Of a stretch of 51,579 nt of DNA, positions 1 to 51,579 are shown piece by piece (the stretch's first letter is position 1; every line of letters begins with the position of its first letter). Below the pieces are notes generated by a model. The model made no database searches, had not been told where the DNA came from, and worked only from the letters and a program-made list of their open reading frames with translations. Origin of the DNA: an uncultured Hyphomonadaceae bacterium (GTDB lineage Bacteria > Pseudomonadota > Alphaproteobacteria > Caulobacterales > Hyphomonadaceae); the NCBI GenBank assembly GCA_938049795.1, contig CALLCD010000186.1, positions 1 through 51,579 on the forward strand. The letters are read 5' to 3'. The position numbers were made by a program, and so were the translations under genes.

Positions 1-22
1 TTTTTCGAGAGGATTTGAGACC

Positions 23-700
23 ATGGCCGATATTCTGATGCCCAAAGCCACCGCTGTCTGGCTGATTGACAACACCACGCTGACCTTTGACCAGATCGCC
101 GACTTTTGCGGCCTCCACCATCTCGAAGTCAAAGGCATTGCCGATGGCGATGTCGCCGAAAACATGCGCGGTGTGGACCCAATCGCCGGCGGCGAGCTGA
201 GCCGCGAGGAGATCAAACAGGGCGAAGCTGACAGCGATTACCGGATGAAAGTCGCCCCCTCCAAAATTGCCCACATCCCGCAGCCAAAGCGCAAAGGCGC
301 CCGCTACACCCCCGTCGCACGCCGCGCCGATAAGCCCGACGCGATTGCATGGTTCATCCGCAACCACCCCGAAGTGACCGATGCCCAGATCGGCAAACTG
401 ATCGGCACGACCAAATCCACCATCACCAATGTCCGCGACCGCAGCCATTGGAACGCGCAGAACATCAAGCCGGTTGATCCGGTCACCCTCGGCCTGTGCA
501 CGCAAATCGAGCTCGACGCAATTATTGCCAGATCGGCCGACAAACGCCGCAAAATCGAAGCCGAACGCGCCGAAAACGAAGAAGGTCCTGGTATCACCCC
601 CGCCGAAGATGCCGCCCCCTTCGCAAGCGAAGCCGCACAGGACGCAGACGAAGCAGCCCCAAATCTCTCTGCGGACGATATTTTCAAGAACTTTTCATAG
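23..700 (+). CDS. DUF1013-family protein (TrcR-like alphaproteobacterial cell-cycle transcriptional regulator)
   Basis: 225-aa ORF. The N-terminal block MPKATAVWLIDNTTLTFDQIADFCGLHHLEVKGIADGDVA matches my recollection of the conserved DUF1013 N-terminus. The tail is acidic and low-complexity. A hairpin follows the stop codon. Confidence 0.75.
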   Translation: MADILMPKATAVWLIDNTTLTFDQIADFCGLHHLEVKGIADGDVAENMRGVDPIAGGELSREEIKQGEADSDYRMKVAPSKIAHIPQPKRKGARYTPVARRADKPDAIAWFIRNHPEVTDAQIGKLIGTTKSTITNVRDRSHWNAQNIKPVDPVTLGLCTQIELDAIIARSADKRRKIEAERAENEEGPGITPAEDAAPFASEAAQDADEAAPNLSADDIFKNFS

Positions 701-724
701 TCTTTTCAGGCACACATGACACCG

Positions 725-751
725 GCCCTTCACTTCTCAGGTGAAGGGCTT
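725..751 (+). terminator. Hairpin after the TrcR-like gene (weak intrinsic terminator candidate)
   Basis: A 9-bp perfect stem, GCCCTTCAC (725-733) / GTGAAGGGC (741-749), with a 7-nt loop. It is followed only by TTAAAG, so the U-tract is poor. Confidence 0.4.
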
Positions 752-807
752 AAAGTCGCGCCAAAAGACATCACAAACAAGTGACATAACAAAATAGGCT
801 GGGAAGC

Positions 808-2280
808 ATGGAAGCGTTTTACGGATTTATCGACAATCTAAGTGGATTTATATGGGGCGGCAGTTGGGGAGACACTCAAGTTTTACCGTTTGCCCCGCTG
901 GCGATTTTTCTTCTCGGATCCGGGCTATATTTCATGATACGGCTCGGGTTCCGCCCTCTGCGGCGCTTTATCCCGGCTTTGCGCGAGGTCTGGGCAGGCC
1001 GTAAGGGGGATGGTGATCCGAACACGATCACCGCTTGGCAGGCCCTCTCGACCGCCCTGTCTGGCCAAGTTGGAACGGGTAATCTCGCCGGTGTTGCCAC
1101 GGCAATCACGCTCGGCGGACCGGGCGCAATTTTCTGGATGTGGCTCACAGCCCTGTTCGGCATGGCGCTCGCCTTTGCCGAAAGCTCGCTGGCGATCAAA
1201 TTCCGCGAAAAAGACGTCAATGGCCGGATCAATGGCGGCCCTATGTACTATATCAAAAACGCGTTGGGGCCAAAATGGACCTGGCTCGCCGTGTTTTTCT
1301 GCATCGGCACCCTGTTCTCGGCCACAGCAACCGGCGGCATGGTTCAAGCCAATTCGATCACACAAACCATTGTCCGCAGTGGCGCAGACCTCGGTGTCGG
1401 CATCCCGACCTGGAGTGTTGGCCTTATCCTCGCCATCCTCACTTTTGCGGTCATCATTGGCGGCATTAAGTCTATCGGCAATGTGGCGGGCAAAGTGGTG
1501 CCGTTCATGGCGCTATTCTATGTGCTCGCAGCCGCAACCGTTCTGGTCATCAATGCTGCAGAAATCCCGGGCGCTCTGGCGCTCATCGTGAAGTCTGCCT
1601 TTGGTCTCGAGCAAGCGGCAGGCGGATTGGCGGGCTATGGCATGGCCGCCGCAGTCCGCGCAGGTGTGGCGCGTGGCTTGTTCTCGAACGAAGCCGGGCA
1701 AGGCTCCGCACCGATTGCTCACGCGGCCGCACAAACAAAAAACCCGGTCAAACAGGGCGAGATTGCAATGATCGGTGTGTTTATCGACACGCTTGTCATC
1801 TGCACAATGACCGCTCTGGTTATTCTCACCACAACGGGAAGCTGGATTGCCGCAGACGGCTCAACAACCGAATATATCTGGCTGGCCGCTGATCTGGAAG
1901 CGTCCGCGATTACCAATGCCGCTTATGAAACGGCGATTAAGGGCGGCGGCTGGATCGTCACGATTTGCCTGACACTGTTTGCGTTCACGACCATTATTGG
2001 CTGGTCCTACTATGCCGAACAGGCGATGACCTATCTGATCGGTGAATGGGCGACCAAACCGTTCCGCTATGTCTGGGTTGTTGTGATCTTCTTCGGCGCT
2101 CTGGCCCAAGTCGAGTTCGTCTGGAAGTTCGGCGATCTCGCCAATGCGTCCATGGCCTTCCCGAACCTGATTGCGATCCTTGCCCTGTCCGGTGTGGTCA
2201 TGGCAATGCACAAAAAGAATGGCGATCCCGATACCGAGGACGGCGATTCAGTCATGCTCAAGGGTGAAGGGGTCGAATAG
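808..2280 (+). CDS. Alanine/glycine:cation symporter (AGCS family)
   Basis: 490-aa polytopic membrane ORF. Contains AGCS-type blocks ALSGQVGTGNLAGVATAITLGGPGAIFWMW and FSNEAGQGSAPIAHAAAQT. Confidence 0.9.
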   Translation: MEAFYGFIDNLSGFIWGGSWGDTQVLPFAPLAIFLLGSGLYFMIRLGFRPLRRFIPALREVWAGRKGDGDPNTITAWQALSTALSGQVGTGNLAGVATAITLGGPGAIFWMWLTALFGMALAFAESSLAIKFREKDVNGRINGGPMYYIKNALGPKWTWLAVFFCIGTLFSATATGGMVQANSITQTIVRSGADLGVGIPTWSVGLILAILTFAVIIGGIKSIGNVAGKVVPFMALFYVLAAATVLVINAAEIPGALALIVKSAFGLEQAAGGLAGYGMAAAVRAGVARGLFSNEAGQGSAPIAHAAAQTKNPVKQGEIAMIGVFIDTLVICTMTALVILTTTGSWIAADGSTTEYIWLAADLEASAITNAAYETAIKGGGWIVTICLTLFAFTTIIGWSYYAEQAMTYLIGEWATKPFRYVWVVVIFFGALAQVEFVWKFGDLANASMAFPNLIAILALSGVVMAMHKKNGDPDTEDGDSVMLKGEGVE

Positions 2281-2306
2281 GCCCGCGCTGACACAGCTGA
2301 CAAATC

Positions 2307-2337
2307 AAAAATGGCGGGCTTTCGGGTCCGCCATTTT
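2307..2337. terminator. Bidirectional intrinsic terminator between convergent genes
   Basis: AAAAATGGCGG (2307-2317) pairs with CCGCCATTTT (2328-2337) around a 10-nt loop. There is an A-run on one side and a T-run on the other. It lies between the symporter (+) and the SDR (-). Confidence 0.6.
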
Positions 2338-2349
2338 CGCATCCATCCG

Positions 2350-3066
2350 TCAGGCGGGCACCTCCTTGCCGGACCAGTCAAAATGCTTGCCGCTGTCGGC
2401 AGGCCCCAGCCCTGACAAAACGCCGAGCAAGGCGCGCGCCGCATCCTCTGGCGAAAACAATTCGCGTCCCCCCCGCCCCGTAAACGGCGCAGATAAATCG
2501 GTCGCCACGGTCCCCGGATGCAAACTGACACACACCGCCCGTTCATTGCGCCGCGCCAGCTCCAGCGCATAGTTCCGCACCAGCATATTCAGCGCAGCCT
2601 TGGACGCGCGATAAGCATGCCACCCCCCCAGATGATTGTCCGAAATCGACCCCACTCTTGCCGACAAAACCGCAAACCGGCTTGCCGTCTTCCGATTCAA
2701 AAGCGGCAACATATGTTTGGCCACCAGCGCCGGACCAAATGTATTGGCCGCAAAAATCCGCTCAAACGCGCCAAGCGACTGGTCACGCCATGATTTCTCC
2801 GGCTGCAACCCGTCCCCGTCCGACAACAGCCCCGTAGCCACAATCACCATATCAAGCGGACCCGCATCCGACAGAGTGCCAGCCATCTCGGCCAGCTTTG
2901 CCTCATCGGTCAGATCCGCCCCAAGCGGAACAAAACGTGGATCAGAGATTGGCTCGGGCGCGGCGCGGGCAATGCCATAGACCGTCTCGACCTCGGCGTC
3001 GGCCAAAAGCGCGTCAATCAGCGCCCCGCCAATTCCGCCCCCTGCGCCAAAGACCGCAACCCGCAT
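2350..3066 (-). CDS. Short-chain dehydrogenase/reductase (SDR, C-factor-like)
   Basis: The ORF track gives 2350..3129. I prefer the internal start MRVAVFGAGGGIGGAL (cat at 3064-3066), which puts the Rossmann GxGGxIG motif at the N-terminus. A YRASKAAL catalytic Y-x3-K motif is present. Only 10 nt separate it from the upstream 119-aa ORF. Confidence 0.85.
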   Translation of the reverse strand: MRVAVFGAGGGIGGALIDALLADAEVETVYGIARAAPEPISDPRFVPLGADLTDEAKLAEMAGTLSDAGPLDMVIVATGLLSDGDGLQPEKSWRDQSLGAFERIFAANTFGPALVAKHMLPLLNRKTASRFAVLSARVGSISDNHLGGWHAYRASKAALNMLVRNYALELARRNERAVCVSLHPGTVATDLSAPFTGRGGRELFSPEDAARALLGVLSGLGPADSGKHFDWSGKEVPA

Positions 3067-3076
3067 CGCGCGCGCC

Positions 3077-3436
3077 TTATACGTTGCGCTCGGCAGCTTT
3101 CGCCACCGCGCGGCGATAGGCCATATCAATCAGCTCCGGCGCCTGAAGCCCCTTCATATCCACCGCCGAGGCCAGATTATGCGCCTTGAGCACCGTCTTG
3201 ATGTCCGCCAGCGTCATCGCCGCAAACGCCGCCCGAAACCCCGCCTCGTCCGAGGTGATCGCAAGCTCGCGCGGATTAACGAGTTTGACCGCAAGCGTAC
3301 CTTCAAAGCTCACCTCCGCCCCAATCGCTTTGACCAGACGGACCGCGAGCTCTGGATTGGCTCGCATTTCCAGCCTGAGCTCCTCGAAAAACCTGTCGAG
3401 CTTCGTAAACGCGTCCTGATCGGTCTCGTCTGTCAT
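3077..3436 (-). CDS. Hypothetical 119-aa protein, candidate partner of the ParA-like ATPase
   Basis: The ORF starts 5 nt after the ParA-like stop and ends 10 nt before the SDR start. It has an acidic N-terminus (MTDETDQDAF), looks helical, and has no TM segment. I recognise no family. Confidence 0.6.
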   Translation of the reverse strand: MTDETDQDAFTKLDRFFEELRLEMRANPELAVRLVKAIGAEVSFEGTLAVKLVNPRELAITSDEAGFRAAFAAMTLADIKTVLKAHNLASAVDMKGLQAPELIDMAYRRAVAKAAERNV

Positions 3437-3441
3437 GCGCT

Positions 3442-4365
3442 TTATGTCCTGACCTTGGTAAAGCTCTCATTCCATTTGCGGGCATGGACAAATTTGACAA
3501 ACTCCTCGGCCAGCACCCGCACATCGCCGCGCATCTTGCCATATTTGCCACGGAACGTGTCATAACTGTCCGCCGCCGGCCGATCCATCGCCGTCAACAC
3601 TTGCACCGATTCAGGTATGGTCGGCCCGAACCAGATATCCTTGAGATAAACATTCTGAAGCTCGCTACGGGTCTGGCGGGCATAATTGGTATTTTTAAAA
3701 CGCGTAATCACCGAGAAGCTGCGATTGACAAGATCGGCGCGCACATTCTCACCCACCCACGACATAAACTGCTTAGTCCCCCACGACGACACCGCATCCG
3801 CCAAAGTCGGAATGACAAACACGTCCGCCACCGCCAGCCCCGCCCGCGAGAGCGGCGAGAGATGCGGCGGGCAATCAAGCAGGATCAGATCATAAAGCGG
3901 CAAGAGATCCGAAAACGCATTTTGAAAATGCCGCGCCAGCGCTTCGGACAGTGTCGTCGGCGTGCCCGTGCGCGAATACCATTCCTCCTCCAGCGCCAAC
4001 TCGTCCATGCGCAATTGAGGATGCGCAGGCAGCGCCGAAATCCAGCCAAGCCGTTCGGACTTCATTTCCGCGGCCCGCAATTCCTCAATCGAAACCGCAT
4101 TCGGCATAATGAACGGTCCGGCCATCGCCTTGCGCCCTTCGAGAAACTGGCCAAGCAAGTGATGCGTACCCTTGCCCTGTTCGGACGCGGCATGCACGCC
4201 CTGCTCGGTCAGCAGCATCTGGCTCGAATTGGCCTGCGCATCCAGATCAACCACGAGCACATTCAGCCCGAAATGATAGGCGAGGCTATCAGCCAGCATC
4301 ACAGTTGTTGTCGATTTACCAACCCCGCCTTTGAGATTGGCGATCGCTACGATATTTGCGGACAT
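3442..4365 (-). CDS. ParA/MinD-family P-loop ATPase (orphan ParA-like)
   Basis: Deviant Walker A motif IANLKGGVGKSTT, followed by VLVVDLDAQANSS and a Walker B-like LILLDCPP. The start is placed at MSANIVAI (cat at 4363-4365), as is typical for ParA. The ORF track allows an extension to 4407. Confidence 0.85.
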   Translation of the reverse strand: MSANIVAIANLKGGVGKSTTTVMLADSLAYHFGLNVLVVDLDAQANSSQMLLTEQGVHAASEQGKGTHHLLGQFLEGRKAMAGPFIMPNAVSIEELRAAEMKSERLGWISALPAHPQLRMDELALEEEWYSRTGTPTTLSEALARHFQNAFSDLLPLYDLILLDCPPHLSPLSRAGLAVADVFVIPTLADAVSSWGTKQFMSWVGENVRADLVNRSFSVITRFKNTNYARQTRSELQNVYLKDIWFGPTIPESVQVLTAMDRPAADSYDTFRGKYGKMRGDVRVLAEEFVKFVHARKWNESFTKVRT

Positions 4366-4504
4366 TATCAGGCGGTTCCCATCCGTATTCATTCCCCGCG
4401 CCGCCATATGCGAGCAGATGCTTGGCTGGGATTAATACTACATGGCAGACAAAATGCACCCCTGTATTTTCAATACGATTACAGCCGAAACGGAGCCAGC
4501 TAGG

Positions 4505-5440
4505 TCAAGCGCTCAAATTGTTTCTCAATTGCTTGCCAAGGCGCGACAGCAAATCATGGATAACTTGGGGCGGGGCCGCAAAACACGCCAGGGCGCTGAG
4601 GACATCCCGGCTGTGATAGGCATTGCGCAGCCGCGCCCATGCCCACTTCTTATGACTGAAAATCGCATGCTCGTGCAAAAATTTGCGGGCCTCGGGGCTG
4701 ATCACCCGCATCGCCAGCAAACGGCGGTCGGCCCGGAGAATCTCGCGCAAGTCTTTGGGGTGATGATGACGACTCAGTGACCCAGGCGTCTCATGTGCGA
4801 TATATCCCAGCGGATCAACCAGTCCAAACCGGCCGCCACGTGCCATAAACCGGCAATAGAGATCATAGTCTTCGCCCAGACGCATGTCTTCATTATAGTA
4901 AAGATCATTCTGTCTGAGGAACTCGACCCGCATCAACGGCTTGATATAGCCCAGTTCACGCCCGAGGCCGGTATTGGTCATAATGTTCTCACGCACGAAC
5001 CGTGCAAGAGAGAGATCCATCATACCGAAATCATCATCAGACCATAACCGGCGACAGTTCGCATCTTCCGCCCAGCTATCAATCCGGATCTGATCATCCG
5101 CAACCGAATCCCAGCCGCGCTCCAGCGCAATCGCAAGCATTTTTTCGAGCCGGTCCGGCTCCATCGCATCATCCGCATCAAGCGGCGTCACCCAGTCCGT
5201 CTTCACGAGCCGAAGCGCAGCATTGCGCGCCGCCGCTGGTCCAGCATTCTTGTCCTGACGAACCAGCACCGCTTTCGGATAATCAGCAATTATATCTCTG
5301 ACGATATCGACCGTTCGATCCGTAGACGCATCATCAACAACAATAATGTCAGGCGCACACGTCTGGTTCATGGCGCTTCGCAGAGCGCGCTCTACAAAAC
5401 CTTCTGCATTGTAGACTGCCATAATCACAGAAATTGTCAT
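4505..5440 (-). CDS. Family 2 glycosyltransferase (ExoO/ExoU-like architecture)
   Basis: MTISVIMAVYNAE...IIVVDDASTDRT...LDADDAMEPDRL, i.e. a GT-A fold with the DxD region. It is a paralogue-like match to the ORF at 21478..22437. Confidence 0.9.
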   Translation of the reverse strand: MTISVIMAVYNAEGFVERALRSAMNQTCAPDIIVVDDASTDRTVDIVRDIIADYPKAVLVRQDKNAGPAAARNAALRLVKTDWVTPLDADDAMEPDRLEKMLAIALERGWDSVADDQIRIDSWAEDANCRRLWSDDDFGMMDLSLARFVRENIMTNTGLGRELGYIKPLMRVEFLRQNDLYYNEDMRLGEDYDLYCRFMARGGRFGLVDPLGYIAHETPGSLSRHHHPKDLREILRADRRLLAMRVISPEARKFLHEHAIFSHKKWAWARLRNAYHSRDVLSALACFAAPPQVIHDLLSRLGKQLRNNLSA

Positions 5441-5713
5441 CGTTCGCCTATCAAACTATACTCTACCAAACCTCAATGGCTACTTTGCCAAATTATCCTC
5501 TCACTCATCACCGCATGTGCCATAACAGTAATGATGGCAATTGGGCCCTTCTGAACATGCCATTCATATGCCAGTCGCTTGAACTTGGAGAAGGGTTCAT
5601 TTATTTCTTGTCTCAATCTGTAGTATTGGCAACAATTATCTCTCTCCAAGAGAGTAAAATCTCGAAAAACGGAACAACTTCGTTCAAGGCACGAGTTTTG
5701 CTAGACCCGTTTT

Positions 5714-5725
5714 TGCAAATTTGCA
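5714..5725. promoter_or_regulatory. 12-bp perfect palindrome in a divergent GT2/GT2 promoter region
   Basis: TGCAAATTTGCA lies about 100 bp upstream of the 5823 start, inside a roughly 380-bp AT-rich divergent intergenic region (5441-5822). Confidence 0.25.
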
Positions 5726-5822
5726 GCGAAACCACCGAACGCAAGGTCCGCCACGCGAGCCCGGAACGCACAGCGAGGAACCGCAAGTGAACGCTCTTGA
5801 GCCCGCCAATCGCCCGTCCACG

Positions 5823-6950
5823 ATGTCAGTATCCGTCATCATACCAACTTTCAACCGCGCCGACCTCCTGCGCGAAACCATCGAAGCCGTGCTCGCCCAG
5901 ACCCGCAAGCCCGACGAAATTCTCATCATCAATGATGGCTCCGAAGACCACACAACCGACATCGCCGCAGCCTTCGGCGACCAAGTCTCCCTCATCTCCA
6001 AACCCAATTCAGGCAAAGCCGACAGCCTGAACCAAGCCATCGCCGCAAGCACGGGCAGCCACATCTGGATTGTCGATGATGACGATCTTCCCCGCGCCGA
6101 AGCCCTTGCAATCTTAACCAAGCTTTTAGCCGCCAATACGGGCGCGCAGATCGCCTATGGCCGCCACATCCGCTTTTCCCAAGACACTCCCGGCGGCGAG
6201 AAAACCTATCAGGAAACCGGCTACTGGGACACCCGCGGACCGGAGCATTTCCTGATCGCCACGCTCGAGGACTTCTTCGTCCACCAGCCCGCCATGCTCG
6301 TCGCCCGCACCCTGTACGACCAAGCCGGCCCGTTCAACACCGCGATGATCGCCTCCGAAGACTATGACATGCTCGTCCGGCTCGCCCTGCACGGCGAGGC
6401 GGCGGCCACCGATCAGATCATTTTCGAACAGCGCGTCCATGCCGGTGTGCGCGGCCAGAAAGGTCATCAATTTGCAGCCAAAGACCGCAATGCCAAATGG
6501 ATAGATTACGACCAGAAAATCTTTGAGGCCGTCCATGCCAACCTGCCGCTCGACGCTTACCTGCCCAAACACCATGCCGACCCGCAAAGCACCCCATCAA
6601 GGCGTCAGGCCCTGATCCAGCGTGCCAGCATCATGGCCCGCAAAAAACTCTGGCCGCTCGCCTTTGCCGATCTCAACACCATCAGCGCCGCCCCCATCCA
6701 AACCCCGCTCACAGACACCGAACGCACGATTTTGCGCCGTGCCCTCCTATCCAAATATGGCTGTGACGAACTGTTTGACGCGCCAGACATCCGCACCGAA
6801 CTCCAAAATCTCGCCGCCGCCTCCCCACTCGGACGCGCCCTCGTCCGGGGCATAGGCCGGAGCCTCTTATGGCATTTCAAGACGGACCTCACCGGCGGAC
6901 ATATCCGCCGCGCCACCCGCGCCATAATGACCTATCTGGCGCTGCGCTAA
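5823..6950 (+). CDS. Family 2 glycosyltransferase
   Basis: MSVSVIIPTFNRADLLRETIEAVLAQT...ILIINDGSEDHT...IWIVDDDD. The start is chosen at the ATG at 5823, where the GT-A motif begins. The ORF track extends to 5721. Confidence 0.85.
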   Translation: MSVSVIIPTFNRADLLRETIEAVLAQTRKPDEILIINDGSEDHTTDIAAAFGDQVSLISKPNSGKADSLNQAIAASTGSHIWIVDDDDLPRAEALAILTKLLAANTGAQIAYGRHIRFSQDTPGGEKTYQETGYWDTRGPEHFLIATLEDFFVHQPAMLVARTLYDQAGPFNTAMIASEDYDMLVRLALHGEAAATDQIIFEQRVHAGVRGQKGHQFAAKDRNAKWIDYDQKIFEAVHANLPLDAYLPKHHADPQSTPSRRQALIQRASIMARKKLWPLAFADLNTISAAPIQTPLTDTERTILRRALLSKYGCDELFDAPDIRTELQNLAAASPLGRALVRGIGRSLLWHFKTDLTGGHIRRATRAIMTYLALR

Positions 6951-7105
6951 CCCGTTTTCAGGACAAACAAAACCAATTCAACCCCTTGTGATCGCCATAT
7001 TCTACGGGCTAAAACATGGTTAACACCGAACTTAAGGCTTGATTACGCCCGCTTGGCATGATCCACGCATAATCCTTCCCAAGCTGGCAAGACGAGTCCC
7101 CCCTC

Positions 7106-8554
7106 ATGAGCGACCTGACACAAACCGCCACAAAGGGCACCGCCTGGAATACGGTCGCAAGCCTTGCGCGAATTGCGTCCGCTCTGCTCATTCTGCCGAT
7201 CCTGACCCGCCTACTCGATCCGGCCGATTTCGGCATCCTCGCCGTCGGCATGCCGGTCATCCTGTTCATGATGCTGTTTAATGATATGGGCATCGGCCCG
7301 GCGCTGGTCCGCGCGGACAATCCGTCCAAATCCTTCTGGTCCACGGCCTTTTTCACCAATCTGGTCATGGGCACGCTGTTAACAATCATTGTTTACGCGA
7401 CCGCAGGGCTGGCCGCCGACGCCTTCAAAACACCGCGCGCCGAGCCAATCCTGCAAGCCCTCGCCTTTGCCCTAATCCTGAACTGTTTCAGCGTCGTCCC
7501 AGGCGCATGGTTAATGCGCCAATTCAACTTCCGCGCGCTCGCCATCATCGAAATCGTCTCAAGCTTTACCGGCATCGCCGTGGCGATCTACACCGCACAA
7601 CAGGGCGCGGGGGCATGGGCGCTCGTCTGGCAGCAATTAACCATGTTTGCCTTCAAATCAACGCTGCTGTGGGCATGCGCGCGGGTGCCATTGGCATTAA
7701 CCTTCGATTGGCGCGAGATCAAAGCCATTTTGCCCTTCATTTCGAACCTTTTGGGCTCACAGATCATCAACTTTTTCGCCCGCAACAGCGACAATTTCAT
7801 CATAGCCCGGGTCTTGGGCGAGGCGGCACTTGGCTTCTACTCGATTGCCTACCGGATCATGCTCCTGCCGATCCAGTTCTTCGCCTGGGGCATCGCCAGC
7901 GTCCTGTTGCCAACGCTTTCAACCTTCAAAACGGATCTTCCACGGGTTAAACAGGCCTGTTTGCGCGTGTTCCGGATCATCGCCCTGATTACATTTCCCG
8001 CTATGGCCGGCATCGCCGCGCTATCGGAACCGATTATCGGGGTTATCTTGGGCCCAAAAATGCTCCCCGCCGCCCCAATATTAGCTATTTTGGCGCCAAT
8101 CGGCGCATTTCAGAGCCTTTCAAGTTCCCAAGGCGCCATGTTCATGACCCTTGGACGCACCGATATTCTGCTCCGCTATACCTTATTGACCACAATCATT
8201 GTGGTGATTGCCTTCGTAATCGGCACCAGATTTGGGCTCGTCGGCACCGCCATCGCGTATCTGATCGGCAATATGATCCTTGTCGTCCCGATTTTCCGGT
8301 CTCTGCTCGGCCTGATGGATGGGACTCTGCGCGATATGTGGGGCGCGGTCGGCATAACCGCAATCAATGCCCTGCTGATGGGCGCAATCATCTATTTATT
8401 GGCTGAATACCTTCGGTTTTCGGGCGCGACTGATCTCGAAACCCTGCTCATCTGCATTCCCGCCGGCGGCGCCCTCTATGGCGCATTACTTCTACTGACC
8501 GATCGGAAGGCCATTCCGGAACTCTTCGATCTCGGCCGAAAAGTGATCGCATAG
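7106..8554 (+). CDS. MOP-superfamily polysaccharide flippase (Wzx / PST-type)
   Basis: 482-aa ORF with about 12-14 hydrophobic helices. The N-terminus KGTAWNTVASLARIASALLILPILTRLLDPADFG is typical of Wzx/RfbX-like proteins. Confidence 0.8.
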   Translation: MSDLTQTATKGTAWNTVASLARIASALLILPILTRLLDPADFGILAVGMPVILFMMLFNDMGIGPALVRADNPSKSFWSTAFFTNLVMGTLLTIIVYATAGLAADAFKTPRAEPILQALAFALILNCFSVVPGAWLMRQFNFRALAIIEIVSSFTGIAVAIYTAQQGAGAWALVWQQLTMFAFKSTLLWACARVPLALTFDWREIKAILPFISNLLGSQIINFFARNSDNFIIARVLGEAALGFYSIAYRIMLLPIQFFAWGIASVLLPTLSTFKTDLPRVKQACLRVFRIIALITFPAMAGIAALSEPIIGVILGPKMLPAAPILAILAPIGAFQSLSSSQGAMFMTLGRTDILLRYTLLTTIIVVIAFVIGTRFGLVGTAIAYLIGNMILVVPIFRSLLGLMDGTLRDMWGAVGITAINALLMGAIIYLLAEYLRFSGATDLETLLICIPAGGALYGALLLLTDRKAIPELFDLGRKVIA

Positions 8555-8642
8555 GCAATGATATCGCAGGATAATGGTATATGTATTGCACTGAAATCAC
8601 CACAATACACCGCGAAAACGTCGTTTAAGGGCTGCAAAAAGA

Positions 8643-9623
8643 ATGAACACCGCGTTCCCAACCGAAACTGATCTGCCCAAAGTCGCCGTTCTAACGCCGG
8701 TCTACAATGGCGAAACCTATCTGCGCGAAACCCTGCAAAGCGTTCAAGATCAGACCTATCCAAATCTGATCCATATCGTCATCAACAATGCTTCAACCGA
8801 CGCAACAGCCGATATTCTCGCCGATTTCGCCAATGGTGCCGTACCCATCCATACCGTGCGGCACGCCGACCTCCTCCCCCAAATGGAAAACTGGAACAGT
8901 GCAATTGACGCCATTCCAGACGATGCGATCTGGTTTCGCACCCTTTGCGCCGACGACACCATCCACCCCGACGCCATCGCGAAAACAGTGGCCCTGGGCG
9001 AATCCGACCCCGAAATTGGCCTCGTCGGCTGCAAGCGCGACATAAATGGGGCCATCCACGACCCGCTCTGGCCAAAAGATCAGTCCGTATTCGACGGAAA
9101 AACTGCCCTGAAGCGCTTTTTCGAGAATAAGGGTATGATTATGGGGCCGCATGTCCTGATCCGGACCGCTGCCATCGACAAACAGACCCCGTTCTATGAT
9201 CTCGTTGAAAATGCCGCTGACACGGATGCGGCTCTGCGCGTGCTGACCGATTGGAAAATGGGCTTTGTTCACGAGCACCTCGCCTTTACCCGCGTTCACG
9301 ACACCACCGTCACCGAGCTTGAAGTCAGCCCGATGAAACTGCACCTGTTTGACTGGTATCTGTTTCTGCATCGCTATGCCGAAGCGGCGTTTGGCCCGGT
9401 CGCAGGCAAAGCCATGCAGGCACGCTATTGGCGGCACTATGTCCGGCGGCTCATCAACCTGCGCAGAAATGAGCCTCTCGGACGCAAAATCTGGGACACT
9501 CATGCTGAGCGTCTTGGGCGGCTCGGTGCAACCATCGGTCCGACAGATTTCATCAGCGCAACCTTGGACAAGGGGCTTATCCGCGTCGGCCTGCGCGACG
9601 ACTGGTATGCCTATCCGTGGTGA
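8643..9623 (+). CDS. Family 2 glycosyltransferase
   Basis: VAVLTPVYNGETYLRETLQSVQDQTYPNLIHIVINNASTDAT...CADDTIHPD. Confidence 0.85.
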   Translation: MNTAFPTETDLPKVAVLTPVYNGETYLRETLQSVQDQTYPNLIHIVINNASTDATADILADFANGAVPIHTVRHADLLPQMENWNSAIDAIPDDAIWFRTLCADDTIHPDAIAKTVALGESDPEIGLVGCKRDINGAIHDPLWPKDQSVFDGKTALKRFFENKGMIMGPHVLIRTAAIDKQTPFYDLVENAADTDAALRVLTDWKMGFVHEHLAFTRVHDTTVTELEVSPMKLHLFDWYLFLHRYAEAAFGPVAGKAMQARYWRHYVRRLINLRRNEPLGRKIWDTHAERLGRLGATIGPTDFISATLDKGLIRVGLRDDWYAYPW

Positions 9624-9627
9624 TGAT

Positions 9628-10569
9628 ATGTCTGACCTGAATATCCTAATAGCCACCCACAATGGCGGCGAAGTCCTCGGGCGCACCCTCGCGGGATACG
9701 CAGCGCTCGACACACAAAGTACAGATTACAAACTCATCATAGTTGACAATGCATCCACAGATAACACGCAGGATATTATCACGCAATTTGCCGGTCAGCT
9801 TAATATACATTCGATATATGAACCCAGCCCGGGTAAAAACACCGCAATGAATACGGGGTTGGCAGCAATAGACAGCAACATCATCATCATGTCAGACGAT
9901 GATTCTATTCCGCATCAGGGGTTTTTCGAGCAATGGGTGGAGGCCTTCGAGCGCATGCCGGACATCGACCTGTTTGGCGGTGCGATCATCCCTTTATTTG
10001 ATGTAGAGCCCGCCGCTTGGATAATGGAGCGGCAATCGCGCTTTGAGGAACTCTACGCACAGCGGCAGAACATCCCCGCCGGCCCAATTAGTCCAGATAG
10101 GATTTATGGACCCAACATGGCAATGCGCGCCAAGGTCACACAATCCGGCCTAAAATTTGATGACCGCATCGGCCCCAACGCAACGCGCAAGAAAAGCTAT
10201 GCGATGGGCAGCGAAACAGCCTTTCTCCGAGAGGCCGTCCGCGCTGGCTTTCAAACCGGATTCGCCCCCGCCCCAACCGTCTCCCACATCGTCCGCCCCG
10301 CACATATCCAACCAGACTACATCAACGGCCGAGCCTACCGAATGGGACGCGGCACAGCATTCAAACATTGCCAGGACGGCACATTCACCTTACGTTACCA
10401 TCCAGCGCCTTTGCGCATAGCCGGCAAGTTAAAACGGGCTTTGAAGGGCCAGATCAAGCAATTCCGAACGAGATTCGGCACAGACGAACAACGCTTCGAG
10501 GCGCGATGGGATGCCAATTTTTACCGCGGGTATCAGGATGAAATCGCCGAAAGAAAAGCCCGGCAATAA
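9628..10569 (+). CDS. Family 2 glycosyltransferase
   Basis: MSDLNILIATHNGGEVLGRTL...LIIVDNASTDNT...IIMSDDDSIP. The start ATG at 9628 lies 4 nt after the previous stop. The longer track ORF (9349) overlaps the preceding gene and is rejected. The N-terminal half is visibly more AT-rich than neighbouring genes. Confidence 0.8.
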   Translation: MSDLNILIATHNGGEVLGRTLAGYAALDTQSTDYKLIIVDNASTDNTQDIITQFAGQLNIHSIYEPSPGKNTAMNTGLAAIDSNIIIMSDDDSIPHQGFFEQWVEAFERMPDIDLFGGAIIPLFDVEPAAWIMERQSRFEELYAQRQNIPAGPISPDRIYGPNMAMRAKVTQSGLKFDDRIGPNATRKKSYAMGSETAFLREAVRAGFQTGFAPAPTVSHIVRPAHIQPDYINGRAYRMGRGTAFKHCQDGTFTLRYHPAPLRIAGKLKRALKGQIKQFRTRFGTDEQRFEARWDANFYRGYQDEIAERKARQ

Positions 10570-10719
10570 AGCAACTGAAAATTGATATTATTTCCAGAAA
10601 GGCCTGCAACCGTTTTGACTTCGAAACGATTGGCCTTATGGTCATCTGGTCCTGAACTTGCTTATAAGTACCCACGATGACGTGCCCAAGATTTGTAATG
10701 ACAGAGCCGGACAAAAAGA

Positions 10720-11634
10720 TTGCGTAGAGAACTGGATCAGTTGAGGCGATATACGTATGAAACGCGGCGCAAGCTGTCGGCCCGTTTCTATGCCAGCTAT
10801 GATGCCACCCTCGCCCGGTTCAAAAGCGGCCGCGATCGTTTGACCGGCGGACCAGCCAGCGCGGCTGCACATCGCACCCCTGAGCGCAAGAGCGCCGCCT
10901 CCAAAGCCATCCCCGAAAGCTCCGTGCCAGAGGGCATCTGCATCTACGCTTTTGGAGATATTCATGGCCGGGCTGATCTGCTGGAACGATTGTTCGACAC
11001 GGTCGAAGCCGACATTGCCGAACACGCCAGCGACCAGAAGATCCTACTGATCTTTCTTGGTGACTATATTGATCGGGGCTTTCAGTCGCGCGACGTTATC
11101 GACTTCCTTCTGTCGGACCGCGTAACCAAATACCAGTGCATCTATCTGAAGGGCAATCATGAGGAAGCCCTGCTGAAATTTATGAGTGATCCGACATTTG
11201 GTCCCCGCTGGGCCGGATATGGCGGACTGGAAACGTTGACATCCTACAGCGTCAGGCCCCCGCGCATCCGTACGGTTGGCGAGGAATGGACCCAGGCCTG
11301 CGACAGCCTGAACGAGGTCATGCCACCCGAACACCGCAGCTTCTTCAAAGCACTGGAAGTCTCCGCAACGATCGGCGATTATGTGTTCGTCCATGCCGGA
11401 TTAAGACCGGGCAAATCGCTTGAGGATCAGGTCGAACAAGACGCCCTGTGGATCCGCGACGAGTTTCTGAATGATGACTCCAGTTTCGGCGTCATTGTCG
11501 TTCACGGCCACACACCGATCTCTGCGCCCCACCGTGACTTTCGCCGCATCGGCATCGACACGGGTGCCTATCTCAGCGGCAAACTGACAGCGGCATGCTT
11601 CATGCGTAGTGACGTCAGGTTCATATCAACATAG
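10720..11634 (+). CDS. PPP-family metallophosphoesterase (PrpA/PrpB/ApaH-like Ser/Thr(/Tyr) protein phosphatase)
   Basis: All PPP signature blocks are present: GDIHGR, GDYIDRG, GNHE, VHAG and HGHT. The start is uncertain. It is either the TTG at 10720 or an in-frame GTG at 10924, just before the catalytic core. The stop lies 16-46 nt before the OPX gene. Confidence 0.85.
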   Translation: MRRELDQLRRYTYETRRKLSARFYASYDATLARFKSGRDRLTGGPASAAAHRTPERKSAASKAIPESSVPEGICIYAFGDIHGRADLLERLFDTVEADIAEHASDQKILLIFLGDYIDRGFQSRDVIDFLLSDRVTKYQCIYLKGNHEEALLKFMSDPTFGPRWAGYGGLETLTSYSVRPPRIRTVGEEWTQACDSLNEVMPPEHRSFFKALEVSATIGDYVFVHAGLRPGKSLEDQVEQDALWIRDEFLNDDSSFGVIVVHGHTPISAPHRDFRRIGIDTGAYLSGKLTAACFMRSDVRFIST

Positions 11635-11680
11635 ACTGTCCTGACCGGTAATGGGACAGAAAAGACGAAAGGGTCTGAAA

Positions 11681-12280
11681 ATGACGATACGGAGATGGTT
11701 TCTGATCTTGTCGAGCGCAATATTATTTGGCTGGGTGGTCGGTTGTCAGACCGCCACAACGCGAACGGCAGAAGCACCTGCCCCGCAGGTCCAGACACAG
11801 ACCTCGGCAACCTCAAACCTTGCATATAATCTTGGCAATGGCGACCGTTTGCGCGTCACCGTTTTCGGCGAGGAAGACATGTCCGGCGAATTTCTCGTCG
11901 ATGGCACAGGTCAAGTCTCGATCCCGCTTGTGGGCGAAGTGCCCGCAGCAGGCCGGTCGGTTCGTGACTTCCAGCGCAATCTGGAAACCCGGCTTGTCGA
12001 CGGCGGCATTCTGCTGAACCCACGCGTCAGCGCAGAAGTGATCAATTTCCGCCCCTACTATATTCTAGGTGAGGTTGGGCTGCCCGGCGAATATCCCTAC
12101 ACGGACTCGCTCACAGTGCTCAACGCAGTTGCCACGGCACAAGGGTTTTCCTACCGCGCCAACAAGAAAACCATCGGCATTCGCGGCATTGACGACTCAG
12201 AAGAACAGAGAGTGCGCCTAACCCCGGACCTCAAAGTTCGCCCAGGCGACACAATCCGCGTTCTTGAGCGGGTCTTCTAG
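11681..12280 (+). CDS. Short outer-membrane polysaccharide export (OPX, Wza/ExoF-like) lipoprotein
   Basis: Lipoprotein-type signal MTIRRWFLILSSAILFGWVVGC. A Poly_export-like block follows: GNGDRLRVTVFGEEDMSGEFLVDGTGQVSIPLVGEVPAAG. Then comes one SLBB-like segment ending RPGDTIRVLERVF. The protein is only about 199 aa. The track ORF starts at 11651. Confidence 0.85.
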   Translation: MTIRRWFLILSSAILFGWVVGCQTATTRTAEAPAPQVQTQTSATSNLAYNLGNGDRLRVTVFGEEDMSGEFLVDGTGQVSIPLVGEVPAAGRSVRDFQRNLETRLVDGGILLNPRVSAEVINFRPYYILGEVGLPGEYPYTDSLTVLNAVATAQGFSYRANKKTIGIRGIDDSEEQRVRLTPDLKVRPGDTIRVLERVF

Positions 12281-12306
12281 GCCCGAAAAGACAACCGAAG
12301 ACATTT

Positions 12307-12346
12307 GGCAACTCCGTGCCCAAAAGCGCGGAGTTGCCTTTTTTTT
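12307..12346 (+). terminator. Strong rho-independent terminator after the OPX gene
   Basis: GGCAACTCCG (12307-12316) pairs with CGGAGTTGCC (12329-12338). An 8-T run follows at 12339-12346. Confidence 0.8.
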
Positions 12347-12670
12347 CGAGCAGGACAGTCGATGACGCGATCAAACTGGGACAGTCGGGCGAGCCGTAGC
12401 TGGCATTGTCTTGAGGATACGCCACACCGCAATTCATAGGGCAAGTTGGACTTTCAACAGTCACGAGCATGGTCTACTGCGTTGCTGGAATTGACTAATT
12501 CGTATAAAACTGTGCTGATATCGCCCGCGATAAGGTTAAAGATCTAGGTCAATTATTTAAACAACTGGCCCTTTGCGTATCTATCTGTTGACCCGATTTT
12601 TATTTTGTCGCGCCATATTTCGGTACCGATTGTGAGCCACCTAAGCGGTGTCACTCAGGATGGAATCCGA

Positions 12671-12706
12671 TGTAGACTGGCATTAAACTTGCTACTCCGG
12701 TCTACA
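12671..12706 (+). promoter_or_regulatory. Inverted repeat / 5' leader hairpin upstream of the beta-barrel-wzc operon
   Basis: TGTAGACTGG (12671-12680) and CCGGTCTACA (12697-12706) form a 10-bp stem with one G-U pair when read as RNA. It lies about 50 nt upstream of the ATG at 12757, inside a roughly 410-bp AT-rich region. Confidence 0.3.
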
Positions 12707-12756
12707 GTAACTTTTGTATTTTCGCCATTAGGCATAGGGATCAGGGAACGTGTATC

Positions 12757-14025
12757 ATGTTAGGACTTAGAGCTGCAGCACTCGTAGGGGTCGGTCTTGC
12801 TGCACTGACAGCACAATCAGCAACCGCGCAGGAATTTTTCAAGCGCGACCGGAATGTCGGCGTTTTGGAGCGGCCACAGCCGGAATTTGATCCGGAGCCG
12901 GTTCGCTTGGGCGCAATTGATGCACGGCCTTCGCTTGGTCTTGGCGGATACTATATAGACAATGTGTTTGCGACCGCAGACAATGAAGCCAGCGATTTCG
13001 CTTTTACCATCCGTCCCGAAGTTGACTTGCGGACCACATGGTCACGTCACGAACTGGGGGCAAACGCCGGCGTCGAGCATTTCGAGTTTATCGACGAAAG
13101 CTCCGAGAGCGTAACCAATTTCAATGGTGGTGTGCGCGGACGTCTTGATGTCACCCGCGACTTCAGCGTTACGGGCTTCGGCTTTGGCCGTCGGCGGCAT
13201 GAGCAGCGCACGCAGATCTCTATTCTGGACGAGTTCGGTGAGCCGGTCCGCGTCAACGAGTTTGGCGGCGGCATCAATGGCACCTATGAGCGCGACCGGA
13301 TCCAGCTGCGGCTTGGATATGATTTGCGCGACCAGAACTTCCGCGATGTTGAAACCACAACAATTGGCGATATTGATCAGGACTTCCGCGACAATCTGCG
13401 CCACACGGTCACAGGCCGGGCCGCTTATGCCGTAACGCGCGACTTCGCCGTGTTCACACAGGCCAGCTATTTCACCCGCGACTTTGACAACCTCACTCCG
13501 CTGCCTGGCGGTGTTCTGGCGAGCCGCGACTCCGATGGCTTTACGGTACAAGGCGGCATCAACTTTGAACTCGCAGCCCCCTTCCGAGGCGACATTGCGG
13601 TCGGCTATCTCGAAGAAAACCGCGACTCTCCCCTCTTTGCCGATATTTCCGGCCTGAGCGTGGATGGTCGTTTGCAATGGTTCCCAACCCGTCTAACGAC
13701 ACTTACGCTGACCGGATCTCGCCGGACAACAGATGTCGGTCTGATCGAAGCGGCTGCGGCCACCTCCAACAGCGCCAATCTGCGGGTCGATCATGAATTG
13801 CGCCGCAACTTTACGGTCTATGCCGATGGCGGTCTGTTCGACACCGAGTTTGAAGATTTCGACCGCGATGACACCTTCTTCGATGTCGGCTTTGGTGGCA
13901 TCTACAAATTCAACAAGCGCATCCACCTTGAAGCGTTCTACCGTTACACCAATCGTGACTCCTCGATCCTAACCGAAGAGTTCAACCAGAACATCGTTGG
14001 ATTTGAGCTACGGTTCCACCCGTAG
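12757..14025 (+). CDS. Outer-membrane beta-barrel protein (polysaccharide-export-associated porin candidate)
   Basis: Signal peptide MLGLRAAALVGVGLAALTAQSATA|QE. The body shows alternating amphipathic strands rich in Y/F/G/R/D. The C-terminus is ...VGFELRFHP, with an aromatic residue near the end. Confidence 0.75.
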   Translation: MLGLRAAALVGVGLAALTAQSATAQEFFKRDRNVGVLERPQPEFDPEPVRLGAIDARPSLGLGGYYIDNVFATADNEASDFAFTIRPEVDLRTTWSRHELGANAGVEHFEFIDESSESVTNFNGGVRGRLDVTRDFSVTGFGFGRRRHEQRTQISILDEFGEPVRVNEFGGGINGTYERDRIQLRLGYDLRDQNFRDVETTTIGDIDQDFRDNLRHTVTGRAAYAVTRDFAVFTQASYFTRDFDNLTPLPGGVLASRDSDGFTVQGGINFELAAPFRGDIAVGYLEENRDSPLFADISGLSVDGRLQWFPTRLTTLTLTGSRRTTDVGLIEAAAATSNSANLRVDHELRRNFTVYADGGLFDTEFEDFDRDDTFFDVGFGGIYKFNKRIHLEAFYRYTNRDSSILTEEFNQNIVGFELRFHP

Positions 14026-14076
14026 GTCAAACACCTTTCATAGAGTATATTAGAGTACAGTCCGGAGACCGGTTTC

Positions 14077-16347
14077 GTGAACAAAGCTTACCCCCCAATC
14101 GATATTGCATCGACCTATCCAAGCTATGGCCCGCCGATTGTCGCGAAAGAAGACGCGCTGATCGACATTCAGAAACTGCTCCAGATTGTGCGGCGTCGTT
14201 TCTGGATCATGCTCCTGGTCTTCGTCCTGACGGTGGCAGCTGTCACAGCTCTCACCGTCCGGATGACGCCGGTCTATACAACAAGCACACGCGTCATTGT
14301 TGACAGTCGTGACACCCAGATCGTCGAAGGCTTCCGCGAAGGGATCAGCACGACGACCGCCGCCATCGACACCGAAGTACAGGTCATCCGTAGCCGGACA
14401 CTCCTTTCGAAAGTTGTCGAACGGCTACAATTGCAGACCTTGCCGGAGTTCAACCCGTCGCTCTGGAATGATCCGGATGCCAAGCCCGGCATGGTGGATC
14501 GGGTCAAGGGCTTTATCAAAGGCATCTTACCCGGCGGCTCGGATGATGCGAGCGCAGCCCCCGCCGAGACAGAAGAAGAAAAAGCCGAGCGGGAATTTCA
14601 GACAGCGGTCAGTATGCTGAGCAACAAGGTCAATGTGACCCGTGTTGGCGCAACCTATATTATCGATATTCTGGCCACCAGCGAAAGCCCGACCCTCGCC
14701 GCGCAAATTGCCGACACGGTGGCCACCGAATATGAAGTTGACCAGCTCAACGCCAAATTCGAAGCGAACAAGCGCGAAACCGGCTTCCTTGAGGAAAAAC
14801 TCAGCGCCCTGCGCGAAGAAGTCCGACAGGCTGAAAGCGCGGTCACCGCCTATATGATTGCCTACAATTTGACCGACGCAGACGGAATTTCGATTGCCGA
14901 ACAGGAGATCACCCGCGTCACCACCGATCTGACCAATGCCGAAGCCGAACTGGCCGCAGCACAGGCCCGGCTCAACAATGTTCGCTCGACCCTCGCCCGC
15001 GGCGGCAGCACGGACAGCGTCGCCGAAGTGCTGGGCTCTGCCGTCATCGGCGAACTGCGTCGTCAACAGGCCGAGATCGCGCGCCAATATGCCGAGCTTA
15101 GAACCCGCTATGGCGAGCGTCACCCTGAAATTCTGCGGATCCGGAGCGAAGCGGCTGATGTCGACGCCCAGATCGCCGCCGAAATGGGCCGGATCGTCTC
15201 AAGCCTTGAAGGCGAAGTGGACGTTGCCGAAAGCCGCGTGCGTAGCCTCCGCGCCAATCAAGGCCGCAACCGCTCAATTCTGGCACAAAACAACCGCGCT
15301 CGCGTTGGCCTTGGCGAGCTTGAGCGCGAAGCGGAATCCAAGCGTCTGGTCTATCAGCGCTATCTGGAAACCAATAATGAGCAGGGCTCGTCCGAGAAAT
15401 ACGCCCAGGCAGATGCCCGCATCCTGTCAGCGGCCGCCATCCCATCCTCGCCAAGCTTCCCGCGCACCAAGCTGAACATTGCCCTCGGCATGATCCTTGG
15501 CGGCATGTTGGCAGCCGGCCTCGCCCTGCTTGCCGAATTGCTGGACAATTACTTCAGCACACCAGAAGACATCGAGCGCATGTTCGGGCAGTCCTCCATC
15601 GGCTCCATCCCGCTTCTGACCAAGCTCAAAAGCTTTGGCAAGAAAGAGATCACACCGGCGGACTATCTCATCGCCAACCCGCTCTCCGCCTTTGCTGAAA
15701 GCGTGCGCAACCTGCGGGCCTCGATCATCTTTGCCGATCTCGACAAAGAGTCCAAGACAGTCTCGATCACCTCATCCCTCCCCGATGAAGGGAAGACCTC
15801 GATGACGTATTGCCTCGGTCGCATGTCCGCCATGTCCGGCGCGCGGACAATCATCATTGATGGTGACTTCCGTCGCCGCCAATTGACCGAAGTGATCGGC
15901 TTTGAACCAGAGCGCGGCTTTATCGAACACTTGTTCGGCGAGGTCACCCTCGAAGAAGCCACCTATATTGACGAGCAGACAGGGCTGCACATTCTGCCGC
16001 TCACCAATGCCCGCAACACCCCGCGTGATGTGTTCGGTTCGAAAGCCTTCGACACACTGATCGAAAGCCTGAAAGACAGCTATGATCTGATCGTCATTGA
16101 TACGGGTCCGATCCTTCTGATGGCTGAAAGCCGCGTGGTCGCCAGCAAGACCGATCAGGTCATCGTAGTCGCCAAATGGCGCTCGACAAGCCGCTGGACG
16201 GTACAGGAAACTCTGAAAATCCTGACCGACTTCAATGCGAACATTGCCGGGATTGCCATGACATTTGTGGACATGTCCAAGCGCAAAAAGCACGGCTATG
16301 GCGGAGCCAATTACGACTCCTACAGCAAATACTACACATCAAGCTAG
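14077..16347 (+). CDS. Polysaccharide co-polymerase / BY-kinase (Wzc/ExoP/GumC-type)
   Basis: 756-aa ORF with a GTG start after GGAGA. It has an N-terminal TM segment, a long coiled-coil periplasmic region and a second TM segment. The C-terminal P-loop domain has Walker A SLPDEGKTS, Walker A' IIIDGDFRRR and Walker B LIVIDTGP. The tail is tyrosine-rich: HGYGGANYDSYSKYYTSS. Confidence 0.9.
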   Translation: MNKAYPPIDIASTYPSYGPPIVAKEDALIDIQKLLQIVRRRFWIMLLVFVLTVAAVTALTVRMTPVYTTSTRVIVDSRDTQIVEGFREGISTTTAAIDTEVQVIRSRTLLSKVVERLQLQTLPEFNPSLWNDPDAKPGMVDRVKGFIKGILPGGSDDASAAPAETEEEKAEREFQTAVSMLSNKVNVTRVGATYIIDILATSESPTLAAQIADTVATEYEVDQLNAKFEANKRETGFLEEKLSALREEVRQAESAVTAYMIAYNLTDADGISIAEQEITRVTTDLTNAEAELAAAQARLNNVRSTLARGGSTDSVAEVLGSAVIGELRRQQAEIARQYAELRTRYGERHPEILRIRSEAADVDAQIAAEMGRIVSSLEGEVDVAESRVRSLRANQGRNRSILAQNNRARVGLGELEREAESKRLVYQRYLETNNEQGSSEKYAQADARILSAAAIPSSPSFPRTKLNIALGMILGGMLAAGLALLAELLDNYFSTPEDIERMFGQSSIGSIPLLTKLKSFGKKEITPADYLIANPLSAFAESVRNLRASIIFADLDKESKTVSITSSLPDEGKTSMTYCLGRMSAMSGARTIIIDGDFRRRQLTEVIGFEPERGFIEHLFGEVTLEEATYIDEQTGLHILPLTNARNTPRDVFGSKAFDTLIESLKDSYDLIVIDTGPILLMAESRVVASKTDQVIVVAKWRSTSRWTVQETLKILTDFNANIAGIAMTFVDMSKRKKHGYGGANYDSYSKYYTSS

Positions 16348-16386
16348 GCCAAAGAAAAAGCCTGTAAACACAATAGAACGACATCG

Positions 16387-16423
16387 AATCCGGCTTCCGC
16401 AACTGCAGAAGCCGGATTTTGTT
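16387..16423 (+). terminator. Rho-independent terminator after wzc-like gene
   Basis: AATCCGGCTTC (16387-16397) pairs with GAAGCCGGATT (16408-16418). The stem runs into TTTTGTT. Confidence 0.7.
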
Positions 16424-16603
16424 CGGGAAGAGTTCATCTGGACACTTGTCTAACTCTCTTTAGCAAGATGAACGGACCTGCTACTGTTATTATTGAGATT
16501 TTGGGGAAACCAGGAAATTACATTCAAACCCTCAGGCTGGCATTGAACTGGCAAGAGAGCAGCAATTCGGCATTGCCATTGGGACGGGATTTTTCACAGG
16601 CTT

Positions 16604-18133
16604 ATGACGCAAGACACACACACCTTGGGCAGTGACGGCTCCAACCGCGAAACTGATGGCACGCTCGGGCGCGCCTTCAGCTCTGCGGTAAGCTGGAATG
16701 TGGCCGAGATGCTGGTGGCCCAGCTTGTGACTGTGGGCCTCTATTTCTTTCTCGCCACACAAATCCCGCTCGAAGTTTTCGGTGTCTTCTTTGTCGCCGC
16801 CATCCTCGCCGACTTTATATATTTCCAAGGACGCTCCTCCTCGGTTGATGCCATTATGCAGACTAAGGACTTCTCGCAAGAGAACCTGTCATCCGCCTTC
16901 TGGGCCATGCTAGGATCAGTCATCATAATGGGTTTAGGGATCTGCTTGATCAGCCCCCTCTTCGCCTGGGTACAGGGCAACAAGGCTTTCCTCCTATTCA
17001 TGCCCGCGCTCGCACTGACGCTGTTGCCACTTCCCCTCGGAGTGCCCGCGCAAGCCAAGCTTAATCACATACTCGACTTCAAAGGCATTGCCGCACGCGG
17101 GATCACCGCCTCTCTGGCCGGCGGCATCGCAGCTGTGATGGTTGTCTTGTTTACCTCTTTTCCGGAATGGGCGCTCGTCGTACAAAGGGCGGTCAGCACG
17201 ATCTGTTCGGTCGTCTTCCTCGTCTGGCGCGCCAAATGGCTGCCAAGTTTCAAGCTCAAAGCCGGTTTGGCCCGCCGCTTCCTTTCTGATGTCAGCCGCA
17301 TCTTTTTTGCTCAGGGGCTGCATGCCTCGATCCCGCGTATCCTTATCTTCATGATCGGCATTGCATTCGGTCAAGCCGCCGTCGGTGCCTTTGAATGGGC
17401 GCGCCGACTGGCCGAGATGATCTATGGCGCTGTTGCGGCACCGATGGGATCGCTTTGGGTCATTATGTTCAGCCGCTCTGATATGAACACCACCGAGCGA
17501 CAGGAATTGTTCGGACGCCTGACGACCATGTGCGCCCTGATCTGCCTGCCACTGTTTGCGGGCCTGGCTCTGGTATCCTACGATATTATCGAGCTGATGC
17601 TCCCCGACAGCTATGCCGGCGTGGCACCCCTTCTGATGATTTTGAGCTGTATCGGCCTGCTCGCACCGCTATTCTACTTTCGCAATGCCGCGTTCACCGC
17701 GCTCCAGAAGCTCAACTTTCTCGTCGGCCTGGCCATAGTCGATGTCCTTGTCGTCACAGTGATATCTGTGCTGACCATTTTTGTCCTCAAGCTGCGGCTT
17801 GAATATGTGATGCTGGCAATCCTGGCGCAACAGATCGTCACGATTGCCCTCTTCCTGCCAACCCTTTTGACAGCGATGGAATCCTCGCTTGGCAGGATGG
17901 TCATAGCCATCGCGCCGGGCTATGTCGGAACGCTCGCAATGGCGCTTTCGGTGCTCATTGTCACCGGACTGGTCATAGACTTGCCGGTGCTTGCACAACT
18001 GATCGCAAAGATTGCGACCGGCGCGATTGTCTATGCGATTTTCCTGATCTGTTTCCATCGGAACTGGCTGATCTCGGCAGCCGAAATGTTGCTCCCTCGA
18101 TTGAATTCGGACCAAGTTGGACAAGCGGCATAG
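16604..18133 (+). CDS. Second MOP-family oligosaccharide flippase-like membrane protein (ExoT/Wzx-like)
   Basis: 509-aa ORF with about 14 hydrophobic helices. The N-terminal block GRAFSSAVSWNVAEMLVAQLVTVGLYFFLATQIPLEVFG resembles polysaccharide-biosynthesis flippases. Confidence 0.7.
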   Translation: MTQDTHTLGSDGSNRETDGTLGRAFSSAVSWNVAEMLVAQLVTVGLYFFLATQIPLEVFGVFFVAAILADFIYFQGRSSSVDAIMQTKDFSQENLSSAFWAMLGSVIIMGLGICLISPLFAWVQGNKAFLLFMPALALTLLPLPLGVPAQAKLNHILDFKGIAARGITASLAGGIAAVMVVLFTSFPEWALVVQRAVSTICSVVFLVWRAKWLPSFKLKAGLARRFLSDVSRIFFAQGLHASIPRILIFMIGIAFGQAAVGAFEWARRLAEMIYGAVAAPMGSLWVIMFSRSDMNTTERQELFGRLTTMCALICLPLFAGLALVSYDIIELMLPDSYAGVAPLLMILSCIGLLAPLFYFRNAAFTALQKLNFLVGLAIVDVLVVTVISVLTIFVLKLRLEYVMLAILAQQIVTIALFLPTLLTAMESSLGRMVIAIAPGYVGTLAMALSVLIVTGLVIDLPVLAQLIAKIATGAIVYAIFLICFHRNWLISAAEMLLPRLNSDQVGQAA

Positions 18134-18222
18134 TTTGGCGCAACACTTGCTTCGGATTTCAGTGTTAGAGACTTTGGCGATAAACAGGCCTCAACACGTA
18201 TCAGTCAAAAGGAAACGGCATT

Positions 18223-18999
18223 ATGAAAACGGTTTTGCTCGCAGGCGGGTTTGGAACGCGGATCAGTGAAGAGACGAGCATTCGGCCCAAGCCGATGGTT
18301 GAAATTGGCGGTCGGCCAATCCTCTGGCACATCATGCGCCATTATGCCTCCCACGGGCTATCCGACTTTATCATCTGCTGCGGCTACAAATCCGAGTTCA
18401 TTCGCAATTACTTCCTCAACTATCGCAACCATCTGTCCGATTTCACAATCAATCTGAAATCAGGCGAGACCGATTTCCACCACACCGAAGCCGAAGACTG
18501 GACGGTCACCGTGGTCGATACGGGTCTGCACACCATGACCGGCGGCCGGATCAAGGCGGTGCGCGACTTTATTGGAGACGAGCCATTTTGCCTGACCTAT
18601 GGCGACGGCGTCTCGGATGTGGACATCACGGCCCTGCTCGCCCACCACAAAGCGTCCGGACGCGAGGCCACTGTCACCGCCGTCTCCCAGCCGGGCCGGT
18701 TCGGCGCGCTGAGCCTCGATCCGCAAACCGGCGTCGTGCGCGGTTTCCGCGAAAAAGCGGCGAAAGATGGCGTCGTGATCAATGGCGGCTTCTTCGTGCT
18801 GAACCCAAGCGTGATCGACTTGATCGACGGGCCGGACACGGTCTGGGAACGCGAGCCGCTCGAAAAACTCGCCGACAAAGGACAATTGTCCGCCTTCCGT
18901 CATGAAGGCTTCTGGCAACCTATGGACACGCTGCGCGACCGCAATGTGCTCGAAGAGATCTGGCAGTCCGGCAATGCGCCTTGGGCTCCAAAGGCGTAA
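18223..18999 (+). CDS. rfbF: Glucose-1-phosphate cytidylyltransferase
   Basis: MKTVLLAGGFGTRISEETSIRPKPMVEIGGRPILWHIMRHYASHGLSDFIICCGYK... and ...GFWQPMDTLRDRNVLEEIW. This is the classic RfbF sequence, and the 258-aa length fits. Confidence 0.9.
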   Translation: MKTVLLAGGFGTRISEETSIRPKPMVEIGGRPILWHIMRHYASHGLSDFIICCGYKSEFIRNYFLNYRNHLSDFTINLKSGETDFHHTEAEDWTVTVVDTGLHTMTGGRIKAVRDFIGDEPFCLTYGDGVSDVDITALLAHHKASGREATVTAVSQPGRFGALSLDPQTGVVRGFREKAAKDGVVINGGFFVLNPSVIDLIDGPDTVWEREPLEKLADKGQLSAFRHEGFWQPMDTLRDRNVLEEIWQSGNAPWAPKA

Positions 19000-19034
19000 G
19001 GCCGAAACAGGGCTAAGCGCGGACAGAGTTTGAT

Positions 19035-20186
19035 ATGGCCACCAATATCGTCTTTTTCGGCCATGACGCCGCTGACGCTGCCATTCGCCGCCGCATGCGC
19101 TCATTTGCGTCCGATGGCTGCGCGGTGACCGGCTTCATGATGCGCCGCGCAGATCCCAAGCCGACCGAATGGACCAATATAGATTTGGGCCAGACCCGCA
19201 ACGGCGCATTCCGCCAGCGCATCTCCATGATCTTCAAAGGGGCAGACAAAGCGGTGGCCGACGGCGCCGAGGCCCTGCGCACGGCGGATATCTTCTATGC
19301 CCGCAATCTCGACATGTTGGCCTCCGCCTTCCTCGCCAAGCGGAAGCTGAAGCTCAAAACGCCCGTCATCTATGAGTGCCTCGATGTCCACCGGCTCATG
19401 GTCGGCACCGGCCCTGTCGCGCGGACCCTGCGTTTCATCGAGCGCCGACTGCTCAAACGCTGCGCCGGCCTCGTCGTCAGCTCGCCAGGGTTTTTGGGCA
19501 ATTATTTCGAAATCCACCACAAAGGCCTCTACCACGCCCATCTGGTCGAAAACCGGCTGGTCACGGGCGCTGATTACGGTCCCCGTCCAAACAAGCAGGC
19601 AGCCAGAACGAGCGGGCCTTTGCGGCTCGGCTGGTACGGCATATTGCGATGCTCGCGCAGTCTCGACCTTCTGGCCAGCCTCGCCGACACGCTTGGCACG
19701 GGAATCGAAATCCAGCTCCACGGCAAAGTCGCCGCCAATGAAATCCCCAATTTCGAAGAAATCGTCGCAGGCCGCGAAAATATGATCTTTGCCGGTGCAT
19801 ATAAATCCCCCGAAGATCTCGCCCGGATTTACGAACGCTCCGATCTGGTCTGGGCCGGTGACTTTATGGAAGCGGGTTACAATTCGGTCTGGCTCCTGCC
19901 CAACCGCATTTATGAGGGCGGATATTACGCCACCCCCGCCATCGCCCCCGCAGGCACCCAGACCGCCCACTGGCTCAACACACACGCCTGCGGATTTACC
20001 ATAAACGAACCTCTTGAGGACACATTGATCCAACTGGTTCAGCATTTGCAAGAGGTCGGTGTAGAGAACAGCGAAGAGATTCAGCAAAAACGGCAAGTTC
20101 TGCTAGACTTGCCGAGCGAGACATTTATTCAGCCACATGGCGAGATGGGGTCCATCATCGCACATGTATTGCAATCGAGGCTTTAG
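19035..20186 (+). CDS. Glycosyltransferase (GT-B / group-1-like; possibly ExoL-like)
   Basis: 383-aa ORF between rfbF and the polymerase gene. The N-terminus NIVFFGHDAADAAIRRRMRSFASDG and the overall length resemble alphaproteobacterial EPS glycosyltransferases. The family call is from memory only. Confidence 0.6.
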   Translation: MATNIVFFGHDAADAAIRRRMRSFASDGCAVTGFMMRRADPKPTEWTNIDLGQTRNGAFRQRISMIFKGADKAVADGAEALRTADIFYARNLDMLASAFLAKRKLKLKTPVIYECLDVHRLMVGTGPVARTLRFIERRLLKRCAGLVVSSPGFLGNYFEIHHKGLYHAHLVENRLVTGADYGPRPNKQAARTSGPLRLGWYGILRCSRSLDLLASLADTLGTGIEIQLHGKVAANEIPNFEEIVAGRENMIFAGAYKSPEDLARIYERSDLVWAGDFMEAGYNSVWLLPNRIYEGGYYATPAIAPAGTQTAHWLNTHACGFTINEPLEDTLIQLVQHLQEVGVENSEEIQQKRQVLLDLPSETFIQPHGEMGSIIAHVLQSRL

Positions 20187-20188
20187 AC

Positions 20189-21481
20189 ATGACGTCTGCC
20201 AACATAAAGCCCCAATTCGGGTATCAGGAAGTGATGATGCCGCGCCCGCCCGCACAATGGTGGGAGCTGGTGCCTGTCTCATTATGGTTTATCGTCACCT
20301 TTATCCCCTTTCCCTATGATGAATTGCTGCTCTATCCGCTCGCGCTCTATTTTGCGGGCATGTTTGCGTTGCGTTATGATCAGATGGTGCCGCTTGCGCT
20401 GAAATGCTGGCCGCTTTTTCTACTTCCCGCACTGGCAAGCATCTCGATGTTCTGGTCACCCGTCGGCACACAGGCGCTGCGCTTCGGCATCATGATGACC
20501 CTGACCGTCATCATCGCGATCTATATTAGCGGCCGGTTGACGGGGCGACAGATAATATTGGCCGTGTTTGGCGCCTGTGCCTTTTCGGTGCTGATTGCCA
20601 TTCCAGAATCGCGCTCGCTCGACGATCAGATCGGGCTTTACACGCAGAAAAACATCTTCGCGATCCGGATGATGTTGGCCATGCTACTATCGCTGGGGGT
20701 CGCGCTGGACGCCAAACAGCCGATCCTTGCACGCGGCCTCGGCTGGCTCCTGATCCCCGTCACACTCTATCTCGTCCTGATCGCCGAATCCGCAACCGCG
20801 CTCGTCCTGTCAGCCGCCAACCTCCTTGTGCTTGGCTCGATCTGGATGTTCTGGATCAATCTACGGCATATCAGGCATTTGCGGACGCTTGTCCTGTCTT
20901 TGATGTTCCTTCTCATCCTGATCGGGTTTCTCTTGTTCATGAACCTGCCGAACAATGTTTTCGTCCAAAGCGTGCTCGAATCGCTCGGCAAGGACGCCAC
21001 CCTGACCGGACGCACAGATTTGTGGGCCAATGCCTCACGGATCTCCGCCGAGCAGCCCTGGCTGGGTGTCGGTGCAGAAGGGTTCTGGCAGCCCTGGGTT
21101 GGCGAGGCGGAAACGATTCTCGATTGGTCATATAAAGACCCGGGCACCAAATTCTCGTTTCACTCAGCCTATTATGAAGTGCTGGTACATCTGGGCTATG
21201 TCGGGCTTGGCCTGCTCATCTTCCAGGTTGGCTGGTGTTTCCTCAACTGCGTGCGCAGCTGGACCGTAGACCAGAATATTGCCACGTCGATGTTCCTGCT
21301 GATCGGCGTTATCACCCTCATCACCAGCTTCACTGAATCCTATCTCTACAGCGTTCTGGACATCAGCGCGATCCTGTTCTTCTGCGCCGCCATTGTTCCG
21401 ATTTCGCAGTTCGTGCGCATGCGCAAAATGCTGGTCCCAGTGCCGCTCGACCAACCTGCCGCTCCACCTGCACCTGCGTGA
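20189..21481 (+). CDS. O-antigen ligase/polymerase family membrane protein (Wzy-like, ExoQ-like)
   Basis: 430-aa ORF with about 10-12 TM helices. It has a periplasmic loop with the Wzy_C-like pattern GRTDLWANASRISAEQPWLGVGAEGFW. It starts 2 nt after the previous stop, and its own stop overlaps the next gene. Confidence 0.75.
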   Translation: MTSANIKPQFGYQEVMMPRPPAQWWELVPVSLWFIVTFIPFPYDELLLYPLALYFAGMFALRYDQMVPLALKCWPLFLLPALASISMFWSPVGTQALRFGIMMTLTVIIAIYISGRLTGRQIILAVFGACAFSVLIAIPESRSLDDQIGLYTQKNIFAIRMMLAMLLSLGVALDAKQPILARGLGWLLIPVTLYLVLIAESATALVLSAANLLVLGSIWMFWINLRHIRHLRTLVLSLMFLLILIGFLLFMNLPNNVFVQSVLESLGKDATLTGRTDLWANASRISAEQPWLGVGAEGFWQPWVGEAETILDWSYKDPGTKFSFHSAYYEVLVHLGYVGLGLLIFQVGWCFLNCVRSWTVDQNIATSMFLLIGVITLITSFTESYLYSVLDISAILFFCAAIVPISQFVRMRKMLVPVPLDQPAAPPAPA

Positions 21482-22437
21482 CCGCGATGACGGCGATTGA
21501 TGTCAGCGTAATTATGCCCGCATGGAAATCTGCGGCCTTTATCGAACGGGCCATCACATCCGTTTTGGTCCAACAGGATGTTTCGTTCGAGCTTATCATT
21601 GTCGATGATGCCTCTCCGGACGACACCGGCGCCATCGTCAAGGCGGCTGCAGCCAGCGATCCACGCATCATCTATGACCGGCTCGATGAAAATATGGGCC
21701 CCTCTGGCGCGCGCAATCGGGCAATAGAGCTCTCAAATGGGGCATTTATTGCCGTACTTGATGATGATGATGTCATCGCGCCCAACCGGCTGGCAACGCT
21801 GCTCAAGGCGGCTAAGGCGCATACGGCCGACATCATCGTCGACAATATGCAACCCATACACTGGCCCGCAACCGACCCCGGCCAGGAACGGTTTCTCGAC
21901 ATTCCGCCAGACGCCGCCCCGCGCCCGATTTCACTTAAGGACTATATTGACCCCGCCACAGAAAAGCGGCTGGGGCAGGGGCTTGGATACCTTAAACCTC
22001 TGTTCCGCAAAGCAACCCTAGACCGGCTAGGCCTGCGCTATGATCTGAACCTACGTAACAGCGAGGACTTCTATCTGGTCGCGGAAATGCTGGCGCTGGA
22101 CTGCAAAATGGTCCTGATCGCCGATGCCGGCTATTTCTATACGATCCGCGAAGGTTCCTTATCCTATCGGCTCAGCGCTGATTATGCCGAGGCGATTGTC
22201 GAGGCAGAAAGGAGCTTTCGAGCCCGACATGCCATGAAATTTGATCCGCCTACTGCCCGCGCCTCCAAGCGCCAGCTCAACCAGCGACTCGACTATTTTG
22301 CATTTGCAAAACTGGTCGAAGCCTTGAAAGCACGCAATGTGTTCCAAGCAATACGAACCCTCGCCACACATGTCCGTTCACTGCCATTTATGGTTTGGAC
22401 GCTGGCGCAGATCGCCATAAGCAAATTACGCAAATGA
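21478..22437 (+). CDS. Family 2 glycosyltransferase (ExoO/ExoU-like architecture)
   Basis: IDVSVIMPAWKSAAFIERAITSVL...LIIVDDASPDDT...AVLDDDDVIAPNRL. The GTG at 21478 overlaps the previous stop (GTGA). An alternative ATG lies at 21487. Confidence 0.85.
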   Translation: MTAMTAIDVSVIMPAWKSAAFIERAITSVLVQQDVSFELIIVDDASPDDTGAIVKAAAASDPRIIYDRLDENMGPSGARNRAIELSNGAFIAVLDDDDVIAPNRLATLLKAAKAHTADIIVDNMQPIHWPATDPGQERFLDIPPDAAPRPISLKDYIDPATEKRLGQGLGYLKPLFRKATLDRLGLRYDLNLRNSEDFYLVAEMLALDCKMVLIADAGYFYTIREGSLSYRLSADYAEAIVEAERSFRARHAMKFDPPTARASKRQLNQRLDYFAFAKLVEALKARNVFQAIRTLATHVRSLPFMVWTLAQIAISKLRK

Positions 22438-22585
22438 CAATAATCCGTATGACAACGGTAGACATTCAGGATTGCGAGCCCGATTGCAGATACAGACCCC
22501 GCCCGCTTGCATTATTGTGGCGTTGGAAAATATGGGATCAAGGGCGGAGTACCGCGTCCTGATTCAAAAAATGCCGAAAATATTT

Positions 22586-22795
22586 CTAGCCGAAAAAGCG
22601 AAGACCGCAATAAATTACAGTGCCCCAAAACGCGCCACAAACGCCAATGACGAGCAACGCAGATTGCCAGACGGGCCAACGGATTGTGTCGTCATAATAG
22701 ACCACACCGTTTTTCACCGTGCGGGAGTTGGACTTGAATTTGAAGTCGGCAGCGGTATGGGTCGTCGCTGGTAAAGCCTGATTTGTGTCCTGCAT
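22586..22795 (-). CDS. Small (69-aa) C-terminally membrane-anchored protein, divergent from the priming transferase (ExoX/Psi-like by position only)
   Basis: MQDTNQALPATT...WPVWQSALLVIGVCGAFWGTVIYCGLRFFG, with one clear TM helix. A good RBS (AGAGGA) lies 9 nt upstream of the ATG at 22795. The track ORF extends to 22885. I recognise no homology. Confidence 0.4.
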   Translation of the reverse strand: MQDTNQALPATTHTAADFKFKSNSRTVKNGVVYYDDTIRWPVWQSALLVIGVCGAFWGTVIYCGLRFFG

Positions 22796-23260
22796 CTTTC
22801 CGATCCTCTCTTCGCTTTTTCGATTGAGATTCTTTTGTTCTTGCTGGGTTTCCCAGTACAACAAATCCCTCGTCAACAATCCCATATGACATTCAAATAA
22901 TTAAATATGGCCTAAAGAACCTCTTAAATTTACAACGAATCAAATAAAAACTTACTCTACGAAAACAGCCTGCCATACAAACAAACTAGGCTGAATACAC
23001 AAATAGTATAAGGCAAAATTTTGATTATTGGCGTAACGACTTGGTGAACATAGCCAAAACGAAGCGTTAAGATAAATCGGACAAGTAGGCAAATGTCGGG
23101 CGCATATGGCGAATATGAGAGCAATCAACCTCGAAAATGGAGCCAGTTTTTTCGAACGGCGTAACAGATGATATCCAAAATCGGGAACCGTATCACTGGA
23201 AGGCGTCGTCTAAAAACGACATTGGAGAGTGACACTTCGCATAAAACCGCGACTGATGTT

Positions 23261-23304
23261 TCTATTCGCCTGAGTGGAGAAAAGGCTGGGCAGAGGCGAA
23301 TAGA
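23261..23304. promoter_or_regulatory. 11-bp perfect inverted repeat in the AT-rich region upstream of the priming transferase
   Basis: TCTATTCGCCT (23261-23271) and AGGCGAATAGA (23294-23304) with a 22-nt spacer. It lies about 250 nt upstream of the ATG at 23556. Confidence 0.35.
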
Positions 23305-23555
23305 TCGTCTTTACACTTGATTAAGGCTGCGAGAGAAGCGATTAATGAATTGGATCGAGAGACAAGCCCTTGGACAGGGGGCCTCTCAGGTTTTCTGAAT
23401 AGATTGCCTCCTGGGGAGGAAAGCGATCAGGATGTTTCATGACAGCCTCAACTTTGGAGGTTCATGGGGAGTTCAGCGGAAATAGTCCAAGAGTTGGCGT
23501 GGAACTTGTTTGGTACGTGTCAAACTGGTTCAACTTAGTAAATTGGGACAAGTCT

Positions 23556-24251
23556 ATGAAATACGAGTCAGCTGTAGAAAGCAGCGCGAACAGGTCACCA
23601 GCTTCGGCGGAAAATCCGCCAACGACCTATAGCAAGGCATCTCTGAGCACGACCAAACGGATTCTCGATCTCTTGATCGCAATCCCGGTTCTGTTCTTTT
23701 TGTCGCCATTCATGCTGCTCGTAGGATTACTCATCCGCCTGCAAGATGGTGGTCCGGTCTTTTTTGTTCAGGAACGGCGAGGCTTTGGCGGCACGTCTTT
23801 CACCTGCATGAAGTTCCGCACAATGCGCTCCGATGCCGAGGATGTTCTGGGCAACCTGCTTGCGACCAATGCAGATATGGCCTCCGAATGGCGCACAACC
23901 CAGAAACTTCGCGACGATCCGCGGATCACGAAAATGGGCCATTTCTTGCGCAAGACAAGCATTGATGAACTGCCCCAATTGCTCAACATCATCCGTGGAG
24001 AAATGTCCGTGGTTGGTCCTCGTCCAATTGTTGAGGACGAAGTGCGACGCTATGGCGATCACATCAAGAGCTACGATTCCGTCCGGCCAGGCGTAACCGG
24101 CCTGTGGCAGATCAATGGCCGCAATGACACGACCTATGAAGAACGCGTTGCGCTTGATGTCAAATATGCGGAGAATGTATCCGTGTTCAGTGATCTGATC
24201 ATTCTGGCCCGCTCTGTCCCGGCTATCTTGCTGCGGCGCGGCGCATACTAG
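23556..24251 (+). CDS. Undecaprenyl-phosphate hexose-1-phosphate transferase (bacterial sugar transferase, ExoY/WbaP C-terminal-type)
   Basis: KRILDLLIAIPVLFFLSPFMLLVGLLIRLQDGGPVFFVQERRG...KFRTM...DELPQLLNIIRGEMSVVGPRP...PGVTGLWQINGRND. The start MKYES (23556) gives 231 aa, which is ExoY-sized. The track ORF starts at 23439. Confidence 0.9.
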   Translation: MKYESAVESSANRSPASAENPPTTYSKASLSTTKRILDLLIAIPVLFFLSPFMLLVGLLIRLQDGGPVFFVQERRGFGGTSFTCMKFRTMRSDAEDVLGNLLATNADMASEWRTTQKLRDDPRITKMGHFLRKTSIDELPQLLNIIRGEMSVVGPRPIVEDEVRRYGDHIKSYDSVRPGVTGLWQINGRNDTTYEERVALDVKYAENVSVFSDLIILARSVPAILLRRGAY

Positions 24252-24291
24252 GCCACCGCACGACAAATCGGTCCCAAAAGACAGAAACTCA

Positions 24292-24326
24292 AAACGCGTC
24301 TCCCCCTGAAACGGGAGGCGCGTTTT
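24292..24326. terminator. Bidirectional intrinsic terminator between convergent genes
   Basis: A 13-bp stem: AAACGCGTCTCCC (24292-24304) pairs with GGGAGGCGCGTTT (24313-24325), with one G-U pair. It is flanked by an A-run and a T-run. Confidence 0.65.
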
Positions 24327-24366
24327 CTCTGTTGTCAGACAAACGAATAAAGGCCAGACACCGCGC

Positions 24367-25377
24367 TTAGCGCAGGAGCCATTGGCGGATAAAACCCGCT
24401 GCCCAAGTGATATGCATCGTCCCCGAGGCAAGGCCGGCAAGCAGCCCGCAAATTGACTGTTTCTTAAGCGCTATAAAGACAGACGCTGCCAGGAGCGCCG
24501 TCATATAAAACATTGGATAAATAAGAAAAAATGGCCAGACAAAGGCCCCAAGACTGGCCCCGACAAGGCCGAGCAGGTTCACAACCGGCACCAATTGGCG
24601 CAATTTGGGACGCGCTTTGTGCTTGATCAGATTGCGCGCCCGGCCCCGCCCATACGCATAATACTGCTTACCAAGCGCCCTAACGGTCGCGCGCGGAAAA
24701 TAGGATAATCTAATATCCGCATCGAGCCAGATCTTGCCGCCCGCCAGCGCGAGCCGGTGATCATATTCAGCATCCTCATTGTGCGAGAAGCTCTCATCAT
24801 AGCCGTCAATCTTGCGGAAATACTCAATATCAAAGCCCGCATGATGACCATGATCATAATAGCCCGACGCCGTCCCCCCGCGATGGGCAGACCCGCCTGA
24901 TCCGAGCGGCGTGTCCACAATCCACGCATTCGCTTTCTGGAAACAACCCGTCCCCACCGCATCCATACACACCACAACGGAGGCCGCCCCCGTAGCCACC
25001 ATCGCATCGGCCACTTGAGTGACAAAGCCTGCCGGATAGATCGAATGCGCATCACACCGGACAAGATACCGCGTCCCGGCGGGAGCAGATTTCGCGACGA
25101 GATTGATCGCAGCGCTCTGCAAGCGTTTCGGATTGTCGATCACCGACAGATTGGGAAACTCGTCCCCCAGCATACGAACAATCTCGACCGTCCGGTCCGT
25201 GCTGCCGCCATCAGCCACCACAATGGGCACATCCGCCAATCGGGCGTCCCCTGCAAGCAGAGAGCGGATACAGGTCTCGATATGGGCTTCCTCATTGAGG
25301 GTCGGAATCGCAACAAGAATGCTGCGAGCCTCCGCCAAACCCGATTTGTCCGGTTCAGTATGTGTCTGCGTCCCCAT
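24367..25377 (-). CDS. Family 2 glycosyltransferase with C-terminal TM helices (ExoA-like)
   Basis: ILVAIPTLNEEAHIETCIRSLL...VVADGGSTDRT...HNEDAEYDHRL, followed by two or three C-terminal hydrophobic helices. The start is chosen at MGTQT (25377), 10 nt after the GH16 stop. The track ORF extends to 25485. Confidence 0.85.
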   Translation of the reverse strand: MGTQTHTEPDKSGLAEARSILVAIPTLNEEAHIETCIRSLLAGDARLADVPIVVADGGSTDRTVEIVRMLGDEFPNLSVIDNPKRLQSAAINLVAKSAPAGTRYLVRCDAHSIYPAGFVTQVADAMVATGAASVVVCMDAVGTGCFQKANAWIVDTPLGSGGSAHRGGTASGYYDHGHHAGFDIEYFRKIDGYDESFSHNEDAEYDHRLALAGGKIWLDADIRLSYFPRATVRALGKQYYAYGRGRARNLIKHKARPKLRQLVPVVNLLGLVGASLGAFVWPFFLIYPMFYMTALLAASVFIALKKQSICGLLAGLASGTMHITWAAGFIRQWLLR

Positions 25378-25387
25378 CCTGTGCCCC

Positions 25388-26284
25388 TTAGTCCCTCTTG
25401 TCCACCGCGACAGCCTGTCCGGTCTCCTCACCGACGGGTTTAACCCCCGCCCAGTTATCAGAACATTGCGGCGTCTGCAGATCATCAGACCGGCGGAACG
25501 ACATACATTTATAGTCCGCCCTCACCGGCGCAGAAAATGTCGGCGCGCCATGCCATTTATATTGCTGCTGTGTGCCGGTCCACAGGTTCGCAATAATCCG
25601 CCCGGGCGTTTGCGGCACAGGTGTCGTCTCTTCGGGGCGCTCATAGACCAGTTCATTGTCCACATACCAGCGGATCGTCTCCGGCGTCCATTCAAACGCA
25701 TAGAGGTGGAAGTCCTTGGTTGCATCAAACCCGAGCTCATGCCAGAGCGCGGCCCCCTCTTGGCCATTGGTAAACCAGTTCAAATAAATCCGGCGCGTAT
25801 CCTTGCCCAGCACTTCGAAATCAATCTCGTCATGCGGATCGCCAAAATAAGGCCCCGTATGAGTGAAAAACGAGGTGACCAATCCGCTGCCCACAGGCGC
25901 ACGCATCACGACCTCATAGCGGCCAAACCCGTAGCGTCCGCGCCTTTGATATTCGCCGGACGTATACGCATTGGTCGGGCTCGCCTGATCCGACAGCCGC
26001 AGCGACATGCCCTCGGCATCAAACCCGATATGATCGGTCGCCCAGCCCACTTGCATGAAATGCCCGACATTATCGAAATCAGAGCGATACCACCCCTCAT
26101 CATCATGCATATCCTCGAACCAGTTTACGAAACTGGCCCCCGATTTATAGGTATCATAAGACAAATCCGGGCGCACAAGGGGCTTGGGCAGGAGAAAATA
26201 CCCAATAATCAGAACGATCAGCAGCGCAAAAAGCAAAAACCAAACGCCAAACCGTGCCGGAGCTTTGGGAGAATCATCAGCCAT
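25388..26284 (-). CDS. Glycoside hydrolase family 16 endo-beta-glycanase (ExoK-like)
   Basis: N-terminal membrane/signal anchor FGVWFLLFALLIVLIIGYFLLP. The GH16 catalytic motif is DEIDFEVLG. WTPETIRWYVDNELV is also typical. Confidence 0.9.
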   Translation of the reverse strand: MADDSPKAPARFGVWFLLFALLIVLIIGYFLLPKPLVRPDLSYDTYKSGASFVNWFEDMHDDEGWYRSDFDNVGHFMQVGWATDHIGFDAEGMSLRLSDQASPTNAYTSGEYQRRGRYGFGRYEVVMRAPVGSGLVTSFFTHTGPYFGDPHDEIDFEVLGKDTRRIYLNWFTNGQEGAALWHELGFDATKDFHLYAFEWTPETIRWYVDNELVYERPEETTPVPQTPGRIIANLWTGTQQQYKWHGAPTFSAPVRADYKCMSFRRSDDLQTPQCSDNWAGVKPVGEETGQAVAVDKRD

Positions 26285-26657
26285 AAGCAGGTCTTTCCTT
26301 GCGCCATTGCAGCGGTTTCGCGTTCAGATCATTAGATCGCCAGGGTTAAAGCTTGGCAATCATCACCGCTCGAACTTGCAATAGAGGGGCCAGACAGCAG
26401 GCGTCTAGCAGGTTTTGCACCCTGACCCTTTTATCAAGGATCAGAGAGTTTCAACGCTGACACCCCCTGAATATATGAATAAAAGATTAACGCTTGCATC
26501 CGCAGCCGCTTTGTGATGAATGCTCGGCTGGTTTTGAAAGGTGACAGTCTCATCGAGTTGAGGTTTTTAGCGCGCCCAGTGTCTCCATGAACCTGCCGCA
26601 TCTTGAACACATTCAGAGTGTTTTCAGACAGTTCAGTTTACGATTATGGAGTTCCCC

Positions 26658-27233
26658 ATGTTCAGACCCCTACGAACCCTTCTGGTGTCCACGGTTGCGC
26701 TCGCCGCAGCCGGACCGGCACTGGCCGACGACCAGATCCACATTCTCGGCTGGCTCGAGCACGCCAATGTCACCTCGGTCGACATCCGCGTCGATGCCAA
26801 GCTCGATACCGGCGCCAAAACATCCGCCATTCACGCAGAAATCCTCAGCCGTGACGCACTCAACGAAGATGAAGTGCGCGAATTGGGTCTTGAAACCGAC
26901 GATGATGAGGAAATCCTAGACGTCAGCGACGTAGCCGAGGACAATCGCGGTAAGGTCGTTGTGTTCCGGATCTCCAATGAAGACGGCGAAGACCGCATTC
27001 TCGAGCGCGAAGTGATCCGCACCGTGTCGATCAAAAAGCGCGGTGGCGGCGTCGAAAAACGCCCGGTTGTCGAACTGGAGCTGTGCATTGCCGGCATTCT
27101 CGTCGATGGCGAAGTGAGCCTTGCCGACCGGACCACATTCAACTATCCACTCCTGATCGGTCGCGACATGCTTGAAGAGGGTGATATCGCCGTCAATCCT
27201 GACGCTGATTACACCGCGTCCGCTCGGTGCTAG
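26658..27233 (+). CDS. Secreted retropepsin-like peptidase (COG4067 / so-called ATP-dependent zinc protease, RimB-like)
   Basis: Signal peptide MFRPLRTLLVSTVALAAAGPALA|DD. The aspartic-peptidase-like motif is VDAKLDTGAKTSAIHA. The C-terminal block NYPLLIGRDML is present. An acidic insert sits in the middle. GGAG lies 6 nt upstream of the ATG at 26658, and an alternative ATG is at 26646. Confidence 0.8.
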   Translation: MFRPLRTLLVSTVALAAAGPALADDQIHILGWLEHANVTSVDIRVDAKLDTGAKTSAIHAEILSRDALNEDEVRELGLETDDDEEILDVSDVAEDNRGKVVVFRISNEDGEDRILEREVIRTVSIKKRGGGVEKRPVVELELCIAGILVDGEVSLADRTTFNYPLLIGRDMLEEGDIAVNPDADYTASARC

Positions 27234-27302
27234 CGACATAGACACAAGCCAGAGCCAGCGGGCGGGAAACTCGCGGGCTCAGCGCGGGAGGGTACCTCAT
27301 TT

Positions 27303-28889
27303 ATGGTTCGCATGCAAATTCTGATTGTTGTGCTGATCCTGTCCGCGCTCTCCGGGGCCTTGTTCGCCTATAAAGTGACCAAGCTCGGCTTTCCGGTCAC
27401 GCCCAATCAGGACCAGTCCGAGTTTTATGTCGAAGCGCGCGTCTCGTTCACGGGCGGCACCGGCCCTGTCTCCGTCAAAGCCGCTTTGCCCAACAGCGCC
27501 GCCGGATTTGCCGTTCTAGAAACAGATGCGCTGGCCACCGGCTTCGGCGTGCTCGAAGAGGCGGACGAGGACGGCAATGCCATGTTCTTCGAGCAGCGCT
27601 CAGCCGAAGGCCCGCAAACCGTCTTCTATCGCGTTCGCGGCTATCGGGTCGATTCCTCGAACGTGGCCAGATCAGGCGGCCGGACCCCCGAAGCCGTCTC
27701 GCCCTTTGCAACAGACCTGCGCAAACGCACCCTCGGCACCGAACCGACCCCCTTCCTGCTCGCGCTCGATGACATTATTGAGCTTGGACAGTCCCGCTCC
27801 GCCGACGACCGCAACTTTGTCCGCAACACCGCACTTATTCTCGCAGATACCCGCGACGAACGCGTTGAAACACTGATCGAGGATGCGGCAACCGATTTAC
27901 GCGAGCCCGAGCGGCTTCTGGTCACCGTCCTGCAAGCGGCAGAAATCCCCGCCCGCCGCGTTGTCGGCCTTCCCGTACGCGCCGAACAGGCCGCCGTCAC
28001 CCCGCGCATCGCCATTGAAGCCTATTTCGAGGACCAATGGCACCGGATTTCCCCGCGCACCGGCAGCGTCACCACCGATGATGTGTTCATTCCGCTCAGC
28101 TATGGCGAAGCCCCGCTTATCAGCGGCGAAGGCACCATCGGCGAGCCGGACATCAGTTTCAGCGTTCGCAATGTCATCAATGACCGGCTCGAACACGCGC
28201 TGTGGACCAGCCGCGCGGACGCCCCCATTGTCAGCTGGGTATCGCTTCTGTCCCTACCGCTAAGTACGCAAATCGTATTCAAAGCGATTTTCCTCGTCCC
28301 CATTGGCGCTCTGGTCATCGCCTTCTTGCGGCAAATGGTTGGTGTCAGCACATTCGGCACCTTCATGCCGGTCCTGATTGCGCTGTCTTTCCGCGAAACC
28401 GGGCTGTTTAACGGGATCGGTCTCTTTGTCGGACTGGTCGGCGCGGGGCTATTACTGCGCGCCTACTTCTCAAAGCTACATCTCTTATTAGTACCGAGGC
28501 TAACGGCAGTGCTGGCCATTGTCACCTTGCTCATGGCCTTCATCGCGCTTTTGGGCAATGCCGCAGAATTTCCGATCGGCCTGTCCATTTCGCTCTTCCC
28601 GCTGGTGATCCTGACCATGACCATCGAGCGCATGTCCATCATGTGGGAAGAAGTCGGCGCACGCGAAGCCCTGATCCGTGGTGCAGGCTCAATCATTGCG
28701 GCGATCATCGCCTTCCTCATCGTCTCAAACGAGCGGATCGAATATCTCGCCTTCGTCTTCCCCGAATTGCTTCTGATCATCGTGGCGCTGGCCGTCCTGC
28801 TTGGTGGGTATAATGGCTACAAACTGTCCGAATATCTGCGCTTTAACATGTTCGGCCAGAAGCTACCCGGCCTCGAGGACACCGAATGA
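27303..28889 (+). CDS. Inactive-transglutaminase-like domain fused to a 7TM module (UUP1-like membrane protein)
   Basis: 528-aa ORF. It has an N-terminal TM anchor, a roughly 290-aa soluble domain with a TGase-like block LLVTVLQAAEIPARRVVG, and then about 7 hydrophobic helices. The entire protein contains no cysteine. Confidence 0.8.
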   Translation: MVRMQILIVVLILSALSGALFAYKVTKLGFPVTPNQDQSEFYVEARVSFTGGTGPVSVKAALPNSAAGFAVLETDALATGFGVLEEADEDGNAMFFEQRSAEGPQTVFYRVRGYRVDSSNVARSGGRTPEAVSPFATDLRKRTLGTEPTPFLLALDDIIELGQSRSADDRNFVRNTALILADTRDERVETLIEDAATDLREPERLLVTVLQAAEIPARRVVGLPVRAEQAAVTPRIAIEAYFEDQWHRISPRTGSVTTDDVFIPLSYGEAPLISGEGTIGEPDISFSVRNVINDRLEHALWTSRADAPIVSWVSLLSLPLSTQIVFKAIFLVPIGALVIAFLRQMVGVSTFGTFMPVLIALSFRETGLFNGIGLFVGLVGAGLLLRAYFSKLHLLLVPRLTAVLAIVTLLMAFIALLGNAAEFPIGLSISLFPLVILTMTIERMSIMWEEVGAREALIRGAGSIIAAIIAFLIVSNERIEYLAFVFPELLLIIVALAVLLGGYNGYKLSEYLRFNMFGQKLPGLEDTE

Positions 28890-29869
28890 GGCTGGTGCCG
28901 AAACTTGCCGCGCCGTGGCGTCTGAAGGCCAATCACATATTGGGCATTAATGGCCGCAATCGCGACTATGTGGCCCCGTTCAATGACCGCCGCTTCTATC
29001 ATCTGGTGGACAATAAGCTGACCACCAAATCTATGGCGCTCAAAGCGGGCGTCACCGTGCCGAAACTGATCGGACGTGTGGACTATACCGGACAGGTCAA
29101 ATCACTCCCCGACATGCTCAAAAATGCCGGAGACTTCGTGATAAAGCCAGCGCGCGGGGCCGGCGGCGGCGGTATCATTGTCGCCGATGGTGTCGACGAG
29201 AACGGGCTGCGCAAAGCCAGCGGCGCACGCATGGTCTGGCCCGAGGTCAAATTCCACATCCAGAACATTCTGTCCGGCATGTATTCGCTCGGCGGCGACG
29301 GCACCGACATTGCTGTCATCGAGGAGCGGCTCTATCCGCACTCGATTTTCAAGACACTGGCCTTTTCCGGCGTGCCCGATGTCCGCGTCATCGTGTTTCG
29401 CGGCGTGCCGGTAATGGCAATGCTGCGCCTGCCAACCTCCGAATCCGACGGCAAAGCCAATCTGCATACGGGCGGGGTCGGCGTGGGCATTGATCTGCCG
29501 ACGGGGGTCACGACCCTTGCCGTCCAGCATGACAATACAATCGACAAACACCCCGACTTCCTGACCCCGCTGACCGGCCTGCAATTGCCCGGCTGGAGCG
29601 ATGTTATGGCGCTCGCTACGGACATTGCCACCGCCGTCCCCGAGCTTGGCTATGTCGGCGTTGATGTGGTGATCGACGAAGTGCGCGGGCCGACCCTGCT
29701 CGAGCTCAATGCGCGCCCCGGCATCGCCGTCCAGATCGCCAACCGAAAAGGCCTCTCCGCCCCGCTCAAAGCGCTCGCCCAAATGGATGAAATCCCCGAA
29801 GGCCGTGAGGTCCGCATTGCGCTGGCCGAAAAACTATGGACCGAGGCGACCCAGCCGAAACCTAGCTAG
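28886..29869 (+). CDS. RimK-related ATP-grasp ligase (alpha-L-glutamate ligase-like protein)
   Basis: ATGA overlap with the upstream gene. The N-terminus ILGINGRNRDYV and the blocks DFVIKPARGAGGGGI and VGVDVVIDEVRGPTLLELNARPG fit a RimK-like ATP-grasp fold. There is no signal peptide. Confidence 0.85.
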   Translation: MRLVPKLAAPWRLKANHILGINGRNRDYVAPFNDRRFYHLVDNKLTTKSMALKAGVTVPKLIGRVDYTGQVKSLPDMLKNAGDFVIKPARGAGGGGIIVADGVDENGLRKASGARMVWPEVKFHIQNILSGMYSLGGDGTDIAVIEERLYPHSIFKTLAFSGVPDVRVIVFRGVPVMAMLRLPTSESDGKANLHTGGVGVGIDLPTGVTTLAVQHDNTIDKHPDFLTPLTGLQLPGWSDVMALATDIATAVPELGYVGVDVVIDEVRGPTLLELNARPGIAVQIANRKGLSAPLKALAQMDEIPEGREVRIALAEKLWTEATQPKPS

Positions 29870-30317
29870 ACCGCGCAAAAAACGCTGCATAGAACGCCTG
29901 CGCCTCGTCCGCCATCAACCCCGTCTCGACGCTCACACCGCCCGCCCGCAACCGGTCAAACCCGCCCGCACCATTCGGATGCACATCCGCAATCGGACAC
30001 ACCAGCCGCGCAATACCCGCCTCCAGCAACAGCGCCGAACACGCCGCCCCGCCCGCCGACCGCGCACGGCATGGCTCAAGCGTGACATAAGCCGTCGCCC
30101 CGCGCGCTGCATCCGCTGCCAGCCCACCCAGCGCCAAAGCCTCGGCGTGAGCGGTCCCGCCGTCTCCAGTTGCCCCTTCCGACAGCACACGCCCATCAGC
30201 TCCAACAAGCACACAGCCCACCGCCGGATTCGCCCCCGTGCGCCCCGATTGCGCCCTGGCAAGCGCAAACGCCCGCACCATCATCGCACGATCTGCCTTG
30301 GAGAACGCGGCGCTCAT
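29862..30317 (-). CDS. Stand-alone RibD-like cytidine/deoxycytidylate-type deaminase domain protein
   Basis: 151 aa. Zn-binding motifs HAE (TAHAEALAL) and PC...C (TLEPCRARSAGGAAC) are present. No reductase domain follows. The start overlaps the purU stop (ATGA). The 3' end overlaps the convergent ATP-grasp gene by 8 bp. Confidence 0.75.
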   Translation of the reverse strand: MSAAFSKADRAMMVRAFALARAQSGRTGANPAVGCVLVGADGRVLSEGATGDGGTAHAEALALGGLAADAARGATAYVTLEPCRARSAGGAACSALLLEAGIARLVCPIADVHPNGAGGFDRLRAGGVSVETGLMADEAQAFYAAFFARSS

Positions 30318-31192
30318 GCAAACACCACCGTCCGCTGCCCGTTAAGGAAAATCCGCCCCTCCGCATGCGCCGCCACAGCGCGCGCCAATGTACGCGCCTC
30401 GATGTCGCGCCCCTGCGCAATCATTTTCGCAGGCGTCGCGCGATGGTCCACCGGCTCGACTTGCTGGGCAATGATCGGCCCTTCATCAAGATCAGCCGTA
30501 ATGTAATGCGCCGTCGCCCCGATCAGTTTGACGCCTTGCCTGTACGCCTGATGATAGGGCTTTGCGCCCTTGAAACTTGGCAGGAAGGAATGGTGGATAT
30601 TGATGCACCGGCCTTGCAATTGCCGACACATATCGTCCGACAAAACCTGCATATAACGCGCAAGGATCACCAGCTCGCTGCCGGTCTGCGCGATGATCTC
30701 GGTCAATTTGGCTTCGGCAGCAGGCTTTGTCTCGGCCGTGACCGGAATATGGATGAAAGGCAGATTATCCCGCTCGGCATGCCATTTCGCATCCATATGG
30801 TTTGACACAATCGCCGCCACATCAATGCCAAGCCGCCCGCGCCGATAGCGATAGAGCAAATCGTTCAGACAATGATCAGCTTTCGACACCAGGATCAGCG
30901 CTTTGGGCTTTTGCTGCGACGGCCGACATGAGACTTGCATGTCGAGCCGCCCCGCAAGAGCCTCAAGATCGGCCTTGAACGCATCCGGATCAAGCGTGCG
31001 GTCCTGATCGGTAAACTCCGAACGGATAAAGAACATCCCCGTATCCGGATCACCATAATCATGGCTCTCGACAATGTTCAGCCCGCGCTCGGCCAGAAAG
31101 CCCGTCACCGCAGCGAGAATGCCGACGCCATCCGGGGCCGTGCAGCGCAGAATATGATTGTCTCCCTCCGCCGTCTCGACCTGTCCGATCAT
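30314..31192 (-). CDS. purU: Formyltetrahydrofolate deformylase
   Basis: 292 aa. An N-terminal ACT-like domain ([30 protein letters not shown]) is followed by a formyltransferase core ([20 protein letters not shown]). Confidence 0.9.
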
Positions 31193-31902
31193 GGCAAATC
31201 GGGCAGCGTTTTGGCTCTCGCCTCATCGAGATAGCGCACGGCGGTCGGGACAAGATCACCCCCGAGCTCGACCAGGAGCGGATTGCCGGTTGGAATTTCA
31301 ACACCCGTAATCATCTCGTCCGGCACATCAAACAAATGCTTGACCAGAGCCCTAAGCGAATTGCCATGCGCCGCAATCAAGAGGTTCTCCCCACTGGTCA
31401 GCTTCGGCGCAATCGCTTCGGTCCAATACGGCAAAACACGCTCAAGCGTCAGCTTCAGGCTTTCGGTCATCGGCACATCCAGCCCAGTATAGCGCGGATC
31501 AACGCTAGGATCGAACTCGGCGCCTTTTTCCATTGGCGGCGGCGGCGTGTCATAAGAGCGCCGCCAGATATGCACCTGATCCGCGCCATGTTTCTCGGCC
31601 GTTTCCGCCTTATTGAGCCCCGTCAGACCACCATAATGCCGCTCGTTCAGATGCCAATCACGCGTCACCGGCAACCAGCATTTGTCCATTTCCGCCAGCG
31701 CCAGCCAGAGCGTGCGAATGGCGCGGGTCTGCACGCTGACAAAGCATTCGGAAAACGCGATGCCCGACGCGGCCAGCATTTTCCCAGCCTCGCGCGCCTC
31801 ACCCTCGCCCTTCTCGGTCAGATCAACATCCCACCATCCGGTAAACCGATTTTCGAGATTCCACTGGCTTTGGCCATGACGCAAAAGAACGAGCTTGGGC
31901 AT
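31189..31902 (-). CDS. gpmA: 2,3-bisphosphoglycerate-dependent phosphoglycerate mutase
   Basis: [32 protein letters not shown]...[12 protein letters not shown]...[10 protein letters not shown]. This is the canonical dPGM pattern. Confidence 0.92.
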
Positions 31903-31957
31903 GCGAGATATTCCTTCAATAAGTTCAAGCCTGTTTTGCGGTTGCTAGCCCCCAAGA

Positions 31958-33085
31958 TCAAGCCCCGACCGTCTCGATCAGATCAAGGAAGGCCACAATG
32001 ACGTGATAGCCGGTGGAGGCGGGCATCGTCGTCGCCAGCAATGTCCCGTCAGCGGCAAAATGATCCTTCCACCCGCCTTGACCCGTCAGATACGCGTCCA
32101 TCAACAGGTCAAACGAACGAACCGCACGCTCAGCAGCCGCTTCATCACCCGCCCGCATCATGGTCAGATGCGCCTTGAGCGCTTCGGTCTGTGGCCAGGT
32201 CCGCGCGGACGTGTCATGCGGAATGGCGAGACGCGTAACCGATTGGACCGCCCTGCCCGTCTCCTCAAGCGTCTCGCAGGCAAACGCGTAAAGCCGGTGC
32301 GCCTCGGCCGGCAGTTCAGTGCCAGACAGCCGCGCATAGCGCTCAAACAGCCAAACCCACTCAAACTGATGCCCCGGCTCGACAATCTCGCCCGCTTCGC
32401 CGTCTGGAACGGACCAATCAGACCGGTCAAACACCTCCCCAAGCGTGCCCGTCTCCGGGTCAATAAACCGCTCAAGGCAAAGCGCAGCCAACCCGCCCGC
32501 CCGCATCAGATGCGCTTGAGACCCCGTCGCCGCAAACGCTTCCAAACACGCTTCAAACAAATGCATATGCGGGTTCTGCAACCGATACGGCCCGCGCGGC
32601 AACATTTCATCATAACCGCCCGAGGGCGCAGCCATATGACGCTCAAGCGCGGCCAATGTCGCATTGATGCGGTCTTCGGTCTGAAATCCCCCAGCATGCG
32701 CAGACGCCATCGCCAGGAGCGCAAAGGCGGTGTCATACAAGTCCGTCTCTTGCGCAACGGGCTGGCCCGCCTCCAGATCAAGGGTGCGGGCAAACAGGCC
32801 ATCGCTCGTCCTGCAAGCGGTCTCGAGCGTTTCAAGCCCGAACCCGATCAACTCATCCGCACGCCGGGGCCGCCAGCCAAGCTGCTTTGCCGCGACGAAC
32901 ATATAGGTCTGGCGCGCCTGCACCCGAACCCGCGCAGTGGCCGAAACAATCGGATCATGGTCCAAATCAAGCGCTTCTCGAAACCCGCCATCGCCAACGC
33001 CCTGTTCAGCCCAGAGCGGAAAGCAGGCATCAAGCAGCCATTCGCGGGCCCGCTGCGCCCTTTGCCGTAATGGACTGATGACCAT
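31958..33085 (-). CDS. AGE-family epimerase/isomerase (N-acylglucosamine 2-epimerase / mannose-6-phosphate isomerase-like)
   Basis: 375 aa. The N-terminal block WLLDACFPLWAEQGVGDGGFREALD and the repeated helical hairpin pattern are typical of the family. Confidence 0.8.
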   Translation of the reverse strand: MVISPLRQRAQRAREWLLDACFPLWAEQGVGDGGFREALDLDHDPIVSATARVRVQARQTYMFVAAKQLGWRPRRADELIGFGLETLETACRTSDGLFARTLDLEAGQPVAQETDLYDTAFALLAMASAHAGGFQTEDRINATLAALERHMAAPSGGYDEMLPRGPYRLQNPHMHLFEACLEAFAATGSQAHLMRAGGLAALCLERFIDPETGTLGEVFDRSDWSVPDGEAGEIVEPGHQFEWVWLFERYARLSGTELPAEAHRLYAFACETLEETGRAVQSVTRLAIPHDTSARTWPQTEALKAHLTMMRAGDEAAAERAVRSFDLLMDAYLTGQGGWKDHFAADGTLLATTMPASTGYHVIVAFLDLIETVGA

Positions 33086-33134
33086 TATTTACATTCCCCT
33101 CCAGCCAAATAGGCTTATCGTGTTTGTTTCCGAC

Positions 33135-33152
33135 TCTGCTATCAATAGCAGA
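33135..33152. promoter_or_regulatory. 18-bp palindrome (8-2-8) in a divergent promoter region
   Basis: TCTGCTAT-CA-ATAGCAGA lies between the AGE gene start (33085, -) and the 33167 (+) operon start. Confidence 0.35.
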
Positions 33153-33166
33153 ACTGAAATTCCAGT

Positions 33167-33802
33167 GTGCATGCAGGAAATCCATTGACCGACACTATAT
33201 TTTTCCCACTTGCAGGCTTGATCGCGATTGCAATGGTTTCGCTAGCGATGCGCCAGTCGGGCGGAGCCTTGCCCACAGGATCGGTTTCCGGCGCAGACAC
33301 CGACTATCGCATCATCCGCGTTGCTGGTGTTGAATTGAACCGTTTTGTGCCAAGCGATTACACAGATTACGCGATCGTTTCGACCGATTCCGGACCTGTC
33401 TTGCGGATCACACCGACGCAGGATTTCTTCCCCGCCAATCCCGACAGCGGCCCCCACTTTCGGCTGGCCCCTGATCTTGAAACCGTCTTTTCCGGACGGG
33501 AACTTCGGATCAGCGTGCGCGTCAGGTCAACCGCTCAGGACGGCGCGACACAATTCGAGCTGAATTATTTCGCAGGCCCAGAGGGACAATCGGGCTGGCG
33601 GCGCTTCCAATTAGGGCCGAATTTCCAGAATTTTTCCTTCGAGTTCACCGTGCCAACGGCAAATCAGGACCAAGGTGTCGATTTTCTTGGTATCAGACCC
33701 GTGATTGATGGTAAGGGCGCAGGCATCGAAATCGAAAGTCTGACATTCGTAAATCTACATTTATGGCGTAACGCACCGCCATCGGCCGGAGGAAGACGAT
33801 GA
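33167..33802 (+). CDS. Hypothetical membrane-anchored protein (N-terminal TM plus beta-rich extracytoplasmic domain)
   Basis: 211 aa. The TM segment is TIFFPLAGLIAIAMVSLAM. The stop overlaps the kpsF start (ATGA at 33799-33802). I recognise no family. Confidence 0.55.
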   Translation: MHAGNPLTDTIFFPLAGLIAIAMVSLAMRQSGGALPTGSVSGADTDYRIIRVAGVELNRFVPSDYTDYAIVSTDSGPVLRITPTQDFFPANPDSGPHFRLAPDLETVFSGRELRISVRVRSTAQDGATQFELNYFAGPEGQSGWRRFQLGPNFQNFSFEFTVPTANQDQGVDFLGIRPVIDGKGAGIEIESLTFVNLHLWRNAPPSAGGRR

Positions 33803-34758
33803 CATTGCCAACAGCGCAGGCCGCAGGTCGCCGTGTAATTGACCTTGAGGCAGAGGCTCTACGGGCCCTTTCCGCCAGCCTCGGCGCAACCTTCGATACC
33901 GTTATCGACGTGCTGCTCGATCTGAAGGGTGCATTGATTATTTCTGGCATGGGTAAGTCCGGACATATCGGCCGGAAAATGGCCGCAACCCTGTCGTCTA
34001 CGGGCACCCCGGCAATCTTTATCCATCCAGGCGAAGCCAGTCATGGAGATTTGGGGATTGTCGGCCCACAGGACATTGTGATCGCACTTTCGCGCTCTGG
34101 CGAAACCAGTGAGTTGGGCGATCTGATCGCGCACACACGGATGCTGGGGATTCCCTTGATTGCCATCACCGCCCAAAAAGACAGCACACTGGCCAAAACC
34201 ACCCCGCATGCTTTGATCCTGCCCGATATTGCCGAAGCCTGTTCGGTGACCCGTGCACCAACCACCTCCACAACCATGATGGCCGCCCTCGGTGATGCGA
34301 TCGCGGTCGCCCTGCTCGAGCGCAAAAATTTCACGCAGGAAGATTTCAAGCGCTTCCACCCGGGCGGCAATCTTGGGGCGATGCTGAGCACCGTGGCCGA
34401 TTTGATGCGCACAGGCGAAGCCTTGCCGCTGGTCCCGCAAGACACAGCTATGGACGCAGCGCTGGAAATGATGGGGCAAAAAAGGCTGGGCTGCGTCGGC
34501 GTGACCAATCCGGACGGCACATTGGCCGGCATTCTGACCGATGGCGATGTCCGGCGCATCATCACCCAGAATGACGTCTCCAAACCGCTACATCTTGCCA
34601 TGACAGCAACCCCCTTTACCCTGCCACCGGACACCCCCGCTATGGAAGCCGTCGCCATGTTGAACGCTCGGGAAATCTCACAAGTCTTCATTGTCGAAGA
34701 TGACCGGCCGGTCGGCATCGTCCACATGCACGATTTCCTGCGCGCGCAAATCGGCTAG
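33799..34758 (+). CDS. kpsF: KpsF/GutQ-family arabinose-5-phosphate isomerase (SIS + tandem CBS)
   Basis: The SIS block is LIISGMGKSGHIGRKMAATLSSTGTPAIFIHPGEASHGDLG. The C-terminal CBS pair is ...GILTDGDVRR...VGIVHMHDFLRA. Confidence 0.9.
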   Translation: MTLPTAQAAGRRVIDLEAEALRALSASLGATFDTVIDVLLDLKGALIISGMGKSGHIGRKMAATLSSTGTPAIFIHPGEASHGDLGIVGPQDIVIALSRSGETSELGDLIAHTRMLGIPLIAITAQKDSTLAKTTPHALILPDIAEACSVTRAPTTSTTMMAALGDAIAVALLERKNFTQEDFKRFHPGGNLGAMLSTVADLMRTGEALPLVPQDTAMDAALEMMGQKRLGCVGVTNPDGTLAGILTDGDVRRIITQNDVSKPLHLAMTATPFTLPPDTPAMEAVAMLNAREISQVFIVEDDRPVGIVHMHDFLRAQIG

Positions 34759-34772
34759 CCGCTGGCCAAGAC

Positions 34773-35549
34773 ATGTCCAAAACGATAGAACCTAATCCGA
34801 CGGAGGTGACGAAAAGCGACGCAATGTTGGAACTGAACAGTCTCAAAAAGAGTTTCGGGCAGACCGTCGCCGTCGACAATATCTCATTGTCGATCGGGAA
34901 AGGCGAGGTGCTGGGCTTTCTCGGGCCAAATGCAGCCGGAAAATCGACCACCATCCGCATGATTGCGGGCGTACTCAGCCCCGATTCCGGTGATGCGGTG
35001 ATCAATGGTCACTCCATCGTCACAGATCGCCAGACCGCCCAGCGGCAATTGGGCTATCTGCCCGAAGGTGCTCCGCTCTATAATGAGATGACCCCGCCTG
35101 GCTTCCTGCGTTTCCTCGCCAGCGCGCGCGGCCTCGACACTGCCAAACGCGAAGCGGCCGTCGAACGGGTCATCGCGGATGCCCGTATTGGCTCGGTCAG
35201 CAATAAGCGTATTGGCGAGCTCTCCAAAGGCTTCCGCAGACGCGTCGGGCTTGCCGGCGCCATCCTCACAGATCCGCCCGTCCTCTTGCTTGACGAACCA
35301 ACCGACGGGCTCGACCCCAACCAGAAACGCGCCGTCCGCGCCCTGATCGCGCGCATGGCACCGGAAAAAGCCATCCTGATCACCACCCACACGCTCGAAG
35401 AAGTCCCTGCCATGTGTTCGCGTGTCGTCGTGATTGATGGCGGCCGGATTGTCGCCGATGATACGCCCGAAACGCTCGCCGAAAACGCGGGCGGTCTGGA
35501 AGCGGCATTTTCCGAGCTGACCCTCGCTGCGGAGAAACCGACCGCATGA
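34773..35549 (+). CDS. ABC transporter ATP-binding protein (ABC-2 / GldA-like)
   Basis: Walker A is GPNAAGKST, the signature is LSKGFRRRV, and Walker B is LLLDEPTDGLD. It starts 14 nt after kpsF. Confidence 0.9.
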   Translation: MSKTIEPNPTEVTKSDAMLELNSLKKSFGQTVAVDNISLSIGKGEVLGFLGPNAAGKSTTIRMIAGVLSPDSGDAVINGHSIVTDRQTAQRQLGYLPEGAPLYNEMTPPGFLRFLASARGLDTAKREAAVERVIADARIGSVSNKRIGELSKGFRRRVGLAGAILTDPPVLLLDEPTDGLDPNQKRAVRALIARMAPEKAILITTHTLEEVPAMCSRVVVIDGGRIVADDTPETLAENAGGLEAAFSELTLAAEKPTA

Positions 35550-36394
35550 GCACCGCACAAGACATCTGGCAGTCCTCGACCAGCTCTTTTCTCGGCTTCC
35601 GCGCCGTCTATGTCCGCGAAGTGCAGACCTATATCCGCACGCCTATGGCCTATGTCTTCCTCGCCGTCTTCCTGCTCTCGCTGGGCGTTCTGACATGGGA
35701 AGCGGGCGGCTTTTTCGAAACCAACAGAGCCGACCTTGCCCCGTTCTTTGTCTGGCATCCCTGGCTCTACACCGTCTTCCTGCCCGCGCTCGCCATGCGG
35801 CTCTGGGCAGACGAGCAGACCAATGGCACCGACGAATTGCTTCTGTCTTTGCCCGTCGGTCTTGGCGGACTGGTGCTCGGCAAATTGCTTGCCGCATGGA
35901 CCATCACCGGCTTTGCGCTGATCCTGACGATCCCCATGTGGCTGACGGTCAACTTTCTCGGCTCACCGGCGGCGGTCGAACTGTCATGGATGAACCCGGG
36001 CAGCCTGTTCAAATGGCTCGGCGCAAACGTGTTTGGCGGCGCGGACAATGTCGCGATTTTCGTCACCTATCTGATGAGCTTCCTGATGGCGGGCGCGTAT
36101 CTGTCCATCGGCCTCGCCCTGTCGGCCATCGCGCGCAATCAGGTTACCGCCTTCATCATGTCCGTCTTTGTCGCCTTCATCCTGACCGCAGCGGGCTGGC
36201 CGGTCGTCCTCTCCGGCGTGACCGACAGTTTCGGCGTCGATGCGGCCGACAGCGTGGCGCGGCTTTCCTTTCTCAGCCATTTCGAAGCGGCCCAGCGCGG
36301 CGTGCTCGAATGGCGGTCGGTGATTTACTTTACCGGCTTTATCGGCCTCTCTTGCATGTTGTGCGGCCTCTGGGTTGCGCGGTTGAGGGAGTAA
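35546..36394 (+). CDS. ABC-2-type transporter permease (GldF-like)
   Basis: ATGA overlap with the ATPase gene. 282 aa with about 6 TM helices. Confidence 0.8.
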   Translation: MSTAQDIWQSSTSSFLGFRAVYVREVQTYIRTPMAYVFLAVFLLSLGVLTWEAGGFFETNRADLAPFFVWHPWLYTVFLPALAMRLWADEQTNGTDELLLSLPVGLGGLVLGKLLAAWTITGFALILTIPMWLTVNFLGSPAAVELSWMNPGSLFKWLGANVFGGADNVAIFVTYLMSFLMAGAYLSIGLALSAIARNQVTAFIMSVFVAFILTAAGWPVVLSGVTDSFGVDAADSVARLSFLSHFEAAQRGVLEWRSVIYFTGFIGLSCMLCGLWVARLRE

Positions 36395-36399
36395 GCCAG

Positions 36400-38286
36400 A
36401 TGATCGAGAAATTCTTCACCCCGCTCACCAGCCTCTTCCTGATTGCGATCTTTTTCCTGTTCAACGGATTGATCCAGCCGCGCATGGCCTCATGGCGTGT
36501 GGATTTCTCCCAAGGCGACCAATATACGCTCAGCAAAGGCACAAAGCAGACCCTCGGCGAACTTGCCGAGCCGGTGGACCTCACCTTCGTCTATTCGCGC
36601 ACCCTCGGACAGGACTTCCCCGTCATCCGCGCCTATGCCCAAAGAGTGCGCGAACTCTTGCAAACCTATGAAAATGTCGGCGGACGGCAATTGCATCTCG
36701 TCGAGATCGACCCCTCCCCCTTCTCGACCGCCGAAGACGAAGCCCTCGCCGCAGGCATCAGCGCCTTGCCCACAGGCAGCGGCGACCCGATCTATTTCGG
36801 ACTGATCGGCCGCAATGCGGTGGACGACGAACTGGTCATCCCGTTTCTCGATCCCGAGCGCGAAGCAACGCTGGAATATGATCTCACCCGCCTGATCGCC
36901 CGGCTCGACAATCCCAAACCGGCCACCATCGGCATCATCACCGACCTGCAAAACTTTCAAGGCACGGGCACCGAAACCGACTATTTCGTCCTGCGCGAGA
37001 TTGCCGCCTCCTACACGGTCGAACCGATTGCGCCTGATTTCCTGACCATTCCGGACAATGTAGACATTTTGCTTGTTGCCCACGCCGCCGACCTGACCAA
37101 CCGGCAGACCTATCTCATCGACCAGTTCATCCTCGAAAAGGGCCGCGCGCTGATCCTTGTCGATCCGGCCTCCAAAGCTGCAGCGGCCGCAGGCGGCGTG
37201 TTCAGCACCAGCAATGGTCTAACGCGGTCTGACCTTGGCGCCTTGGGCGAAGCGTGGGGCATTAACCTCCTGACCGAGGCGGTCGCCGACGCCACCCATG
37301 CCCTGCCAATCGGAGTGGAAGAAAACGGCAGCGTGATCGAAATGGGCCAGCCGCTCTTTATTGGCCTCCCCCGTGCGCTCATGTCGTCAGACGATCTCGT
37401 CACCGCGCCGCTCTCGCTGACCTTGAACCTCGGCGCGCCGGGCGCATTGCAAGCCTTCCCGCCCGACGGAGTGACCTTCTCCACACTGGTGCGCACCGAT
37501 GACGCGCCCTCTTTCATTGATCCCGAACGTGCCAGCGTAGACATGCCGCCGCAGGACGTCTTGCGCGCCTACGAGGCCGAAGACGGCTATCTCGTCATTG
37601 GCGGACGCTTGAGCGGCATTCTGCCCACCGCCTTTGCCGACGGACCACCGCTTGCCGACCTGCCCGACGACCCGGTCGAGGCGGAACTCCTTGACCTCGC
37701 CAATGCCGAGCTTACCAATCACCTCACCCAAAGCGTCCAGCCGGCTGAAATCATCATTCTCGCCGATGCGGACATGCTCGATGACGGCTTCTATATCGAC
37801 CCGCGCTCGGGCAATCCGGCCGGCGACAATGCGACCTTCATCCTCAATGCGCTCGACAATCTTGCTGGCGGCGACGCGCTGACCAATCTCCGCTCGCGCA
37901 GCCCGAACCAGCGCCCGATGAACCGGATCGACCGGATGCGCGACATTGCCCAGCGCCAATTCTTCGCCGAACAAGTCGAACTTGAAGACCGGCTCGCCTC
38001 CGCGCAGGCACGGCTCGAGCAGCTACAGGCAAACGGCATCGAACAGGGCTTCTTCTCCGGCGACCTCGAAGCCGATCTCAGCCCCGAAGAACGCACCGAA
38101 CTGGCCGCCTTGCGCCAAAGCGTGATCGAGACCCGCTCCAGCCTGCGCGACATCGAACGCAATTTCCGCCGCGATATTGACGGCCTCGTCGGCTCCTTGC
38201 GCTTTATCAATATCTGGGGCGGGCCGCTCATGCTTGCCTTGCTCGGCTTTCTGGTATGGTTCAGACAGAAACGGCGGCTGGGATGA
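36400..38286 (+). CDS. GldG-family ABC-transport auxiliary protein
   Basis: The start MIEKFFTPLTSLFLIAIFFLF (ATG at 36400) lies 5 nt after the permease stop. An N-terminal TM segment is followed by a large extracytoplasmic domain and a C-terminal TM segment (GGPLMLALLGFLVWF). The 863-aa track ORF beginning at 35695 is an out-of-frame read-in and is rejected. Confidence 0.75.
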   Translation: MIEKFFTPLTSLFLIAIFFLFNGLIQPRMASWRVDFSQGDQYTLSKGTKQTLGELAEPVDLTFVYSRTLGQDFPVIRAYAQRVRELLQTYENVGGRQLHLVEIDPSPFSTAEDEALAAGISALPTGSGDPIYFGLIGRNAVDDELVIPFLDPEREATLEYDLTRLIARLDNPKPATIGIITDLQNFQGTGTETDYFVLREIAASYTVEPIAPDFLTIPDNVDILLVAHAADLTNRQTYLIDQFILEKGRALILVDPASKAAAAAGGVFSTSNGLTRSDLGALGEAWGINLLTEAVADATHALPIGVEENGSVIEMGQPLFIGLPRALMSSDDLVTAPLSLTLNLGAPGALQAFPPDGVTFSTLVRTDDAPSFIDPERASVDMPPQDVLRAYEAEDGYLVIGGRLSGILPTAFADGPPLADLPDDPVEAELLDLANAELTNHLTQSVQPAEIIILADADMLDDGFYIDPRSGNPAGDNATFILNALDNLAGGDALTNLRSRSPNQRPMNRIDRMRDIAQRQFFAEQVELEDRLASAQARLEQLQANGIEQGFFSGDLEADLSPEERTELAALRQSVIETRSSLRDIERNFRRDIDGLVGSLRFINIWGGPLMLALLGFLVWFRQKRRLG

Positions 38287-39407
38287 ACGACGCAATCAGA
38301 CAAAGGCGCAGACGCACCGTCATGGTTCTCGCTGGCATCACCGGCCTGCTCGCCCTGTTCAGCATTTTCTTCCAGACCGGAGACGCCGCCCGCCAACAGG
38401 GCGACCGCGCAGGCGCCTCCGTCTTCCCGCGCTTTGAACGCAAAATCGAACAGGCCCAGATCATCCGCATCACCTCGGCGGACACACAATACACCCTCAA
38501 ACGCGTCTCCGAAGACAGCACCGACTGGGTCATGCTCGAATCTGGCTCCTATCCCGTGCGCGCAGACCGGCTGAGCGAACTGGCAAACGGGCTGACCGAT
38601 CTCGTCTGGAGCGACCAACGCACGAGCGATCCCGAAAAGCTTGACCAGATCGGGCTCGGCCATCCTGAAACCGGCGGCGCAGGCGCGCTCATCGATGTGC
38701 AGGATGATGAAGGCCGCTCGCTGGCATCGCTCATCATCGGACGGCGACCGGACAAATTATATGGCCGCTTTCCGGACGAAAATAAAAGCTACCGGCTGTC
38801 CGGCGACATCCCTCCGCTCTATACCCGTCAGGCCTGGCTCGATCTCGACATTATCGACACCCAGCCCGATGCCGTCGCCGCCGTGCGCATCACCCAGGCC
38901 AATGGCCGCTCCGTGTTCGTCACCCGTCCCCCGGGCTCAAGTCAGCGCGCCTTCCGCCCCGCCCCGCCCTTCGAACGCGACACGCTGGTCAGCCGGCTCG
39001 CCATATCCGGCCCCGCCCTTGCGATCAGCCGGTTCGCCCCGCTCGACGTCAAACCCGCCGCAGCGCTGGAGACGCGGCCCCTCGGCCGCCACATCACCAC
39101 CACACATGACGGGCTCGAAATTGATGTCTCCGCCTATAAAGACCCCGACGGCTTCTACGTCACGCTGCGCGCCATCGAAGCGGGCGAAGGGGCCGTACGG
39201 GCGCAATCCATCAATGACCGTGCAAATGGCTGGGCCTACCGTCTATCCGAATTTGACTGGAATGATTACACCCCGCGCGTCTCAACCCTTGTCCGCCGCC
39301 CAGCCCCCGTCGAAGAAGAGCCGCCCGCTCCCGTCAGGCCCGCAGGCCCGCGCCCCTTCTCGATCCCCAATCCGGAAGCCATTCCGCCCATTGACCTCGA
39401 CCCATAA
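38283..39407 (+). CDS. DUF4340-like membrane-anchored protein (usual partner of GldG-type systems)
   Basis: The start MNDAIRQRRRRTVMVLAGITGLLALF overlaps the GldG stop (ATGA). It has a single N-terminal TM segment and a Pro-rich C-terminus. The family call rests on gene context and memory. Confidence 0.6.
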   Translation: MNDAIRQRRRRTVMVLAGITGLLALFSIFFQTGDAARQQGDRAGASVFPRFERKIEQAQIIRITSADTQYTLKRVSEDSTDWVMLESGSYPVRADRLSELANGLTDLVWSDQRTSDPEKLDQIGLGHPETGGAGALIDVQDDEGRSLASLIIGRRPDKLYGRFPDENKSYRLSGDIPPLYTRQAWLDLDIIDTQPDAVAAVRITQANGRSVFVTRPPGSSQRAFRPAPPFERDTLVSRLAISGPALAISRFAPLDVKPAAALETRPLGRHITTTHDGLEIDVSAYKDPDGFYVTLRAIEAGEGAVRAQSINDRANGWAYRLSEFDWNDYTPRVSTLVRRPAPVEEEPPAPVRPAGPRPFSIPNPEAIPPIDLDP

Positions 39408-39441
39408 AAAGACCCGCAACACCAGAGCATTGCGGGCCAAT
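39406..39441. terminator. Hairpin between convergent operon ends (DUF4340-like + / acnA -)
   Basis: CCCGCAA (39413-39419) pairs with TTGCGGG (39430-39436). An A-run precedes it, which reads as a T-run for the minus-strand acnA. Confidence 0.5.
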
Positions 39442-39461
39442 TCAATTATTAGCAGCTAAGA

Positions 39462-42131
39462 TCAGGCCGCCAGATTGCGCAGCACATAGTGCAGGATGCC
39501 GCCATTGCGGTAATAATCTAGCTCATTCTCCGTATCAATCCGGACCGTGGTCTTCGCGACAATCTTCGAGCCATCCGCCTTAGTGATCTGCACATCGAGG
39601 CTCTGGCGCGGCTTGATGTCATTAATGCCCTCAATCGTCACCTGTTCCTCGCCGGTCAGGCCAAGGCTCTCCGCGCTCGCCCCGTCAGCAAATTCGAGCG
39701 GCAGAACGCCCATCCCGATCAGATTGGACCGGTGGATGCGTTCGAACGAGCCAGCCACAACCGCCTTCACCCCAAGCAGAATTGTGCCCTTGGCCGCCCA
39801 GTCACGCGAGGAGCCATTGCCATAAAGATGACCCGCGAACACAACCAGCGGAACATTCTTCTCATGATACTTCATCGCCGCATCGTAAATCGGCATCACT
39901 TCGCCGGACGGATAATGTTTGGTCACCCCGCCCTCGGTGCCAGGCACCATCTGGTTCTTGATCCGGATGTTCGCAAATGTGCCGCGCATCATCACCTGAT
40001 GATTACCGCGCCGCGAGCCATAAGAGTTGAACTCCAGCACAGGCACCTGATGCTCGCGCAGATAATCGCCCGCCGGACTGTCAGATTTGATATTGCCCGC
40101 CGGAGAAATATGGTCGGTCGTAATCGAGTCGCCAAACAGGCCAAGCACGCGCGCATTGTGGACATCGGCTGGTGTTTCCACATCCATCGTCATGCCGTCA
40201 AAATAGGGCGGGTTCTGCACATAGGTCGAGCCAACCGGCCAGTCATAGGTCTGACCGCCGGACACTTCGATGCCCTGCCAGGCTTCATCACCCTTGAAGA
40301 CATCGCCATAGCGTTCGGCAAACATGGCTGGCGTGACCGCTTCGCGCATAATCGCCTGAATTTCGGCATTGGTCGGCCAAATGTCTTTCAGGTACACATC
40401 ATTGCCATCCTTATCCTTGCCGAGACTGTCTTTCGCGACATTCACCTTGAGCGAACCGGCAATGGCATAGGCCACAACCAGCGGCGGCGAGGCGAGATAA
40501 TTGGCCTTGATGTCCGGCCCAATCCGGCCTTCAAAATTCCGATTGCCCGACAAGACCGAGCAAGACACAAGATCGCCCTCGGCAATCGCTTTCGACAAAG
40601 GCGCAGACAGCGGGCCGGAATTGCCAATACAGGTCGTGCAGCCATAGCCGACGAGGTTAAAGCCAAGCGCATCGAGGTCTTTGGTCAGATCCGCCTTGTC
40701 GAGATAATCGGTCACAACTTGCGAGCCCGGCGCAAGCGATGTCTTCACCCACGGCTTGCTATCAAGACCAAGCGCCGCCGCCTTGCGCGCGACAAGCCCC
40801 GCCGCAATCAGCACGCTCGGATTTGACGTATTGGTACACGACGTAATCGCCGCAATAAACACATCACCATGCGTGACCGTATAGTCCGCGCCCTCGACCT
40901 TCACCGCCTTCGCGTCGGCCGGATCGGTATTAAACTCTTTCTGCATCGCCTCGAGGAACGCCGTATCCGCCTCCGACAAAAGCACATGATCCTGCGGGCG
41001 TTTTGGCCCTGAAATCGACGGCTGCACCGATGAGAGATCAAGCTCCAGCGTATCGGTAAACACCGGCTCATCCATATCCGGACGCCAATACCCTTGCGCC
41101 TGCGCATAAGCTTTCACAAGCGCCGTTTCGCGGCCCGTATCGCCAAGATAGGTCAGCGTTTCCTCATCCACAGGGAAGAAGGCACAGGTCGAGCCGAACT
41201 CTGGCGACATGTTCGAAAGTGTCGCCTGATCTTCGAGCGTCAGATTGGCGAGCCCCGGCCCAAAGAACTCGGTAAATTTCGCAACCACACCCTTGTCGCG
41301 CATCATCTTGGTGACGGTCAGCACGAGGTCGGTCGCCGTTGCGCCTTCGGGCAGTTTGCCGGTCAGCCGGAACCCGATCACTTCAGGGATCAGCATCGAC
41401 ACGGGCTGACCCAGCATCGCCGCTTCCGCCTCAATCCCGCCAACGCCCCAGCCGAGCACGGACAGGCCATTGATCATCGTCGTGTGGCTGTCGGTGCCAA
41501 CACATGTATCGGGATAGGCCACCGTCTCGCCGCCCTCTTCCTTGGTCCAGACCGTCTTGCCGAGATATTCAAGATTAACCTGATGGCAGATGCCCGTGCC
41601 CGGCGGCACAACGCGGAAGTTCTCAAACGCCGAGCCGCCCCAGCGCAAAAACTCGTACCGCTCGCCATTGCGCTCATATTCCCGCTCGACATTGCGCTTG
41701 AAACTGTCCGCGCCGCCAAAATTATCGACCATGACGGAGTGGTCAATCACGAGATCCACCGGCACTTGCGGATTAATAGCAGAGGCTTCACCGCCAAGCT
41801 TCTCACTCGCATCCCGCATCGCCGCCAGATCAACCACCGCCGGAACACCCGTAAAATCCTGCATCAGAACGCGCGCGGGCCGATAGGCAATTTCCTGCGT
41901 CACCGAGCCGCCATTGTCGAGCCATGTCTTAAACGCGACAATATCGTCTTTCGTCACCGACTTTCCGTCTTCATTGCGCAGCATATTCTCAAGCAGAACC
42001 TTGAGCGACGCCGGAAGCCGCGAAATATCGCCAAGCCCGTTTTCCGCCGCTTTGGCGAGAGAATAATAGGTGTAGGTTTTCTCGCCCACGGTCAGGGTAG
42101 ATTTCGATTTGAAACTGTCAAGAGATGCCAT
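39462..42131 (-). CDS. acnA: Aconitate hydratase A
   Basis: 889 aa from [25 protein letters not shown] (cat at 42129-42131, with GGAG upstream). Aconitase blocks are present: [32 protein letters not shown] and the C-terminal swivel domain. The track ORF's 61-aa N-terminal extension is rejected. Confidence 0.95.
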
Positions 42132-42295
42132 TTGGGAGGGCTCCGTTTTTATTCGGGTTTTCTGTTGGCCCTGTCTTATCGTGCAAGGGCACCAAGCGCA
42201 ATCATAGCCGGTTGACGTGTTCGTTAATTTACGCGGAAAATCACGGCTCGCCGCCCTCTGAAGACGGGAGAATCGGGCAACAAAGCGCTTAATCG

Positions 42296-42787
42296 CTAGA
42301 CCGGCTCGGCCCATTGGGCAAACCGCGTCGCCACCGCCTCATAGCTTGCCCGCTTAAACGGAATGATCAGCCCGGGCAAATCGCCAAGCTCGGCCCAGCG
42401 CCAGGCATCAAACTCCGGCGTATGCAAATCGAGCCGCACATCGCCATCAGATCCGGTAAAGCGCAGCGCAAACCATTTCTGCCGCTGACCGATATACGGC
42501 CCGCCGAGCCGCTTTTTCAGGTCCGGCGGGAAGTCATAATAAATCCAGTCCTCGGTCTCTTCGAGCACTTTGACAAGTTTGTGGGAAATGCCGATCTCTT
42601 CTTCAAGCTCGCGCAGAGCCGCCTCTTCGGGGCTTTCGCCCGCATCAATCCCGCCCTGGGGCATCTGCCACTGAAACGCCCCGCGCGAATTGATCCGGCG
42701 ACCGACAAACACATGTCCGGCTTTCGAGAACACGGCCAGTCCGACATTCGGCCTGTAAAGCTCAGGCTTGCGGACCGGCTCGCTCAT
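42296..42787 (-). CDS. rppH: RNA pyrophosphohydrolase (Nudix)
   Basis: [21 protein letters not shown]...[27 protein letters not shown] is the Nudix box. The 163-aa length fits. Confidence 0.9.
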
Positions 42788-44139
42788 CTGGCGCCATCTG
42801 ACGCAGCAGACACACCCAGCTGGGTCGTCTGGATTGGCCGCACCGCTGACGACGGAACCGCAGAGGCCGGTGCGAGCAGAATACCCTTACTCTCGAGCCG
42901 GCGGGTCCACGCAATGATAATGTCCATCGTCAATGGATAGGCAAACCCTGTGCCCAGCGCAGCGCCTTCCGTTTTGGCGATGGATTCAAGCTGCTGCAAA
43001 CGGCGTTCAATCGCTTCCGCCTCAACCTGTGTATCAATGTTCTCATTGGCTGCTGCATAGATCACATCCTGCCGGTCAGCGGCAGCATCAAAGGATTTGG
43101 ACGGCGTTGAGCCGTGCCGGAAGAAAGCCAGCCCGCGCTCCTGCAAGCGTTCAAAGACGGGCAACAAGGCGCCATCCGTGTCCGCAAATTTCTCGCCATT
43201 ATGGTTGATGATTCCGTAAAACTCTGTGCCACCGCTCAGCAGACGGTCAAGACGCTGCCGGTTATCATCAGCCGTACCTCGCGCAAGCAAGGTCTGGCTG
43301 TGGGGCAATGTCCGGCCACGCTCATAGGCCTCCATCGGCACTTCAAGCAGGACTTCATGCCCTTTCTCGCGTGCGCGCCGGATCAATCTCGGGCTGGCAT
43401 CGGCCACAAAAGACAAAGTGACCTCCGGCGGCAAATCATCAATCGCCGCATGGGTCTGGCGTGCCGATGTCCCGAGACCACCAACAATCAGGGCAATCAC
43501 AGGCTGACCGCGTGGATTATCGAACGGACGGGCATTGCTCTGAGAGGGGGTCGAGATCGTAACCGACGCAAGCGTTGGCACCGGAGCGGTTTCCTCTGCG
43601 ACGACCACAGGGGTCTGTGCGGTGTCGTCCAGAATGGTGATCGGGCTGAGGTCACTGTCGGCTTCAACTTGCCGATAGCTCTTCCCGACAGGCACGAAGA
43701 CGCCATTGATCGTCATACCCTGAGGGCGCGGCGCAGGTGCGGGAGCGGCCACCGCAACGTTCTGAACAGGCGCAGGAGCCCGGGGGCCACCAGACGGGTC
43801 AGCCACACCCAGATTGGGCGAAGACGCACGACCGGCATCAGAAACGCGGCTTGTGCCCGGACGATCCGCGGCCGCCATCACTGTCGGTCCTCCGGATTGA
43901 TCCACCAGCCGTGCGCGCACAGTACGCGGTGCATCCGGATTGGTCTCGAACAGAGCAACCACACGGCTTGGCCCTGCCGCAGCCGCATCTCCGGTAAAAT
44001 GTATTGCTCCACCGGCAAGTGCCAGAACGCCGCCAAACACGGCAAGGCTCAGAAAACTATGATAAAACCCTGCGCGAACAGGCGATGGATCGCGCCGTTT
44101 AGTCTTGGCCATGAACAATAACCCTCTGATGAAATTCAC
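42784..44139 (-). CDS. Divergent polysaccharide deacetylase family protein (YibQ-like)
   Basis: It has an N-terminal TM segment, a Pro/Ala-rich linker, and a C-terminal domain with IALIVGGLG...VTLSF...GHEVLLEVPME. Its stop overlaps the rppH start (ATGA). An alternative start lies at 44112 (MAKTKRR). Confidence 0.8.
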   Translation of the reverse strand: MNFIRGLLFMAKTKRRDPSPVRAGFYHSFLSLAVFGGVLALAGGAIHFTGDAAAAGPSRVVALFETNPDAPRTVRARLVDQSGGPTVMAAADRPGTSRVSDAGRASSPNLGVADPSGGPRAPAPVQNVAVAAPAPAPRPQGMTINGVFVPVGKSYRQVEADSDLSPITILDDTAQTPVVVAEETAPVPTLASVTISTPSQSNARPFDNPRGQPVIALIVGGLGTSARQTHAAIDDLPPEVTLSFVADASPRLIRRAREKGHEVLLEVPMEAYERGRTLPHSQTLLARGTADDNRQRLDRLLSGGTEFYGIINHNGEKFADTDGALLPVFERLQERGLAFFRHGSTPSKSFDAAADRQDVIYAAANENIDTQVEAEAIERRLQQLESIAKTEGAALGTGFAYPLTMDIIIAWTRRLESKGILLAPASAVPSSAVRPIQTTQLGVSAASDGAR

Positions 44140-44188
44140 TGTAGACCAGTAATTTCACTCAAACCCGTTAACAATCTGCAAAGTTTAG

Positions 44189-45511
44189 TTAACCCGCTCT
44201 ACCAGCCACACTGGCGAACGTCGCCGGATCACGCAAGATATCAAGCGCTCTGTCCAGCTGGTAGTCCTCACCATCATAGCCCTCAGGCGGTTGATCGTCC
44301 GGAATATGCGGTCGACGACGCTCGGTGCCTTCTTCATTGGCCAGCGCGTTTGGCAGGTCGGATTCAGAGAACCGGCGAATACGCTCAAGCTCTTCCTCGG
44401 TCACACGTTCGGCAGCGACTTCAATATCGGGCTCGATACCCGTGCCCTGAATAGACCGGCCCGACGGCGTATAATACCGCGCCGTTGTCAGCCGCAGCGC
44501 ACCACGATCAGCACCAAGCGGGATAACCGTCTGCACCGACCCTTTGCCAAACGATGTCACGCCCAGAACCCGCGCGCGCTCGCGGTCTTGCAAAGCCCCC
44601 GCGACAATCTCCGCCGCCGAGGCCGACCCGCTATTGATGATGACCATAATCGGCACATCCTTGAAAGCTTGCGAATTGTTGGCGCTATAGCGTTTGTCAT
44701 TGAAAGAGTGCCGCCCAAAGGTCGAGACAACTTCGCCGCCAGACAGGAACAGCTCACTGACGCTGACGGCCTGATCAAGCAGCCCGCCCGGATTATTGCG
44801 CAGGTCCAGAACGAGCCCCTCGGGCTTGCCGCCGACCTCCCGCGCAATGCCTGCCAGCGCGTCTTCGAGCAATTCGGTCGTCAGCTCATTAAAGCCCGAA
44901 ATCCGCACATAGCCGATCTCGCCTTCTTTGACTTCCCAACGGACCGATTTCGGCCGGATCACTTCGCGTGTCAGCGTCACATCGAACGGATCAACACCCT
45001 CACGCATGACCGTAATTGTAATATCGGTGCCAACTTCGCCGCGCATTTCCTTGACCGCATCATTAAGCGGCAGACCAACAATTTGGCGTCCATTGATCGC
45101 GGTCAGCAAATCACCACTTTTAAGACCAGCACGGCTCGCCGGCGTATCATCAATCGGTGCAACCACTTTGACAAAGCCATCCTCGGGCACAACTTCAATG
45201 CCCAAACCGCCATATTCGCCCGACGTATCGACCTGAATGGCGCGGAAGCTTTCAGGGTTCAGATAACCCGAATGCGGATCGAGCGAGGTCAGCATGCCAT
45301 TAATCGCCGCCTCAATCGCCTCGCCATCATCAATCTCGGTGACATAATCGGACTGGACCCGCGCCAGAATATCTCCAAATATATCAAGCTTACCATAGGT
45401 CTCGGCCCGCGAATCCTGCGCCGTCGCGCCGGTCCAGCTTATCGAAAACATTCCGATAAAACCTGCACCCAAAATTGCTCCGACACCTACGCCTGCTAGC
45501 CAAGACCTCAT
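44189..45511 (-). CDS. ctpA: S41 carboxy-terminal processing peptidase
   Basis: The PDZ block is GGLGIEV...GDLLTAINGRQI. The S41 catalytic region is LDLRNNPGGLLDQAV...INSGSASAAEIVAGALQD. An N-terminal signal/anchor is present. Confidence 0.9.
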   Translation of the reverse strand: MRSWLAGVGVGAILGAGFIGMFSISWTGATAQDSRAETYGKLDIFGDILARVQSDYVTEIDDGEAIEAAINGMLTSLDPHSGYLNPESFRAIQVDTSGEYGGLGIEVVPEDGFVKVVAPIDDTPASRAGLKSGDLLTAINGRQIVGLPLNDAVKEMRGEVGTDITITVMREGVDPFDVTLTREVIRPKSVRWEVKEGEIGYVRISGFNELTTELLEDALAGIAREVGGKPEGLVLDLRNNPGGLLDQAVSVSELFLSGGEVVSTFGRHSFNDKRYSANNSQAFKDVPIMVIINSGSASAAEIVAGALQDRERARVLGVTSFGKGSVQTVIPLGADRGALRLTTARYYTPSGRSIQGTGIEPDIEVAAERVTEEELERIRRFSESDLPNALANEEGTERRRPHIPDDQPPEGYDGEDYQLDRALDILRDPATFASVAGRAG

Positions 45512-45607
45512 GCTAAACTCCTAAATCTTCCAACCAATGCGATGATTATGACCTGAATTGTCAACTAAACAAACTGTCAGTTGCTCCAATTGTCACACCA
45601 ATCAAGT

Positions 45608-46804
45608 CTACTGCGCCAACCAGTTTGCCGGGTTCTCCGACTTGTCATTTTTACGGAGCTCCAGATACAACTCCGGCGGCGGATCACGGCGACCGGACAT
45701 GTGGCCAACCGGCTCACCAGCGCTCACTCTCTGCCCCGGCGCGCCATAAGTCTCCGCCAGTCCTGCCATTATGACAAGATAATCATCGCTTGTCTTTAAA
45801 ATCAGCATATGGCCATAGCTGCGGAACACATCGGCATGTTCGATCACCCCATCAACCGGCGCAATCACCTGCGCATCCTGACGGGTGACAATCGTCAGCC
45901 CTTCCGACCGCCCCCCCGTCTGCCGACGCGCGCCAAAGGCTTCGGACACAAGCCCCGTAACCGGCCGCAACATCCCGCCAAGCTGCTGCGCCCCAAGCGG
46001 ACGCAAGCCCGACATATCCGCACGCACCCGCTCGGCGGCCGGGCTACGGGCAGCAACCTGACGGACCGCAGCCGGTTTTCGCCCCGGCGCCACCGGCGCA
46101 TCGCGTTCCAGCGCCACCAGCAAATCCCGCAGCGTCCCCGCCTCCCGCGCAAGCAGATCCGCCCGCGCCTGAAGCGCCGCCGCATCCGCACTGACATCCT
46201 CATATTGCGCCCGCTTGGCCGCAGCCAGCGTTTCAATCTCGCGTCGTTTAAGCGCCAGTGTCGCCTCCGCCGCTTCGAGCCGCGCCTGTTCGCGCAGGAT
46301 TTGCCGCTCAAGCCGGTTCAGCGCCTCAATCTCCTCGCCAAGCGCTTCGGCCCGCGCAGACAATTCCGGCGCAACCGCCCCCATCACAATCGCCGTGCGC
46401 ACCGAGCGGTTGACCTCGTCCGGCGACACAATCATTGCCGGTGGCCGGTGACGGCTCGAAGACGCAAGCGCTGCCAGCAAATCTTCCAGCGCCAGCTCAT
46501 CGCTCAACAGATCAGAGCTCGCCGCAGACCGCCGGACTTTCAGCGCCACAAGTTCGCGCTCGGCATCACTTGCCTGCTGCTCGCGCCGACGGCTCTCCAT
46601 TGCCGAGGCAATCAGCGTCTCATTAAGATTAGCCACATCGACCTGCGCGCCCATGCCCGCCGCCTCAAGCGCGGCAAGCTGTTGTTCGGCCGCCGCCTTC
46701 TCCGCCTCGAGCGCCTCAAGCTCCTCACGCGTAAACGTATCCGGCGCTGCCCCGATCAGAAACGGCAAACAGAATAAAAACAAAAGACGAGCAAGGCGCG
46801 ACAT
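45608..46804 (-). CDS. EnvC-like murein hydrolase activator (coiled coil + degenerate M23/LytM domain)
   Basis: Signal peptide MSRLARLLFLFCLPFLIGAAP. A long Ala/Glu/Leu coiled coil follows. The C-terminal LytM-like domain reads ...GLTIVTRQDAQVIAPVDGVIEHADVFRSYGHMLILK... Confidence 0.85.
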   Translation of the reverse strand: MSRLARLLFLFCLPFLIGAAPDTFTREELEALEAEKAAAEQQLAALEAAGMGAQVDVANLNETLIASAMESRRREQQASDAERELVALKVRRSAASSDLLSDELALEDLLAALASSSRHRPPAMIVSPDEVNRSVRTAIVMGAVAPELSARAEALGEEIEALNRLERQILREQARLEAAEATLALKRREIETLAAAKRAQYEDVSADAAALQARADLLAREAGTLRDLLVALERDAPVAPGRKPAAVRQVAARSPAAERVRADMSGLRPLGAQQLGGMLRPVTGLVSEAFGARRQTGGRSEGLTIVTRQDAQVIAPVDGVIEHADVFRSYGHMLILKTSDDYLVIMAGLAETYGAPGQRVSAGEPVGHMSGRRDPPPELYLELRKNDKSENPANWLAQ

Positions 46805-46868
46805 GGGCCGGACCCTAGCCCGACTTACTAACCGGAGGATTAACCAAATACGGCTTTACGGCGGGCCG

Positions 46869-47507
46869 CTAACCAAGAGCGGCCAGCGCATCGGCCGGTT
46901 CAAGGCGGCGCGTATAGTCCTGATCAACATCCGCAAGTAGGATTTTGCCCGAACGGTCAGCCACGAAAGTCGCCGGAATGGGCAAGGCCCAGCCGGTCCC
47001 TTCATTAAAGGTCGGCAGATCCAGCCCGAAGCCCGAATACAACGCGACCAGATCGTCCGGCATATTGAAAGCAATGCCGAGCGCTTTGGCAAACCCGTTC
47101 TGCGCATCCGTCAAAATCGGAAAGCTCAGCGCGTTTTTCTCTTGGGTCGAGAGCGAATTGTCCGGCTTTTCCGGCGTCACACCAACAAGCTGGGCCCCGC
47201 GCGCCTGAAACTGTGGCAGCATATCCTGATAGGCTTTGAGCTCGAAATTACAATATGGACACCAGCCGCCGCGATAGAAATTCAGCACAAGCGGACCTTC
47301 AGACAGCAATTGGTGGATCTCGACCTGTTCACCGATCTGATTGGTCAGCATTGCATTGGGCAACATGTCACCGGCCTTAAGCGCCGAGCGGCCAATCCCT
47401 TCGGCTTCCAACTGCGCATTGACGCGCTCGATCGTAGCAATCGCTTCGGGCGGCATCCGTCCGGCAGAGGCTGCGCGGGTTTGCGCAAGAAGATCGGCAA
47501 GGGACAT
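46869..47507 (-). CDS. Peroxiredoxin-like / AhpC-TSA family thioredoxin-fold protein
   Basis: The FYRGGWCPYCNFELKAY motif is present. The start is chosen at MSLADLL (cat at 47505-47507). The track ORF extends to 47594. Confidence 0.8.
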   Translation of the reverse strand: MSLADLLAQTRAASAGRMPPEAIATIERVNAQLEAEGIGRSALKAGDMLPNAMLTNQIGEQVEIHQLLSEGPLVLNFYRGGWCPYCNFELKAYQDMLPQFQARGAQLVGVTPEKPDNSLSTQEKNALSFPILTDAQNGFAKALGIAFNMPDDLVALYSGFGLDLPTFNEGTGWALPIPATFVADRSGKILLADVDQDYTRRLEPADALAALG

Positions 47508-47635
47508 GGGACGCTCCGTTTCAGGCTGGCAAATCGAATGACCGCCAACAAGCCCCCTCGCGCCAATCACGCAAGTCAAGTTTAAGTGACCCAATGCCTT
47601 GGCATCCCCGCCCCATCCCGCATAGATTGCCCGCT

Positions 47636-48733
47636 ATGGCAGACGCATCACCTCCCGCCCGGAAAATCGGCATCACCGAGACCGGCTTTCTAACCGATAG
47701 CTGGTATCTCGCCGCCACCTCTGCCGAGCTCGAATCTGGCCGCCAATTCCGGCGCATTCTCCTCGGTGACCCCGTCATGCTCGGACGGACGGCGAGCGGC
47801 GAAGCCTTTGCCATGCGTGACATCTGCCCGCATCGGCTTGTGCCCCTGTCCGAAGGCAAACAGATCGAAACCGATGGCGCGCCCACCGTGCAATGCCCCT
47901 ATCATGGCTGGCGCTTTGGCACCGATGGCCATTGCAAGCTGATGCCCTCGCTCGCGCCTGGACAAGAGATAGACCCCGCCCGTGTCCGTGTGCGCACCTA
48001 TCCCTTGCACGAAGCCAATGGCGCAGTCTTCATCTACATCGCCCACGATCCGCGCAACACGGCCCCGCCTGTGCTCCCGCCACCCACTTTCGGCCCCCTG
48101 CCCGCAAAACCCAAATTCACACTCACCCGCACTTTCAACGCACATATGGATGACGCCGTGGTCGGCCTGATGGACCCCGCCCATGTCCCCTTTGTCCATT
48201 CGCAATGGTGGTGGCGTCCCCCCTCGGCCGGATTGAAACTGAAGGAAAAACCGTTCGAACCCCGCCCCCGCGGCTGGGCGATTGCCAAACACACACCCTC
48301 CTCCAACTCGCTCCCCTACCGCATCGTATTCGGCGGCGCAGTGACGACCGAGATCATCTTCCAGCTCCCCGGCTTTCGCTGGGAGATTGTCGAGAACGAG
48401 AAGACGCGGCTCCTAACGCTGACCTGCCTGACCCCCATCGCCCCAAAGGAAACACAGATCACGCAGCTGACATGGTGGACCGGCGCGCCGCTCTTAAACC
48501 TTGCCATCCCCCTCCTCAAACCCGCTGGCCACAAATTCCTCGATCAGGATGGCGATATGGTCGACCTGCAAAATCAGGGCCTCGCCTATCAGACAAATAT
48601 GCTCTGGATTGACGATATAGACGTGCAGGCCAAATGGTATCAGATCCTAAAGCGCGAATGGGCAAACGCCCGCACCGAGCCGCGCGATTTTGTCAATCCG
48701 ATAGAGCCGAGAGTGCTGCGCTGGATGAGCTAA
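47636..48733 (+). CDS. Rieske [2Fe-2S] non-haem-iron oxygenase (PaO/Tic55-like family)
   Basis: The Rieske motif is CPHRLVPLSEG...(17 aa)...CPYHGWRF. A mononuclear-iron region with HMDDAVVGLMDPAHVPFVH follows. The start is either 47636 (MADASPP) or 47594. Confidence 0.85.
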   Translation: MADASPPARKIGITETGFLTDSWYLAATSAELESGRQFRRILLGDPVMLGRTASGEAFAMRDICPHRLVPLSEGKQIETDGAPTVQCPYHGWRFGTDGHCKLMPSLAPGQEIDPARVRVRTYPLHEANGAVFIYIAHDPRNTAPPVLPPPTFGPLPAKPKFTLTRTFNAHMDDAVVGLMDPAHVPFVHSQWWWRPPSAGLKLKEKPFEPRPRGWAIAKHTPSSNSLPYRIVFGGAVTTEIIFQLPGFRWEIVENEKTRLLTLTCLTPIAPKETQITQLTWWTGAPLLNLAIPLLKPAGHKFLDQDGDMVDLQNQGLAYQTNMLWIDDIDVQAKWYQILKREWANARTEPRDFVNPIEPRVLRWMS

Positions 48734-48829
48734 CCGGCCCCACGCAAATCGCCGCGCGTGGATGCCGCACATGACTTTTCACAGCTTTGCGCCCATATTG
48801 CACCCAACGCAGACATTAGGAGCGCGGAC

Positions 48830-49039
48830 ATGCAAGGCATTCTTCCGATCATTCTCTACATTGTCGCCGCCGCTTTGCTTATTGTGCTCGCGCTCGGCCT
48901 CATCAATCTGACCCGTAAAGACGCCAAACAGGCCAGCCGCTCAAACATATTAATGCGCTGGCGGATTGGTCTTCAGGCGCTGGCTGTCGGCGTGATCGTC
49001 GTGATGGGATTTGTCGCCGGCGCGATCAATTTCGGCTAA
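48830..49039 (+). CDS. HIG1-domain twin-transmembrane small protein
   Basis: 69 aa from MQGILPIILYIVAAALLIVLALGLINL...RWRIGLQALAVGVIVVMGF, i.e. two TM helices joined by a basic loop. The track ORF starts earlier, at 48758. Confidence 0.7.
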   Translation: MQGILPIILYIVAAALLIVLALGLINLTRKDAKQASRSNILMRWRIGLQALAVGVIVVMGFVAGAINFG

Positions 49040-49051
49040 GGAACGGACAAT

Positions 49052-49624
49052 ATGGTCAAGCTCGACAAAATCTACACCAAAGCCGGAGACACGGGCAAAA
49101 CACGGCTCTCAACAGGCGAGCCCGTCGACAAATGGCACCCGCGTGTCCGCGCCTATGGCACCGTGGACGAAGTCAATGCCGCCCTCGGTGTCGCCGCCCT
49201 CTATGCCAGCGCCGATATGCTGGACGCCATCCGCCGCATCCAAAACGATCTCTTCGATCTCGGCGCAGATCTCGCCACCCCCGACACCGGCAAAGATCTC
49301 GGCTGGGACCCTTTGCGCATTGTCGCCAGCCAAACCGAACGGCTGGAGGCTGAAATTGACGCCATGATCGAAAAACTCGAACCGCTCGACAGTTTCATCC
49401 TGCCCGGCGGCACCCATCTCGCCGCCCAATGCCATGTCGCCCGCACACTATGCCGACGCGCCGAACGCGAAACCGCCGAGCTCGCCGCAAGCAATGGCGA
49501 AACCGTCTCCGCCGAAGCGCTCGCTTACATCAACCGATTGTCAGACTGGCTGTTCGTCGCCGGACGCGTGGCCAATGAAAACGGCCGCGATGATGTCAAA
49601 TGGGTGCCCGGCGCAAATCGCTAG
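49052..49624 (+). CDS. PduO-type ATP:cob(I)alamin adenosyltransferase
   Basis: MVKLDKIYTKAGDTGKTRL...RVRAYGTVDEVNAALG...IQNDLFDLGADLA...FILPGG. This is the canonical pattern. Confidence 0.9.
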   Translation: MVKLDKIYTKAGDTGKTRLSTGEPVDKWHPRVRAYGTVDEVNAALGVAALYASADMLDAIRRIQNDLFDLGADLATPDTGKDLGWDPLRIVASQTERLEAEIDAMIEKLEPLDSFILPGGTHLAAQCHVARTLCRRAERETAELAASNGETVSAEALAYINRLSDWLFVAGRVANENGRDDVKWVPGANR

Positions 49625-49812
49625 CGCGCAGATTTATCCGCAGGCCCGCCCTTGAGCACATAATGCCGGTCGCAATACCCGCACACAACCTCGCCATCCA
49701 AGCCCATTTCGAGAAAAACGCGCGGATGCCCAAGCGCCCCGCCCTCGCCAGAACAGGCCACACGGTGATCGTCGGTCAATATGATTGCGGCTTTGTCAGC
49801 ATCCTGTGTCAT
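49621..49812 (-). CDS. zf-CHCC zinc-finger domain protein
   Basis: 63 aa. ...VACSGEGGALGHPRVFLEMGLDGEVVCGYCDRHYV fits the CHCC Zn-finger pattern found in NDUFS6-like small proteins. It converges on the previous gene, sharing the CTAG at 49621-49624. Confidence 0.7.
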   Translation of the reverse strand: MTQDADKAAIILTDDHRVACSGEGGALGHPRVFLEMGLDGEVVCGYCDRHYVLKGGPADKSAR

Positions 49813-49920
49813 CGGTTCGCATCATCCTTTTACATTGCAGCGTGAAGCGCATGGGATTAGGTAAGGTCTCGACCTAGGTAGTTGCGGGCCTCATCCGCGT
49901 CAACTTTGAAAGCGCGCCCG

Positions 49921-50859
49921 ATGACCACGCCTGATCTTGCCATCCATGTCCAGGGCTTGAACAAGATCTACGCCGCCTCGGGCAAAATGCCAGAAAAACA
50001 CGCGCTCAAAGACCTCGATCTGGCCATCCCGCGCGGCTCAATTTTTGGCCTGCTTGGCCCCAATGGCGCTGGCAAATCCACCTTTATCAACACGCTGGCC
50101 GGCATGGTCACCAAAACGAGCGGCGCGGTCACCGTCTGGGGCTTTGACATCGACAAACACCCAAGACAGGCCCGCGCCGCCATCGGTGTCGTCAATCAGG
50201 AAATTGTCAGCGACCCGTTCTTCACGCCCGAAGAATCGCTTGAATTGATGGCCGGTTTCTTCGGCGTCCCCAAGGCCGAACGCCGGACCCTCGAAATCCT
50301 CGAAGCGGTGGGCCTTGCCGACAAAAGAGACGCCTATGTCCGCCAGCTCTCGGGCGGCATGAAACGGCGGCTCATGGTCGCCAAAGCGCTGGTCCACGCC
50401 CCGCCCGTACTCATTCTCGACGAACCCACCGCAGGCGTTGATGTCGAGCTGCGCCGCTCGCTCTGGGCCTATGTCCGCGAGCTTCATGCGGCGGGCACAA
50501 CCATCATCCTGACCACCCATTATCTCGAAGAAGCCGAAGAGCTGTGCGACACCATCGCCATCGTCAATCATGGCGAAATCATCGCCTGCGAGCCCACCGG
50601 CCAATTGCTCCGGCGGCTCGACCACAAAACACTAACCCTGACCCCCAAATCCCCGCTCGACGCAATCCCCGACACGCTCGCAGGGCTTGACACCGACCTG
50701 CGCGCGGACGGCAATCTCGCCATCACCTTCCGCTCCAGCGACACCGGCATCGGCCGCATCCTCGAAAAAGTCCGCGAGGCCGGCATCTCCATCGCCGATC
50801 TCGCCACCGAAGAACCAGACCTTGAGGACGTGTTCGTCGCGCTGACCAGCAATGTCTGA
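49921..50859 (+). CDS. ABC transporter ATP-binding protein (ABC-2 subfamily-like)
   Basis: Walker A is GPNGAGKST, the signature is LSGGMKRRL, and Walker B is LILDEPTAGVD. The start MTTPDLAIHVQGL is at 49921. The track ORF starts at 49882. Confidence 0.88.
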   Translation: MTTPDLAIHVQGLNKIYAASGKMPEKHALKDLDLAIPRGSIFGLLGPNGAGKSTFINTLAGMVTKTSGAVTVWGFDIDKHPRQARAAIGVVNQEIVSDPFFTPEESLELMAGFFGVPKAERRTLEILEAVGLADKRDAYVRQLSGGMKRRLMVAKALVHAPPVLILDEPTAGVDVELRRSLWAYVRELHAAGTTIILTTHYLEEAEELCDTIAIVNHGEIIACEPTGQLLRRLDHKTLTLTPKSPLDAIPDTLAGLDTDLRADGNLAITFRSSDTGIGRILEKVREAGISIADLATEEPDLEDVFVALTSNV

Positions 50860-51579
50860 TCCCGCCAAGCCCTCCAAGCGCGATCGACGTCTCCTCGCCC
50901 TGCTCCATCATCGCGAAAAACACCTGACCAAAGGCGACCCTATCGGCCTGCCGATCACCCCGACCAGCGCCTTCTTCCAGCCCGGCGAACCGGACGGCTC
51001 CTATTCCTACACGCGCGAGAACAATCCGACATGGGCCGCCGTCGAAGACCAGATCAGCCTGCTCGAAGACGCCCCCTCCGTCGCCTTCCCCTCCGGCATG
51101 GCCGCCATTGCCGCCACACTCTACAGCCAGCTGAGCGCAGGCGACACCATCCTCGTGCCGAGCGACGGCTATTTCGCCGTGCGCGCCCTCGCCGACACGT
51201 TCCTGACGCCCATGGGCATCAACACAATTAAGCGGCCCACCGCCGACTTTGCCAACGCCCCACTCGACGGCGTCAAACTCGTCTGGATCGAAACCCCGTC
51301 CAATCCCGGTCTTGATGTCTGCGACCTTGCCGACATGGCCAAACGCGCCCGCACCGCCGGTGCCATCAGCGTCGCCGACAACACGACCATGACCCCGGCC
51401 CTGCAATCCCCGCTCGACCTCGGCATCGACATTGTCGCCTGCTCGGACACAAAAGCCATGAACGGCCACGGCGACGCCCTGTTCGGCCATGTCGCCAGCC
51501 GCTCGGACACAATCATCGACCGCGTCCGGCTCTGGCGCAAACTCTCCGGCGCCATTCCCGGCCCGTTTGAAGCCGCCCA
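50852..51579 (+). CDS. Cys/Met-metabolism PLP-dependent enzyme (cystathionine gamma-synthase/lyase family), 3'-truncated by the window end
   Basis: This is my own translation, because the open-ended ORF is absent from the track. It reads MSDPAKPSKRDRR...PTSAFFQ...YSYTRENNPTWAAVEDQISLLE...AFPSGMAAIAATL...VWIETPSNPGLDV...CSDTKAMNGHGD. The last block holds the PLP-lysine context. The ATG at 50852 overlaps the ABC gene stop (ATGTCTGA). Confidence 0.85.
   Translation, partial: MSDPAKPSKRDRRLLALLHHREKHLTKGDPIGLPITPTSAFFQPGEPDGSYSYTRENNPTWAAVEDQISLLEDAPSVAFPSGMAAIAATLYSQLSAGDTILVPSDGYFAVRALADTFLTPMGINTIKRPTADFANAPLDGVKLVWIETPSNPGLDVCDLADMAKRARTAGAISVADNTTMTPALQSPLDLGIDIVACSDTKAMNGHGDALFGHVASRSDTIIDRVRLWRKLSGAIPGPFEAA

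Follow-up and report, generated by a model that had tools for sequence, protein, structure and literature searches.

The window analysed here, a 51.6-kb (51,579-nt) part of the genome of an uncultured Hyphomonadaceae bacterium (CALLCD010000186.1), contains a polysaccharide locus that encodes a PPP-family phosphatase and a Wzc-type tyrosine autokinase (BY-kinase). The cognate phosphatase of a BY-kinase is the LMW-PTP Wzb in E. coli and the PHP enzyme CpsB in Firmicutes, and a partner phosphatase is believed to be necessary for BY-kinases to cycle. The features of the locus are as follows.

10720–11634, + strand: PPP-family phosphatase gene of the alphaproteobacterial "group I" or Rhilph-related type; TTG start, 304 aa, Pfam Metallophos
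10723–10845, + strand: N-terminal extension of the phosphatase, one long basic helix (aa 2–42) in the structure model
10954–10968, + strand: phosphatase motif GDIHG (aa 79–83)
11059–11079, + strand: phosphatase motif GDYIDRG (aa 114–120)
11152–11163, + strand: phosphatase motif GNHE (aa 145–148)
11308–11334, + strand: phosphatase insert motif LNEVMPPEH (aa 197–205)
11389–11400, + strand: phosphatase motif VHAG (aa 224–227), with H225
11503–11511, + strand: phosphatase motif HGH (aa 262–264), with H262 and H264
11554–11565, + strand: phosphatase motif IDTG (aa 279–282)
11651–12280, + strand: Class-3 OPX lipoprotein gene; Pfam Poly_export and SLBB, 199–209 aa, lipobox ..VVGC
12307–12346, + strand: intrinsic-terminator-like hairpin and T8 just 3′ of the OPX gene; 13-bp stem with 9 G-C pairs, found by pattern scan
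12757–14025, + strand: BBP2_2 outer-membrane beta-barrel gene (Pfam PF10082, E = 3e-84), the partner of the Class-3 OPX
14077–16347, + strand: Wzc-type PCP-2a tyrosine autokinase gene, 756 aa; assigned by Pfam, NCBIfam and alignment to 7nhr
15697–15717, + strand: Wzc ExxRxxR oligomerization motif
15772–15798, + strand: Wzc Walker A, SSLPDEGKT
15850–15879, + strand: Wzc Walker A′, IIIDGDFRR
16081–16110, + strand: Wzc Walker B, LIVIDTGP
16297–16335, + strand: Wzc tyrosine cluster (Y741, Y746, Y749, Y752 and Y753)

Metallophos is the sole Pfam domain of the phosphatase (E = 4.9e-16), and the full PPP signature noted in an earlier, sequence-only reading of this DNA was read directly from the protein: GDIHG, GDYIDRG, GNHE, VHAG and HGH are invariant in 67 homologues, as are D280, T281 and G282 of IDTG and L197, P202 and H205 of the insert motif. 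The complete motif set and the Metallophos domain place the protein in the MPP_PPP family; IDTG instead of the eukaryotic SAPNY and HAG instead of HGG mark it as a bacterial-type PPP, and an LxxAxPxxH insert between GNHE and HAG assigns it to the Rhilph/alphaproteobacterial group I (definitions, including the insert and IDTG, in PMC535813). In this insert, the window protein has V in place of A, with A present in several homologues. The active site is intact by sequence, and the protein is predicted to be a cytoplasmic two-metal PPP enzyme. Its AlphaFold2 model has a pLDDT of 89, the top Foldseek matches are lambda phosphatase, RLPH2 and PnkP, and the best PDB profile match is RLPH2 (E = 1e-16 vs 4e-12 for the next). 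Wzb-type LMW-PTPs are proteins of about 150 aa with an N-terminal C-X5-R-(S/T) P-loop (CxGNxCRS), a DP loop and the Pfam domain LMWPc. Such an identity was ruled out: the protein has no CxGNxCRS P-loop and its Pfam match is Metallophos only, and it is thus at most analogous to Wzb and falls outside the Wzb family. PHP-type CpsB identity was likewise ruled out, with no Pfam PHP match and no PHP motif in the window. Membership of the ApaH, PrpE, PnkP and PrpA/B equivalogs was also ruled out, the NCBIfam scores being 49 against a cut-off of 340 (PrpE), 47 against 750 (PnkP), 38 against 176 (ApaH) and 33 against 326 (PrpA/B-type).

The N-terminal extension of about 70 aa, which had been proposed on the condition that the TTG start is real, withstood comparison with relatives. 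In the closest relative (locus L081), the TTG is retained along with the ~28 codons at the beginning of the gene, with many of the changes synonymous, whereas the DNA upstream of the TTG diverges with indels. The homologues are also ~300 aa long, and the extension is family-wide but sequence-variable. In the structure model, the helix of aa 2–42, which contains 12 K/R vs 5 D/E and no hydrophobic segment, is followed by a disordered linker (aa 43–66). Judging from the codon comparison, this helix is conserved and translated, and it would act as a docking element.

The kinase carries the Pfam domains Wzz, GNVR and AAA_31 and aligns with E. coli Wzc (7nhr) over aa 413–752 (E = 1e-33). The Walker A, A′ and B motifs and the C-terminal tyrosine cluster pointed out previously were all found, the tail having five tyrosines among its last 16 residues, and the motif residues are invariant in 12 homologues. 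These domains, the Walker motifs, ExxRxxR and the tyrosine cluster together characterize a BY-kinase of the PCP-2a type, which is defined by two transmembrane segments and a periplasmic Wzz/GNVR domain in addition to these motifs, and the ORF is a complete Wzc-type tyrosine autokinase by sequence, for which autophosphorylation is predicted. The tyrosine cluster is kept by every Wzc co-located with the phosphatase.

The start codon of the OPX gene lies 16 nt (ATG at 11651) or 46 nt (ATG at 11681) past the phosphatase stop codon, which reproduces the spacing given in the sequence-only reading; OPX homologues are annotated at 199 aa. The protein is a Class-3 OPX, with Poly_export and SLBB only, no Wza_C helix and a BBP2_2 barrel following (OPX classes are defined in PMC9603273, and the composite OPX/beta-barrel translocon is described in PMC9601211 and PMC9603273). 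The hairpin behind it has a fold energy of −33 kcal/mol (z = −5.6), and a different hairpin and T-run were seen by eye at the same place in L081. The local order is therefore PPP, OPX, a strong terminator, a spacer of ~400 nt, the BBP2_2 barrel and wzc. Because of this gene order and the terminator, the phosphatase is probably expressed in a two-gene transcript with OPX, separate from wzc although in the same cluster. In E. coli, the operon order is wza-wzb-wzc, and the view that the phosphatase lies exactly where wzb does, next to the kinase, was not confirmed, given the OPX gene, terminator, spacer and barrel gene that precede wzc.

Pfam scans that covered virtually every ORF of 150 aa or more in the window detected no LMW-PTP or PHP protein, and a six-frame scan of the same 51.6 kb with CxGNxCR[ST] for LMW-PTP and HxH..DDG for PHP gave zero matches, in accordance with the earlier statement that the locus encodes neither. 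Both motifs were also absent from 86 phosphatase-containing loci, and 80 Wzc-centred loci yielded zero LMW-PTP motifs and one PHP motif (L155); as the latter belongs to a true PHP gene, the PHP regular expression works. Hanks-type kinase motifs were absent from the window and from 166 related loci alike, and hence no protein kinase other than Wzc is encoded nearby in these loci. The only other phosphatase-fold gene of the window, at 31189–31902, encodes a His_Phos_1 protein and lies outside the polysaccharide locus.

Conservation of the adjacency of the phosphatase to wza/wzc in Alphaproteobacteria, a check suggested along with the original observation, was supported by the genome survey. An OPX gene lies immediately downstream of the phosphatase in 31 of the 74 informative loci, and OPX or Wzc genes lie within 10 kb in 46 of them; in the window's own clade, phosphatase and OPX are adjacent in 21 of 23 informative loci. 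The arrangements include PPP>OPX, OPX>PPP, divergent, PPP>Wzc and Wzc>PPP, and the neighbourhood spans several alphaproteobacterial orders with at least four arrangements, down to 35% sequence identity. Among distant homologues, one on a Rhizobium plasmid is located between two BY-kinase genes and those on Phaeobacter plasmids adjoin yjbH-yjbF-OPX. Wzc-centred metagenome loci contain the phosphatase in 18 of 31 cases with this OPX type vs 1 of 49 without it. The constant and tightest neighbour is OPX rather than Wzc: there is no Wzc gene within 10 kb of the phosphatase in one locus (L015), nor, in Phaeobacter, in roughly 30 kb on the upstream side and 9 kb on the downstream side. The remaining 28 of the 74 sampled family members (~38%) are in unrelated contexts, beside AsmA, LysR, PolA or CorA genes.

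Several known systems resemble this one in part. As with Wzb and Etp of E. coli (wza-wzb-wzc and gfcABCDE-etp-etk), the gene of a small cytoplasmic phosphatase lies beside OPX and clusters with that of a BY-kinase bearing a tyrosine cluster, and the role we propose is the same, namely resetting the phosphorylation state of the kinase. Unlike Wzb and Etp, however, the window phosphatase is a two-metal PPP of unrelated fold, not a cysteine P-loop enzyme, lacks CX5R, possesses an N-terminal helix, and is encoded upstream of OPX in a gene seemingly transcribed apart from wzc. The Mn-dependent PHP enzymes CpsB, CapC and PhpA set a precedent for a metal-dependent, non-PTP cognate phosphatase of BY-kinases, but they belong to a different superfamily, and the window protein has neither PHP motifs nor a Pfam PHP match. 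Lambda phosphatase and E. coli PrpA/PrpB, which have dual Ser/Thr/Tyr activity in vitro, share the bacterial-type PPP fold but have neither the insert specific to this family nor the N-terminal helix, and are unlinked to polysaccharide loci. Arabidopsis RLPH2 (PDB 5vjv; ~23% identity over the fold), the substrates of which are plant MAP kinases, is the nearest relative of solved structure by both sequence and profile; its inserts are longer, and it has no N-terminal extension. RLPH2 shares the GDxHG, GDxxDRG, GNHE, HAG and IDTG-type motifs and the LxxAxPxxH insert (PMC535813) and is reported to be specific for, or to prefer, phosphotyrosine (PMC12817480). RLPH2 has a deep active-site pocket, with which this preference is associated, and a basic side pocket; the structural similarity of the window protein to it is at fold level.

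The PPP-family phosphatase PssZ, encoded in the Pss-I exopolysaccharide region of R. leguminosarum bv. trifolii, is also relevant here, as its mutant makes no exopolysaccharide (PMC6071215). The mutant is pleiotropic with altered pss gene transcription, and PssA, Exo5 and regulators are the authors' candidate targets (PMC6071215, PMC6628131). The metal-ligand spacings of PssZ, H108–H186 = 78 and H186–H225 = 39 (PMC7020829), are identical in the window phosphatase (H147–H225 = 78 and H225–H264 = 39), and Bradyrhizobium homologues are ~47% identical both to the window protein and to PssZ (the latter value from PMC7020829). PssZ apparently belongs to the same family, as judged by the matching motif spacing only. 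Unlike the window phosphatase, PssZ has 263 aa and a shorter N-terminus, is described as monocistronic and adjoining exo5, and has been interpreted as a Ser/Thr phosphatase.

We propose that the phosphatase, apparently co-transcribed with the Class-3 OPX gene, would be a dedicated regulatory phosphatase of this Wzx/Wzy-type exopolysaccharide locus. It would dephosphorylate the tyrosine cluster at the C-terminus of the Wzc of the locus, allowing the kinase ring to re-form and the polymerization and export cycle to proceed, the job performed elsewhere by Wzb or CpsB. This candidate role, in which the phosphatase is a Wzb analogue that targets the Wzc tail, is the account that we favour, with the chances for and against it evenly balanced. 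The idea of a non-canonical Wzb replacement, put forward in the sequence-only reading, thus survives in part. It gains real, if indirect, support from the conserved OPX/Wzc neighbourhood, the motif scans for LMW-PTP, PHP and Hanks kinases, the tyrosine clusters of all co-located Wzc proteins, the phosphotyrosine preference of RLPH2 and the PssZ phenotype; it loses from the positional equivalence to wzb, which is wrong in detail, from OPX rather than Wzc being the tightest partner, from the family members outside polysaccharide loci, and from PssP of R. leguminosarum, which is described as having no Tyr-rich tail (PMC7020829). PssZ is still required in R. leguminosarum despite this reported feature of PssP. 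Further counterpoints are the terminator between PPP-OPX and wzc and the 13 of 31 related Wzc/OPX loci that have no phosphatase.

It is rather unlikely, but deserves consideration, that the phosphatase regulates the polysaccharide pathway through a substrate other than Wzc, as the PssZ authors proposed. It would then dephosphorylate pSer/pThr, or else pTyr in different proteins, among which might be the initiating phosphoglycosyl transferase, sugar-nucleotide dehydrogenases, glycosyltransferases and transcription regulators. Since BY-kinases also phosphorylate other pathway enzymes, this explanation overlaps with the main one. The PssZ mutant's pleiotropy and the reported lack of a Tyr-rich tail in PssP speak for it, together with the pairing of the phosphatase gene with OPX rather than wzc, the loci without a nearby Wzc gene and the many family members outside polysaccharide loci. 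Nevertheless, the absence of Hanks-type motifs from the window and the 166 loci indicates that the surroundings do not encode a cognate Ser/Thr kinase, these loci have no kinase besides a Wzc with a tyrosine cluster, and RLPH2, the closest characterized relative, prefers pTyr.

It is improbable that the enzyme is a phosphoesterase resembling ApaH, PrpE or PnkP that acts on nucleotides or nucleic acids (e.g., an Ap4A hydrolase) and whose link to polysaccharide loci is regulatory or incidental. The PPP signature motifs are common to ApaH (PMC535813), and there are weak NCBIfam matches to PrpE, PnkP and ApaH and Foldseek matches to the PnkP phosphatase domain and a putative diadenosine tetraphosphatase; however, the NCBIfam scores are far below their cut-offs, the clear best profile match, RLPH2, is a protein phosphatase, and the export-machinery neighbourhood has no obvious nucleotide logic. 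We consider it very improbable that the adjacency is inherited synteny without function and that the true Wzc phosphatase is an LMW-PTP elsewhere in the genome, of which the window covers 51.6 kb. According to work cited in PMC7020829, S. meliloti uses an unlinked LMW-PTP, SMc02309, and none of the related Wzc loci has an LMW-PTP in cis, so that it must be common for the phosphatase to act in trans. Passive synteny would not, however, be expected to yield shuffled gene orders across several orders and down to 35% identity, and exopolysaccharide production in Rhizobium needs PssZ (PMC6071215).

Many alphaproteobacterial Wzc loci encode neither an LMW-PTP nor a PHP phosphatase in cis. Only these two kinds of enzyme are named as partner phosphatases of BY-kinases in a 2022 review (PMC9800525). 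With a confidence that falls a little short of even, we suggest that RLPH-type PPPs may constitute a third, so far unrecognized class of cognate BY-kinase pTyr phosphatases, built into Class-3-OPX/beta-barrel export modules across Alphaproteobacteria. If this is true, the class would be mechanistically distinct from the other two, and PssZ, whose substrate has been in question since 2018, would acquire a concrete target that explains the exopolysaccharide-null phenotype of the pssZ mutant. In addition, plant RLPH2 would then appear to owe its unusual tyrosine specificity to a bacterial ancestor whose role was to service Wzc-type kinases.

The exopolysaccharide locus of the window is of the Wzx/Wzy type and extends roughly from 2350 to 26300. 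It encodes seven GT2 glycosyltransferases and one GT4 glycosyltransferase, two Wzx-like flippases, a Wzy polymerase, a sugar-nucleotidyl transferase, an initiating phosphoglycosyl transferase (Bac_transf) and the export genes. The segment from the PPP phosphatase to the BY-kinase Wzc is arranged as follows.

Features of the window from the PPP phosphatase to Wzc
10720–11634 (+), PPP phosphatase
11651 or 11681 to 12280, Class-3 outer-membrane polysaccharide export (OPX) lipoprotein (Poly_export and SLBB)
12307–12346, strong hairpin with T8
12757–14025, BBP2_2 outer-membrane beta-barrel
14077–16347, Wzc

The pairing of a short OPX protein with a beta-barrel is known as a composite translocon of 'Class 3' (PMC9601211, PMC9603273). 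The window DNA had matches only in marine-metagenome DNA runs, and its nearest relatives are Hyphomonadaceae metagenome-assembled genomes. An Rfam scan of the entire window gave no match.

Several other features lie in or beside the locus. The two MOP/Wzx-type flippase genes (7106–8554 and 16604–18133) occur within this one locus. A 1-kb low-GC (0.49) stretch without a long ORF (22437–23439), which separates a GT2 gene from that of the phosphoglycosyl transferase, contains a 99-aa ORF with a hydrophobic C-terminus (22586–22885, − strand) and a 14-nt perfect inverted repeat. The GH16 glycoside hydrolase encoded at the locus edge (25388–26284, − strand) may be a polymer-trimming enzyme, and just past the locus a three-gene set (26646–29869) codes for a Zn_protease-like protein, an inactive transglutaminase fused to seven transmembrane helices and a sugar-transfer-associated ATP-grasp enzyme. 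The locus is also flanked by the gene of a ParA/MinD-type ATPase (3442–4407, − strand; AAA_31, E 2e-27) and that of a 119-aa protein that matches nothing in Pfam (3077–3436, − strand); three other relatives (among the related loci L081–L084) have this pair next to the locus as well. The stand-alone AAA_31 protein was ruled out as a second BY-kinase by its ParA/MinD-type Walker A motif (KGGVGKST) and its lack of a tyrosine cluster.

Wzc carries Wzz, GNVR and P-loop domains and aligns with E. coli Wzc (E 1e-33). Its assignment to the BY-kinases in the sequence-only reading was confirmed: Walker A, A' and B as well as ExxRxxR are intact, and five tyrosines are present among the last 16 residues. 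A YxxYxKYY-type cluster is kept in every co-located Wzc, including the Hyphomonas proteins that have a 50-aa extension after it. Wzc is the sole protein kinase encoded in these loci, and no Hanks-kinase catalytic motif was found in the window and 166 loci. The partner phosphatases given in a 2022 review of BY-kinases are LMW-PTP and PHP enzymes alone (PMC9800525). The claim that neither type is encoded in the locus holds for the whole window, where essentially all long ORFs were scanned against Pfam with no LMWPc or PHP domain detected, and six-frame motif scans yielded neither CxGNxCR[ST] nor HxH..DDG; no LMW-PTP or PHP motif was present across 86 phosphatase loci.

The phosphatase ORF matches Pfam Metallophos, and the full PPP signature ascribed to it is indeed present: GDIHG (aa 79–83), GDYIDRG (114–120), GNHE (145–148), VHAG (224–227) and HGH (262–264), accompanied by the bacterial-type IDTG motif (279–282), all of which are invariant across 67 homologues. 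The N-terminal extension, previously conditional on the TTG start, is real: L081, the closest relative (84% identical), retains the TTG and the first ~28 codons, many of the changes being synonymous, while the DNA 5' of the TTG diverges and contains indels; a start downstream of the TTG was thereby ruled out. In the AlphaFold2 model (pLDDT 89), residues 2–42 form one long helix and residues 43–66 are disordered, followed by the catalytic core. Since the helix is basic and hydrophilic, the protein is cytoplasmic; an exported or membrane-bound form was ruled out, as neither a signal peptide nor a transmembrane segment is present. Apparent fusions of the phosphatase to Wzc or other domains (long ORFs in the related loci L027 and L073; protein P0018) gave Metallophos alone or nothing and are therefore ORF-calling artefacts.

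The family is large (>7,600 matches) and alphaproteobacterial. The closest solved relative by sequence is Arabidopsis Rhizobiales-like phosphatase 2 (RLPH2; E 5e-10), which was also the best match in a profile search of solved structures (E 1e-16; next match 4e-12). In a Foldseek search, the structure model fell in with lambda phosphatase, RLPH2 and PnkP. The phosphatase contains the LxxAxPxxH insert motif as LNEVMPPEH (aa 197–205), a motif common to plant Rhilphs and alphaproteobacterial 'group I' PPPs according to Andreeva and Kutuzov (PMC535813). RLPH2 is reported to be a PPP-fold enzyme with a clear phosphotyrosine preference attributed to a deeper active-site pocket (PMC12817480); RLPH is unmentioned in PMC8249667.

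Experimental information comes from R. leguminosarum PssZ, a PPP enzyme of 263 aa whose gene lies in the Pss-I exopolysaccharide region; a pssZ transposon mutant produces essentially no exopolysaccharide, and the gene complements the defect (PMC6071215). PssZ very probably belongs to the family of the window phosphatase, because the spacings of 78 and 39 residues given by its published metal-ligand positions (PMC7020829) are those of H147-H225-H264.

Among 80 phosphatase-centred loci from species-representative genomes, 74 had enough flanking DNA. An OPX gene lies directly downstream on the same strand in 31 of the 74, which bears out conservation of the adjacency, and within 10 kb in 13; two have a Wzc homologue alone within 10 kb, and 28 have neither. 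For a random gene, OPX is expected as the next neighbour in far under 1% of cases. The clade that contains the window in a neighbour-joining tree shows the adjacency in 21/23 informative loci, and branches of Parvibaculum, Rhodobiaceae, Devosia and Caulobacterales have it too. One Hyphomonas clade has the barrel and wzc genes on the opposite strand 5–9 kb off, with the PPP-OPX pair still together. Seven Hyphomonas-type loci (L008, L009, L012, L018, L019, L023 and L025) have these two genes inverted relative to the pair, and their Wzc has a low-complexity extension of ~50 aa past the tyrosine cluster. As for distant homologues (35–37% identical), the gene on a Rhizobium plasmid lies between two BY-kinase genes and an OPX gene, and those on Phaeobacter plasmids are divergent from yjbH-yjbF-OPX. 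The latter layout resembles the E. coli gfc-etp-etk operon, in which etp, the gene of an LMW-PTP, comes after that of the OPX protein. Matches occur in 59 Phaeobacter plasmid records; in the one whose neighbourhood was examined (Phaeobacter piscinae pP14_a; L088/L169), the ~30 kb upstream and the 9 kb downstream of the homologue contain no BY-kinase gene.

The E. coli gene order is wza-wzb-wzc. The statement that the phosphatase gene sits exactly where wzb lies does not hold: it is 5' of OPX, and the pair is separated from wzc by a terminator-like hairpin (z = −5.6), a spacer and the barrel gene. The ~110-nt segment past the OPX stop codon that includes this hairpin (12281–12400) is missing in L081 and L084, and L081 has a different hairpin and T-run at the same place. 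The ~180 nt 5' of the barrel gene (12580–12756) share 83% identity with L081, against just 43–54% for the remainder of the OPX-barrel spacer; they are probably a conserved promoter or leader of the barrel-wzc unit. Overall, the finding of the sequence-only reading is real and better supported than was visible from sequence alone; its positional argument needs correction.

The association was also examined in reverse in 80 Wzc-centred metagenome loci (25–46% identity to the window Wzc). The phosphatase is present in 18 and absent from 13 of the 31 loci with the window OPX type, and present in one and absent from 48 of the 49 loci without it; a Fisher test on these counts is descriptive only, the loci being phylogenetically related and contig coverage uneven. 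Where both genes occur, the arrangements include PPP>OPX, OPX>PPP, divergent, PPP>Wzc and Wzc>PPP. That the neighbourhood is kept despite changing gene order argues for functional coupling over inherited synteny.

We propose, with evenly divided confidence, that the phosphatase is an analogue, not a homologue, of Wzb that acts on the Wzc tyrosine cluster. It would be produced together with OPX, from a predicted two-gene PPP-OPX transcript, and would reset phosphorylation of the cluster and thus permit the assembly/disassembly cycle driving polymerisation and export. This proposal is supported by Wzc being the only kinase in the loci, by the lack of LMW-PTP and PHP motifs in the 86 phosphatase loci and by the tyrosine cluster of every co-located Wzc. 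Our confidence is not higher because the constant partner is OPX rather than Wzc, some loci having no Wzc gene nearby; because the 28 of 74 members in unrelated contexts indicate a family not restricted to a Wzb-like role; because the phosphatase is missing in 13 of 31 related Wzc/OPX loci; because PssP is described without a Tyr-rich region (PMC7020829); and because the wzb search covers the window alone, so that wzb might lie elsewhere in the genome.

The main rival, which we consider rather unlikely, is a polysaccharide-pathway phosphatase with substrates other than Wzc. The authors of the PssZ studies regarded PssZ as a Ser/Thr phosphatase and suggested PssA, Exo5 or regulators as targets (PMC6071215, PMC6628131); tyrosine is unmentioned in the 2019 PssZ paper. 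Less likely than this rival is a nucleotide-hydrolase role, which appears quite improbable; the scores of the protein for NCBIfam ApaH, PrpE, PnkP and PrpA/B are far under the family cut-offs. Synteny without meaning, also less likely than the main rival, is the most improbable: the neighbourhood outlasts changes in gene order. For the Wzb-analogue proposal, the experimental precedent of PssZ covers the exopolysaccharide role, and the Wzc substrate would be without precedent. The window would encode a BY-kinase/phosphatase module of a known kind, differing in the PPP fold of its phosphatase.

Follow-up and report, generated by a model that had tools for sequence, protein, structure and literature searches.

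Three genes of an uncultured marine Hyphomonadaceae bacterium (Alphaproteobacteria) lie directly at the end of a polysaccharide locus, raising the question of whether they serve that locus or form a system of their own. The window analyzed here is the whole 51.6-kb stretch of DNA (51,579 nucleotides) that carries them. The triad is clearly an alphaproteobacterial copy of the rloABC operon, encoding a peptidase, a dead transglutaminase/7TM protein and an ATP-grasp ligase; rlo stands for 'retropepsin-like osmotic stress tolerance'. It is a system of an already known kind, named rloABC and characterized in Pseudomonas aeruginosa in 2025, the operon being described by Lormand et al. (mBio 2025; PMC12239564). 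The features of the locus are listed in Table 1.

Table 1. Coordinates of the rloABC locus and of the features discussed in the text.
Feature	Position	Strand	Basis
Divergent intergenic region, GH16 (exoK-like, minus strand) gene to rloA	26285..26657		Sequence comparison with relatives
rloA, secreted retropepsin-like aspartic peptidase, 191 aa	26658..27233	+	PF05618, PDB sequence matches, AF2 model
RloA Sec-type signal peptide MFRPLRTLLVSTVALAAAGPALA	26658..26726	+	Read from sequence
RloA catalytic D-T-G-A motif (D50)	26805..26816	+	Alignment
RloA acidic insert, lineage-specific, residues ~65-99	26850..26954	+	Comparison with homologues, pLDDT
rloB, predicted inner-membrane protein, 528 aa	27303..28889	+	PF14400 + PF14402, AF2 model
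rloC, predicted cytoplasmic RimK-related ATP-grasp ligase, 327 aa	28886..29869	+	TIGR02291, PF14397

Direct reading of the sequence bore out the layout given in the initial annotation: the three ORFs lie on the plus strand in the order rloA, rloB, rloC, with a 69-nt gap between ORF1 (ending at 27233) and ORF2 (starting at 27303) and an ATGA overlap at 28886-28889, through which rloC is translationally coupled to rloB. The families guessed for the three proteins were all recovered in profile searches. ORF1 matched PF05618 (Zn_protease) at 1e-25, RloB matched PF14400 (Transglut_i_TM) at 6e-24 and PF14402 (7TM_transglut) at 1e-83, and RloC matched PF14397 at 5e-76 and belongs to TIGR02291, on which it scored 357 bits (cut-off, 314). 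NCBIfam already holds models for RloA1-3, RloB and RimB, and the best matches of the window proteins were the RloA1-3 and RloB models. Both were below threshold, which counts against the assignment (RloA 94 bits vs. cut-offs of 210-280; RloB 291 bits vs. 900). With identities of ~25-27% for RloA and ~35-40% for RloB, the window proteins are distant orthologues of the gammaproteobacterial ones. The A-B-C order on one strand is shared with P. aeruginosa PA14 (rloB, PA14_41710; rloC, PA14_41730) and P. fluorescens, as are all three Pfam architectures, and RloC shares TIGR02291 membership with its Pseudomonas counterpart. No RloA2 or RloA3 paralogues were visible within the window.

The longest form of ORF1 spans 26646-27233 on the plus strand. 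However, the second ATG, at 26658, is more likely to be the start than the first, at 26646, because GGAG lies 6 nt upstream of it, the first ATG is absent from the closest relative (L002), and the public gene call also begins at 26658. With this start, the divergent intergenic region measures 373 nt instead of the 361 bp first given. The N-terminus of RloA, MFRPLRTLLVSTVALAAAGPALA followed by DD, contains two Arg, a hydrophobic core and A-L-A, after which the signal peptide is predicted to be cleaved; this call, like those on RloB topology, rests on sequence, hydropathy and AlphaFold. A hydrophobic leader was found in all RloA homologues compared (25+ genomes), and the N-terminus of the AF2 model has low pLDDT. 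The active-site motif reads KLDTGAK (D50 in the 191-aa form), so that both the leader and the D-T-G-A noted initially can be read from the sequence. In a 27-sequence alignment, K48, D50, G52 and A53 were invariant and T51 nearly so (at least 90%). The D-T-G-A lines up with that of 9g58 and 9g59, which together with 2pma were the PDB sequence matches of RloA; 9g58 and 9g59 are the published crystal structures of RloA proteins (PMC12239564).

On superposition, the AF2 model of RloA (pLDDT 84) is closest to the solved structures of RloA and RloA2. Its top Foldseek matches were RloA2, Lpg0085 and RloA, followed by HIV-1 protease, with E-values of 1e-10 for RloA2 and RloA. The second-best match, Lpg0085 of Legionella pneumophila (2pma, DUF785; E 1.4e-10, TMt 0.82), is a structural-genomics protein with the same PF05618 fold. 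RloA resembles its Pseudomonas counterpart in its signal peptide, D-T-G-A, periplasmic Cys pair and conserved basic channel residues. The two Cys are C143 and C191, and a disulfide between such a pair is specific to periplasmic orthologues (PMC12239564). K48, R135 and R158 are invariant and would be equivalent to K46, R114 and R137 of RloA-Pa, which coordinate poly-Glu.

The only unusual feature of the locus is a disordered acidic insert of ~30 aa in RloA, which, besides the alphaproteobacterial host, sets the window apart from Pseudomonas. The stretch (residues ~65-99; 15 D/E in 35 residues) is placed after the strand that follows the active site and keeps a conserved core, E-T/S-D-D-D-E-E. 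It is missing from Lpg0085 and the Pseudomonas structures and from all non-alphaproteobacterial homologues, and is restricted to the window's alphaproteobacterial lineage, where it varies in length from ~12 aa in Henriciella and Hyphomonas through ~30 aa in the window to 60+ aa in some relatives. With pLDDT values of 53-72, it is predicted to be mostly disordered. The initial annotation had recognized this insertion, but the 'NEDGEDR' that it included lies in a hairpin that all homologues share. Mature RloA is strongly acidic (40 D/E vs. 19 K/R).

RloB is, as first noted, free of cysteine (0 in 528 aa), with an N-terminal anchor, a soluble domain of ~270-290 aa and a hydrophobic C-terminal third with seven helices, a layout seen in both hydropathy and the AF2 model (pLDDT 77). 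Cysteine was absent from 58 of 118 full-length homologues, among which there was no conserved Cys column, and its absence is a trait of the RloB family. In the homologue alignment the transglutaminase-like domain, which is catalytically dead, lacks any invariant Cys, His or Asp. The predicted layout comprises a TM anchor (residues 2-26), a periplasmic domain (~27-293) and a 7TM bundle (~320-501), which would give eight TM helices, a periplasmic transglutaminase-like domain and a cytoplasmic tail. The same three parts, anchor, periplasmic dead-transglutaminase domain and 7TM bundle, make up Pseudomonas RloB. By Foldseek, the periplasmic domain matched the transglutaminase-like 3isr (E 6e-9), a 'putative cysteine protease' of Cytophaga hutchinsonii; 3isr and Transglut_core share the beta-sandwich and papain-like core of RloB, but unlike them RloB has no Cys and a fused 7TM bundle. 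Structure search gave no credible PDB match and no transporter relative for this bundle, which counts against a role in export. About 60 invariant columns fall in the bundle and tail, including R364, E365, R386, R399, E442, R443 and E488, vs. about 8 in the soluble domain; therefore, the membrane part is indicated as the functional core of RloB. The tail carries the conserved motif G-x-Y-N-G-Y-K-L-x-E-Y-x-R-F (residues 501-514).

RloC has neither a hydrophobic segment nor Cys, in agreement with the description of ORF3 as a RimK-like ATP-grasp protein without an export signal. It keeps all residues that are at least 95% conserved in 74 RloC sequences, in motifs including KP..G..G.G, GVPD.R, GKANLH.G and LE.NARPG. 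The compartments proposed from the outset (cytoplasmic ligase, membrane protein, secreted peptidase) fit the predicted signal peptide and topology.

The synteny survey covered 80 genomes carrying RloB, with 78 loci assessable for rloA. In all 80, rloC lies immediately 3' of rloB on the same strand. The expected synteny of the whole triad held less strictly for rloA, which is 5' of rloB in 59 of 78 loci and unlinked in 19; therefore, linkage of the peptidase gene in cis is not obligatory. Across many phyla the contexts are stable, chromosomal and of housekeeping type. In the window, the triad abuts the end of a Wzx/Wzy-type EPS cluster (~7.0-26.3 kb), the adjoining genes being GH16 (exoK-like), GT2 (exoA-like) and Bac_transf (exoY-like). 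This polysaccharide locus has a low-GC segment at 22-24 kb (GC 0.49).

Adjacency to a genuine EPS cluster suggested that the triad, sharing a divergent promoter with the exoK/exoA-like genes, modifies or regulates surface polysaccharide, e.g., through amino-acid decorations trimmed by RloA. The adjacency is retained in the three closest genome relatives, the Pfam title of PF14397 is 'Sugar-transfer associated ATP-grasp', and P. aeruginosa rloA1-3 mutants are defective in biofilm (PMC12239564). The intergenic region of the window shares with L002 an AT-rich block, AAAGATTAACGCTTGCA at 26482-26498, and the RBS region only; nothing in it is conserved with L003 or L004, and a simple scan detected no sigma-70-like promoter. 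EPS-type genes occur within ±10 kb of the triad in only 4 of 80 genomes, three of them from the window's own clade (RloB identity at least 68%), which equally keeps unrelated downstream genes (deaminase, purU, gpmA, AGE). The 135 nearest neighbours, taken from 72 loci, represent 140 Pfam families, of which no EPS family recurred, and in Henriciella, the nearest cultured relatives, and Hyphomonas MAGs the triad is flanked by an acyl-CoA synthetase and an SDR. The EPS link thus fails the synteny comparison by which the initial annotation proposed to judge it: as a general rule it is largely refuted, the position beside the EPS locus is a local coincidence in gene arrangement, and we consider an EPS accessory role very unlikely. 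Cargo of a mobile element or anti-phage defence is hardly conceivable. Nothing specific speaks for it beyond a compact three-gene module beside a variable surface-polysaccharide locus; the lack of PADLOC matches for any of the three proteins, a triad GC content like that of the rest of the window, and the stable contexts effectively refute it.

Closer at hand is the Rim system (RimABK/RimB-RimK of P. fluorescens, E. coli RimK), from which the rlo operon probably evolved (PMC12239564) and which likewise pairs an alpha-L-glutamate-ligase-like ATP-grasp protein with a poly-Glu-cleaving retropepsin-like peptidase. RloC has partial RimK-domain similarity (PF08443, 1.6e-8; TIGR00768, 44 bits), RloA is homologous to RimB (NF052261, 40 bits), and some RloA homologues carry the NCBI name 'RimK/LysX family protein'. 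These scores are, however, far below the RimK (143 bits) and RimB (200 bits) cut-offs, which refutes cytoplasmic poly-glutamylation of ribosomal protein S6 (RpsF), already extremely improbable in view of other findings: every Rim protein is cytoplasmic and works on RpsF, whereas the window peptidase is predicted to be secreted and has the periplasm-specific Cys pair, RloB is interposed in 80/80 genomes, and in P. aeruginosa a rimB deletion does not interact genetically with rloA mutations (PMC12239564). A further reading is action on peptidoglycan (PG) instead of on a free or exported poly-Glu product, with the dead transglutaminase-like domain of RloB binding stem peptides or regulating a PG synthase or hydrolase and RloC and RloA tuning it. 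The Pseudomonas authors also weigh a PG link, because their P. aeruginosa mutants are misshapen, sensitive to beta-lactams and prone to hypo-osmotic lysis; the V. cholerae operon belongs to the VxrAB cell-wall-damage regulon (PMC12239564), and the fold of the RloB periplasmic domain is of the peptide-binding, papain/transglutaminase-like type. Yet conservation is concentrated in the 7TM bundle, PG-synthesis genes do not recur among the nearest neighbours (135 from 72 loci), and the runs of at least eight alpha-Glu that RloA recognizes are absent from PG, leaving this explanation rather unlikely.

The substrate and phenotype, stated initially to be unknown, have since been addressed. P. aeruginosa requires its RloA peptidases to keep its shape, to form biofilm and to tolerate hypo-osmotic conditions and beta-lactams; these enzymes cut runs of at least eight Glu in vitro, and deletion of rloB or rloC suppresses the defects of the rloA1-3 triple deletion (PMC12239564). 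The early proposal that the ligase product is trimmed outside the cytoplasm is in essence the working model of Lormand et al. and fits this suppression (PMC12239564). Phenotypes, poly-Glu cleavage and suppression come from the work on P. aeruginosa; the window itself shows to which families the proteins belong, their predicted compartments and folds, the conservation of catalytic and substrate-contact residues, and that of the operon.

The rloABC reading that we favor is probably correct as a whole: RloC makes a Glu-rich product, RloB presents it and RloA trims it. RloC would spend ATP in the cytoplasm to build an alpha-linked Glu-rich peptide or tail, and RloB, its obligate membrane partner with a highly conserved 7TM bundle and invariant intramembrane Arg and Glu residues, would translocate this Glu polymer or carry and present it on the periplasmic side. 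We infer this synthesis and export from the analogy with RimK and the in vitro specificity of RloA. Periplasmic, disulfide-stapled, dimeric RloA would then cut the poly-acidic product and hold its level in check. The output would be envelope and osmotic homeostasis, i.e., cell shape and tolerance of hypo-osmotic and cell-wall stress, rather than modification of polysaccharide.

Searches with the three proteins of the triad matched ORF1 to PF05618 ('Zn_protease', 1e-25), ORF2 to PF14400 (Transglut_i_TM, 6e-24) and PF14402 (7TM_transglut, 1e-83), and ORF3 to PF14397 (ATPgrasp_ST, 5e-76) and TIGR02291 ('alpha-L-glutamate ligase-like protein', 357.2 bits, over the cut-off of 314.2), which confirmed the families guessed for them in the initial annotation; its compartment logic was also correct. 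The best NCBIfam models were RloA1/2/3 (NF052262-4) for ORF1 and 'osmotic stress tolerance membrane protein RloB' (NF052267) for ORF2. These models are of the 'equivalog' and 'exception' types with high cut-offs, and the scores fell below them (RloA3, 94 vs 210; RloA2, 88 vs 250; RloA1, 82 vs 280; RloB, 291 vs 900), which we interpret as reflecting phylogenetic distance, not another architecture. In the window the genes are co-linear in the order A-B-C on one strand, the arrangement of rloABC, and the triad is almost certainly this operon.

The operon was named in Pseudomonas aeruginosa by Lormand et al. (mBio 2025, PMC12239564), who showed that RloA, RloA2, and RloA3 are retropepsin-like aspartic peptidases, secreted and dimeric (structures 9g58 and 9g59), with a disulfide specific to the periplasmic orthologues. 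The substrate channel of RloA is basic; the enzyme cuts stretches of 8 or more Glu in vitro and coordinates poly-Glu through K46, R114, and R137 (PMC12239564). Loss of all three proteases is lethal in low-salt medium and causes biofilm, beta-lactam, and cell-shape defects, and these are suppressed by deletion of either rloB (dead transglutaminase/7TM) or rloC (ATP-grasp) (PMC12239564). The same paper cites Iyer et al. 2009 for ATP-grasp amidoligases, and our literature search on the operon found no other paper. The 'uncharacterised' status assigned to the triad is therefore outdated. As Lormand et al. report phenotypes, the statement that substrate and phenotype remain unknown is half outdated too, and stands for the in vivo substrate. 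Unlike P. aeruginosa, where RloA has the paralogues RloA2 and RloA3, the window contains no paralogue of RloA, nor of RloB or RloC.

Direct reading of the sequence bore out the 69-nt gap between rloA and rloB and the ATGA stop/start overlap of rloB and rloC at 28886-28889. The start of rloA is most likely the second ATG, at 26658, judging from a GGAG 6 nt 5' of it, the absence of the first ATG in the closest relative, and the public gene call, made on an identical contig of an ENA metagenome, which begins at 26658. With this start, the divergent intergenic region toward the GH16 gene is 373 nt long. The GC content of the triad (0.57-0.60) is like that of the remainder of the window. At the other end, the rloC stop overlaps a convergent cytidine/deoxycytidylate-deaminase-family ORF by 8 nt (29862-29869), leaving no space for an intrinsic terminator between the two; the deaminase is 140 aa by the public gene call, vs 151 aa here. 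Since greedy longest-ORF calling in such GC-rich DNA produced some spurious ORFs on the antisense strand, e.g., 25040-26332 (+), the window was described from ORFs verified by Pfam and from the public gene calls available for locus L001.

Scans of 26200-30400 found no sigma-70-like promoter, and terminator-like sites there were no commoner than in shuffles. The divergent exoK-rloA intergenic region holds an AT-rich block, AAAGATTAACGCTTGCA, inside GAATATATGAATAAAAGATTAACGCTTGCA. Of the loci compared, only the window and L002, the locus of the closest MAG, share this block, which is a candidate promoter or operator element; the corresponding regions of L003 and L004 do not align with the window. 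No tRNA or Rfam features were found in the window.

Features of the window and of surveyed loci (L numbers)
Feature	Sequence	Coordinates	Strand	Remarks
rloA (ORF1)	window	26646-27233	+	longest form
rloB (ORF2)	window	27303-28889	+	
rloC (ORF3)	window	28886-29869	+	
Acidic insert of RloA	window	26850-26954		residues ~65-99; 15 D/E; core E-T-D-D-D-E-E
Deaminase-family ORF	window	29862-30317	-	convergent with rloC
AT-rich block	window	26482-26498		exoK-rloA intergenic region
Polysaccharide cluster	window	~7073-26284		about 7.0 to 26.3 kb
Flippase, Polysacc_synt-type	window	7073-8551		EPS cluster
Flippase, Polysacc_synt-type	window	16547-18130		EPS cluster
AstE_AspA_cat gene	L017	12475-13842		3' of rloC
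AstE_AspA_cat gene	L040	12691-13758		3' of rloC
AstE_AspA_cat gene	L060	12486-14297		3' of rloC
AstE_AspA_cat gene	L063	5557-7029		3' of rloC
AstE_AspA_cat gene	L022	7628-9373		5' of rloA
AstE_AspA_cat gene	L064	8100-9428		5' of rloA
AstE_AspA_cat gene	L073	8089-9291		5' of rloA
No linked rloA	L025, L030, L037, L038, L044, L050, L053-L059, L066, L069, L072, L075, L077, L078			

RloA begins with the leader MFRPLRTLLVSTVALAAAGPALA/DD (the slash marks the putative cleavage site), in which two Arg, a hydrophobic core, and A-x-A were recognised by eye and by hydropathy. Hydrophobic N-terminal leaders were present in all RloA homologues compared, supporting the cleavable-looking signal peptide proposed for ORF1, a feature by which RloA differs from RimB. 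Among 27 diverse homologues, K48, D50, G52, A53, R135, and R158 are invariant and T51 nearly so (numbering of the 191-aa form), and the protein aligns with K-L-D-T-G-A, R-P-V, and D-R of 9g58 and 9g59. From the motif context, we infer that K48, R135, and R158 are the equivalents of the poly-Glu-coordinating K46, R114, and R137 of RloA-Pa, and the invariant residues as a whole would be the catalytic or poly-Glu-coordinating positions described in PMC12239564. C143 and C191 occupy two conserved Cys columns (homologues from 25+ genomes), so the Cys pair of periplasmic orthologues is present. Foldseek with the AlphaFold model (pLDDT 84) retrieved 9g59 (RloA2), 2pma (Lpg0085), and 9g58 (RloA) at E ~1e-10, followed by HIV-1 protease; together with PF05618 and the conserved motif, these matches uphold the earlier reading of a retropepsin-like D-T-G-A peptidase. 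Mature RloA has 40 D/E vs 19 K/R. Public databases name RloA homologues 'RimK/LysX family protein' or 'ATP-dependent zinc protease family protein', despite their being aspartic peptidases, and call RloB homologues 'UUP1 family membrane protein' (inconsistent names: homologous proteins P0137-P0146, P0190, P0007, and P0024).

The sole unusual feature of the operon is the acidic insert of RloA, a minor lineage-specific variation that separates the strand following the active site from the strand that comes next. The Pseudomonas and Legionella proteins lack it, as do all homologues from outside the Alphaproteobacteria. Henriciella/Hyphomonas have ~12 aa of it, the clade of the window ~30 aa, and some relatives 60+ aa. 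The DTGA-to-RPV spacing is mostly 41-60 residues, 80-88 in the clade of the window, and up to 112 in others. AlphaFold models the insert as a short helix followed by a low-confidence loop. A rapidly expanding low-complexity acidic loop is seen in the window and in the alphaproteobacterial homologues P0152, P0153, P0165, P0172, P0175, P0177, P0185, and P0189, and the inserts of relatives include near-poly-Glu runs such as E-D-E-E-E-E-E-V-E-E-E, inside an enzyme family that cuts poly-Glu. The insert might be a pseudo-substrate for this enzyme, or a mere low-complexity acidic loop in a marine protein. It is very improbable that rlo diverged functionally in this Hyphomonadaceae lineage such that the disordered RloA loop serves as a built-in pseudo-substrate or auto-cleavage switch and the operon also has a control region joint with the exo-like EPS genes; if this were true, the shared divergent control region would couple periplasmic poly-anion turnover to capsule or EPS production.

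In the RloB model (pLDDT 77), an N-terminal helix (residues 2-26) precedes a beta-rich plus alpha/beta domain that extends to ~293, after which come a helical bundle (~320-501) and a short C-terminal helix. The 1+7 TM helices predict a periplasmic soluble domain and a cytoplasmic tail, matching the published RloB topology (PMC12239564). For the soluble domain, the Foldseek match was 3isr, a transglutaminase-like 'putative cysteine protease' (E 6e-9), and this match, the two Pfam domains, and the AF2 model agree with the N-terminal anchor, transglutaminase-like block, and 7TM described for ORF2. For the 7TM bundle there was no credible structural relative, RND-pump matches having a probability of at most 0.08; in a PDB sequence search the RloB profile gave a marginal transglutaminase match only (E 0.023) and RloC none. 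The invariant columns number ~60 in the 7TM bundle and tail vs ~8 in the soluble domain, and include the stretches FGTFMPVL, TMTIERM, FPEL, and YNGYKLxEYxRF and the charged residues R364, E365, R386, R399, E442, R443, and E488. The alignments thus indicate that selection on RloB is focused in the 7TM bundle and the cytoplasmic tail, not in the dead transglutaminase domain.

RloC retains every residue that is at least 95% conserved among 74 RloC sequences, including the motifs KP..G..G.G, GVPD.R, GKANLH.G, and LE.NARPG, which we take to be ATP-grasp/RimK-type nucleotide, Mg, and substrate motifs. It has no hydrophobic segment and passes the TIGR02291 cut-off, as expected of the RimK-like ATP-grasp protein devoid of an export signal that had been proposed.

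More than 4,200 RloB homologues were found at E≤1e-10; besides Alpha-, Beta-, and Gammaproteobacteria, their hosts include Bdellovibrionota, Myxococcota, and Desulfobacterota-type MAGs. RloB identity is 90% to the closest genome, that of an uncultured Hyphomonadaceae bacterium (a MAG), and 43-45% to Henriciella, the nearest named genus. The rlo system is found in Hyphomonadaceae, Nitrosomonas, and MAGs labelled Rickettsiales, Bdellovibrionota, Myxococcota, or Desulfobacterota-type 'Deltaproteobacteria', a wider distribution than the gammaproteobacterial emphasis of PMC12239564. In all 80 loci rloC lies directly 3' of rloB on the same strand. With loci truncated by a contig end left aside, 59 of 78 have rloA directly 5' of rloB. 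The other 19 assessable loci (Steroidobacter, Lysobacterales, some Chromatiales, and 'Deltaproteobacteria') have rloB-rloC without linked rloA, and hence the conserved core is rloBC. There, the 5' genes are unrelated (AidB-type acyl-CoA dehydrogenase, FAD mono-oxygenase, GyrB, GT9), and the peptidase may be encoded elsewhere, by analogy with RloA2 and RloA3 in P. aeruginosa.

In 7 of 72 loci the triad was tightly linked to an AstE_AspA_cat (PF24827) gene, in six on the same strand; all seven are gammaproteobacterial (Litorivivens, Porticoccaceae, Hahellaceae, Oleiphilus, Oceanococcus, and one unclassified MAG). The PF24827 family comprises zinc deacylases of the succinylglutamate desuccinylase/aspartoacylase type, enzymes that strip acyl groups off Glu or Asp, which would suit a product based on Glu. 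Replacement of a missing rloA by this deacylase was rejected, as rloA was present in 7/7 of these loci, which makes the deacylase an optional fourth component.

The initial annotation had linked the triad to EPS, and the window does contain a genuine Wzx/Wzy-type polysaccharide cluster. Besides the flippases it encodes GT2s, a Wza-like Poly_export protein, a BBP2_2 beta-barrel porin, and a Wzc-like Wzz/GNVR/AAA_31 kinase, and further Wzy_C, NTP-transferase, calcineurin-like phosphoesterase, Bac_transf, GT2, and GH16 proteins, which suggests either two adjacent polysaccharide pathways or a single composite locus. Inside it, just 5' of Bac_transf (exoY-like), the GC content drops to 0.49 at 22001-24000, vs 0.54-0.62 elsewhere, and this segment may be horizontally exchanged or variable. 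When the 11 EPS proteins of the window were used as queries within ±10 kb of the triad, EPS-type homologues were found in 4 of 80 genomes (plain count), namely L002-L004, of the window's own clade, and the unrelated MAG L074. As L002-L004 also keep the unrelated 3' genes deaminase, purU, gpmA, and AGE, the EPS adjacency is simply local synteny, which holds on either side of the triad. Among the 135 nearest flanking genes of 72 loci, a Pfam scan detected 140 families and no recurrent EPS family; GH16 occurred in two of these genes, both from the same clade, and the Henriciella and Hyphomonas triads are flanked by acyl-CoA synthetase and SDR. The EPS link thus fails the frequency test set beforehand, and with so little co-localisation across genomes the triad was rejected as a component of an exo/Wzx-Wzy cluster. 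A clade-specific co-regulation of rloABC with EPS genes is conceivable, but as a general rule the EPS link fails.

A ribosomal S6 system of the RimK/RimB type is contradicted by the scores for TIGR00768 (44.3 vs 143.4) and NF052261 (40.3 vs 200), as well as by the RloA signal peptide and periplasmic Cys pair. An active transglutaminase or papain-like thiol enzyme (Transglut_core) was ruled out, since RloB is confirmed to have no Cys and lacks the Cys-His-Asp triad; the soluble domains of 17 diverse homologues share no invariant Cys, His, or Asp column. By analogy with RpsF, the RloB C-terminus was considered as a glutamylation target and rejected: 118 homologues end in differing residues (A 26, E 23, R 16, and others), and the predicted location of the tail is cytoplasmic. 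Anti-phage defence was dismissed with 0 PADLOC hits for all three proteins. The RimK/RimB-type, active-transglutaminase, EPS-accessory, and defence readings thus each fail an explicit test, and the main rival to the mechanism proposed below is a peptidoglycan-centred role of the rlo system.

In the mechanism that best fits the anatomy of the triad and the Pseudomonas genetics, RloC would build a Glu-rich peptide or tail in the cytoplasm, and RloB, its obligate partner, would move this product or present it on the periplasmic side. Within RloB, the 7TM bundle, conserved and carrying charges, would be the likely active part, and the conserved tail a candidate docking site for RloC. RloA would then trim the product, which if unprocessed would harm the envelope, so that loss of rloB or rloC would suppress loss of the proteases. 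For the poly-Glu, export, and trimming steps the chances are about even.

The value of the analysis is mainly corrective, in that the supposedly uncharacterised and possibly EPS-linked module turns out to be rloABC, an envelope-stress operon that was named recently. The survey adds modest comparative context to the 2025 Pseudomonas work, namely the rloBC core, the wider range, and the conservation pattern of RloB, which points to where the missing biochemical activity should be sought.
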